Below, piece by piece: positions 1 through 64,000 of a stretch of 64,000 nucleotides of DNA; the stretch's first letter is position 1, and each line of letters opens with the position of its first letter. The notes beneath the pieces are model-generated. The model was not told the DNA's origin. It made no database searches and saw only the letters and a list, made by a program, of their open reading frames with translations. The stretch lies in contig OZ024743.1 in assembly GCA_964016885.1 (NCBI GenBank), positions 102,238,001-102,302,000 on the forward strand, written 5' to 3'. This DNA comes from Eledone cirrhosa (lineage: Eukaryota). A program made the translations under genes and the position numbers.

Positions 1-2936
1 TGGGAGACCTATGAACCTAAGATTTGTAGACAGGAAAAAGTTAAAAGAAACAACAGCTAAGGTAAACAAAGTCATCCCATACCTTGAGGCGAGGAGTCTT
101 CACCAGTGCAACAATATCCTCAAAGCAACAGCAAATACGGTGAGGAAACTACTTGGTATAAAAGCGAGAGGAAACAACAGACAAGAAAGAGCAGAGCCGT
201 GGTGGAAGAAGCGACTGAGTGGGCAAATCGGGGAAATGAGAAATGACATAGGAAAGCTTGAGTCACTACTGAATGGGACACTAAAAAACATAGGCACTAA
301 AAATAGACTGGAAATAAAATACAAAACTAGGAGTAAAAAGCTAAACATTATCATAGAGGAATTGAAGCAACGCATTGTAGCAAAGAGTGCCAAAATCAGG
401 CGATACGAGAACAGAGTCAGTCAGTATAAACAGAACCGCATGTTCGACAACAACCAGAAGATGCTGTTTGGACAGCTTGAGGGGAAAGAAAGAGGCACCG
501 ACTTGATCCCTGGGGCGGAACAAGCTAAAACATTCTGGAGAGGAATATGGGAGCAGGATGTTAGACACAATGCCCAGGCAGGGTGGATTGAGACAGTACA
601 GAGGGAGATCGGTGAGCAGGCACAGCAACAGACTGATTTGAGTATCACAGTTGAAACTCTTAAGGGGCAAGCCAAAAAACTAACCAACTGGAAATCACCA
701 GGCCCAGATGGTGTGCAGGGGTATTGGATTAAACATTTAACATCCCTCCACCCGAAGCTGACGGCCATGTTCAATGACTGCTTGGTGTCGGGTGAGGTGC
801 CAGAGTGGTTGACAAAAGGTACCACAGTTCTGATAATGAAAGACCGAATCAAGGGTAATGATGTTACCAACTATAGACCTATCACATGTCTGCCCGTAAT
901 GTGGAAACTGTTGACGAGCATTGTGTCTGAGGAAATCTACCATCACCTCCACACAAACAACTTGTTGCCGGACGAACAGAAAGGATGCCGAAAGAAGTCA
1001 CGTGGTACAAAGGACCAGTTGCTTATTGATAAGATGGTAATGGGGAATTGCAGGAGGAGACACACTGATCTTGCCATGGGATGGATAGACTACAGAAAGG
1101 CATTTGACATGGTGCCTCATTCCTGGATCACCAAAAGTCTGGAGATCTTCAGGGTGGCAGATAACATCAGACAGTTGCTGGGCAGGAGTATGGGGTCCTG
1201 GGAGACAGAGTTGACATCAACTGGAGTATCCTTGGGAAGCGTGAAGATCAAGAGAGGTATCTTCCAGGGAGATAGCCTGTCCCCTCTGTTGTTTGTCCTT
1301 GCCCTGATGCCCTTGACCATTATGCTGCGAAAAGTGAGAGCAGGATACAAGTTGGGAAGGGGAGAGCTTACCATCAATCACCTCCTCTTCATGGACGATC
1401 TTAAGCTCTTCGGGAAAAGTGAGAAGGAGTTGGATGTGCTTGTTGACACTGTCCGTATTTTCAGCAGTGATATATGTATGCAGTTTGGTATTGGTAAATG
1501 TGGAGTCATTGTGATGAGGAGGGGTAGGTTGAGCAGAAGTAACGGGATCCAGATACCAACAGGTGAGATGATAAAGGAAATTGACTCTGAGGAAGGATAC
1601 AAGTATTTGGGCGTTCTGGAGGCTGATGGCATAAAGAACAAAAAAATGAAGGAATTGTTAAGAACTGAATACATTCGGAGAGTAAGGAGCGTATTGAAGT
1701 CACATCTGAACAGCAGAAATGCCATAAGCGCAGTAAATTCCCGAGCTGTGTCTATTATTAGGTACAGTGCGGGAATTCTGAGATGGAATGTTGCTGAACA
1801 AAAAGAAATGGATAGGAAGACTAGGAAGCTATTGACTATCTACAACATGTTCCACAAGAGGAGTGATGTCGATAGACTCTACCTAAGGAGATGTGAGGGT
1901 GGAAGAGGTCTTATCAGCATAGAGGACTGTGTTCAGATGGAGAAAAACAACCTATACAAATACGTGACCTATAGTAAGGAGCCAATGCTCAGAGCTGTAC
2001 TGAAGGAGGGGACAGTAGGCCAGGGGATACCCAAGGAGGAAATAACATCAAGGAGGAAGAGCAGCCTTAAGGGAAAATCCCTTCATAGTACCTTCTTTGA
2101 GAAAACTGAATTTAGAGATCCACAGACATGGAACTGGTTGAGAAGAGGAGACCTCAAAAAGGCTACAGAAGGAATGCTAATGGCTGCGCAGGAGCAGGCC
2201 CTCAAAACGAAGTGGTTGAAGCACCATATCTACAAGGAGGAGGCTAGCCCACTGTGCAGGATCTGTGGAGAGAGAGAGGAGACTGTGGCTCACATTGTGT
2301 CCGAGTGTAAACACCTAGCCCAGACCCACTATAAGGGCTGGAGACACGATGTGATGGGCAGGGTGATCCACTGGCACCTGTGCAAAGTAAACAATCTACC
2401 ACATTCTGAGAAATGGTATGAGCATAGGCCAGAGGCGGTGATGGAGAACAGTCAGGTGAAGGTGCTGTGGGATTTTAGGATACAGACGGACAAAAAACTG
2501 GAACACAATAGACCTGACCTGGTGGTTGTGGACAAAGAAAAAAGATCGTGCCTGATTGTGGATGTGGCCTGCCCGTTCGACACGAGAGTGCAAGAGAAGG
2601 AGAGGGAGAAAATTAACCGATACCAGGACCTAAAGTGGGAGGTGAAAAGGATTTGGAACTGCCATGAAGTCAAAGCGATCCCGATTGTCATAGGCGCACT
2701 GGGGACTATCTCCAAAGGTTTCCAGGGATGGTTAAAGAAAATCGGCCCCTTCACGCTTTTTGGAACGCTTCAAAAGGCATGCTTGCTTGGAACGGCAAGA
2801 ACCCTCCGATACGTCCTGAATATCTGAGGCTGCAGGTAGTGGCTTGATATTCAATCCAACGGACTTTCCAGTTAACCAACATCAATGACTGAGATTCAAG
2901 GAATAACAATAACAATAATAATAATAATAATAATAA
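1..2936 (+). mobile_element. R4/Dong-like RLE retrotransposon copy 1 with short 3' UTR and AATAACAATAAC(AAT)n end
   Basis: ORF, about 75 bp of 3' UTR, then an (AAT)n tract at 2902-2936. Confidence 0.9.
11..2827 (+). CDS. R4/Dong-clade non-LTR retrotransposon protein (reverse transcriptase + CCHC finger + restriction-like endonuclease); probably begins upstream of the window
   Basis: Uninterrupted 938-aa ORF with RT motifs KSPGPDG, YRPITCL, DYRKAFD, GIFQGDSLSPLLF, LFMDD. C-terminal CRICGEREETVAHIVSEC, RHD and RPDLVVVD..IVDVACP..EKINRY are the RLE signature. Frame is also open before the first ATG. Confidence 0.93.
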   Translation: MNLRFVDRKKLKETTAKVNKVIPYLEARSLHQCNNILKATANTVRKLLGIKARGNNRQERAEPWWKKRLSGQIGEMRNDIGKLESLLNGTLKNIGTKNRLEIKYKTRSKKLNIIIEELKQRIVAKSAKIRRYENRVSQYKQNRMFDNNQKMLFGQLEGKERGTDLIPGAEQAKTFWRGIWEQDVRHNAQAGWIETVQREIGEQAQQQTDLSITVETLKGQAKKLTNWKSPGPDGVQGYWIKHLTSLHPKLTAMFNDCLVSGEVPEWLTKGTTVLIMKDRIKGNDVTNYRPITCLPVMWKLLTSIVSEEIYHHLHTNNLLPDEQKGCRKKSRGTKDQLLIDKMVMGNCRRRHTDLAMGWIDYRKAFDMVPHSWITKSLEIFRVADNIRQLLGRSMGSWETELTSTGVSLGSVKIKRGIFQGDSLSPLLFVLALMPLTIMLRKVRAGYKLGRGELTINHLLFMDDLKLFGKSEKELDVLVDTVRIFSSDICMQFGIGKCGVIVMRRGRLSRSNGIQIPTGEMIKEIDSEEGYKYLGVLEADGIKNKKMKELLRTEYIRRVRSVLKSHLNSRNAISAVNSRAVSIIRYSAGILRWNVAEQKEMDRKTRKLLTIYNMFHKRSDVDRLYLRRCEGGRGLISIEDCVQMEKNNLYKYVTYSKEPMLRAVLKEGTVGQGIPKEEITSRRKSSLKGKSLHSTFFEKTEFRDPQTWNWLRRGDLKKATEGMLMAAQEQALKTKWLKHHIYKEEASPLCRICGEREETVAHIVSECKHLAQTHYKGWRHDVMGRVIHWHLCKVNNLPHSEKWYEHRPEAVMENSQVKVLWDFRIQTDKKLEHNRPDLVVVDKEKRSCLIVDVACPFDTRVQEKEREKINRYQDLKWEVKRIWNCHEVKAIPIVIGALGTISKGFQGWLKKIGPFTLFGTLQKACLLGTARTLRYVLNI

Positions 2937-2938
2937 GC

Positions 2939-3414
2939 AACAGTCAGGTGAAGGTGCTGTGGGATTTTAGGATACAGACGGACAAAAAACTGGAACACAA
3001 TAGACCTGACCTGGTGGTTGTGGACAAAGAAAAAAGATCGTGCCTGATTGTGGATGTGGCCTGCCCGTTCGACACGAGAGTGCAAGAGAAGGAGAGGGAG
3101 AAAATTAACCGATACCAGGACCTAAAGTGGGAGGTGAAAAGGATTTGGAACTGCCATGAAGTCAAAGTGATCCCGATTGTCATAGGCGCACTGGGGACTA
3201 TCTCCAAAGGTTTCCAGGGATGGTTAAAGAAAATCGGCCCCTTCACGCTTTTTGGAACGCTTCAAAAGGCATGCTTGCTTGGAACAGCAAGAACCCTCCG
3301 ATACGTCCTGAATATCTGAGGCTGCAGGTAGTGGCTTGATATTCAATCCAACGGACTTTCCAGTTAACCAACATCAATGACTGAGATTCAAGGAATAACA
3401 ATAACAATAATAAT
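2939..3414 (+). mobile_element. 5'-truncated second copy of the same R4/Dong-like element
   Basis: Repeats 2447-2920 at offset 492 with two substitutions seen; same 3' UTR and AAT tail. Confidence 0.92.
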
Positions 3415-3560
3415 GTTTCTACTTTTGGTACAAGGCCAGCAATAACCCAGTACATTACTGGTACTTTATTTTATCGACTACGTAAGGATGAAAGGCAAAG
3501 TTAACCTCGGCGGGGTTTGAACACAGATCGTAAAGGGAAGTAACTCTCTGCTGGAAAGTA
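3411..3560 (-). mobile_element. tRNA-derived SINE (main family of this window), head truncated
   Basis: Reverse complement of the consensus GAGTTCAAATCCCGCCGAGGTTAACTTTGCCTTTCATCCTTACGGGGTCGATAAAATAAAGTACCAG...AGTAGAAACA(ATT)n. Confidence 0.85.
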
Positions 3561-3766
3561 TAATAATGATAGTGATGTTGCATATAATTATTTCGACGGT
3601 TTTCCCATGCAATCAAGATGCATTTGGTGTTGTTATGAGAACGGTATCCTCAGATGAAATTCGATTTTGTTGAAAAAACACGCCCCATTGCTCGTGCGTC
3701 CAGCAGTAAAAACTAAGAATGTTGAGGGCTTGCTTGTGTTTTTACCAAAACAATCTCTTCGGAACA

Positions 3767-3849
<83 letters not shown>

Positions 3850-4004
3850 GTAGAACACCGGGAAGTTATATCGGTATTAATTGAAGCACATAGGCCTTAG
3901 GACGATTTCGGTATAAAGTTAATTCCACAACATATTAGGAAACCATCTTCGAGGACACGTGTCTCACCCAACGGATTTTCAACTTGAGTTAGTTGTGGAA
4001 CTAA

Positions 4005-4099
<95 letters not shown>

Positions 4100-4230
4100 C
4101 TGTCGACCACCCTATTCACGCCAATGGGAGGACGCTAGCATGTTGTTAGTAGTTTTAGAATTGCAACACGTGCGACGGGTCACTCGCAGATTTGCATTTG
4201 ATGTGTAAACACAGATAGTTATTTCTTCTC

Positions 4231-4313
4231 CATTGCTGAAGATCCTAAATTCCACTACTGTGACTTTACGGATTATTGGTGAAATATATTTCTTTAATGA
4301 AATATATACAAGG
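4231..4313 (+). ncRNA. Type I hammerhead ribozyme-like motif (stem I mismatch)
   Basis: CATTG-CTGAAGA(4236)...GAAA(4299)-TATA-TA-CAAGG. Confidence 0.5.
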
Positions 4314-4781
4314 AGGATTAATCATTTTTTAAAAGGTATTATTTGAAGCTCTAGTTAAACTTTAATTAGTTACCTACCTAGCTATGTGTGATTACACACT
4401 TTACAAATTATCCCCTGTGATTGTTTCATGTGTTTATTTTATATATATATATATATGTCAATCAATTTCTAGTTGATATAAAATGCTCGGATCTATTCAT
4501 TATAATCTTTGAGCTTATTCTACGGTGGATATGGCGCATGTCTCGGACATGACTCACTTAATTTATTTTTATTTAATTTATTTCGGATATATAAACGGCT
4601 CCTTAATTGTAGAGCTAAATCGGTTGAAAGGACTCGGCTGCTATTTATAGCTCTCGACCACCCTATTCACGCTAATTGGAGGACGCTAGCATGTTGTTAG
4701 TAGTATTAGAATTGCAACACGTGCAACGGGTCACTCGCAGATTTGCATTTGATGTGTAAGCACAGATAGTTATTTCTTCCC

Positions 4782-4864
4782 CCTTGCTGAAGATCCTAAA
4801 TTTCACTACTGTGACTTTACGGATTATTGGTGAAATATATTTCTTTAATGAAATATATACAAGG
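4782..4864 (+). ncRNA. Type I hammerhead ribozyme-like motif with long stem II
   Basis: CCTTG-CTGAAGA(4787)-[ATTTCACTA...TGGTGAAAT]-GAAA(4850)-TATA-TA-CAAGG; CCTTG pairs with CAAGG. Confidence 0.6.
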
Positions 4865-5020
4865 AGGATTAATCATTTTTTAAAATGTAATATTTGAAGC
4901 TCTAGTTAAACTTTAATTAGTTACCTACCTAGTTATGTGTGATAACACACTTTACAATTTATCCCCTGTGATTGTTTCATGTGTTTATTTTAAATATATA
5001 TATGTCAATAAATTTCTAGT

Positions 5021-5100
<80 letters not shown>

Positions 5101-5119
5101 TTATATATATTTATATATT

Positions 5120-5360
5120 TATATTTACACCCTCAGGAGGTTATAAAAATCTTTGTTCGAATCACATTTTTATTATATTCTAATATTCTACTTAGAAACA
5201 ATTAATATTTCTGTTAAATAGCGTGGCATTTATAGTCACACTCATTGTTAATGGAAGTGACCGTCGTGAAAAGTTTCAACCGAGAATGAGTTAAATTCAA
5301 TTAAATAGAAATTAATATTTAATGAGTTGTGCATTTATAAAATCTTACGCCATGAATTGG
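5120..5360 (-). pseudogene. Possible decayed Penelope-like GIY-YIG endonuclease 3' fragment
   Basis: Manual minus-strand translation with frameshifts gives FYKCTTH..FYLIEFNSFSVET and a terminal PPEGVNI, similar to the PLE NVIYLI.C..YVGET and PxGLN motifs; many stops. Confidence 0.3.
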
Positions 5361-5720
5361 CAATTTCTTTTGATACGGGATATCCACTGATAGCTGACAA
5401 TTAACTGTGTCTTCCACTAAGAAAACGTTTTGAATTAAATTAAATTAAAATAAATTGGAATGAAATTAATTTCCAATCAAACAACATAAGGAATACATGT
5501 AATATCTTTACAATAGACAGGATATTCAATGAATAGACTTAGACAAACTACATTTCGTAACATATTACCCTTAAAGACGTAGCTAGTAATTCTCAATATA
5601 CTTTACCTGTTATCCCTAAAGAGTATATACCTACGAGTAAATTAATCTTAAATTAAATATTTATCAAAGTAATTGTAATAACTTTCCCACTATATAATAC
5701 AAATTACCTGCACCTACGTA

Positions 5721-5777
<57 letters not shown>

Positions 5778-5778
<1 letters not shown>

Positions 5779-6222
5779 CAGAAATAGGATTTAGCTTCAA
5801 GCATAGCTGTATACGGATATGTATAGAAATTTCGTATTTCCAAAGAAACACGGTATCTTTACAGGGTAAACATTTAGGAGGCCATAGCTATACAAACACC
5901 GCTGTTCACGCCCTCTGGTGGTGTCCAGCAGAAGCAAGGGGGACAACGATCTATGCATTTCAGACAGAACTGGTCTTCATCAGGACGATCCTTCCTATGC
6001 TTGCAACTGGTGGATTTGAGAACAGTCGAGAATATATAGTTTTCTCGTCTGTGTAAATGAGGTGATTAATGAGGTGATTAATCTTATTTGCATAAGTTCG
6101 CACAAATTATAATAGACACCAGCAGAGGACGTTAGCCCCGCTGTTTGCATAGCTACAGCTCCTTAAATGTTTACCCTGCAAACATACCGTGTTTGTTTAA
6201 AAATACGAAATTTCTATACATA
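5778..6222 (-). mobile_element. Fold-back non-coding element between (TA)n and (CA)n, carrying a hammerhead
   Basis: About 80-bp imperfect inverted repeat (5817-5900 vs 6142-6222) around a hammerhead at 5947-5987. Confidence 0.6.
5947..5987 (-). ncRNA. Minimal type I hammerhead ribozyme
   Basis: Minus strand: CGTC-CTGATGA-AGAC-cagttct-GTCT-GAAA-TGCA-TA-GATCG. Full core, 4-bp stem II, palindromic stem III, AUA site; stem I has a 1-nt bulge. Confidence 0.75.
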
Positions 6223-6264
6223 CACACACACACTCACACACATATATATATATATATAAATAAT

Positions 6265-6386
<122 letters not shown>

Positions 6387-6459
6387 ATACGCGTGTGTAC
6401 GTGTGTGTGTATGCGCATATATAACATATGTATCATATTTTCTATTATTCTATTGTGTT

Positions 6460-6900
6460 CTAGCCGAGAGCGTGGGCCATCCTGGGACACCTCCACTTAT
6501 GCTACACTTTGTATAACCACCCTTCTCTGGTTGGCCATTGATGCAAAAGGGAGTTCGTTGCTGCTGCTCTTATTTTGAGTTTGTCTCGTGCTCTGCGTTC
6601 ATCTCGGATCTTTGTTAGTAGAATGTCGAGATGTCTTTTGTAAACAGCTGCAAGCACACCATGTTAACCTCTCATATTATTTGGCAGCTTATTAAGAAGC
6701 TGAACCCAAGATATTGCAGTATGTGCTCCTTATTGTCGATGCAACCGACGGGATCTTTGGCACTACACAGGGGCGTCCTATTCGTGGGCTGGTTACTGCC
6801 TTCAATGCTAAAATTTGGTTCTAACCATTTCAGGATCTGCCGTATGTATATCGCTGCGTATGACTCCCTTCATCGCTTCAGGGACTAAAGCGTCATTTTC
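6460..6900 (-). mobile_element. Decayed CR1/L2-type LINE 3' end
   Basis: Minus strand translates to RESYAAIYIRQILKWLEPN...QLLNKLPNNMRG*HGV...YKRHLDILLTKIRDE...RAAATNSL, matching the CR1-like ORF2 C-terminus pattern. Confidence 0.65.
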
Positions 6901-7111
6901 TTCAGCCTCCTCTAGTAGCACTCACCTCTTTCATTGCGGCAATGCATATAATATATATATATCAAGTAAGAATATTTTCGAAACAGAGGGCGGGTTTGAA
7001 ATTATTATAAATGTAAGCTATCGCCGTATATATATATATGTATATAATATGATTTCGTATATGTATTTAATATATATATATACCTTGCAAGCAGGGAAAA
7101 GCGGACGTAAA

Positions 7112-7146
<35 letters not shown>

Positions 7147-7383
7147 ACGTTAGAACGTTAGAACCACTGTGTGATTTCTCAATCGTGTGTGTGTATATAT
7201 ATATATATATATTGAAGTAAACGAGGTAACGTATACGGTAATCCAAGTACAAGTTATTATGAGTAATCTGTATCGAGGAGAATTTTAACGTGCGGCGTTA
7301 TTTGATACAAGATGTTTACTTAGTTGAGGCGTTCGGATGGCAGATTTCCGAGAGTTCCTAGCTAATCAGTACCTGGAGTATTA

Positions 7384-7577
7384 ATAATGAAGGAATGAAG
7401 AATAACTTGGATAAGCTATACAGTAGGGTTTATTCCAAGTATTAACATATGTTTCATTGGCTGCAGATAGCAATTTTAGACGCATCCAACCACATACTAG
7501 CCGATGAAACATATATTAATACTTAGAAGAAACCCTACTGTAAAGCTTAGCCGTGTTATTTTTCATTCCTTCATTAT
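7384..7577. repeat. Inverted repeat (about 78-bp arms) abutting a (CA)n/(TA)n tract
   Basis: 7384-7462 is an imperfect reverse complement of 7499-7577; the left arm reads GAAACATATGTT..AATAAA outward. Confidence 0.8.
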
Positions 7578-7648
7578 GCACACACATACAGACACACACA
7601 CACACACACACACATACACACACACACACACATATATATATACATGCA

Positions 7649-7745
<97 letters not shown>

Positions 7746-7758
7746 CAAAGATGTAATA

Positions 7759-7845
7759 CAGAACTAGAACTGTTTCATTTGTTTGAAATCATTAGGAATG
7801 TCGCATTCCTGATGATTTCATACGAATGGAACAGTTCTTGTCCTG
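7759..7845. repeat. Short hairpin made of two inverted, degenerate hammerhead copies
   Basis: AGAACTGTTTCATTTGTTTGAAATCATTAGGAATG-tcg-CATTCCTGATGATTTCATACGAATGGAACAGTTCT; same family as 51491-51535. Confidence 0.55.
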
Positions 7846-7939
7846 AAGACGCCTTCAGCATATTAAATTTTGGTTGTTCTCACTATTTATGTATTGAGTA
7901 CCTTATTTACTGTCGTTACCCCGATTGGACCCGGGATAA

Positions 7940-7985
<46 letters not shown>

Positions 7986-8319
7986 ATGTCTCTTTGCAGA
8001 TATAAGCTCGCATATCTGACGAAACGTCAAAACAGAATCGGCTCCCGTCTCCTTCAATGTGCCTTGTATATTATAATTACATTACATTAATGAACAGAAT
8101 AAATTGTAACATAATTATAAAATGTAATATAATTATACAATAATTACATTACATTATTGAACAGAAAAGTTTGAAAAGAAAAATCATAAAATCATAAAGA
8201 TGGAGTAAAGCTTTCTTCTGTTATTTCGATTCTTTGACATGCTCTGTGCTGAACTTTGGTGTTGCTTTCTCCAGGAACCGATATATATTTATTATAACAT
8301 AATAATATATAATAAAGCA

Positions 8320-8800
8320 CCAATACCCTTCCAAATACGAAACTTGGGAAGTCACGCAGCGGCTCTAACGTTTAATTTTCCATTGACTTTAGCAGTACCA
8401 GAGGCAATTTTCTGTGTGTGTTCTTAACACAAGTTAATTTCTAGTCTTTCTAGGAAATCCTGAAGAATTTCTAAGTGGTTTGCCAAATGTTTTGACACTA
8501 GTTTTGCACAATATTTTGGCATGCGCAATTGTTCTCTTAAGATTTTGTGAACTGAATTTGTATCCAAGACCATTTCTTCTGAATCACCGCTCACATCACT
8601 TCTACATTGTGTTCAGTTGTTGACAAGATTGGACTTCTTAAACGAGGTTCGTATTCAACATTTTCTCAACCCTCTTTGAAAAGTTTGTGCTATTTAGAAA
8701 ACTTACTTCTCGATAGAGAGGCATTTTCATAAGCTTGAGTTAAAGAATTAAATATTTCGGCGGTAAACTTCTTTAGTTTCACACTTTGTTCGATATTTTC
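8320..8800 (-). mobile_element. Internally deleted, decayed mariner transposase
   Basis: Minus strand gives VKLKKFTAEIFNSLTQAYENASLSRSKFSK*HKLFKEG*ENVEYEPR..., VHKILREQLRMPKYCAKLVSKHL (N-terminal HTH and WVP-like linker), then QWKIKR*SRCVTSQVSYLEG (YFEG-like C-terminus); catalytic domain missing. Confidence 0.7.
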
Positions 8801-8965
8801 CTGCATCACAAACGTAACAGAGGTTATAAACAGGTCTGTACATTAACAGCAACATCTCCGACTGTCTCAATCGATTATTTTGAAATAAGTATGAAAGTGG
8901 AGCCAAAGTCTTAACCCACAGGCTAAACCGTGGGAGAAGCATTTTTTAATATGTAAATATATATA

Positions 8966-9061
<96 letters not shown>

Positions 9062-9075
9062 TACAGTATATATAT

Positions 9076-9465
9076 AGGTTTGTTGGTTCACCACTGGATA
9101 GAACTGGTCATTCCGTATGGTCAACATCGATGTAATATTATGGAGAGCACTGAACGTAATGCAACTCAGCCGTCTTCGTTTGTGTAGTTGGTGGTGCGAG
9201 TACGGAGCTAATTATTATAAAATAACAGGAGGCTGGACTGGTGTAATTCCTTAAAAGGCTTATTATACTGGAGGGCGGCCGACCGGGGTAGAAGCTGCTA
9301 CATGTTCGGTCACCCTCATGTCTCTGATTTTCAGCCCCATTGATTTTGTCTATTATATTCCTTTACATTCCGATTTCACCGGATTCATACTGAACCCGGT
9401 CATTGAAATGATCATAGAATAATAAATCTTTTAAGGAATTACACCAGTCCAGCCTCCTGTTATTT

Positions 9466-9468
<3 letters not shown>
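9076..9468. mobile_element. Fold-back non-coding element in (TA)n; inverted-rearranged relative of 29862-30200
   Basis: 9076-9266 aligns to 29862-30050; 9270-9468 is the reverse complement of about 30000-30200; internal inverted repeat 9215-9266 vs 9420-9468. Confidence 0.75.
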
Positions 9469-9507
<39 letters not shown>

Positions 9508-9568
9508 TAATACAATTCTCTCTCTATATATATACAAACACACACACATATATGTGTTACACACACAG

Positions 9569-9665
<97 letters not shown>

Positions 9666-11464
9666 AATATATGTATATATGTATACAAGCAGGGTGGGAG
9701 ACATGGAGTTAAGAAAGTGATCATTAAAAACTGTAGAATTACGTGTGCTTAAATAATACGAAAACAACATGCGTGTGAGCGTATTTATGTTCATAAAAAG
9801 CCTTCCAACCACTTTGTATCAGTTTTGTCATCTTTGTATTTTAATCATTCCTTCCCAAATCTTTGGAGAATACTTTGATCAGAGGAGAGCGTGATGTTTG
9901 GAAGCCTATATTTAATTATATTCTAGTCGTTGATTCAGTTTCCCCCGACCCTATCAGTAATTATCAGATGATTGCGAGCCAGAATGTTGTCCCGTTTGGT
10001 ACATGTTTTGAACACTTCTTATACGTTTCCTATCGAGGTATTGGCACACGTCGCAATGGATGTAGTTAGAAACATAATTGTGCCTGTGAATATTCTCGGA
10101 GACGTCAAGTGGTATGCTGCAGAGGATGATGTACATAACTTTTTTTATTGTCCTGGTTTGTATTGTTCTCACTTGATGCTATATATTTATTTCTCTATTT
10201 CTATTTGGGAGACTGATATATATATATATAGATGAATGGCCAGATACAAAGTGAAGAAATCAGTATATCAGAGAACAATGTGTGATATGCATCCATATAG
10301 TTCCTCCCTCTATTGTTTTGTATGGTCCCTTAACACTTTATGGAATTGTAGCGACGCCATAGTAACTTACAGTGTGTGGCGGTCATTTTTTAAACCCGGT
10401 TTGAATCCCAACAATCTCTTCCAGAGAAAGATAGAGAATGATAGATAGGAAGTGAGGAAGAGATTTGGATGAAGAATCGATCCCAGTGAATGAATACCGA
10501 GTGAATGAATACCGAGATATCGGTCTCCTGCAAGTAGAATCAAACTTAATTTTTGTGTTTAGCTCAGAGCTATTGAGCGATTGTTGAATTTCACTTTAGT
10601 TTACATTTCTTTCTGTCGAGCCTTCAGGGGTTTAATTCAAGAAGAGTCCTTTTCTCTGTAGTACACCTGTTTTAATTTCTCTTTTACTTCTGCGTTTGTA
10701 TTTAATAATTTTCTTTTACTAACAGGTATGTCACGTGAACTAGTATTTAGGCTGTTGAACCTATAATCGTAATGTTGGAATTTCAATTTCTCAACCTGGT
10801 AGAAGCAAAACGTTTCATTACACGTTGCTTTTCCTGATAAGACCGCGGCTCATATAAAAAAAAACGAATAACCTCATGGGGAGATACCTAAACATACATA
10901 TATATGATCAAGAAAGTTCATTTTTTTTTTCATTAATAAGACTGGCTTTAGTCTAATACTTTGAGTTTTGTGTTTGTCTAATTTGATAAGCTCGATCCAA
11001 GTTAGTTTAATTCTTCTTATTTTAGATTTGGCAGATTCTAATCTCATACCCATTTTTATGATTTCATTGATTTTCTAAACCATTTACTTTCTCAACATGT
11101 TCCCCAAACCCCGTAACTTTACACATTTATAAACATTTATAAAAGGTCGATGGGTGTTTGATAACCCCCTGTCTATTGCATGTCTTATGATAAACGAGTT
11201 CTACTTGTGACAACATCGTATATTATTTAGACATAATGTATCTAGGAGCAAATTATTATCGTAACCCTCGCGGATAGCTGCAATTTGTGAGAGATATTTA
11301 TGTTTGTCTATACTCATGCCACCACAATGCACTGCAGGAAACAATAAAGAATAGTTGAATAAGTCGGGAAATGTACCTATATATATATGTGTGTGTGTGT
11401 GTATAGGGCGGAAGAACTCATAAGAGTCAACGGCGATCCGAAAGTGTGTAAATATGTATATAGA

Positions 11465-11850
11465 TATGTACCGCGCTGTTAAACCACTGGGAGTGAAGTA
11501 CCCCTAGCCTTTGTCAGGGCATTCTTCTAGGAGAAGGCAACTCATGAAACTGGGATAACTCCGATATAAAACCTACGGCTCAGTAGTTACCGATGATGTT
11601 GATCTTTTCTTCTTTTCGGGTTATAACTACTATCGCTCAGAGAGTGGGATTGGCTCAGTGCACAGTCTTTCCTCACTTTAAAAAATATCTTCACACACAG
11701 GCATTGCACGATAGAATTAATTAATAATTATTAATAATGGTATATCGTGCAATGGCCATAATCGATAACGAGGGGGCAGCCATCATGTATGTATGTATGT
11801 ATGTATGTATGTATGTATGTATGTATGTATGTATGTATGTATGTATGTAT
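11465..11850 (+). mobile_element. Short non-autonomous RTE-derived element with (ATGT)n tail
   Basis: TCAGGGCATTCTTCTAGGAGAAGGCAACTC...TAAAACC resembles RTE-clade 5' UTRs (recalled similarity); ends in (ATGT)n at about 11785-11850. Confidence 0.45.
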
Positions 11851-12132
11851 ATATATATATAGAGAGAGAGAGAAAGAGAGAGACAAATATATATTATATA
11901 TATATGTATTTAGGGTTCAGTGCTGCCTCATAACATATTTAATAACATATTACATATGTTTTACTATCGATCAGCTCGAGGCAAGACCTATCATAGATCG
12001 AACCTGACTCTGTAATCGAAAGGTCATCAGATATGCTTAGTATATGAATTCGTCTCCGATCTTATGATGCAACACTGAATCCTTGTTCCTTTTCCTTATA
12101 GTATAATATATATATAAATAAATATATATAAG

Positions 12133-12231
<99 letters not shown>

Positions 12232-12385
12232 TTGTGTATAGCTAATTTAAGTCTAGAATTAGCTGTCAAAACAACAACAAGAACTCAGACGTTGTGCTCG
12301 GACTCTTTCTAATATAGTCGGACTCAACTGTCCGAAGTATAGATTACTCTGCTGAATAACAGTTTACTAGTTCAATACTCGTGTA

Positions 12386-12460
<75 letters not shown>

Positions 12461-12661
12461 AATCTAGTACATTGCACAATGTTTTTCTTTTCGAACATAA
12501 ATAGACCAATATACACAGAGTAATTCAGGTGTTTTTCTAACTGCATGCGTTTCACAACTTTATATCAAAGTTTTGGTATATGGAGTAATAAACTTTATAC
12601 ATATAATTTAAAGCTTAAATAATTATTTAAACACACACACACATACACACACACACATACA

Positions 12662-12710
<49 letters not shown>

Positions 12711-13091
12711 GCACGTGTGTGTGTGTGTATGTAAAATAGCTTCACCAACCTGTAATTAGGAAAATGTGGTGAGTACGGCTACACCCCTAATATGACAAAA
12801 AAAAAACAATCAAACAGAAAGCGGTGGATATCAGCCCGGGAGGGATTCCTGAAACAGGTGTGAGAAGGTCCTGCAGTGGATTGGATTAGATATATTTATT
12901 TGCGTAATATATGTACACACACACACATGTATACATACATGCATATATATATATAAATATATATACATATACATATACATATATATATACATACATATAT
13001 ATATATGTACATACACATATATATATACACACATATATATATATATACATGTAATACATGCTCGCACACATACACCCATACATATATATCA

Positions 13092-13143
<52 letters not shown>

Positions 13144-13161
13144 GTGTGTGTGTATATATGT

Positions 13162-13206
<45 letters not shown>

Positions 13207-14424
13207 CTCATCTGTAATCATGTATTCCTATGTTTTCCTATTCTCGGAGGTGTCTTATTTTCATATACTCTGAATCATATAGTTTAATATTTATGTTTAA
13301 ATATTAACAATTCTCCATTTCCTGCTAATTATTTGACTGCTATTTATACAGATTAAAAGATGACAAAATAAACACGAAGTGAGGAATGAAAAAAATTGAA
13401 ATAATTTATACTAAAACTGATTAATCATTATTTTTGATGTGAAATGCAAAAATAATTGAGAGAAGAACGACTATAAATATCTCAATTAATGTGTTATTAA
13501 TCCAATAAGTTATTTAGACACTATGTACATATTCATTATCACACATACTCCTGAAGACAAACGAAAATCATTAACATTTTACGCAAGAGTATCTGCACAC
13601 TCTTACTGACACAAATGTATTGATTATGGAAATAAGCTTGCTGCCTAGTAGGCTGGTTGGATAAATTATTGGATATGCGGCGTGTTTAGTAGTTCGGCTT
13701 AATCTTAATTCTAGAGGAAAATGTAGCATAATAACGATAGAGCAGCTGAAGTGACACAAGTGGCAGGTTTATTAGTCTGATAAGTGTTCCTATTATACTT
13801 AAGTTGGTAGTGGTTGAGACTGTGATTGAAGTGATAGTAATATTGATGACAATATGATGAGCCTAAGTGATATTAGCGCTACTTACAGCGGCAGTAGCAC
13901 TCTCTTAGTAGATAAAGAATACTGATTGTAACAGTGGTGACAATGACGGTAGTGGAAGGAAATGAGTCGAGTTTGAATTTTGTAAGAACTAGCAACAATT
14001 TCATTGTGAAGAAATTAGGCTTTTGCGAATGCGCACGATACAAGAGAGTTAAGATAGACGGCTGCATAGTAAAAGCAGGAAGAAAGAAGAAATAACCTGA
14101 AAAAGAAAGAATAATCGATGCTGTGTTGTAAGGGAAGTGTGGTGACTGCCACGTGATTGTATGTGACGTCAATCGATTGCTGACGTAATACGAATGTGCT
14201 TAGATATAGTCGCTTATAGCCCCTCACTTATACAGAAACGAGAGGGAAGAGTAACTACCAGTTGTAAAAAAATGTATTACTCATCTCTACATACAGATCT
14301 TACAACAACCCCAATAACAACTCTACAAACACGCACACGCACATGCATTAATATGTGTTCTAAAGTCTAAAGTCTAAAGTTCTGCTTTTATGGTATCACG
14401 CCAGTTGATATGAACACCAAGTGG

Positions 14425-14730
14425 ACGGAACATGGCTCTGTGGTTAACAGTTGTCTGCACAATCATTAGGTTCCGGGTTCGATTCCATTACGTGGTATCT
14501 TAGGCAAATGTTATTTACTACACAGCCTTAGGTCACCCCAAACGTAATGAGTGAAATTATGTAGGTGGAAAGTGTTTAGACGCCTATCAGAGGCACTGTA
14601 CATGTAATTCAGAACCAACTGTATGTTGAGGAATGTCCAGCCACTTACATGTTATTCCAGGAGTAGACCTCTCCTTCGATCGGAGAAACGGAATGTTCAT
14701 CACTGAAACCGATGGGAGACCATTCCATTC
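14425..14730 (+). mobile_element. Old tRNA-derived CORE-type SINE
   Basis: A-box TGGCTCTGTGG, B-box GGTTCGATTCC, then CTTAGGCAAATG (CCTTGGGCAAG-like core). Confidence 0.55.
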
Positions 14731-15049
14731 CAAACAAATACCACATCAACTCATTTTCAACCCCTTGTAAATAGTTCTCTGGCAATTTTAACTCCCATAC
14801 ACTCACTTAATAGCCATTTATGACTTATTTGTTTACTCTAATTAACATTGCATTACTTTTAGTTTTTATTTTACAATTCGTCTTTGGAAATATGTAAAAG
14901 GTTACAAAGTAAGTGAACAGCTTAAATTAGCCGCAATAATGAACTGTAAAAATATAAAATAAAAGAATCTGAAAACTACTTTTGTGTTTGTTCTTCGTCA
15001 GATGTGCTGAGAATGAGAAATTATGTCAATCTTCAGTGAAGACACGTAT

Positions 15050-15350
15050 CTTAGGGGTTAAGGTATTCAGCTCAAGATCGTAAAGTTGTGAGCCAGATTC
15101 ACGCCGGTCTGCGGTGTTTATGAAAGAGTCATATTATTTCACTTTGCTCCAGTCTATAACCTAACAAAACAAGTAATGCTTGTAATTAAATGGGAAAGCA
15201 TTGACACAACTGTGTCAATTCTTAAGAATTACGTTACAAGTCACACGTCTGTAGAATTCTCAGCCACTTGCACGTTAATTTCAGGAGCAGTCTGCTCCGT
15301 TGTTTGAATAACTGGAACTCTCGTCGTAGGAAACTACCGATGTCCAACAC
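15050..15350 (+). mobile_element. Old SINE copy (second family)
   Basis: Shares TCAGCCACTTGCACGTTAATT..GAGCAG..TGCTCCGTT with 14600-14720, 16700-16790 and, inverted, 26060-26220. Confidence 0.5.
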
Positions 15351-16544
15351 ACACGTATATTAAACTTCAATAAATATCTATTTTAATTTAGATATTTATG
15401 AAACATTTAGGATATTAGATATTTTTTCCTTTACTCTTTAATTCACTGATTTCAGTCAATAGAGTATCTCCGTGGTAAAGCATCGGGTTTAGGGTATAGT
15501 CGAATATATGAGTTACTTACTTCTATACATATAATTACAGTTTTAATTTTAGACCAAATGTTGGGAAAATTGTGATGTAGATTTACTTAGGCTTTTAAGT
15601 AAGTGTATGGGAGTTATCGTGTGTCTTAAGAACTTAAATATTTAGCAATACTAAGTTATATTGACAAGGAACTATTTTTAAGAGGTGGAAAATGATATGC
15701 TATGGGATTTCTTCCGATATTTTCCTATCGAGATTTTCCTATCGAAGATTCTTTCTCGGGATGGCGTATATACATTTATAATGTTGATATGAATTTTTAC
15801 TTAGCATGTATACTATACGTTTACCGAAATCATTAGCTTCATAAGTGAAATGAATTCACATAAAAAAGGAATTGATGCTACGAAATTAAATAAATCTTGA
15901 AATCGATCACAAATAGATATGTTGCAAGGAATGAAACAGTAATAACATTGATATTAAGATTACATTTTCATTATGAGATTCATTTTTTGATAACCCGTTA
16001 ACTTCCAATAGAACGAAGGAATAGTTTGTTGTTAGCTTCCTCTTTCCAAAGTGTCTTTAAAAACATGAATTTAATAATATTTCTAGGATTAAAACTTGCT
16101 AGAAAAGGAGTTCAAACATTGCGGTACTGAATAGAATTACAATATAATATAGCTAATGAATGTCAATAATTACTGAAGTATTATTAGAAGAAACATAAGA
16201 TTTCTAGGAGAACAGCAGATCGAACATAATTACAACGCTTAAAGTCAATATTGAAAGCTTCATTCATTCTTTAATGTCAAGCATATTGGACAATAATTCT
16301 AACATAACATGTGGTGTACGTATAGATATCTGTATACTACTTCATAATACATGCGTACACACGAACATAATGTACCAGATTATAGAAATATTACAACCAG
16401 CCAACAAGCGGCTCAGGATATTCAACGCCTAACGGACATTGGGACACCACTTTAATTCTTAGGGTTGGCAAAGATCAAATAAATATGATAGTATGCATCA
16501 ACAAAAAAAAAGGCATCCTAGATTGCAATAACTTGTCCTTGATT

Positions 16545-16800
16545 TTGTGTTTAGGGTGTACTGCTCAAGAACGTACGCTCGTGAGTTCGACTCTTAGTGG
16601 CATTGTGTGTCCTTGGGCAAGATACTCCAGTGTATTCATATGGAAAAAATGAGTTGTATCTGTGATTCAATGGGCCAGACGTGTCAAATATTATGTCATG
16701 CTGATTCTCACTAAGAGATGCGTTAAGAATGCTCGTGTCTGTGGAATATTTTAATCTATTCCGTTGTTCGAACAAATTAGCGCTCATGTTGTTAATTAGT
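16545..16800 (+). mobile_element. Old tRNA-derived CORE-type SINE
   Basis: GAGTTCGACTC B-box followed by GTGTCCTTGGGCAAGATACT. Confidence 0.5.
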
Positions 16801-17914
16801 TTCGATAAGTTGTGCACTAAATAAAAAAAGTATGTGATAAATATGCATGTGTATATAAAGTACATAAGGAACCGAAACTGAGTATATAAAATTACACATT
16901 GACAATTTTGACATGTAAACATTTCAAACATTTAAATTAAAAATATCTTAGATCGATTTTCAATCCTTTTTGTATTCACATCAGAAGCTATGTATATCAT
17001 TTAAACTATTACAGGAAAATACATATCTGAGGTGGATATATAGCCTACCACATATAATAATATATTGGAATATATGTACTAATTGGTATATTATTTACGA
17101 TCCTGTTATCAGTTAATTTTGATATATATTAAGTTGCGGGCGAAGCAACCGATGTATACAATGAATCTATGTCGGTACAAAAGTCACCAGGATTCCATAA
17201 ATGTGTATAGACATTTACAGACTGAAAATATAGATATGCAAACGTGCCAAATATGCATATTTCCCTGTACATTGAAAAAAATGAAGAATGACTTCAATCG
17301 ATTTGTCGTATACTTCGGCTGTAGAGCGCACAACTCATAAATGTATAAGAATATCTAATCGTAGGAATCTTTCATATTTACATGAAGTAATTCAATATCG
17401 AAAAGAATATTTTTTTTTTAACTTGGTTGGCATTTGTGTAAAAATGTATTGTGAATATCTAGAATGTGCAATTTTCTCTAATGTGTTTGCGGATCCTTTC
17501 ATATCGGGAAAGTAAATGTGATTTATATCAATATCTATCTATGAATGACAAGTCGTTATTGATTTAAACAGACAAAATATCGCGGTTCAAATGTTGAATG
17601 TCCTAGCTGAAAATCTAGTAGAACATGCTAGATCCATTTATTTATGCAGGAAACAACGATGGATCCTGTAGATGAATGCTCGAAATAGCAGCTTAAATTC
17701 CACTTAATTCACAAACTAACATTTGAAAAAGAGTAACATTAGATAAAGAAGAACGAGTATATTGTATCTAAAAAAAAATTGAAATTGTCATTGCATGAAT
17801 ACTAGTGATCAGAATAAGAGGGGTACGTATTTGAACAAAATAAAAAAAAGCAGAATATAACACCAGTGTCATTTGTTTTCGTGCACTGGTAAGTTTATTA
17901 AGTCGAATTTTTTC

Positions 17915-18120
17915 TTTCTGGGATTTGTACAAGGCCAATAATTTGGGGGAAGGGAAAAGTCAATTATATCGACCCTAATACTTAACATTATTTTATCGAC
18001 TCTGGGCAGTTAAAAGGAAAAGTTGACCTCAGTAGGATTTGAACTCAAAACGGAGAAAGTTGTAACTAAATACCTCAAAGTATTTTGCTCGACATTATAG
18101 CGACACTGTCAATCCATTAC
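17915..18120 (-). mobile_element. Diverged copy of the main SINE superfamily
   Basis: ACAAGGCC...TTTATCGAC...AAAGTTGACCTCAGTAGGATTTGAACTCA. Confidence 0.7.
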
Positions 18121-18244
18121 CTTATCAAATAGAAAATCTTGACGCCGCCCCACATTTTGAAGGCTCCTTAATGGGTGACACAAGTCTCTCTTAAAACGTT
18201 GCTTTGGAATACTAATATTTACATATTTGATATGTTCGTGATGT

Positions 18245-18911
18245 TATCTATATATCTAAAACATGTCTGTCTGTCTGTATGTCTGTCTGTCTGTCTGTAT
18301 GTCTGTCAGTGTGACTCCCTAAAACTCGAGAACCAGACAACGGAGTTTTTTCAAACTTTACACATGTAATACTTATGGTCCTGTGAGTGTTTTGAGTAAA
18401 AGGAATTCAAATGTTCAATGCCCTAGGGACCGCATTAGGCGATTTAGCGATCACTATCTATAATTCTTAGTCCTTCTTTTTAGATAGATACATAGATATA
18501 ATGTTGCGCCCTTATAATATATGTCTGTATGTCTGCCTGTCTGCATTACGACATTATGACGCTGTGTGTGTGTGTATGTATATGTATATATAGTGTATAT
18601 ATATATACATACATATATATATATATAGTGTAAAACGTTTCTAGAAATATTTACTTCTGCGTTCACAGATTGATTTTATTAGTTTCAGAAAATCCCGTTA
18701 AGGGTGAAAGCAGCGATTCTTTGCTTAAACTATAATCTGTTATTTTAATATATATATATAATTATATATTCGTGTACAGATATTTTTGCATACACAATAA
18801 CAAAATATAAACAAAGGTATTTATTTCACGAGGCTCGATAAGGATAAATATATATCAAATATATAAGGACCCTAGAGAAAATCACGAGCAACGCCAGGCC
18901 ATTCTGGTAGT
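18245..18911 (+). mobile_element. Non-autonomous Helitron/Helentron (HINE/DINE-1-like) element
   Basis: Starts TATCTATATATCTAAAA followed by (GTCT)n; ends CGAGCAACGCCAGG...TGGTAGT (hairpin + CTAGT-like end); same layout as 53607-54700. Confidence 0.6.
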
Positions 18912-19204
18912 TTGTTCTAAACAAAGGCTTGGATAAAAACGCGTGCGTTGGAAAAGATATTTATGTTTTTTACTCATCAGAAGTAACGTTGCACATAAAA
19001 TGAAAGAATTCATATTCGTTAAGTTATCTGGTTTTTCCATAGAAGAATGCTTTGTACTTCGAACCACAAATGATTAAATATCTATGTAACCGTAACTGCT
19101 GATGAATTCTGCGTGTGTTGGATATTTCAAACCTGGTTTGAACATAATCGATTTCTACCGGAAAACGAGAAGGGGAGAGAAATAGGGAGAGTGAGAGAGA
19201 GAAG

Positions 19205-19238
<34 letters not shown>

Positions 19239-20273
19239 TTGGGAGAGGGAGAGAGAGAGAAGAAATTGACCTCAATACTTAACTGGTATAGGAATAATCA
19301 ACCGCGTGGAACGAGCATGTGCGTACACTGTGTAGCCTTCTATCCAACTTTCTAATGACTCTAGTAATCCAATAAAATACACATTAAACACACTACTAGA
19401 ATGGATATAATAATCCATAACAAATTAAGGCTCCAGAGGAGCCGCTGTCTAATAATTCAATCTAATTCATTATAGGAAAATAATGAAAAAAAATCTATGT
19501 CATTTTATTTATTCGTTTTGAAATATGAACGTAAGCATCCTGTATTAGTGATCGGAATATATGAATTAAAAATAACCGACAATAGAAACATAGTTTGAAA
19601 TATTTCACTTATTATATATTTCATATATTAGTTTTGTCATTTTTCATGTTTTCAAATGCGTAGTTCGTTTGTGTCGATGCATTAGCTGAAAATACAAAGG
19701 AAAATATTTTTGAATATTGCTATATGTCAAAATGGAAAAAGAATTATGCTGTAAGTAATATTATTTATAGGCACGTCAACAGTGAAAATGAAGTATTTAC
19801 CTGCTACATAGAAACTATTCTGTCAGAAGCATTCTAGAAATATAGAATAAATGGAAATAACAGATGTTTTCTAAACTATATATTCATCTTTGATGTTCAA
19901 TAACGATCAAATGAAATGACATATTTTGATGTGTTAAAACGAACTCTTTCTGTGCTTAACAGTTTCCGCAAACAGCGTGTCGATATAAGAGTACGTATAC
20001 CCGTTATGTACTATTGCTAGGAACCTATTTCTGTGCTTGCGTTTATTCGTCAACAATATCATATACTTCTATGAGAATACAGTAACGTTCTTTTAAAAAC
20101 TCATCTTCTACTTAAAGAACATTATCTTTTCTTGGAGAATTTGATGTTTTATATACAGTTGTTACGTAACGGATCCTCAAAATAGAACACATCAATGGAA
20201 TATAGAATATTGACTACGTACTCATAACAGAGACATAATTACACACACTCACGCGCACACACACACATACATG

Positions 20274-20335
<62 letters not shown>

Positions 20336-20502
20336 ACACATAAACCGAAAGACCATTAAAAACAATGCAGAACAATGAAATAATATGTAAGTATATTAGT
20401 TCAAAGATGTATATATCTTTACTGTAATAAAGAAATGAGTGCGGGTATACGTCCAGCATATATTTTTTCTTTCTGTTTGTAAAATCGGTTGGATTATTTT
20501 GA

Positions 20503-20806
20503 ATAAATAATTGTTTCTACTTTTGGCACAAGGCCAGCAATAACCCAGTGTATTACTGGTACTTTTATTTTATCGATCCCATAAGGATGAAAGGCAAAGT
20601 TAACCTCGGCGGGATTTGAACTCAGAATGGCAAGGGACGTAACTCTATGCGCCAACACATGGCGTACGACACTCTACCGATACTGCCAATCCATAAATAA
20701 TTGAATAAATAATTGTTTCTACTTTTTGGCACAAGGCCAGAAATTAACCAGTACATTACTGGTACTTTATTTTATCGACCCCGTAAGGATGAAAGGCAAA
20801 GTTAAC
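20503..20806 (-). mobile_element. Tandem pair of main-family SINEs (one full, one truncated)
   Basis: Two copies, each starting AATAATTGTTTCTACTTTT. Confidence 0.88.
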
Positions 20807-21246
20807 ATAATTTATCTACTAAATTTCGTAACTCTTGATTAAATATATTTAATTGTTTATTTAAAGATTCACGTCTTTAAAATTTTTAAATGTCAACACT
20901 TCCGATCAGCGAACGCTTATATAAACATTCATATATTTCCATCGCTAATTTTCTCCTAATGCAGTTTATATATAATATCGTCTTTTTTAAATGTATCATG
21001 GACTACTTTACTGATTACAGAAGAGAGTGTAACACAGTCTCCCTTAAAATTTTGTGCGTATAGTCAATTACGATTTTATTTGACATATCATATATACATG
21101 AGTAAATATTTGCTTATAATATCAATATCCACACTACACATGCCAGCAGAAAACCACCCGAAGGGTAGTTTTTCTGCTAGTATATATAAATAGAATTTCA
21201 TTTCTCGCCCTAGCACAGGTGATACATAAATATAAGTATGCACACG

Positions 21247-21320
<74 letters not shown>

Positions 21321-21470
21321 TATGTATATATACATACACACACATATATACATATACACATGTACGTATGGGTTATACCGAACATTAATAATAATGTTCA
21401 ATTCGCTTGTGAACAAAAGGCCCGATTTGAAGCTGTGGCGTGACGGTAATATATATATATATATACATAC

Positions 21471-21586
<116 letters not shown>

Positions 21587-21832
21587 GTGATGAGTGTAAA
21601 CGAAGTTGCAGCTGTAAGTAATAGATTCGCATCCGATTGAATTTCGAGACTGTCACGAAGCACGCAATGATAAAGTGATTTATAAATTACTTCTGAGAAT
21701 GAACTCAATACGTTAGGACCTAACGGTTAGGTAATAGTGACATAATGAAAAATACGACGAGAAGCATGTTGCTACATTAATACTACAGACAGATTAAAGA
21801 CGAACCTGGACCTCATCGATAGATATTAATCG

Positions 21833-21950
21833 ATGAGTTCAAATCTCGCCAAGGTTAATTTTGCCTTTCATCCTTACGGGATAGATAAAATAAAGTACCA
21901 GTAATGCACTGGTTAATTGCTGGCCTTGTGCCAATAGTAGAAACAATTAA
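21833..21950 (+). mobile_element. Main-family SINE, 5' truncated
   Basis: GAGTTCAAATC...TTGCCTTTCATCCTTACGGG...GTAGAAACAATT. Confidence 0.85.
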
Positions 21951-22005
21951 TCGATAAATATCTTCGATAGGTTTCTAGGAATTCGTAAGTTACACTACAA
22001 GTTGC

Positions 22006-22069
<64 letters not shown>

Positions 22070-22244
22070 TGGTATGTATATTTAATTTTGATAGTTTGTA
22101 TAATTTTGTATAATTTTGTACATAGATCTGTTGAATATACATGCCAATTCTAACACATATATATCCTAGAAACGATCGTTAAATAATGAACTTTTTTTGT
22201 TTAATATAAGGAACTGTTTCATTGTTTTATTCATTATTTTTTTA

Positions 22245-22304
<60 letters not shown>

Positions 22305-22345
22305 GAATTGGTGCTCTGAAATAGCGATATATATACGAATGTATA

Positions 22346-22531
22346 TATAGTGTATTATGCAATACACTGTATGCTTAATTAAATAGCTTTAAATAGCTTT
22401 AATTAAATAGCTTTATCTCCCCTATTTGCTGAACATTGAAGTAAATTACACTGGCACTACTCTAAAACAATAGCGTAAGGTTTTCGAAATGCTTTTAATT
22501 AAGCATACAGTGCATTGCAAAATACACTATA
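22346..22531. repeat. Element with about 42-bp terminal inverted repeats in TA context
   Basis: TATAGTGTATTATGCAATACACTGTATGCTTAATTAAA ... TTTAATTAAGCATACAGTGCATTGCAAAATACACTATA. Confidence 0.7.
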
Positions 22532-23130
22532 TATATATATATATATATATACAGTCTGCAGATGCTGGCGCGCATCTGATATTATGACATGTAGGAGTCT
22601 CAGACAAATGTTGCCCTACTTCAACTGTGAGTTCCTTTGTTTTCAGCATACTGAGCTTTGTGGTATATTTTGCTGTTGCACCGATAAATTCATATATGCT
22701 TCTAGTGAAAATTTACTCATCTTTGCACATAATGCTTCTGTAGAAGTATTTGCCCTCTTTCTAGGCATGTACGCACACACACACACACTCACACACATAC
22801 ACACACACGTACACACGTACACACACGCACGCCCCCCGCCCCATATATATATATATATATATAGTTAATAAATGAAACAACCAAAACACAGGAAGCAATT
22901 TTACACAGTTATTCACAATTTGAAAATGCAACTGGAGTCTTTTAAGAATATTTATTTACTTTACCGGATTCACAATTGTTATGATTATCAAAACTGAAAC
23001 GAAGAAGAGGGTTTGTGTTTCTCCTGAAGTCTGCCTCGCATCCAACTGGAGTTCGAAAATTCTTTCTGTTTCATACAAAAATTTTAATTTAAAATGCAAT
23101 TTTGTTGGTTGATGACAGTGACGTGATATA

Positions 23131-23204
<74 letters not shown>

Positions 23205-23206
<2 letters not shown>

Positions 23207-23880
23207 TATATGAATGTATGTATAGTATATTTGGAAATATACCGTATGTTTAATTAAACATATTTAGAAGACCATTGGCTATTAGTTTTAAAATAGTGAC
23301 TATGTCACTTACTTATATTTTCGGCAAAAGCCGGGAGAATGGCTGGCAGCTGTTTCTCGCTGCTTGGCCTTTATCAAAGACACGCTCTCACCTGCCGTTG
23401 CCGAAAATTATAGACGCTGGATTGTTATAGAATTCCAGTAATAATCAGGAGCAGATTACACAGAGCGATTGCTTAGTCCAGCAAAAATTAGGTATTAGTG
23501 TTGGTGCTCTGCGATGTATACATGAATGTATGTTCAGTATAGTTGGTAATATACCGTATGTTTAATTAAACACATTTAGAAGACCATTCGCAATTAGTTT
23601 AAAAGTAGTGACTATGTAATCAGCTCCTGATTATTACTGGAATTCTATAAGAATCCAGCTTCTATAATTTTCGTCAAAGGCAGGTGATTGCCTGGGTTTG
23701 ATAAACGCCAAGCAGCGAGAAACAGCTGTCAGCCATTCTCCCAGCTGCTTTTTCTGAAAATATAAGTAAGTGACATAGTCACTACTTTAAAACTAATAGC
23801 GAATTGTCTTCTAAATGTTTTTAACTGAACGTACGGTATATTGCCAAATATACTATACATTCTTTCATATATACATCGCA
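23205..23880. mobile_element. Partial-tandem plus inverted non-coding element (about 310-bp unit) in (TA)n, with hammerhead variant
   Basis: 23210-23305 recurs at 23522-23617; 23615-23880 is the reverse complement of 23205-23460. Confidence 0.75.
23694..23734 (+). ncRNA. Type I hammerhead-like motif with U3:A8 core
   Basis: GGGT-TTGATAA-ACGCCAAGCAGCGA-GAAA-CAGCTG-TC-AGCC; palindromic stem III, GUC site. Confidence 0.55.
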
Positions 23881-24051
23881 ATTTCAAAATATAAATAGTA
23901 ATATATATATATATATATACATATATATATAGTAACTGTGACACTAGAATCCCACTCAGAACATATTACCTAAACATCTCTCTCCATATTATTTACTCAC
24001 TTCAGTCTATATATTTTACTCACCTCAATCCGAATTATCACCTGAAAATAA

Positions 24052-24082
<31 letters not shown>

Positions 24083-24719
24083 CTTTAATTTCTAATTTTT
24101 AATTTCTTAATTGTGTAATTTATAGTTTCTGATATTTGATTTAGGATTTAAATTTTTATTTCCAACTCTCACTCTTAACTTCCAACGTAAAACCATGATA
24201 CCTATACACATATATACATATGCATTTGTCACACGATTAATTACTGACATCTGCACAGAATCCAGGCTGCTCATAAATACTTCCGTTCTCGGTATAACCA
24301 TAAACGATTTGAAGAATCCTTCAGGTGAAACACATATCCTCAAGTATGGCTTTTTTATGAAACTAACTGTAAACGCAAATCGTCATTTAGACAGTTCTCT
24401 ACCAACTTTGGACATAACCTCCCAATTGTATTCACTGCGCGCGCACACACACACACACACACATACACATACACGTATATTCATATGTCAATATACATAC
24501 ATCTAGAAATAGATATATATATATACATATATCTGTTTATATCGATATAAATATGTATAGGTATATGTATATGAATATATATATGCATATATCATATATG
24601 ATTGTATATACATATATTTATATGTATATATTCAATAGAAAAAATATATTCCTACAGACACACACACTCACATGTATATATATATATATATATATATATA
24701 AGTATATAAAATTATATAC

Positions 24720-24761
<42 letters not shown>

Positions 24762-25082
24762 TACATATATATATTTATATATATATTATATATATATATA
24801 CTGTATATATATATATATGTATGTGTGTGTGCGTGTGCGTATGTGTATGTGCGTGTGTATGTGTGTGCATATACGCGTGTGTGTGTGTATGTGTGTGTAT
24901 GCATATATAAGTGTACGTAAGCATCCAACCGCAAAACATATCACCAGTGAATTACATATCTAAATTCATCATCACGTGCTGCAGACTTACATACATGTTC
25001 TTCTTCTTCAGATATCTGTTTAAGTCCCATTGTGAAGTGGAATATATATATGTATATATATAGGCACTCCCCCCACCATTAT

Positions 25083-25175
<93 letters not shown>

Positions 25176-25210
25176 TATATATACAGTTCGGATCTAGCTA
25201 TCAAAACGGC

Positions 25211-25283
25211 CGGAGCCCAGCTGTTGGGTTCCTGAATCTTTTCATACATATTTACGTATGTGTATATATATATATATATATAC

Positions 25284-25362
<79 letters not shown>

Positions 25363-25408
25363 CGTAAATATGTATGAAAAGATTCAGGAACCCGACAGCC
25401 GGGCTCCG
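25211..25408. repeat. Inverted repeat (about 52-bp arms) with a (TA)n tract as centre
   Basis: CGGAGCCCAGCTGTTGGGTTCCTGAATCTTTTCATACATATTTACGTATG-(TA)n-CATACGTAAATATGTATGAAAAGATTCAGGAACCCGACAGCCGGGCTCCG. Confidence 0.85.
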
Positions 25409-26059
25409 TTTTTAATTTGCAAATTTCAACGGATGCCATGTCCGAAAAATCTGACAAAAATGAGGACAGATTTGTTATTGATTTCTTTTTTCCATTGAGA
25501 TGCTGTTATTCATGCTGTTATTGCATTCTTGTCCTACTCCATTGATTTCACGTTTTCTAAACATTTTAATGTAGAAGGATGTACTTATAAGATCTGTGGT
25601 TATATATGTGAGAATATGTTGGTAATGTTACAACGCTTCATAAATTTTCAATTTGAACCGGCTATATGTTCGGAAATATGACATTTTATTTCACAAGTGC
25701 CTCGATTATAAGCCAAAATACACTCAACCAGTTTGAATTGAGATAATGGTCGTTCTGAAGACGTTCATAGGCATTAATTTTTAGCGTTGAACGTATATAT
25801 TCAGTTAAGGTAATATTTTCAGCTAGTGAATTCACCTTCAACTTCGATATTCAGTTAACATATAAAAAGTTTCTTCCACTATATTCCATTATGTTCCATT
25901 GTGATATTTATTTAGAAAACCTCATTACTTATTGCTTAGGTTATTTTATGTGTTCGCCATTTCCTGTTTGGTTTTAAACAACATCTTAAATATGATCCAG
26001 ATTATGTGTCATACTCACTCCGTAATACAATACCATAACATATGTCTACGATTCGACGA

Positions 26060-26220
26060 TGAGTGTTCTTGTTGTTCTGTTAACGGAGCAGCCTACATGC
26101 ACTTAACAAGTGGCTGAGCTTTACATAGACACATATACCCATAACATAATTCCCAAGGGAGATTCAATGTGACACATTATGTGTTAAGGCTGACCCTTTT
26201 AACTTACAGGTACTGTCCTT
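26060..26220 (-). mobile_element. Old SINE fragment (second family)
   Basis: Reverse-complement similarity to 15180-15330. Confidence 0.45.
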
Positions 26221-26701
26221 CCGAAGGGCTTTACAAGAGTTACTGCCTACCCGATTTCAAACAATCTTATAACGAAATGGTTAGGGTATTTATATATATC
26301 TGAAAACCTTCCATCCTGATTTTATGTAAGAAAGTGTGTTAAGTAATATTCCAAGCACCAACTCATTTTGAGAAAGTTACCTATATTACTAAACTCTTCC
26401 GAATTTCGAGATATTTTCACAATTATTAGAGTCATCCATTAGGAATATGGTTATGAAAGGAAGAAATGTAGATTGATTCAGAATTGTGGTTCTTCAGTTA
26501 ATAAAAACGTTTCCCCACCCCACTTTAATTAGTTACCATACACGTTTAGAAATCTGCTCTTTCGCCTGATTTGCTTTGATAAATTTCTGTTTATGAAAAG
26601 ATTTAAGAAAATAAAAAAGTTACTTTAGAATCTTAATATATAAGTCTTCTGCTTTTAACCATCAACAAACATATATAGGAAGAGAGAGAGAGGGAGAGAG
26701 A

Positions 26702-26783
<82 letters not shown>

Positions 26784-27326
26784 TAGTGAAAATAGAGATT
26801 TATCTTCTTAAATGGATTTAAAAAAATAATTCATTTGATGCAATTCAAAATGTTATTTTCATCTTCTATATTACTACTGAATATATCTTATACAAACAAT
26901 AGATCGATGGAGCTTATGGAGATACATAAATAGTGTCACAATGAACTGAAAGAAGAACTTACATGCTTACGTAAATAACAAATCTATAATGGTTCTGTTT
27001 TATCTATGACGTGAGCAATGTATTAAAAAAGTGGATATTTATGGACATGCTGGCATGAACAACTACAAAGCTATGTAGACGTAGAGCAAATATTCACAAA
27101 ACATATAACCCTATCTAACTATGTGTCTATACATATACACACATACTCCCTCACACACACCTTCCGATATATATATATGTACATATATCTTTGTAAATAT
27201 ATTTGATACGTATATATGTATATGTATAGATATGTTTATATGTATATATATATGTGTATATAAATATATATATATATAAAAACTAAACATATATATATAT
27301 ATATATACATGCATAGATACACACAC

Positions 27327-27416
<90 letters not shown>

Positions 27417-27536
27417 TAATATCTATATGATTATATATATAAACATACATATATATAAGTATGCCTATGTATACAAATAAATACGTACCCACACACAAAC
27501 TAATATATATATATATATATGTGTGTGTCTATATAT

Positions 27537-27581
<45 letters not shown>

Positions 27582-28019
27582 AATACAATTACTTGAATAA
27601 AATAATACAATACATAACTGGATTCTAAAATGAAAAATAAAATTTGTAGCCTATGCGTTTAAAAAAATAGTTGTTTTTTCTAACAATAAAAAAACCACGT
27701 GAACTGTTCCTTCTAAACATTAAAAAAATACACTTACACATAGTAAAAATGTATTATTTCAAGGCTGAACTATCATTTTCAAAGGATTCTAGGAAACGAA
27801 ATCTATAATCCTTTATACGGCATGAGTATACTTCGAAGCAGATATGAAATAGGAATTATTCTGCCTTCACTATTTATGCATATCTATCGTTCTAAACATC
27901 CGTAACACTTTGTAGCTCTTTGTATCCATATTTCCATTATCATTTATATCTTTACATATTCTAAGGCTCTCCGTATACATATATCACATATCTTATACTC
28001 TCATAGACACACACACATC

Positions 28020-28053
<34 letters not shown>

Positions 28054-28378
28054 CTTATATATTCACAAACACACACACACACATATATATATCTATATCT
28101 ACATATATATAAGATCTATTTCAATATCTCTTGAGGGTGTTTTGATCGCCGAGTTATTTGAATATTTGAATGTTGTAAGAAACTATACTATATATCTTGA
28201 TCTTACAGAAATGATTTGATTCTGGCACTGTTGAGTGTCATGAGATATGACAGGAGGGTAAAAACATTTGCGTTTTATCCAGTAATGCATTTTTATGAGC
28301 TAAATTTCAAGCTGAAAATCTTTTGCATGTATATATATATAAATAAATAAATAAGAAGATGGACGTTAAATGATGATG

Positions 28379-28424
<46 letters not shown>

Positions 28425-28691
28425 TGCATTTGCTTTTTGTGTGATGTATTATCCAGATGCAAAGAGTAAACACTCTCCACAATATCCTGTCTGGCTACCT
28501 AGGAAACGTTGATGTATTTTTCTGAAAACCCTTTTTCAAACTGATTCAGCTCAGGAAGTACACAAAGCTCCGGAAGCATGTAGAATTTTCATAAAGGCTG
28601 AAGATTGATTTTGTATGCAATATTAGACGGCTGCAACTAATCTAATACCATCATGAAATCATATGCTTAGTTGCAATGCATATTGAGTAAT

Positions 28692-28872
28692 ATAATTGTT
28701 TCTTCTTTTTTTGGCACAAGGCCAGCAATTACCCAGTATATTACTGGTACTTTATTTTATCGACCCCGTATGGATGAAAGGCAAAGATAACCTCGGCGGA
28801 ATTTGAACTCAGATCGCAAAGGGACGTAACTAAGCTGGAAACCATGTCCGACCACCTACCGATACTGCCAAT
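28692..28872 (-). mobile_element. Main-family SINE
   Basis: Nearly full match, including CCGATACTGCCAAT (A-box complement). Confidence 0.88.
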
Positions 28873-28939
28873 TTATAATGTACCTCTATATTTTTATATC
28901 GACGGCTCATTCTTTCGCAATTACAGTCCACACTCATAA

Positions 28940-29009
<70 letters not shown>

Positions 29010-29455
29010 ACGTGTATCTATGTATATGTATGTGTATGTATAAACAGTTAGATGGATGTACATATGCGTGTATATTTAGTATAAAAGAAATAGATAATTG
29101 AAAATTATAAACAAATACAAAATAAAGATAAGGATCAATAGAATATTTTAACTCAATAACTCAGTGTCCGATTGTAAATAATTCTAAAGCAACTTTAGTA
29201 ATAATTCACTGGAGAGGTGTTGTTTTGTTGGAAGCCCCAGATCATTCACATAGAAATGAAATGTAGTTTCATACTATAAATCAACATTATGTTGAATTAT
29301 TGTCTCTAGCAATGTAATGTTATGCCGAAGTCGCTGATATTTATAGCTAATACTAAACATTATAAAAATAATTTCACCAGGTTTTGTCTACACGAATATA
29401 AACACAATGAAACACACACAGAGCACTACACGGCTATCTCTCATTCTTTCACCCA

Positions 29456-29490
<35 letters not shown>

Positions 29491-29631
29491 CCATTTATCA
29501 AACCACTTCTCTCTCATCATTGTACTGAAACATACAAACAGTAACTGAATGAGCACGCAATACACGTCTGCATCCTTTCTCGTCAGGAATTTACACAACA
29601 TACCAGACCATATATACATATATATATACAT

Positions 29632-29710
<79 letters not shown>

Positions 29711-29815
29711 TAAGTTATTCCGGGTTGAATCGGAGGCAACCACAGTAAGTAAGGTACTCAATACATAGCAGAGTATAAAAGTTTTAATATAGATGAGATA
29801 TAGAATCTCATCTAC

Positions 29816-29861
<46 letters not shown>

Positions 29862-29862
<1 letters not shown>

Positions 29863-30198
29863 TTAGGTTTGTTGTTCACCACTGGATATAATTGGTCATT
29901 TCCTATGGTCAACCTCGATGTAATATTAGGGGGACCACTCGACGTAATGCAACTCACTCGTCTTCGTTTGTGTTGTTGGTGGTGGGAGTACGGAGTTATT
30001 ATAAAATAACAGGAGGCTGGGCTGTTGTAATTCCTTAAAGATTTATTATACGATGAATATTTCAATGACCGGGTTCAGTATGAAACCGGTGACATCATCA
30101 GGTATTCGAAATTTAACAAAGGAATATAAACCATGGGGCTGAAAAGGCAGAGACAAGAAGGCGGCCACACATTTGCCAGTTTTAATTCGGTCGGCCGC

Positions 30199-30200
<2 letters not shown>
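29862..30200 (-). mobile_element. Hammerhead-bearing non-coding element of about 340 bp between (TA)n tracts
   Basis: Homologous to 9076-9468; on the minus strand the hammerhead is followed directly by AATAAA. Confidence 0.7.
30048..30105 (-). ncRNA. Type I hammerhead ribozyme
   Basis: Minus strand: ATAC-CTGATGA-tgtc-ACCGG-t-TTCA-tac-TGAA-c-CCGGT-catt-GAAA-TATTCA-TC-GTAT-AATAAA. Confidence 0.7.
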
Positions 30201-30239
<39 letters not shown>

Positions 30240-30910
30240 CATAACAAAATATCGTTAAAGGTAATCCAATTAGAGGTTGTGAATACTTCTTATTATGGAT
30301 AGTTTTAGCGTACGACGTTGCTTGACTCAACAAGAGGTTTACGTAGATGGCGAGTTTATGATTTCACTTGTATTCCTATGTAAGTTTATCTTGGAGTAAT
30401 AAAATTGAAAAAGTGGAGAATAATTTGGTCAACAGTACAAAAAAGGGGATTTATTTGCAGTCTAACACTTGTTTCACTGATAGAGTTGTTTAAAAATTGC
30501 TGAACACTAAAAACAGTGCCACTCAATTTTAAATACGATGTTAACTCTACTAGATCATCGGAAACTGTTCAAAACATATATATGTAACCGGCAAATTTAC
30601 AAATTCAAATTACATCATCAATAATAATATTAATAATAAAGATATAAAGAGAAAAGGAGGAAGAAAGGGAAATAGATACAGTAAAGAAAGAAAGGAAGGA
30701 AAAAGAAGAAGGAAAAAGGATAAAGAAGAAGAAAAGGGGAAATTATTGTAGATAGAAATATAAAGTGAGGAAGATATATAGAAGATGATGGTGTATATAT
30801 GAGGGACAAATGTAAATAAGAATAAACGTATGATAGAGAGACGAGAAGAAGGATAGAGGGACAAAGAGATGAATAAACGTTAATGCATGAATAAATGTAA
30901 ATAAAAATAA

Positions 30911-31011
<101 letters not shown>

Positions 31012-31334
31012 AAATGGTGAAAATATGATAATGTTAAATATATTTATGTGTGTATTGGTTATTTTAATAAATAAATAAATTAATTAGTTTTAAGCTATAT
31101 TATATGATAAAATAGAACGACAGAGATGAGAAGAATTGAGGGAGAGTGATATAAAGATAGAGAGTGAAAATATATATATATAAAATAAGAATGTAAATAT
31201 AAGAGGTTTTGATGTTGTTCTATGTTTGATGATGACAATTATAACGATGATGATGTTAATAATGTGATATCATAATAGATCAAAACGGTACAACATTGTA
31301 AACACTAAGCTATCTGCCTTAACACACACATACA

Positions 31335-31394
<60 letters not shown>

Positions 31395-31401
<7 letters not shown>

Positions 31402-31813
31402 GTTTGAATATGTGTAATAAGGCCAAAACAATGCAGGTATGGACATAGAAAAAAGAATGCAATAGTGAAAGATATTGATGAGAATTCGTCTTTCACCTTG
31501 AATTTATTTAAATGTCCTTAATTTCGAGATAATATCTCTTCTTCGGAGGGAAGTAAAGGTCTCAAACCAGCGTCTTTACATCTCTAGCCAAGCCATGCTG
31601 ACCGGGTCAGCATGGCTTGGCTAGAGATTTAAAGACGCTGGTTTGAGACCTTTACTTCCCTCCGAAGAAGAGATATTATCTCGAAATTAAGGACATTTAA
31701 ATAAATTCAAGGTGAAAGACGAATTCTCATCAATATCTTTCACTATTGCATTCTTTTTTCTATGTCCATACCTGCATTGTTTTGGCCTTATTACACATAT
31801 TCAAACGTTTATA
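31395..31813. repeat. Near-perfect 419-bp palindrome between (TA)n tracts
   Basis: 209-bp arms around G31604, one mismatch seen; the ORF track gives the same peptide on both strands. Confidence 0.95.
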
Positions 31814-31852
31814 CCTCATTACACAATGCTTCAAGTGAACTATAACCTCCTC

Positions 31853-31915
<63 letters not shown>

Positions 31916-31940
31916 AGTGTGTGTGTGTGTGTATGTATGA

Positions 31941-31985
<45 letters not shown>

Positions 31986-32357
31986 TACATACATACACAT
32001 ATATATATATATAAACATATCTTGCATCTATGACATACTTCATCACCAGTCTTTTGTTCAGCGTTACCGCCTGAACCCACAACTGTCAGTCACCCCACAA
32101 ATCTCTTGTCACTTACCCATGATATACATATTATCCTACTTATCTTCCCCACCCTCTTCCCAGCTTACAACCACACATAAGATCACATGTCTGTTCAAAT
32201 TGTGCAAGGCAACATCCCTGGTACTGTAGTCAGGATAAAATCATACACTCAATTAGTTGGTGTTAGGAATGTCTTTCAGCTTTAAGAACCATATCAAAAA
32301 GTGTTGAGAGCACCCACCAGACACAACATAAAAGTCTCTCAAGTATTGGGGCTACAA

Positions 32358-32548
32358 AAATAATAATTGTTTCTACTTTTGGCACAAGGCCAGTAATTAC
32401 CCAGTGCATTACTGGTACTTTATTTTATCGACCCCGTAAGGATGAAAGGCAAAGTCAACCTCGGCGGGATTTGAACTCAGATCGTAAAGGGACGTAACTA
32501 TGCTGGAAAGCATGGCGTCCGACCCTCTACTGATGCTGCCAATCCACC
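32358..32548 (-). mobile_element. Main-family SINE, full length
   Basis: Tail, core, B-box and A-box all present. Confidence 0.9.
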
Positions 32549-33621
32549 ACCCTTGCGGTACAGTTTGTAAAAGTGTTGAATGAGGAGTTTGTAAAAGTGT
32601 TGAATGGTGAAGTTAAGTTCATTAACTGTAGAAGACATCAAATACGGCAAATAGAAAATGCTATATTTCAACTGAGAGATAAATAGGTTTTGCATTGCAA
32701 ATGTTGATGCTTCTTTTAATGTACATTTAAAGTCAATGAAATATATTCAACTGAGATGTGAAACATGGTTGCCGATTCATCGTAACTAAAAGAGATGTTA
32801 CTTTGATTTACATCACTCTTCACTAATGTAGAGAAATATTAATTCAGATGAAATCTTTCATTAGCTTCATTTACTTAATTATAACCAACAACTAAGGTGC
32901 TAATTTGTTTACGAAATGGAAATACTTGAATATTCACAATGTTTACGGATTTTAATATCAACTAGTTTGCTGAAATGACATTTCTCCGAGAAGATATTTT
33001 CTACTTGCATTGTAAAAGTCAATTGCATTTAAGACACATATGTTAAGACCCTGTTATAAATATTGAATTTCTATCCAGAATTAGGTATTGACGTGGACTG
33101 AAACTCCTCATTCAGCAAGTGAACAACTAATTAATAATACAAGTGTAATAGACTCGTACGTTACCTGAGGCTCAAATAACAAATGCTGTTCGTTAGCAGA
33201 CAGCGAGAAACAACAAAGTGAACTATCGCCTTTCAAAAGGCCAACACGACAATCTGCTTGATATCGACGAAGTTAAGACATGGATGAATATTTCATTAAA
33301 TCGAAGAATATTGAACACAACATGAAACCAACCTGAATAGATTTCCCTGAAAAATGGATTAATGCGCAACATCTGTGCCACTAGTGTGTAAACACACACA
33401 CACACACACGCATACGCATACACGCACACACACGCACACACATACACACATTCATACACACACACATGACTATATGTTAACGCATTTACAAGCACATTCA
33501 CAAATATACATAGATACGGATATATGTTATGTGCACATGTGTATATGTATACATATATATATATATATATATACATATATGCATGCGTACGTATATGTGC
33601 ATGTATATATATGTATACATA

Positions 33622-33760
<139 letters not shown>

Positions 33761-34304
33761 ACGTGTGTGTGTGCATAACGATATTTGTATGCATGTGTGA
33801 GCGTGTATGTATATACAGCAGTCAAATGGCTGCTCAGAGAAATCTATACATACAGACGCACATATGTTTATTTGTCTTGATCAGTCAGTACAGTTCCTCC
33901 AATACTGCCGACGCTACTTCTGTAGACCATAAAGTAATCCAAATCCTGCAGAGCTCTCATACATTTTACACTTCAAATAGAATTACGGTGAAAGGAATAA
34001 AGTTTACACAGACATAGAAACACACAGACACCCCCACATATATCCACACACACACATAGACACACACATATACAAAAACATATACATATACAATATATAT
34101 TGTATTTATATCCATTCGCGGCGGAATAAAAGCGTTACCCAAGGTTTAAAGGCCCGCATTTTATCATACCTCCAGATCACAAGTGGCATCAAATCCTTCT
34201 ACTTCAGTATTATTAAATTCTCTTTTCCCGCAGTCATTAACCACATACGGACCCCCCCCCCCACACACACACTCTCTCTCTCTCACACACACATACGGCA
34301 TATA

Positions 34305-34375
<71 letters not shown>

Positions 34376-34376
<1 letters not shown>

Positions 34377-34574
34377 GTACTCCTGGAGATGAGGGTTGCA
34401 CATTTTATTTCGGGGGTATGTGTTACCCATATAAACTGTCTCCCCCTATTGGGGAAAATCGACTAACTTTTTAAATTCCATTTGTGATAACATTTTACAC
34501 GTTTTTATTGTATGTAAACTTCCCCCTTTGTATTTGTCCCCTTCTTTTGTGCCCCTGTGGCTAATAAAGAAATA

Positions 34575-34575
<1 letters not shown>
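34376..34575 (+). mobile_element. Tx1-like LINE copy A (3' UTR only) in (TATC)n
   Basis: Matches about 40267-40465; (TATC)n on both sides. Confidence 0.9.
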
Positions 34576-34632
<57 letters not shown>

Positions 34633-34634
<2 letters not shown>

Positions 34635-35245
34635 ATACACTGCCCGGGCGTCACTGACCTGTGGGGCTATGTAGAACGACTATTGTCGCGGGTGGGACCA
34701 ATCCAGTTGACCACCGAGTCCATTGTCATGATCAAACCGCCACCCTCCTTCAAAAACGAAGGAGAGGCGGTTTTCCTTTGTGTGATAGCTATGGCGAAAG
34801 AGGTTGTATGGTGGACAAGGTTGAAAGGGCTGAGGTCAGACACCTTTCTCTCCGGCCAACAACTGATTCTTTTTTTCAAATACCACTTTGGAAGAAGAAT
34901 CAGGATGGAGAGAGAGGTGCTGTACCCCAGCAAGTTTTATGAAAGGTGGGTGAAAGTGGCGAGAATGGCCCGAGTGAATGGGCCTTCTCTCTATATCAGC
35001 CTGTAGGTTGAGGAAAAGGAGGAGGAGAGGAAAGGAGTACAAGCTCTTCGTACTCCTGGAGATGAGGGTTGCACATTTTTTTCGGGGGTCTGTGTTACCC
35101 ATATAAACTGTCTCCCTCTATTGGGGAAAATCGACTAACTTTTAAATTCCATCTGTGATAACATTTTACACGTTTTTATTGTATGTAAACTTCCCCCTTT
35201 GTATTTGTCCCCTTCTTTTGTGCCCCTGTGGCTAATAAAGAAATA
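34633..35245 (+). mobile_element. Tx1-like LINE copy B (5'-truncated; ORF2 end + 3' UTR)
   Basis: Matches about 39851-40465; begins and ends in (TATC)n. Confidence 0.92.
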
Positions 35246-35323
35246 TATCTATCTATATATCTATCAGATAGATAGATAGATATTCGTAGATATCAGATAG
35301 ATAGATAGATAGATAGATAGATA

Positions 35324-36754
35324 TTCGAAAAAAATGGTGCTTTCAGCATCAATTCTCCGGTAGAAATTCGCAAGGAAACTGCTCTCAAAACGATAGTTTT
35401 TAGGACAGTTTCCAACTCTACCCGAAAACCAGTCCAATTGTCACAGAAAGATATTGAACTGGTTTTCAAAGATTCAATGAATGATATTGCATTCATTCAA
35501 AGAAGCAAACTTTTTGGGAGTATTTCGGTACTGATGAAGGATCAATTGACGGCCCAAAATTACTCTGTGTCGCCAATTGTATCCAACCTGTACACCTTTT
35601 TCCCTACATACATGGGAAAAAGGACACAAAAGATCAGAATCACAAGTGTCACACCAAAGGTGAACATATGGTGGATACTGTGCGGCTTCATCAATTTTGA
35701 TGAAGACAGAATACTGTCAGTAGGCAAGTCCCCCAGAGATGTATTCAATGGGACTAGCATTGAAGTTCTGGTGCAAATGAGCCCAGAGCGAATAGCTATG
35801 ATCCCACAGCGTGTACTCCTGGACGGACTTACCTACATAAACCTTTCGGTTGAGGGTAGGCGGCCTTCATGTTACCATTGCTTTAGCAGGGGTCACCTGA
35901 GGGCTTCCTGTCCTAAACTAATGAACCAAAAAAAGGCTCTTCTGCCGACACCCATCAAAACAACACAACCACCAACACCACCACCACAACAACAACACCA
36001 ACACACAAAAATAACCACAACAAACACAGTCCCACCCAACCCCACTCCACCTAAAACCACCGCAAAATCACATACAGACACAACAGCTCCCCAAGACATA
36101 CCCCTCCCCAATCACACAGACGATACAACAGATGAGGCTATCTCGCCATCACCCAGTGAAGACGAGGGAGAACCCCATCGCTCGAAAAGAAAGAAAAGAC
36201 ATCACAAAAGCAAAAAACCAGCAAACACTACCACAAACATACAACCACCAACACAAACAACAAAAATATCACAAACAAAACCCCCACCTCCTGAAAACAA
36301 AATACCCACAACAAAACGAAAGCACACACAAGAACTACAGACAAAAACAAGCACAACACAAGAAAATTACACTTACACTTACATAAACACTGAAAACAAA
36401 ACACTAATGGAGACCACCACGAACGACCCTTCGATTTTCACCGAAGGGAAAACTTTCGCCCACTCTATAAAAAATAGCAAAAAACTGAACCTAAAACTGA
36501 TTAGGGTCCCTATACAAACTTATAGGTCCCTAAAAGAAACATTTGAGAAGGATGTGGGGAATTCCTGCGTGAAACCACTCAACCGCGTCCTTCTCAAATG
36601 CCTCCCCACCCCAGACACCCCCATTCCACCAGACCCCACCCCACCAAACATCTGCGTCCCCACCCCGCCGGAAACCGCCACCCATCCAGACAACCCCTCC
36701 AACACCCCCATGGAAATCGTGCGGCCTGGTCCCCAGGAGGCGAAGGGTGAGTGA
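35324..36754 (+). CDS. ORF1 (gag-like) of copy C, N-terminally truncated
   Basis: CYHCFSRGHLRASC (CX2CX4HX4C) then a Pro/Thr/Lys-rich region; open to TGA at 36752-36754. Confidence 0.8.
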   Translation, partial: FEKNGAFSINSPVEIRKETALKTIVFRTVSNSTRKPVQLSQKDIELVFKDSMNDIAFIQRSKLFGSISVLMKDQLTAQNYSVSPIVSNLYTFFPTYMGKRTQKIRITSVTPKVNIWWILCGFINFDEDRILSVGKSPRDVFNGTSIEVLVQMSPERIAMIPQRVLLDGLTYINLSVEGRRPSCYHCFSRGHLRASCPKLMNQKKALLPTPIKTTQPPTPPPQQQHQHTKITTTNTVPPNPTPPKTTAKSHTDTTAPQDIPLPNHTDDTTDEAISPSPSEDEGEPHRSKRKKRHHKSKKPANTTTNIQPPTQTTKISQTKPPPPENKIPTTKRKHTQELQTKTSTTQENYTYTYINTENKTLMETTTNDPSIFTEGKTFAHSIKNSKKLNLKLIRVPIQTYRSLKETFEKDVGNSCVKPLNRVLLKCLPTPDTPIPPDPTPPNICVPTPPETATHPDNPSNTPMEIVRPGPQEAKGE

Positions 36755-36787
36755 TCTCTTTTCCTCTTTTAACTTTTCAGCACCAAC

Positions 36788-39700
36788 ATGGCCAATATAA
36801 GAGTTGGATGTGTGAACGTACGCGGCCTGGGGATGCCCTGGAAACAGGGCAAACTCTTAAACGACCTCAGGTCACACAGTTTGAATGTGGTAGCCATTTG
36901 CGAGTCCAGGATCCACGGCGAGCGACAGCTGGCCCCCATCTTCGATGACTTTGAGATCTACGCATCTCTCTGTCAACCGGGGGGTGGGGGCGGAGTTGCC
37001 GTTTTGCTGCGGAAACACCTGGGCCTCGTAACACAGACGGTACATCTGGACCCGGAGGGTCGACTGGTGGTCCTAGACGTTGACGGTAGTGAAGGTGGAG
37101 CCTTCAGGCTGGTGGCCGCATATGCCCCATCCGGGACACCGCGGCCAGACTTTTCAAACGTCTAGAGACTTTTCTGGGAACGTCCGGCTCCTTGCTTTTA
37201 GTGGGGGACTGGAATGGAATCCTAGATGCACGTTGGGACTATGTGGGAGCATGTCCCGAAAAAGGGGGGTGTAACAGCCTCAAACAGTTAATCGACCGAT
37301 TTGACCTGGCCGATAGATATCGACTAGATTTTCCGACTGTGCCACTGTGGACGTGGAGTAATCGTAGCGGAACATCTAGATCGTACCTAGATAGGGTTCT
37401 AGTTAGAAATAAGGATAGGGACATGTTAAGCTGTCCACAAATGTTCATGGTTGCCTATTCAGATCACAAACTAGTGACCTGCTTGGCCAACCTTGATAGA
37501 ACCCATAGACAAGGACCCGGCTACTGGAAGCTGAACTTGTCGTTACCGACAAGCAAAGCCTACAGTAGACGGATTAGCACTTTAGTTAAACAGCAATTGA
37601 CAGGGGCCATTGTCAACAACAGATGGTGGTACTCTCTCAAGAGGGCAGTTAGATTAGACTCGATAGTTTTTAGTAAAGAATTAGCGTTAGATAGAAATAG
37701 ATCCGAGAAGGAACTGGTAGATAAAGTAGAAGAGGCAATTAGAAGTGGCAACGTAGCCAGCGTGCTAGCAACGAGAACGGCCTTGGACCAGTTCTTCGAC
37801 GCAAAGCACGAGGGCTGCGTTGTCAGAAGCAAAATACGTGCTCTGGGAAACGAGGGAGCCAAAGCTGTTAGCTGGGCCCGAGTGACGGAGGCAAAAAGTG
37901 GCAACAAGTCCACGATTCGGTCTTTGAAGGACCAAAACGGACGCGTGATACGTGAGCCGAAGCAGATGTGTGCGGCTTTTCAGCGGCACTTTGCTCGGCT
38001 GTTCGGGGGGAGCGGCGCGCCGGGAGAGGCTATGGATTTCGGTCCATACCTCGACGGCCTACCGCGACTCTCGGACAGTGAGGCGAAGTTCTGCGAAAAG
38101 CCGATTTCAGCCACTGAGATAGGGGACGCGCTGAGCCAATGCGGCAAACGCAAATCTCCAGGTCTCGACGGTCTACCCTACGAATTTTACGTCGCAATGC
38201 CGGACTTATTCTCCGGTCTCCTGGAAGCGGTCTACTGCAACTGGCAACAGAACGGGAGAATTCCCAGTTCTGTAACCGGGGGCGTGGTCACACTAATCAG
38301 GAAGGACGAGAATAAGGGGGATGACATAGGCAACTTCCGGCCCATAACTCTGCTAAACACAGAGTTACAGATTTTGGCCAAGGTGTTGGCAAAGAGGCTG
38401 GCGCTTGTCGTCGAGAACCTGGTGGGAGAAGCGCAGACATGCGCGATCCCGACCAGGTCCATACACGACAACCTCCACCTCATGCGATACATCATAGAGA
38501 GGGTAGGGTGTAAACCCGGCTTCGGTGGGGCCCTGATCAACTTGGATCAGTCTAAGGCTTTCGATAGGGTTTACCATCGTTACCTGGATGCGGTGCTCGA
38601 GGCGGCAGGCTTCGGACCCGTGTTCAGGGGCTGGATTGCTGCAATGCACAACAGCAACATCTGCTCAAGGGTCAAGGTGAACGGTTACCTCTCGGAGCCG
38701 TTCCATATTACGCGATCCATTCGACAGGGATGCCCTCTCTCCTCCCTTCTGTACGTACTGACTCACGAGCCACTACTGCGGAAGCTGGAGCTATTGCAGG
38801 GCATCCCTCTGGAACCTGGACTGCGGAAAGCGGCGTCGGCCTAGGCCGACGACGTGACAGTAATGATGTCGAGCGCCTCGCAAATCGAGGAAGTCGGCAC
38901 CTTACTAAAGGAATACGAAAGTCTCACAGGAGCGAAGCTGAACCGGGACAAGTCCATCGGTTTGCAACTCGGATCGTGGAGAGGCAGACCGATGCCTTCC
39001 GATGGCGTCGTCGGACGCTGGACGGAAGGACCGGTAAAGCTGCTCGGGGTCTGGTTTGGTCCGGACCTCCAGGTGGAGAGGAACTGGAACGAAGTGACGG
39101 CCAAGGTGTTTGCACTCACCCAGAAGTGGGCCGAGTGCAAACTATCCTTGAAAGGTCGAGCGGAGGTGGCGAACACTTTTATAGCGTCCGCCATCTACTA
39201 CCGCTTGACCGTCGTGCCTTGTCCAGCCAAAACGCTCGCCAAAATGGAGCGCGCCCTCTTCCAATTCCTTTGGAAGAGGCGGGCTCCTTTGGTAAGAAGA
39301 TCCATCTGCTGCCAACACCCTTCTAACGGAGGGCTGGGGATGCCGTGGTTGACGATGCGCAAACACGCGCTCAGGCTGCGGCATCTCTACGTATTCCTCA
39401 CCGGACAACCGGTGTGGGCCCCGTTCGTGAGGCGAGCCTTCCCACGACTCGTCTCGCTGACCGAGCTGCAGTCCTGGGTCAAGCAGAGACCGAGGAAAAT
39501 GGGCGACTGGCACATCGAATGTGCTCAGGCGCTCACAGCCCTCTGGCAGGCGGACCCGGCGATCAGTGGAGACTCCACTTCGTCATTCTATAGAGGGTTG
39601 GTCCGCAGCAAGTGCGACGACGCGCTCGGTGAAACTCTAGGCGTGGAGGAAGATGAACTGGCCAGTCTGTTCGGTAGGACCTTCCGCCCGGGACCGATGG

Positions 39701-40224
39701 ACAACTTCCAAAAGTCCCTGGCCTGGCAGTGCTACCGAGGAGCTCTACCAGTTCGAGACAAGCTCTACAGACATGGGCGCCCGGGCAGGGACCCTGCAAA
39801 AAAGATCTGTCCGAGGTGCGTGCGAGACGAAGAAACCGTCGCGCACGCATTCATACACTGCCCGGGCGTCACTGACCTGTGGGGCTATGTAGAACGACTA
39901 TTGTCGCGGGTGGGACCAATCCAGTTGACCACCGAGTCCATTGTCATGATCAAACCGCCACCCTCCTTCAAAAACGAAGGAGAGGCGGTTTTCCTTTGTG
40001 TGATAGCTATGGCGAAAGAGGTTGTATGGTGGACAAGGTTGAAAGTGCTGAGGTCAGACACCTCTCTCTCCGGCCAACAACTGATTCTTTTTTTCAAATA
40101 CCACTTTGGAAGAAGAATCAGGATGGAGAGAGAGGTGCTGTACCCCAGCAAGTTTTATGAAAGGTGGGTGAAAGTGGCGAGAATGGCCCGAGTGAATGGG
40201 CCTTCTCTCTATATCAGCCTGTAG
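36788..40224 (+). pseudogene. ORF2 (APE endonuclease, RT, C-terminal CCHC) of copy C, with two lesions
   Basis: GCVNVRGL, GDWN, YLDRVLV, SDHK (APE); KSPGLDGLP, FRPITLLN, LDQSKAFDRV, RQGCPLS (RT). A 1-nt deletion near 37152 and a TAG at 38842 replacing Y of YADD; CPRC..ETVAHAFIHC. Confidence 0.9.
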
Positions 40225-40474
40225 GTTGAGGAAAAGGAGGAGGAGAGGAAAGGAGTACAAGCTCTTCGTACTCCTGGAGATGAGGGTTGCACATTTTTTT
40301 CGGGGGTCTGTGTTACCCATATAAACTGTCTCCCTCTATTGGGGAAAATCGACTAACTTTTAAATTCCATCTGTGATAACATTTTACACGTTTTTATTGT
40401 ATGTAAACTTCCCCCTTTGTATTTGTCCCCTTCTTTTGTGCCCCTGTGGCTAATAAAGAAATATATCTATCTAT

Positions 40475-43400
40475 CAGACGTATGTAACTTCGCGGAGAAG
40501 TTTCCGTTAATTTATGTTAGAAAAAAACGTGAGTTTTCAGTTAAATTTTATATTATTGCGTAACTTGACCACCCGTCTCGACCTTCAGGTGGTGGGTCAA
40601 CTCATTTTCGCCCCTACAGAGGCGAAATATTCGTTTGAAAAATGTTTTCTCCATCGAATTTTGGAAAAAATATTGTAAAAGTTTGATTACGTTATGAACG
40701 CTCGCGTCCAACGATAATGGTGGTGGAGAGGCGGTAAGACTACAAAGCTCGCAGTCAACATCGTCTTTTTCACTAGATACTATAGAGATGGAAAGACGGA
40801 ATGAAAATGTAAAAACAAATTCATATCCAAACAACACAAATGACACCAAACAGTTCAATGACAACAAAAATAACAGCAACACCAATAATGATGATAAAAA
40901 CAACAATGATAACAACAACAAAGAAAAAAATAAAGACAACACCAATAACACCAGCATCAAAGACAACAACAACACCAAGGAAAATACGAATAATATCAAC
41001 ATCGGTGGCAACAAGAATAACAACAGCAATAACAACAATAATGACAACACCTCCAACACGGATACTTCCACAAAGGAACCAAAATCTCCTTTGCACAGAC
41101 AGTTCAGAAAAAAGAGGACTGATATATCTCGACATAACAAATGCCGAACAACTTTTAAAGGACGCTATGAGATATGTCACTTTCGAAAAAAATGTTGCTT
41201 TCGGCATCAATTCTCCGGTAGAAATTCGCAAGGAAACTGCTCTCAAAACGATAGTTTTTAGGACAGTTTCCAATTCTACCCGAAAACCAGCCAATTATCA
41301 CAGAAAGAAATTGAACTGCTTTTCAAAAATTCAATGAATGATATTGCATTCATTCAAAGAAGCAAACTTTTTGGGAGTATTTCGGTACTGATGAAGGATC
41401 AATTGACGGCCCAAAATTAGTCTGTGTCGCCAATTGTATCCAACCTGTACACCTTTTTCCCTACATACATGGAAAAAAGGACACAAAAGATAAAAATCAC
41501 GTGTGTCACACCAAAGGTGAACATATGGTGGATACTGTGCGGCTTGATCAATTCTGATGAAGACAGAATACTGTCAGTAGGAAAGTCCCAAGAGATGTAT
41601 TCAATGGGACTAGCATTGAAGTTCTGGTGCTAATGAGCACAGAGCGAATAGCTATGATCCCACAACGTGTACTCCTGGACGGATTCACCTACATAAACTT
41701 TTCGGTTGAGGGTAGGCGGCTTTCATGTTACCATTGCTTTAGCAGGGGTCACCTGAGGGCTTCCTGTCCTAAATTAATGAATAAAAAAAAGGCTCTTCTG
41801 CCGACACCCATCAAAACAACACAAGCACCAACACCACCACAACAACAACAACACCAACACACAAAAATAACCACAACAAACACAGTCCCACCCAACCCCA
41901 CTCCACCTAAAACCACTGCAAAATCACATACAGACACAACAGCTCCCCAAGACATACCCCTCCCCAATCACACAGACGATACAACAGATGAGGCTATCTC
42001 GCCATCACCCAGTGAAGACGAGGGAGAACCCCATCGCTCGAAAAGAAAGAAAAGATATCATAAAAGAAAAAAACCAGCAAACACTACCACAAACCTACAA
42101 CCACCAACACAAACAACAAAAACATCACAAACAAAACCCCCACCTCCTAAAAACAAAATACCTACAACAAAACGAAAGCACACACAAGAACTACAGACAA
42201 AAACAAACACAAGACAAGAAAATTACACTTACACTTACATAAACACTGAAAACAAAACACTAATGGAGAGCATCGCGAACGACCCTTCGGTGAAAACCGA
42301 AGGGAAAACTTTCGCCCACTCTATTAAAAATAGCAAAAAACTGAACCTAAAACTGATTAGAGTCCCTATACATACTTATAGGTCCCTAAAAGAAACATTT
42401 GAGAATGATGTGGGGAATTCCTGCGTGAAACCACTCAACCACGTCCTTCTCAAATGTCTCCCCACCCCAGACACCTTCATCCCACCAGACCCCACCCCAC
42501 CAAACATCTCCGTTCCCACCCCGCCGGAAACCACCACCCATCCAGACGACCCCTCCAACACCTCATGGAAATCGTGCGGCTTGATCCCCAGGAGACGAAG
42601 GGTGAGTGATCTCTTTTCCTCTTTTAACTTTTCAGCACCAACATGGCCAATATAAGAGTTGGATGTGTGAACGTACGCGGCCTGGGGGTGCCCTGGAAAC
42701 AGGGCAAACTCTTAAACGACCTCAAGTCGCACAGTATGGATGTGGTAGCCATTTGCGAGTCCAGGATCCACAGCGTGCGACAGCTGGCCCTCATCTTCGA
42801 TGACTTTGAGATCTACGCATCTCTCTGTCAACCGGGGGGTGGGGGCGGAGTTGCCGTTTTGCTGCCGAAACACCTGGGCCTCGTAACACAGACGGTACAT
42901 CTGGACCCGGAGGGTCGACTGGTGGTCCTAGACGTTGACGGTAGTTAAGGTGGAGCCTTCAGGCTGGTGGCCGCATATGCCCCATCCGGGACACCGCGGC
43001 CAGACTTTTTCAAACGTCTAGAGACGTTTCTGGGAACGTCCCGCTCCTTGCTTTTAGTGGGGGACTGGAATGGAATCCTAGATGCACGTTGGGACTATGT
43101 GGGAGCATGTCCCGATAAAGGGGGGGGGGGGGTGTAACAGCCTCAAACAGTTAATCGACCGATTTGACCTGGCCGATAGATATCGACTAGATTTTCCGAC
43201 TGCGCCACTGTAGACGTGGATTAATCGTAGCGGAACATCTAGATCGTACCTAGATAGGGTTCTAGTTAGAAATAAGGTGTCCACAAATGTTCATGGTTGC
43301 CTATTCAGATCACAAACTAGTGACCTGCATGGCCAACCTTGATAGAACCCATAGACAAGGACCCGGCTACTGGAAGATGAACTTGTCGTTACCGACAAGC

Positions 43401-45910
43401 AAAACCTACAGTAGACGGATTACCACTTTAGTTAAACAGCACTTTGGAGGGGCCATTGTCAACAACAGATGGTGGTACTCTCTCAAGAGAGCAGTTAGAT
43501 TAGACTCGATAGTTTTTAGTAAAGAATTAGCGTTAGATAGAAATAGAACCGAGAAGGAACTGGTAGATAAAGTAGAAGAGGCAATTAGAAGTGACAACGT
43601 AGCCAGCGTGCTAGCAACGAGAACGGCCTTGGACCAGTTCTTCGACGCAAAGCACGAGGGCTGCGTTGTCAGAAGCAAAATACGTGCTCTGGGAAACGAG
43701 GGAGCCAAAGCTGTTAGCTGGGCCCGAGTGACGGAGGCAAAAAGTGGCAACAAGTCCACGATTCGGTCTTTGAAGGACCAAAACGGACGCGTGATACGTG
43801 AGCCGAAGCAGGTGTGTGCGGCTTTTCAGTGGCACTTTGCTCAACTGTTCGGGAGGGGCGACGCGCCGGGAGAGGCTATGGATTTCGGTCCATACCTCAA
43901 CTGCCTACCGCGACTCTCGGACAGCGAGGTAAAGTTCTGCGAAAAGCCGATTTCACCCGCTAAGATAGGGGACGCGCTGAGCCAATGCGGCAAACGCAAA
44001 TCTCCAGGTCTCCACGGTCTACCCTACGAATTTTATGTAGCAATGCCGGACTTATTCTCCGGTCTCCTGGAAGTGGTCTACTGCAACTGGCAACAGCACG
44101 GGAGAATTCCCAGTTCTGTAACCGGGGGCGTGGTTACACTAATGAGGAAGGACGAGAATAAGGGGGATGACATAGGCAACTTCCGGCCCATAACTCTACT
44201 AAACACAGAGTTACAGATTTTGGCCAAGGTGTTGGCAAAGAGGCTGGCGCTTGTCGTCGATAACCTGGTGGGAGAAGCCCAGACATGCGCAATCCCGACC
44301 AGGTCCATACACGACAACCTCCACCTCATGCGATACATCATAGAGAGGGTAGGGTGTAAACCCGGCTTCGGTGGGGCCCTGGTCAACTTGGATCAGTCTA
44401 AGGTTCCGATAGGGTTGACCATCGTCACCTGGATGCGGTGCTCAAGGCGGCAGGCTTCGGACCTGTGTTCAGGGGCTGGATTGCTCCAATGCACAACAGC
44501 AACATCTGCTCAAGGGTCAAAGTGAACGGCTACCTCTCGGAGCCGTTCCATATTACGCGATCCATTCGACAGGGATGCCCTCTCTCCTCCCTTCTGTGCG
44601 TACTGACTCTCAAGCCACTACTGCGGAAGCTGAAGCTATTGCAGGGCATCCCTCTAGAACCGGGACTGCGGAAAGCGGCGTCGGCCTACGTCGACGACGT
44701 GACAGTAATGGTGTCGAGCGCCTCGCAAATCGAGGAAGTCCGCACCTTACTGAAGGAATACGAAAGTTTCACAGGAGCGAAGCTGAACCGGGACAAGTCC
44801 ATCGGTTTGCAACTCGGATCGTGGAGAGGCAAACTGATGCCTTTCGATGGCGTCGTCGGACGCTGGACGGAAGGACCGGTAAAGCTGCTCGGGGTCTGGT
44901 TTGGTCCGGACCTCCAGGTGGAGAAGAACTGGAACGAAGTGACGGTCAAGGTGTTTGCACTCACCCAGAAGTGGGCCGAGTGCAAACTATCCTTGAAAGG
45001 TCTAGCGGAGGTGGCGAACACTTTTATAGCGTCCGCCATCTACTACCGCTTGACCGTCGTGCCTTGTCCAGCCAAAACGCTCGCCAAAATGGAGCGCGCG
45101 CTCTTCCGATTCCTTTGGAAGAGGCGGGCTCCTTTGGTGAGAAGATCCATCTGCCAAAAGTCCCTGGCCTGGCAGTGCTACCGAGGAGCTCTACCAGTTC
45201 GAGACAAGCACTACAGACATGGGCGCCCGGGCAGGGACCCTGCAAAAAAGATCTGTCCGAGGTGCGTGCGAGACGAAGAAACCGTCGCGCACGCATTCAT
45301 ACAGTGCCCGGGCGTCACTGACCTGTGGGGCTGTGTAGAACGACTATTGTCGCGGGTGGGACCAATCCGGTTGACCACCGAGTCCACTGTCATGATCAAA
45401 CCGCCACCCACCTTCAAAAACGAAGGAGAGGCGGTTTTCCTTTGTGTGATAGTTATGGCGAAAGAGGTTGTATGGTGGACAAGGTTGAAAGGGCTGAGGT
45501 CAGACACCTTTCTCTCCGGCCAACAACTGATTCTATTTTTCAAATACCACTTTGGAAGAAGAATCAGGATGGAGAGAGAGGTGCTGTACCCCAGCAAGTT
45601 TTATGAAAGGTGGGTTAAAGTGGCGAGAATGGCCCGAGTGAATGGGCCTTCTCTCTATATCAGCCTGTAGGTTGAGGAAAAGAAGGAGGAGAGGAAAGGA
45701 GTACAAACTCTTCGTACTCCTGGAGATGAGGGTTGCACATATTTTCGGGGGTATGTGTTACCCATATGAACTGTCTCCCCCTATTGGGGAAAATCGACTA
45801 ACTTTTTAAATTGCATTTGTGATAACATTTTACACGTTTTGTATTGTATGTAAACTTCCCCCTTTGTATTTGTCCCCTTCTTTTGTGCTCCTGTGGCTAA
45901 TAAAGAAACA
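40475..45910 (+). mobile_element. Tx1-like LINE copy D, apparently full-length 5' end, decayed, with internal deletion
   Basis: Starts after TATC with AGACGTATG; about 310-bp 5' UTR; Asn-rich ORF1 from 40788 (frameshifted); ORF2 42643-45670 with stops, frameshifts and YVDD. Confidence 0.92.
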
Positions 45911-45932
45911 TATCTATTTATCTATCTATCTA

Positions 45933-47400
45933 TGGAGAGGCAAACCAATGCCTTCCGATGGCGTCGTCGGACGCTGGACGGAAGGACCGGTAAAGCTTCT
46001 CGGGGTCTGGTTTGGTCCGGACCTCCAGGTGGAGAAGAACTGGAACGAGGTGACGGCCAAGGTGTTTGCGCTCACCCAGAAGTGGGCCGAGTGTAAACTA
46101 TCCTTGAAAGGTCGAGCGGAAGTGGCGAACACTTTTATAGCGTCCGTCATCTACTACCGCGTGACCGTCGTGCCTTGTCCAGCTAAAACGCTCACCAAAA
46201 TGGAGCGCACGCTCCTCCAATTCCTCTGGAAGAAACGGGCTCCTTTGGTTAGAAGATCCATCTGCTGCCAACATCCTTCAAACGGAGGGCTGGGGATGCC
46301 GTGGATGACGATGCGCAAACACGCGCTCAGGCTGCGGCACCTCCACGTATTCCTAACCGGAAAACCGGTGTGGTTCGTGAGGCGAGCCTAGCTGACCGAG
46401 CTGCAGTCCTGGGTCAAGGAAAGACCGAGGAAAATGGGCGACTGCTTATCGACTGTGCTCAGGCGCTCACAGTCCTCTGGCAAACGGACCCGGCGATCAC
46501 TCGAGACTCCACTTCGACATTCTATAGAGGGTTGGTCCGAAGCAAGTGCGACGACGCGCTCGGAGAAACTCTAGGCGTAGAGGAGGACGAACTGGCCAGT
46601 CTGTTCGGTAGGACCTTCCGCCCGGGACCAATGGACAACTTCCAAAAGTCCCTGACCTGGCAGTGCTACCGAGGAGCTCTACCAGTTCGAGACAAGCTCT
46701 ACAGACACGGGCGGCCGGGCAGGGACGCTTCGAAAAAGATCTGTCCGAGATGCGTGCGGGACGAGGAAACCGTCGCGCACGCATTTGTACACTGCCCGGG
46801 CGTTGCCGACCTGTGGGGCTATGTGGAACGACTATTGTCGCGGGTGTGACCAATCCAGTTGAGCACCGAGTCCATTGTCATGATCAAACCGCCACCCTCC
46901 ATCAAAAATGAGGGAGAGGCGGTTTTCCTATGTGTTATGGCTATGGTGAAAGAGGTTATATGGTGGACGAGGTTAAAAGGGCTGAGGTCAGACACCTTTC
47001 TCTCCGGCGAGCAACTGATTCGTTTTTTCAAATATCATTTTGGAAGAGGAATCAGGATGGAGAGAGAGCTGCTCTACCCCAAGGTAGATGAATGTGGCAA
47101 AGATGGCCCGAGTGGTTGGGCCTTCTCTCTGTATAAGCCTGTCGGTTGAGGAAAAAGATGAAGAGAGGAAAGGAGTACTCACTCTTTGTGCTCCTGGAGT
47201 TGAGGATTGTACATTTTTTCGGGGGGTGTACAACCCCTCTGTAACGCCGCCCCCTATTGGGTATTTCAATTGTTATTTGTTATTTTATTAATAGTTTTAT
47301 TTTCATATACCTGTATGTAAACTCCCCATTTGTATTTGTCCTCTTCTTTTGTGCCCTTGTGGCTAATAAAGAAATCTATCTCTCTATCTATTTAATCTAT
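45933..47400 (+). mobile_element. Tx1-like LINE copy E (5'-truncated, most diverged)
   Basis: Homologous from about 38977 onward; more substitutions and indels; different 3' UTR variant ending AATAAAGAAATCTATC. Confidence 0.9.
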
Positions 47401-47839
47401 CCATCTATATCCATATACTCCAGACCGTGTCTGCATTTAGCTGTCGCAACAGCAAGTGTTCATCCGTCTGGTTTCCACTCCTAATATAGTCGCACACTAC
47501 TATCCCCAAATTTCCCTAATTGTATAAAGCGCCAAAGTGAATAAAAGACTGAAAATACGGGTGCGTGTGTCTGTCTGTTAGAAACTATGTAACAAGACGG
47601 GTGTAGCCTGATTCTGTTTTACTGTGAGGGCTGAGGCATTGTTTTGTAGGACATATTTGATTGTTACATGGTCTTATAAAAATCAATACGTATATTTGGC
47701 ATGATTTCATGTCTATAAACTAAAAATGTTTAACTTTATAAACACATTTACTCAGTTACAGTTAGTTCTATTCTGTATACATACAGATATAACTTTATTA
47801 TACACATCGGCTGCTTATCGCACAACTTAATGTATCTCT

Positions 47840-47880
47840 CTTTTTCTTTCTCTATCTCTCTCTCTCTTTTCACACACACG

Positions 47881-47938
<58 letters not shown>

Positions 47939-48041
47939 TGAAAGAGAGAAAGAGAATAAAGAGAAAGAGAGAGAGAAAGAGCGAGAGAGAGAGAGAAAGA
48001 GATATAGAGATAGATAGAAAGAGAGATAGAGAGAAATGGCA

Positions 48042-48074
<33 letters not shown>

Positions 48075-48274
48075 CAGAGAGAAAGAGAGACATAGAGAGA
48101 GAAAGATAGATAGGGAGAAAGAGAGACAGAGAAAGAGAAAGAGAGATAGAGAGAAAGAGAGCCAGAGAGGAAGAGAGACAGAAAAAGAGAAAGAGAGACA
48201 GAGAGAAAGAGAGACAGAAAGAAAGAGAGAAATAGAGAAAGAGAAAGAGAATCAGAGAGAAAGAGAGAGAGAGA

Positions 48275-48350
<76 letters not shown>
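47840..48350. repeat. Compound (CT)n-(TA)n-(GA)n low-complexity tract
   Basis: Direct reading. Confidence 0.9.
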
Positions 48351-48352
<2 letters not shown>

Positions 48353-48774
48353 ATTTTCAGTTAAATTCACGCGACATATTTAACAAAAAGAACGAAGGTA
48401 TTTGTTACGAATCAAGTTTTGATGTATATCTCGTTGATACCTAATGATACAAAAACACTGACCGTCAATTTATATATCAGAGAGCGGATGTATAGATAGC
48501 TAGTCTCAATTCTAAATTTCGCATCCAATTAAGATGGCCGCCGACATTGGAAGCAAAAATAAATAAAAATAAACAGAAAAAAAATGAATAAAATTACGAA
48601 TCAGAAACAGCTATTCTCGGAAATGTTTTCTAAAGATAATCAATGTTTTACGCAAGCATATCTCTTACTATTAGCACACTTCATCCCTCCATTATGTTTG
48701 TGTGTGTCTGTCTGCCTGTATATATATATATGTGTGAGTATACATGTATGTATGCATTTATTTACGTATAAATA

Positions 48775-48846
<72 letters not shown>

Positions 48847-48921
48847 TATATATGTGTATTTAAATATGTATATTTATACATATACACCATATAAAGTAGT
48901 ACAATCGTGCACACTGCCATT

Positions 48922-48962
<41 letters not shown>

Positions 48963-49642
48963 ATGTAGATAGATAGAAATGTATTTATAAAAGTGTGAGT
49001 GGCTGTTTGTTTGCGTGCCTATATATGAATATATATATATGGACAATATTGACTGTATCTGTGATAATTATTTTCTTTATTCAACTCAGTCTCTCAACTC
49101 ATATTGAAATTATATACATAGATTTAATCATCTTTTACATCAGTTCGGCTTCGGTAAGAAAATCTCTCTTTCAATTCAGTGACTAGGCAGTCGTAGTAGC
49201 TTAATCATATATATATTCATCAGAAAAATCAAAATGCGTGCTTTTCAGTATCTTCACCATATGAGAATCCGATTGATAACTTGAACATTTGCCCACTTCT
49301 TTCATAAATTACTCGTAGAGAAATAAAAGTTTTGACAACGATATTATTTTGCTGCCAAAGTGTATTCAGAATTGATTGGACTTCAAAACAATATTTGAAA
49401 AATATTTATATAATAATAAATATGGTGATGAGTTGGCAGAATCTGTTAAGCGTTGTACAATCTTATATTATTTTGTTTCGTACCGGCACTGTTGTGAGTT
49501 CAAATGTTACTAATATGGTTTTTGATCATTCCTTTTCTATCTTCAAAAGAAAATCCAATAAATTCCCTTTACTATAATAAGTTTCCTAAAAATATATCTG
49601 CATTTACAGATTTATAACCGTATTCCTAAACAAATATTCCTC

Positions 49643-49719
<77 letters not shown>

Positions 49720-50575
49720 TGTGTGAAACTATATCTATATATCTATATGCAAAAAAAAAAAGTATATATATATATCGAATATATATATATATATTTAAGA
49801 TTATGTATGTATAATGGATTTTTACATCAATTTATTCGGATATTTATCATTACAAATGTTTGAAAACACAGCATAGTCTTGAAGCCCTTTGAAATATTGG
49901 TAATGCACCATTCACGAATAAATTGATATAAATACCCATTATCCATACTTATTTTTTACTGTATTTACTCCGCTTGAACCACCGGATGAAATTTGGGATT
50001 CTTCAGGCAGTTGAGTACTTATATCGGAACACTTCGATATATATATATATATATATATATTTAAAAATTAAACAAGGTTCAATGAATAAATCAAAGAATG
50101 AGTTTTACAATAGATTGGAAGCACTCAACAGTTGGTTTTCCAGAGTTATTAATATTAATTCAAAATATTAACAAAATAGATATTCTTGTGATCAAGTTTA
50201 TTTTATTATACATATTTTAGAGGTACTGAGTTATGTTCAACAGTACGTCCTCATCAGATAAAATAAAATGATGCATGACATACCCTGACATGCTAGATGG
50301 TTAAGATTCAGTCATGGTAGTGAGTAATATATGACAAAGCTCAATATTTATACCTTAATATTGAGAACATCAGAAAAACATATAATACATACAATAGAGA
50401 GGGTGCGTGTAATACAGCTTAAAAAATACAGCTTCAAAAGTACATGGCATCAATATAACTGTTAAACAAATTTAAATTACTGAAGAAAGAAGAAAGAAAG
50501 GAAAGCATAGAGGAAGGAAGAGCTGATGGGATAATATAGTTAGTAGGTGCCTCGAAAGACAAAAGAGAGATGATT

Positions 50576-50650
<75 letters not shown>

Positions 50651-50911
50651 AAGAGGAATAATTTATGTTCAAGCTTATAGACAATTATCCATATATATAC
50701 AATATATATCTAAACTTATTTGGTTGACCGTTAATATTCAAAATATTTAATTTAAGTTAGTTCAGAGTAATGAATAATATTTTAGGTTTTAAAAGTTAAT
50801 AGGTATCTGTATTAATATTATAGTATACTATCAAGTTTAATTTCTAAATTCAAATTTTATGAAATCAAATTTAAAGGATTTACAAACACGAGAAAGAAAA
50901 TATAATGTTTT

Positions 50912-51178
50912 TAAAACCATATTTATTTTATTATATATATTTCTAGTGTACCAAGACAACATTGGTACGCTTTCATCATATAAAATACAAAGTTTGTTTC
51001 ATAAATAGAGACATACACATGAAAATCATACCTTATCGGTGAATTTCCAACCGATAACGTATGATTTTCATGGGTATGTCTCTATTTATGAAACAAACTT
51101 TGTATTTTATCTGATGAAAGCGTACCAATGTTGTCTTGGTACACTAGAAATATATATAATAAAATAAATATGGTTTTA
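50912..51178. repeat. 267-bp palindrome (129-bp arms, 9-nt loop) containing a hammerhead
   Basis: 50912-51040 is the reverse complement of 51050-51178 with a few mismatches. Confidence 0.92.
51103..51166 (+). ncRNA. Type I hammerhead ribozyme
   Basis: TATTTTAT-CTGATGA-A-AGCGTACCAA-tgttgtc-TTGGTACACT-A-GAAA-TATATA-TA-ATAAAATA; 8-bp stem I, 10-bp stem II with one mismatch, overlapping AATAAA. Confidence 0.75.
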
Positions 51179-51208
51179 TCAATATAGTTTCCATTTATTT
51201 AATATCAT

Positions 51209-51263
<55 letters not shown>

Positions 51264-51369
51264 AAGTATGACCCCGACAGCAGAGCTCAAGCCGTTTTCG
51301 ATATCCCAGTCGACTACTCTAAGTATTGAGTACTCTGGTGCTTTATGGTTCCTTACCACAACTCTTTTG

Positions 51370-51477
<108 letters not shown>

Positions 51478-51490
51478 ATATAGAAATGGA

Positions 51491-51535
51491 TTCTACAGGA
51501 ATAGAACTGTTTTATTCGGGAGAAATCATCAGGAA
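51491..51535 (-). ncRNA. Degenerate type I hammerhead (G12 to A)
   Basis: Minus strand: TTC-CTGATGA-TTTCTCCCGAAT-aAAA-CAG-ttctattc-CTG-TA-GAA. Confidence 0.45.
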
Positions 51536-52237
51536 GCCCGATATATATATATATATGAATTCATTCACCTGTGAATATAGCCATGGCCATGAGAAGTTGA
51601 TTTCATGAGACGTTGTCCAACGTCCATCTTCAGCCCACATCCATAATACCCTCTCGCTGGTGGTCATACATACTACTTCCCATATACTGAACTTTGTTTC
51701 TCCTATTTGCAGACACATTGAACCTCAAATACACAAGACATTGACAAGAAATGTTTCATCCGTAAAACATATTTTTTCCGAGGGGGATCTGTAAGGTTTC
51801 AATATATATCCCTGTATATATTTCATATATATAGGTGTGTTTACGTGTATACATATATATTTATTTTCATATATGTAAGCACCCTCATATGTGGATTTAA
51901 TTTTGTATATAGGTATGAATACGTTCGTGAGTATGTATGTATATTTCTGTACATGAGTAATTGTATGAATATGTATATTCTATCCACCACTTGATCCTGC
52001 TAGTCCCACCAACCTTTTCACTAAACCCCTATACACCCACCTTCACATTCATCCCCTTCAATCCCCTCCCCCTGACCAGTTAAAATTCTATGGCTATATC
52101 TACTCTTTCTTATTATTTGCATACTTAGTAGCTGTCTCGGCGGCCTAGTTGGAGGAATCATGACGGTGTTGATCCTGGTCTGAAGTTCGATCCTGGTCGG
52201 GAGTAGGGTTCTCGGTGAACCTTTTCAGTTTTTAAAT

Positions 52238-52762
52238 GGCGGTGGATTGGCAGTATCGGTAGACGCCATGCTTTGCAGCGAATAGTTATGGCCCATTATG
52301 GTCTGAGTTCAAATCCCGCCGACGTTAACTTTGCCTTTCATTCTTACGGGGTCGATAAAATAAAGTACCAGTCACGCTCTGGGGTTATTTAATCAATTTT
52401 CCCTATCCCCAAATTACTGACCTTGTACCTGTAGTACAAATCATTATTATTATATGCATTGGTAGAGGGTCGGACGCCATGCTTTGACGCATAGATTTAC
52501 GGCCCTAGCCATTCTGAGTTCAAAATAAAGTACCAGTCACGCATAGAGTTACGGCCATTGCCATTCTCAGTTCAAATCCCGCCGAGGTTAACTTTGCCTT
52601 TCATCCTTACGGGGTCGATAAAATAAAGTACCAGTAACGCACTGGGTAATTATTGGCCTTGTGCCAAAAAGTAGAAACAATTATTATTATATGCATAGGA
52701 TTGGCAGTATGAGTAGAGGGTCTGACGCCATGCTTTGCAGCAAAAAGTAGAAATAATTATTA
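52238..52762 (+). mobile_element. Cluster of main-family SINE copies and fragments
   Basis: Four overlapping or tandem segments with A-box, B-box, core and tail. Confidence 0.85.
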
Positions 52763-53223
52763 TATGTATATTCAGTTTTTCCTATTACAATAATCACAAC
52801 CTTAATTTTATAATAAACTTATACATATAGATGAATTATTGCTAATATATTTTTTCATTGTAAAAGTATATTCAAAATATTCAAATTATATTTCGCTCGT
52901 CTTTTTAAACATAACCACATTATCGTTAATATTTAAATCAAAATATAGAAGCGTAATACTTTTTCTCGTATCAACTCTCCATTAATCATGACCAGATACA
53001 GATGAATTGGAAATCCAATTGATAATAATTTTAGGGTCAAGCGTTCCTTACAAAAGCTTGAACTCCTGCCCAAAATGTTATATATATATATGTGTGTGTC
53101 AGTGTGTGTATATGTGTGTATACATGTATGTATGTGCGTGTGGATATACGTGGATCAGCTTAATGTGAACTTAAATAAATCTACATAAATCCAATCCATT
53201 GTATATATATCTATATATATTAT

Positions 53224-53445
53224 ATTCAATAAATATAATCTGAGCTTTTCGAATATTAATAATAACATTCAATTCGTTTGCAATTAAACAAACAAGCCTC
53301 ATTTTTAAAGCCATGTCAGTAGAATGAGCAAGAATGAAGGGTTGATTCTACTGACACGGCTTTAAAAATGAGGCTTGTTTGTTTAATTGCAAACGAATTA
53401 AATGTTATTATTAATATTCGAAAGCTCAGATGACTTTTATTGAAT
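53224..53445. repeat. Palindrome with about 100-bp arms and 19-nt loop
   Basis: 53224-53325 is the reverse complement of 53345-53445; arms read CGAAAGCTCAGA outward. Confidence 0.9.
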
Positions 53446-53606
53446 TCAGCAATGAAGAGCGAAATCTTTTTTTTTTTTTTTTTTTTATTCTACATTCCTT
53501 TTCTAAACTCAATTTGAGATGTAAATAATATAAATTTGAAGAGATAATTCAGTTTTTGTTGGATGGAATTTTTCATAAAATGCTAATTTTTAAAACTATA
53601 TTTGAA

Positions 53607-54700
53607 ACTAGCAGCAGTACCCAGCGTTGCGTGGGTAGGTAAAATAATATCTGCTTTGATGAAAAGGTGTTGATCTTAGCGACTGCGAGTTTCTTGAAAA
53701 TAGGTCCTAATGTGTAGCAAATGGCGAAATGTTGAGTGAAATCGTATGGAATATGTGGGAGGTGGAAAAAATCGTATTTTGAAGAGTTAAACCGCTGCCA
53801 TGTCGTCCTTGAACAATACAATGCAAAGTGTAAATCTATTATAAGATGTGCAATGATAGGTTCTATCGTAGTAAAAAAGTTGAACCAAATGAATTGATGT
53901 ATGCATGAGGTGGAGCCGAAGCTTTGAATTTGAACGAAATCGGTTGAAAAATGTGGGAGCTAATGATAGGTCGCCGTCCCTGAACAAAAAATGCAAAGTG
54001 TAAAGCTACTATAAGATGTGCAATGATAGGCTCTATCGTAATATAAAAGTTGAACCAAATAAATTGATTTATCTGTGAGGTGGAGCCAAAGTTTCGAATT
54101 TGAACGAAATCGGTTGAAAAATGTGGGAGCTAGAGCCGAAAAGGCGGAAATTTGAGCGAAAACGTGGTATTTTCGAATATTTAAGCGGCTGCCACGCCGT
54201 TCCTGAACAAAAAAATACAAAATATAAAGCCACTTTAAAATGTGAAATAATCAGATCTAGCGTAGTGTAAAATGTGAACAAAGTAGGTTGATTGATGTGG
54301 GAGCTAGAGCCGAAAAAGTGGAAATTTGAGTCTAAAAGTGGTATTTTTGAATATTTAAGAGCTGCCACGCCGTCCCTGGAAAACAAATGCAAAATATGAA
54401 GCAATTACAGAATGTGCAATGATAAATTCTATTTTGCTTTAAAATTTGAACGAAATCACTGGCAAAATGTGGGAGCTAGAGCCAAAAATCTTATTTTTCG
54501 ATACCAAAAAAAAGGTGAGCCTCTCTATCGATTTTTATCTGCAGAATGACCCCAGAATAAAAGACCGATAGAAAACACTCCCCGATGACTAATCTATGAG
54601 CCTGTAAAGTTTCATGAAAATCGGTCGTAAGATGTAGGCACCTATAAGTAATACACAGACACACAGTCACACACACATACTTAATTTTATATATATACAT
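53607..54700 (-). mobile_element. Non-autonomous Helitron/Helentron-type element with internal tandem repeats of about 170 bp
   Basis: ACTAGCAGCAGTACCCAGCGTTGCGTGGG at one end, CACAGAC..TTTTATATATAT at the other; ATGTGGGAGCTA recurs near 53950, 54120, 54295 and 54465. Confidence 0.7.
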
Positions 54701-54701
54701 A

Positions 54702-55800
54702 TGTAGCGTCCAGACAAGCTGATGAACAGTGTGACAGTTCTTTGAGAAATCTTGGGAGTAGTGTCAAGAGTTTCTTCGTCATCTCGAAAAGAGATACGAC
54801 CGCGTTTCACGGGACCTATTGTGGAAGGTCCTGCGGGAGTATGGGATTCATAGACAGCTTCATTTGTTCGGGAAAATGGTGTTAAATCCATTGGTGCTAA
54901 AACCATGCAATGTGCGAGTCTGACTATGCCAAGAGTACGTACTATCCCTTCCCCTGTTCATAAAATCCATGGACATGATTGACATGCGCAACTGGTTTGG
55001 AAGTGGTATCACAACCGGCGGGTGTAGGATCAGTTGGCTGGAATTTGCAGATGAGATAGAATATCTTAACTCTTCAGAAGTTGATCTCAGCCATGCACTT
55101 GACAGGTTTGATACTCGCGCAGTGCATTCTACACGTGAGTGGAGTTCCAGTGAATCTGCTGCAGAAGATCAAGTATCTTGGGTCGTGCTCAGTAATGATG
55201 GAAAACACGATGCGGATTTAAATATATGAACTGCAGCAGCTGTTGCAGTAATGCGCCAGTTTCAACATTAGTTCATAGTCAGATGAAGGGAGATAGGTGT
55301 AAACGCCAACCCCTCTATCTTCAATTCTGCGTTCCTCCCAACACTTCCGTGCGGTTACGAATCTTGAGTAACGACGGAAAGAATACAAGCGGCTGAATGG
55401 GGTTCCTCCGAAGGGTCCTTGAGTAACGTTACTTCATAGAGTGAGTAACTCGTAGATAAGAAAATCGCTCCAGTAGAGCTGCTACTTCTCCAAATTGGGA
55501 CATCCCAGCTCCAATACTACGAATATGGGTTAGAACAACTCAGGAAAGAATTTCTGGACAGTTTTACAAACAAAACCAACCGGTACGAGACCTAGAGGTA
55601 GAATCAGAACAAAATAGTTAAATAACATCTATAAGCTCGGCAGTTCTCGTTTGGGTTCCAGGCGGATAAATTGGAAATGATTGCTTCTGACAGAACCCTC
55701 TGGAATGAGTGTTTGAACATTCTTCCCCCATGACCTTACGAGGGATAAGTAGGAGAAGAAGATGAAGAAGAAGGAGAAGGAGAAGGAGAAGAAGAAGAAG
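54702..55800 (+). mobile_element. Decayed RTE-clade LINE 3' half with (GAA)n tail
   Basis: Fragments GCRISWLEFADE (FADD-like), TERIQAAE, TKPTGTRPRGR; many stops. Confidence 0.7.
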
Positions 55801-56019
55801 CTATCACTCTCCTCTCCATAATAACGTCAAATACTACAACAGTCAAGGCATGATAACAATTTAACTTGGTCTGTGATTAAACAACAGTCATTTCCTATTT
55901 CATAGCAGGAAATGGCTCACAGAATTTCCCAGCTTTTACTATCTATTAAATATTTCATTCCTGAGCAGACCTCGCTGTTACATTATCTTCCCCATATACG
56001 TTATCTGTGCCATAACGCT

Positions 56020-56390
56020 GTTCCCCTTGCAGTACACACTGTCAAGCATTGCGATGTGAAGTTTCCTTACATCCACTCCGGTTTCACTTTTGAGGACATT
56101 TGTCAGTGTAATACTTGGTCTCCCAATTCGTTTGCACACATTGGCTACCAGATAACTCTGCGAACAGGTTCATTGTGCCGTGTAACATGTCCAGCTTATG
56201 GAAGCCTCAGTCGCTTTATATTTTGTGGATCGTAGAGTGATCTATTTGTTGCATGTGCTTTCCTGGAGATATTCTGAACTGTTCTCAGCATTCATGTATA
56301 TATTTCATTGATCGTCTTTGTGCTTTCCAGGTTATTCTATGTTATTCTTAAACCTTCCTAATTCGATATTTTCCTGCTTTTGAAGAATAA
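56020..56390 (-). mobile_element. Decayed RTE-clade LINE 3' end
   Basis: Minus strand YT*MLRTVQNISRKAHATNRSLY..RLRLP*AGHVTRHNEP..IGRPSITL..ETG..AMLD. Confidence 0.6.
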
Positions 56391-57401
56391 GACGTTAGAT
56401 CACAAGACCTGATTAATTAATTATGAATACACTGGTTATATATTATTATGTATAAACGCGTGTAAAGCAGTGTAATATATGATACTGATCCTTTTAGAAG
56501 AATTGTTTAGTTAGTTTAGTAAAAGCTGTAATAATCGATGCTTGCAATAAAATCTAAACCAGAGATACTTGCAAATTTCAAAGATAATGATGATGAAAAT
56601 ATAGAAAAACCAGGTCAATCGTATAAGGAATGGATATTGATATTCCGAAACCAAACAAATACAAATATTGAGAAAGTACAGTATTGTCTAATTTGCAGCT
56701 ATATAATTACATTTGCAATATTTTCCTTTCAACAATGAGTGTGCAGAAATAGCCGATTTATTATATACTACAAACATATATACATCAATTGTGTGATCGA
56801 TTAGAGCATGGATAAAAGGTTTATTGTAATCTGATGATAGAATACTTCGGGGTCCAATTGTGTCTCCGCTGATAGAATATCTTATAAAATAAATAAGAAT
56901 GTCTGCCAAGAAATATAGATCGTTTGCTGATGTTATCTTTCGACTGTTCTTGTTCCTCTCATCAATCACTGGATAATAGAAAGGCTTCGAGCAGAGATGT
57001 TGTATAATATGATATTACAGTGACGTTATTTTAAGTGTTATATTTCTTATGCATGCAAATTCTAAATACTTTCTTGATTGAAAATGAAATGAAAACTGTT
57101 TCTCAAATTTGATCAAATTTAATAAAAAGTTGTTTTATTTATACAAAACGATGTGATAATATTTTCCAAATTTACTTCACTGTAACACACTCTATTTTGC
57201 CATCCATCTTTTGTCAACATAATTTTATTTCATCAGTAAGCTTCGGTTCGTAATTAAAGCTATTTCACATAATGTAGCTATTAGTCGTCATGGGGTAAAT
57301 ATGAATGCAATAGTCCTATTTAAAACCCAGTCAGAGAAAATTATGTACAAAAGTATATGTATTAAATCGAATTTATAGTTGATGTTATATATAAAGGGTT
57401 A

Positions 57402-57937
57402 ACTGCTAAATATTAATAATTGTTTCTACTTTTGGCACAAGGCCAGTAAATTACCCAGTGCATTACTGGTACTTTATTTTAACCACCCCATAAGGATGAA
57501 AGGCAAAGTTAACCTCGGAAGGATTTGAACTCAGTCTGTAAAGGGCCGTAACTCTATGCTGCAAAGCATGGTGTCCGACACTCTACCGATACTGCCAATC
57601 CACCGCCAATCCACTGCTAAATATTAATAATTGTTTCTACTTTTGGCACAAGGCCAGCAATTAACCAGTGTATTACTGGTACTTTATTTTATCGACCCCA
57701 TAAGGATGAAAGGCAAAGTTAACCTCGGCGGGATGTGAACTCATAATGGCAAGGGCCATAACTCTATGCGTCAAAGCATGGCGTCCGACCCTCTACCGAT
57801 ACTGCCAATCCACTGCTAAATATTAATAATTGTTTCTACTTTAGGCACAAGGCCAGCAATTACCCAGTGCATTACTGGTCCTTTATTTTATCGACCCCGT
57901 AAGGATGAAAGGCAAAGTTAACCTCGGCGGGATTTGA
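57402..57937 (-). mobile_element. Tandem trimer of main-family SINEs
   Basis: Three units, each preceded by ACTGCTAAATATTAATAAT. Confidence 0.9.
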
Positions 57938-58742
57938 AAAATGTTAATAATGTTTATAAATATATTGAAAATAATGATTTTACATTACAGGAGTGCATGT
58001 TTAATGCAAAAATACTATTTGAAATCTATTTATTAAAATGAATAGAACAGCTACAATCACGTGGAGCTTTCAGAAATGGAATCTTGCCGGCAAAAATAAC
58101 TATTTGAGAAACATTACAATTAATTGTATTTTTAAATGTCTTCAAAAGTCAATATATGAAGTATGTCTAAAGAGAAATTGTATCTCTGAAAATATTAGCA
58201 TATTTTCTAATGTAACTCACATGGTGGTGAAAATAAAATGGGATGTTGCATGCGTAAAAGAATTAGTAAAGGTTTCAGTGCTCCAGCTATTAACTATTCC
58301 ATAGATATCTGAAAAATACAATTCATGGGTTATTTTAATCTTATATGCAAACATTTTTCTCTGCATTAATTTTCCCTTGTCGAAACGGATATATAATTTT
58401 CAACTATTTGAGTTGTGTAGACTTCTAATGTTATACCTTCATTAAATATCATTAAAAACAACATTCGTGTATCTTTAAAAAGTAATTTTATTCATCCTTG
58501 TCTGAGATACATAGCCATATGCACGCACACAATTCTCACCTATCTTTCTATTTCTTCTTCTCTCCCTCATTCCATCTTCTGATAAAGGATTGATGTACAT
58601 AACGTTAAGATGCCTTTCCTACTATATCAAACGAGAAATTAATCTATATCATCATTGCATTGCATGATTCTCATTCTGTATGTTGTCTTTCTTTGTTGAC
58701 TCCGCTCTCACTCACTCTTTCACACACTCGCAATTATATATA

Positions 58743-59265
58743 TAGAGTCGTATTCGCGGGGGTTACGTTCCTTTAACAACCGCCAAGAGTGGAAAAAACA
58801 CAAATAATCGACGTGGTCGATAAAACTGCCAATAAACGTGAAAATATAACGTAATATATAGGCCGGCAAATACGGTATATTGTTATTAATAATTTAGCGT
58901 TACAAAGCATGAACAAATATGTATTGCCACGAAAAAGCCATTCAAAAATCGCGGAAGATATTTACGATTCCCCGAATATGCGGTGGTTTCCACGAACAAT
59001 TATTTGAATTGGTAGTATCGGTAGAGGGTTTTACGCCATGCTTTGACGCATAGAGTTACGGCCCTTGCCATTCTGAGTTCAAATCGAGCCGAGGTTAACT
59101 TTGCCTTTCATCCTTACGGGGTCGATAAAATAAAGTACCAGTAATACACTGGGCAATTGCTGGCCTTGTACCATAAGTAGAAACGATTATTAGGTTGTTC
59201 TCAGGAAAATTCTGCAAATAACCGGCACCGCGAATACCGGCACCATGAATTCCAGTATAACTATA
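58743..59265. mobile_element. Tigger/pogo-type MITE remnant interrupted by a SINE
   Basis: GTATTCGCGGGGGTTACGTTCC at left, CCGCGAATAC subterminal motifs at right, TA context. Confidence 0.45.
59008..59192 (+). mobile_element. Main-family SINE
   Basis: A-box, B-box, core and ATT tail. Confidence 0.88.
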
Positions 59266-60327
59266 TATATATATATAGTTATACTTGGGGAAGGTCATAT
59301 TTGTGTAATATTGCCAGAATTAATAACAGAACACACTCACTGTTTGGTTGGTTTTCGCTTCTCGCTGTCTTTTATATCTGTAATCTAACTTAATCGGTCC
59401 TCAATGTTGCCATTGACTGACCGACGGTCAAAAATAATACAGATACAATATAGACACAAACACATATGTATAGTTTTCATAATTTACATAAATCTTTCGT
59501 TGCACTCTGCAACATCGTCAGTGGTGTTATATTTTCCTCCTGTTGTGTTGTATGTCTACGCCATTTTTTATTCAGTCTGTCTATATATTTATTTATTTAT
59601 TTGCTCGTTTGTTTATTTTATTTTGTCTTCTTTGCGCATGCGTTTGCGTGTGTGTATAGTGTTATGTTTGCTGGGTGACTAGTGTGTGTTTATGTGCTTG
59701 TTGTTATTGTGCTTGTGTATGTATTTATTTATCTTATTTTATTTACTTATTTATACTTCTCTTAGGTCAGTGTTGTTTGTTTGTGTGTTGTTATAACAAC
59801 AACACCCAAACAATCGTTTCTTCCAAACATACGTTTGGAATCATCGGATCATTAGCAATGTGTGTACATATAATTAACCTCCTATTCAACTGAACAATCA
59901 TATAGATACATATATATTGATGTTGTGAACAAGAGTTTCGTATTTACAGGGTGGAATTGATGCGACATATATTATACGAGAATTGTAATATAATTCAAAT
60001 TAAAATTAATAGCACAGAGTGGAATACATGCAACAGATAATACAAGGGAATAGTCTAATAATTAAATATGCATTGAGGGAGAATGAGGACACTAGCAGTA
60101 CATATGCAAGCATGTAGATAGTGCACATGCGTTAGTCATATATATGAAGGAAATAAACAAAAGTATTAGGCATTAATAAATACTGTATGGCAAAGGTATC
60201 ACATTTATTCCTGCTCTGTAAAACACCTGATGTTCTTACATTGAGGTATTTCTCTTACGGGTAATAAGGTGGTAATAAATTACTGACCTTTCCTGTTTAT
60301 AGTTGTTTATAGTATATACATAACTAT

Positions 60328-60522
60328 TGTGGATTGGCAGTATCGGTAGAGGGTCGGACGCCATGCCTTTTAGCATAGTTACGTCCCTTTACAATCTGAG
60401 TTCAAATCACGCCGAGGTTGACTTTGCCTTTCATCCTTACGTGGTCGATAAAATAAAAGTACCAGTGATGCACTGGGTAATTGCTGGCCTTGTGCCTAAA
60501 GTAGAAACAATTATTATTATTA
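60328..60522 (+). mobile_element. Main-family SINE, full length
   Basis: GGATTGGCAGTATCGGTAGAG...GAGTTCAAATC...GTAGAAACA(ATT)n. Confidence 0.9.
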
Positions 60523-61254
60523 TATATATATATGTAGATAAATCTACCAACATATACGGTAGTGTCCAATCCGTATGAAGAACTCAATGTAATCCAAATA
60601 TCATGAAAAGAGATGTATTCAAAAATGTTTTTTTTTCTGAAGACAGCATATATATGTGTAGGTATGTATATTCCCTCTGACATAGATCTATATGATATAC
60701 ATACCAACACACACATATATATCCTAGAAACAATCGTAAAATGATGAATTTTTTAATATAAGGAACTGTTTCTTTGTTTTTATTCATTGTTTTTATTAAT
60801 TTATATATATATATATATATGTGTGTGTGTGCCTTCATCGAGTTGGCTGTCTAACAATTGCCCTCCTCAACAAACTTGGTGAGGTTGTTGTTTAGTTGCC
60901 GCTGACCTTACCATTCTGCTGAATGAATACATGCTTGTGCAAATATATGTGTTTATACGCTTATACAAAGACACACAGGAGAAGGATACGCATACCTAAA
61001 TGTTGGATTGGTGGTATATTATTTTAACGCTCGATATAGTTGCAGCACAGTCTGAAGATAACTAATGCTATTACTTCATTAGAAGATTGAATGAGAGAGA
61101 TACAGCAAAAGATGAATGGAAAGGATAAGTAAAAAAAGGGATGATAAACCTGAGTAAAATTTTGACGACGTTGAAAATGGAAAAGATAAATATATATATG
61201 TATTTATCCATGTATATTCATAAATAACATATTTGCATACATGAAATGGCATAT

Positions 61255-61321
<67 letters not shown>

Positions 61322-61996
61322 AGTGTGTATTTATATATATGTATGCATGTTTTCTTTTATGCGTGTGTGCGATCGTGTCTGTGGGCATGTGATGATATCT
61401 TGTCTGATAGAACATATGATGATATTAAAAAACGCTACAGTATCAGAATTAATCAGAGAATGCATCTGCATGAGTAGAATCAAAAATATTGCTCAGATTT
61501 ATTGGTTACATATGAAAGCAAAACTGATGCAATGTCGATAGGAGATATTGTAGAATTTTATTACTCAGAGAAATAAAAGGAAACCACATATTTGACAGTC
61601 CTCACTTTTGAGAAAGAGACTATAATTTGAATGATGTCTATGGTTTGCTTGGTGACAGCTTTTGCTACATTTGCAAAGATTTAGACATGAATCAATATTA
61701 CTTTAGTCATGTGCAAAACTGCTTTAGAGGGAATATCTATATATTAATATTTTCAGTTCTGTATTTATTAAATTCTATTTTTACTTTAATAATGGAAAAT
61801 ATACAAAACTCAAAATTTATTTACATTTCATATATACTTTTTTTTATTATTGCCTTCTATTTTAAATATTCGTTTTTCTAAGAAAATATGGCACATGGTC
61901 TTTGGAAGAATTTAATTAATATCTTCTGAAAATATGTTGTAATGTACAGTTTAGAGTGTAAAATCGCTGTACAGAATATTTCAATACAGTGATTTT

Positions 61997-62105
61997 ACGG
62001 TGTTGAGCTCAATACAAATTTAATAACGGCGTTGAGCTCATTACACATTTAATAACGATGTCGGGCTTAATATTATTTTAAGAATCTTGTTGAGCTCAAC
62101 ACAAG
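61997..62105. repeat. 29-bp minisatellite, about 4 degenerate copies
   Basis: ACGGTGTTGAGCTCAATACAAATTTAATA at 61997, 62026, 62055 and about 62084. Confidence 0.75.
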
Positions 62106-62542
62106 ATGGTTTTAGGGATTATGGTAAATGCAGACAATATCGGTCGCAGGAATTAATCAATATGATTTGTTATGAAATAAAACTCACCATATTTATTTCT
62201 TCCATGAAAATATTGTTGTCTACTTCTATGACAATATTTTTTTTCTTTTGTTTTTGAGCGAAAAAAAGTTGCATTATGGAGAATAAAATATATTGTTGAT
62301 TTTTTGATGTGTCAGAATGGACAAATATTAACTAAAAATGCCAAGCAGTATAAATGATTGTGAGTTGTAGTGTATGCGTACAGTAACTGGCCACAATAGA
62401 CGCCACTTCAGTAAGTTATTGTGATCAATACTAGATAATGGAGAATATTAATTGAATTCTAATTGTAAATTTCGATAGCAGTAATGACATAAGAGAGAGG
62501 ATTAGGCAAAGAAATAAACATAATTATAGGCCCTGATTCAAT

Positions 62543-62598
<56 letters not shown>
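62543..62598. repeat. (GATA)n microsatellite with no LINE insertion
   Basis: Direct reading. Confidence 0.9.
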
Positions 62599-63049
62599 CG
62601 AGCACCATAGATATAGAGAGACAAAACTAGATGGAGAGACTGAAATACTATTTTGCTTTCTCAATTGAAAAGTTGCTTTTCATGAGACTATGAGCAGAAT
62701 AACCCCTTTTTTTTTACTATATATATCATTAAACGATTTTAGATAATTTCTACGAGTACTTGTCTTCTAAGTTAAAATTTACACGTAAAATGGAAACGAA
62801 ATCGGATTTAATCTTAGAAACAATGGATTGAGAATTGAATCCAAAAAAATAACCCTAAACAATAGAACACAAACAAAACACATTGCAAATAAAATAGAAA
62901 TTCCGGATGTGCAGCAAGACAAGTTATAATATAAATCTCAGATTAAATTTGATATATGATACAACAGGATTAACATAGATCACCGGGTGGAAAGAGGCTT
63001 ACTGCATGCGATGAGCTTCCCATATTCGACATACCCGAGAGTATATATT

Positions 63050-63078
63050 CCTCCTCCATCTCCATCTCCACCACCACC

Positions 63079-63150
<72 letters not shown>

Positions 63151-63225
63151 GCTACTACTACAACTACTGCTACTACTACTACTACTGCTACTACTACTAC
63201 TATACTACTACTACTACTGCTACAT
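63050..63225. repeat. (CCA)n-(CTA)n trinucleotide tract
   Basis: Direct reading. Confidence 0.9.
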
Positions 63226-63403
63226 GCATTTCATATTCATTTGAATATACATTTACTAGCAGCCTGCTGTTCAGAATTGCATTACTTCAGAACTTCAATC
63301 AACGTCTTCTCACCGCAACATGCCTCCCCTCTCTCTTACCCCCCCCTCTCTCTTTCTCTCTCTCACTCACTCTCTCTCACTCACTCTCTCTCTCTCTCAC
63401 ACA

Positions 63404-63473
<70 letters not shown>

Positions 63474-63929
63474 ATCTCTCTCTCTCTGTATGAATATATT
63501 TGTGCCCTCGTGGAAAATAAACAGGAATTTGTATGAATATATACGCATTTTTTGTTGTCGTCAGCTCCAGCTCGTTTCTGATTATATATTTTGCACTTCC
63601 TAATTTACGATATTGTCTCTAGCGGATGGAAAGGTCAAATATTGCATGGGAAAATTGTCGACACAAGTTACATCTGATAGTCGATTGAAGCTTTGCTTGG
63701 AGTGTGCGAATCTTATGTCACAGTCTTTTATCTTCTTCAATTAATTTCTATGATGACTTTTTTCAAAATGTTTTTCCTCGTTCTTGATACAATGACACCA
63801 CCCTGTCCTCTCTTCTGCATGTTGTTCCTAGGACTTAGGTTCGATGCTGGTGCTCTTTATCTTTACTTTCAATTGGTCTTTATAACGTCACACGAGGCCA
63901 CCGCGAGAACTCTTATTATTAATGTACTA

Positions 63930-64000
63930 AGGATCGGATGCCATGTTTGCATGAAAGAGTTACGGCCCTTTATGGTCAGAGTTCAAATCCCGCCGAGGTT
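63930..64000 (+). mobile_element. Main-family SINE running off the window end
   Basis: GCCATG...GAGTTCAAATCCCGCCGAGGTT. Confidence 0.8.

Follow-up and report, generated by a model that had tools for sequence, protein, structure and literature searches.

The window analysed here, a stretch of 64,000 nucleotides of Eledone cirrhosa DNA taken at its full length (contig OZ024743.1, positions 102,238,001 to 102,302,000), contains five copies of one LINE family, which we call A to E. Self-BLAST and a motif scan of the window, together with the sequence itself, placed all five on the + strand in head-to-tail order, bearing out the one-orientation stack described in the initial annotation. Identities are given relative to L044, an intact young copy of 5842 nt. 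The features along the stack are the following:

34301..34376, + strand: 5' flank of copy A, a (TATC)n target run
34377..34572, + strand: copy A, 3' UTR only, 196 nt; 97.4% identical to L044 and 98.0% to a D-type copy
34573..34634, + strand: end of A (TATATCT) and (TATC)n run
34635..35243, + strand: copy B, young, 5'-truncated, 609 nt; 99.7% identical to L044
35244..35323, + strand: end of B (TATATCT), short TATC run and inverted (GATA)n pieces before C
35324..40461, + strand: copy C, young, 5138 nt, lacking the first 703 nt; 99.3% identical to L044
40462..40475, + strand: C/D junction, TATC-type, 14 nt
40476..45908, + strand: copy D, complete 5' end, older, CATATCT end
45909..45932, + strand: D/E junction, TATC-type
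45933..47374, + strand: copy E, 1442 nt, of the most diverged subfamily; 87.7% identical to L044 and 89.8% to an E-type copy
47375..47410, + strand: 3' flank of E, a degenerate (TATC)n run

The 3' ends of A to E (AATAAAGAAA) lie at 34572, 35243, 40461, 45908 and 47374. Each consists of AAAGAAA followed by a TATC-type run, and poly(A) was found in 0/5. The earlier description of 3' ends running into the repeat without poly(A) is therefore correct, with the refinement that the run begins differently among the copies, its first bases being TATATCT in A to C, CATATCT in D and TCTATCT in E. On the other side, TATC-type runs of 76, about 62, 14 and 24 nt lie directly 5' of A, B, D and E, and the junctions in the sequence confirm that these four copies begin right after TATC repeats and differ in their 5' ends. 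The 5' junction of C consists of inverted (GATA)n pieces (35266-35323), an arrangement absent from the other 99 copies described below. The initial annotation was right not to list C with the other four. According to the ORF check none of the five copies is intact. The ORF1 part of copy C, with a CCHC knuckle, is open from 35321 to 36754, and the frame of its ORF2 (APE, RT and zf-RVT) is broken twice, near 37150 (frameshift) and at 38842-38844 (stop). Copy D, which is 95.4/96.7% identical to L044, has an internal deletion of about 390 nt in ORF2 and several frame breaks. Copies B and C are 99.7% identical to each other by self-BLAST. Judged from divergence, E would have inserted first, followed by D and A and then by C and B.

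Intact copies of the element measure 5.84 kb and carry an ORF1 frame of 643 codons and an ORF2 frame of 1150 codons. ORF2 contains Exo_endo_phos (4e-12), RVT_1 (6e-27) and zf-RVT (4e-6) domains, and its best matches among solved structures are the L1 endonuclease and ORF2. ORF1 has no Pfam match whatever, and its knuckle was assigned by the motif C-x2-C-x4-H-x4-C. Searching the 3.0-Gb genome with the 3' UTR of copy C, E or D yielded 716, 1716 and 1671 candidates, respectively, and the best 40 of each list were scored. Out of 150 scored protein matches, 27 have the whole 1150-codon frame open. This is a recently amplified LINE family with two ORFs, including APE and RT. Among named proteins, the closest comes from Argonauta hians (67% identity in the RT), which makes an octopod host likely. 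The element is also present in contigs of two runs labelled as other organisms.

The flanks of the family were scored for 38 of 40 young, 36 of 41 E-type and 29 of 40 D-type matches, the window's own D and E being excluded. After dropping the adjacent twins L007, L015, L025 and L046 we were left with 99 copies, which represent best-scoring matches only, the young set coming entirely from contig C1. Using a strict criterion (8 nt or more of perfect TATC, at most 20 nt from the junction), a TATC run was found 5' of 72/99 copies, 3' of 81/99 and on both sides of 64/99, and the GATA orientation was found 5' of 0/99. Chance is ruled out because in the background, made of twenty evenly spaced 10-kb stretches, only 935 of 399,040 positions (0.23%) have a TATC run in the preceding 20 nt. 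Looser tests gave 79/99 for 8 nt within 40 nt (background 0.47%) and 84/99 for TATCT within 25 nt (background 5.1%). In a second sample of 50 loci, having one copy in common with the first, both junctions were visible in 34, with TATC 5' in 30/34 and 3' in 30/34. The pattern expected of a mere tail, with TATC at the 3' end only and random 5' flanks, was thus looked for and not observed, TATC being present 5' in both samples. The share of flanks taken to indicate target preference in PMC4494074 (more than 20% with one type of sequence) is exceeded on both sides (72/99 and 81/99). The specificity is leaky: an 8-nt TATC run is missing from the 40 nt 5' of 20/99 copies, and even TATCT from the 25 nt 5' of 15/99. 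One of the copies, L036, is a true off-target insertion in (CA)n that keeps its TATATCT end. Some flank misses may reflect secondary loss of the 5' end. When another LINE of the window was used as a control query it gave no match, and the controls used were arbitrary stretches and the ATT lineage presented below.

The start of the 3' run varies with the subfamily, being TATATCT in 33/34 young, CATATCT in 25/29 D-type and TTTATCT in 23/36 E-type copies. These initial bases belong to the element and, because they follow the subfamily and persist off target, the RNA likely ends in TATCT. The 5' runs were longer than the 3' runs in 57 of 78 cases versus 20 (medians 25.5 versus 16.5; p=3e-5). At truncated 5' junctions we found microhomology of at least 2 nt in 22/43 versus 13% in simulations, an excess that alignment may inflate. 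Full-length copies carry a short, family-borne and target-like leader, CTCTCTA(T/C)(C/A), present in 8/11 and 11/13 of them and in 0/65 truncated copies. Copying of the upstream flank by full-length copies was considered and rejected, as a sister family carries a different leader.

Our explanation for the whole of these observations, which we consider likely, is that the family inserts into TATC runs in a fixed orientation through a nick in the GATA strand and pairing of the TATCT end of its RNA. The endonuclease would nick the GATA strand of a pre-existing (TATC)n, and the TATCT-ending RNA would pair with the freed DNA end and so prime reverse transcription, the pairing step being modelled on target-primed reverse transcription. 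The second strand would be cut 10-21 nt downstream. Joining at the 5' side would be helped by 1-4 nt of microhomology or, beside a resident copy, would use long homology and give rise to chimeric twins. Because each insertion leaves a target on both sides, later copies settle beside earlier ones.

An unlikely but better surviving alternative than those treated further on is that the RNA 3' end is the main determinant of the target, a loose endonuclease nicking AT-rich sites of which only those pairing with TATCT are extended. This would agree with the element-borne tail, with the existence of single-TATCT insertion sites (L090) and with the proposal that the 3' repeats of Bov-B affect nick choice or priming (PMC13295347). 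It is also favoured by a lineage of the same genome with about 69% ORF2 identity to the TATC family, which has a CATT end and is found in (ATT)n. The strict script found (ATT)n 3' of 20/20 and 5' of 15/20 copies of this ATT lineage and TATC at none, and an older ATT set has ATT 3' in 25/25 and, by the strict count, 5' in 5/14, its 5' ends being unreliably placed. However, L036 in (CA)n offers little for the RNA to pair with, the longer 5' runs fit a protein that binds several repeats to the left of the nick, and the endonucleases of the two lineages differ, hairpin loop included (x-N-R/H-S-G-T/Q-S in the TATC versus T-N-R-I/V-G-S-S in the ATT lineage). In L1 chimeras this loop shapes target choice (PMC1950540). 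Since both the endonuclease and the RNA end change between the TATC and ATT lineages, their shares in targeting are inseparable here. In an LG+G4 tree the TATC families are represented by seven rows, which make up one clade (100/99), and outside of it are three ATT rows (87/83), Argonauta and one unnamed protein, with a long outgroup and an unsure root. A sister TATC family is looser, with TATC 5' in 3/8 and 12/20 by the strict criterion (15/20 within 30 nt) and 3' in 25/30 and 16/20. The TATC and ATT sister lineages provide, within one genome, a natural pair for target-choice tests. It is possible, although doubtful, that this octopod Tx1 lineage changed its target between (ATT)n and (TATC)n with ORF2 remaining about 70% identical, largely through a few target-like bases at the RNA 3' end, and that arrays arise by joining of cDNA to resident copies. 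If true, such a tail-driven target switch would mean that the element can be retargeted by changing its tail.

Insertion into (TATC)n is opposed by a second reading, which we judge very unlikely, namely that the element inserts unspecifically and makes its own (TATC)n tail, the 5' runs being tails of neighbours or joining products. The lack of poly(A) and the element-borne first bases of the run are in line with it, as are the presence of a family end upstream of 38/99 copies and the fact that, in 200 kb of arbitrary DNA, 3/12 TATC runs follow a family end. In contrast, the 160 nt upstream of 42 of the 72 copies with 5' TATC contain no 3' end of the family, and the 5' run of these copies is therefore not the tail of a neighbour. 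Target duplications with non-repeat bases, whose ends reach unique DNA, have repeats to their left. They were flagged in 22 copies and accepted in 14, with lengths of 10-21 nt, after exclusion of eight cases of extension into an adjacent copy, junction microhomology or very short length. Out of these 14, ten have at least 7 additional TATC bases to the left and four at most 3 repeat bases, indicating that a single TATCT can suffice. Moreover, the repeat is already there in empty paralogs. The flank of L087, a copy with four ATCT units, is a high-copy repeat, and in uninserted paralogs (71 contigs in run X1, 76 in run X5) (ATCT)3 passes straight into the 3' flank of L087; 40 (X1) and 42 (X5) more contigs have two units and a variant. 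This evidence concerns one locus and paralogs rather than alleles. Run X1 may correspond to the assembled sample, and X5 is from another study. A search of contigs for an empty allele of L016 gave no joint across the insertion among the matches listed, which are swamped by other copies. Because the duplications and the empty paralogs show that the repeat predates insertion, the TATC repeat is a target and not merely a tail, and the idea of a self-made tail is largely refuted. The (GATA)n targeting proposed by the initial annotation is accordingly upheld by flanks, duplications and empty paralogs, with the qualification that its specificity is leaky and that part of the 3' run is element-borne.

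A family neighbour lies at most 200 nt away from 56/99 copies. Out of 13 downstream neighbours fetched, 12 match the family ORF1 or ORF2, their ORF2 segments being mostly 70-90% identical to the family, and for 9 of these 12 the stretch retrieved also includes the 3' end of the neighbour, located in TATC. Re-insertion beside earlier copies, as had been suggested from the window, is common, but some twins elsewhere are chimeras and not plain independent insertions. In the twins L034 and L095 the first 400 and 900 nt, respectively, correspond to the older copy downstream, the remainder being young, which fits a new cDNA that may have joined the resident copy by homology. A similar joining process is known for human L1. 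Finally, it is highly improbable that the stack derives from a single copy through tandem duplication or mis-assembly, or that insertion is random and only the copies in repeats survive: twins sharing truncation points do occur elsewhere (L006/7, L014/15 and L024/25) and B and C are nearly identical, but the window copies belong to different subfamilies and differ in their 5' ends, so that simple duplication is insufficient as was argued initially, the two chimeric twins combine young and older sequence, the TATC bias is already apparent among copies whose 3' UTRs are 100% identical, and (TA)n, although much more frequent (background 7.8%), flanks just 2/99 copies.

Tx1 elements have a separate ORF1 with a CCHC knuckle, which is not of the L1 Transposase_22 type. 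The ORF1 of the family agrees with this, and its ORF2, with APE endonuclease and RT, is also as expected of the clade. The family likely belongs to the Tx1 clade, as judged from a careful RT tree of 32 chosen rows in which the anchors are unnamed elements, known by their flanks only. In this tree the family, Argonauta and an unnamed ENA clade form one group (100/100). This group falls, with U2-, U5- and TC-associated elements, in a 27-row group (91/95), itself part of a 28-row group (99/96) that stands apart from the outgroup pair, of which L208 has a Transposase_22 ORF1. With weak support, the family comes out as sister to a group that holds (TC)n-flanked metagenome elements (82/94; 83 and 95 in quick trees). 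One of these, L170, has TC at both ends and groups with fish and turtle proteins; among the groups with an identified target it is the closest in our trees. The TC-flanked elements are unnamed and have 30-35% identity to the family over the aligned ORF2 part; the U2/U5-adjacent metagenome elements have 31-34%. These relationships hint weakly at a link to Kibi-like elements. Identity with Kibi or Koshi was rejected on the basis of the target, a TC run being found 5' of 4/99 copies versus TATC at 72/99. The metagenome scan gave distant relatives only (25-40%), none with a run of four TATC units.

SART1Bm, Waldo, Mino and Dong, which also insert into simple repeats, are from clades other than Tx1. 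SART1Bm resembles the present family in its insertion into a simple repeat, (TTAGG)n, in a fixed orientation, where it requires at least three repeat units, but it depends on a poly(A) tail, which our family does not have (PMC7265360). Waldo and Mino (ACAY, AC) and Dong (TAA) likewise insert in a fixed orientation, in other repeats (PMC3812793). Known microsatellite targets within Tx1 are TC, TTC, TTCC and TTTC (PMC4494074), with Kibi in (TC)n and Koshi in (TTC)n of teleosts and crocodilian Tx1 elements in (TTCC)n/(TTTC)n (PMC4494074, PMC3812793). Like our family, these are APE-type LINEs of the Tx1 group with microsatellite on both sides; their repeats, however, are pure pyrimidine and ours is (TATC)n, in a host that is probably an octopod. 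Keno and the snRNA-associated Tx1 elements share the ORF layout but target RNA genes and not microsatellites (PMC4494074). Recently active L1-Tx1 elements are described in octopus, with 13 families and 421 recent insertions (PMC13282606, PMC8967140); the words 'target' and 'GATA' are absent from the main text of PMC13282606, and 'GATA' and 'microsatellite' from that of PMC8967140. The repeat targets listed in a 2013 review are ACAY, AC, TC, TTC and TAA, without GATA (PMC3812793). A Tx1 element that targets GATA was not found in the literature searched, cephalopod papers included; one may exist in Repbase, Dfam, the 2004 Kibi/Koshi paper or the supplement of PMC4494074.

In all, this is a well-supported (TATC)n-targeting LINE family. 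Its strategy is known, targeting of microsatellites by APE-type LINEs having been described with a mechanism that is 'not well understood' according to the 2013 review (PMC3812793), and its noteworthy points are the target itself, the existence of an ATT sister to compare with and the chimeric nature of some twins. What the family adds is numerous intact copies and a target without a match in the literature searched. Many of the GATA microsatellites here are associated with ends of LINEs, as seen for the 3/12 runs in 200 kb, which bears on marker design and on the assembly of arrays.

A Tx1-type sister lineage of the family, with an ORF2 about 69% identical, was found on many contigs of the E. 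cirrhosa genome (loci L344-L363 and L364-L388, and L216:1610-2200). At these loci its 3' end finishes in CATT and its insertion site is (ATT)n, many of its ORF2 frames are open, and copies are stacked in this lineage as well. The tree was anchored with elements from the following metagenome contigs:

L170, L153; L132-L134, L144, L152: (TC)n-, U2- or U5-associated elements

The full-length element on L170 is flanked by (TC)n at both ends and is in this respect Kibi-like; those adjoining U2 or U5 genes are Keno-like. The nearest sister to the octopod lineage is an unnamed ENA clade (P0006-P0078), a large one with ORF2 proteins of about 1150 aa and clusters of up to 732 members.

In two stacks of the family the upstream copy is chimeric, its 5' 400 or 900 nt matching the older downstream copy and the remainder being young:

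L034/L004, contig C1, 292.87 Mb: chimeric upstream copy
L095, contig C4, 358.85 Mb: chimeric upstream copy

The 5' junction of copy C carries inverted (GATA)n pieces (window 35266-35323), seen in none of the 99 other family copies scored and perhaps produced by fold-back or template switching. Three further copies (L038, L041 and L100) are inserted immediately upstream of repeats starting TCTATATA, which resemble Helitron 5' ends.

Elsewhere in the window, a second LINE-like element is represented by its 3' end at positions 2200-3414, where a tandem duplication of 492 bp and an (AAT)n tail are present. It resembles elements of the restriction-like-endonuclease type, such as Dong/R4; a Pfam search of the tested part gave no match. 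Self-BLAST of the window revealed no family copy adjoining a (GATA)14 run at 62543-62598. A dispersed SINE-like repeat of about 200 bp occurs at nine places, with tandem copies at 57402-57938:

3401-3560, 20496-20806, 21834-21949: SINE-like repeat
28680-28872, 32351-32548, 52240-52750: SINE-like repeat
57402-57938, 58998-59192, 60322-60527: SINE-like repeat
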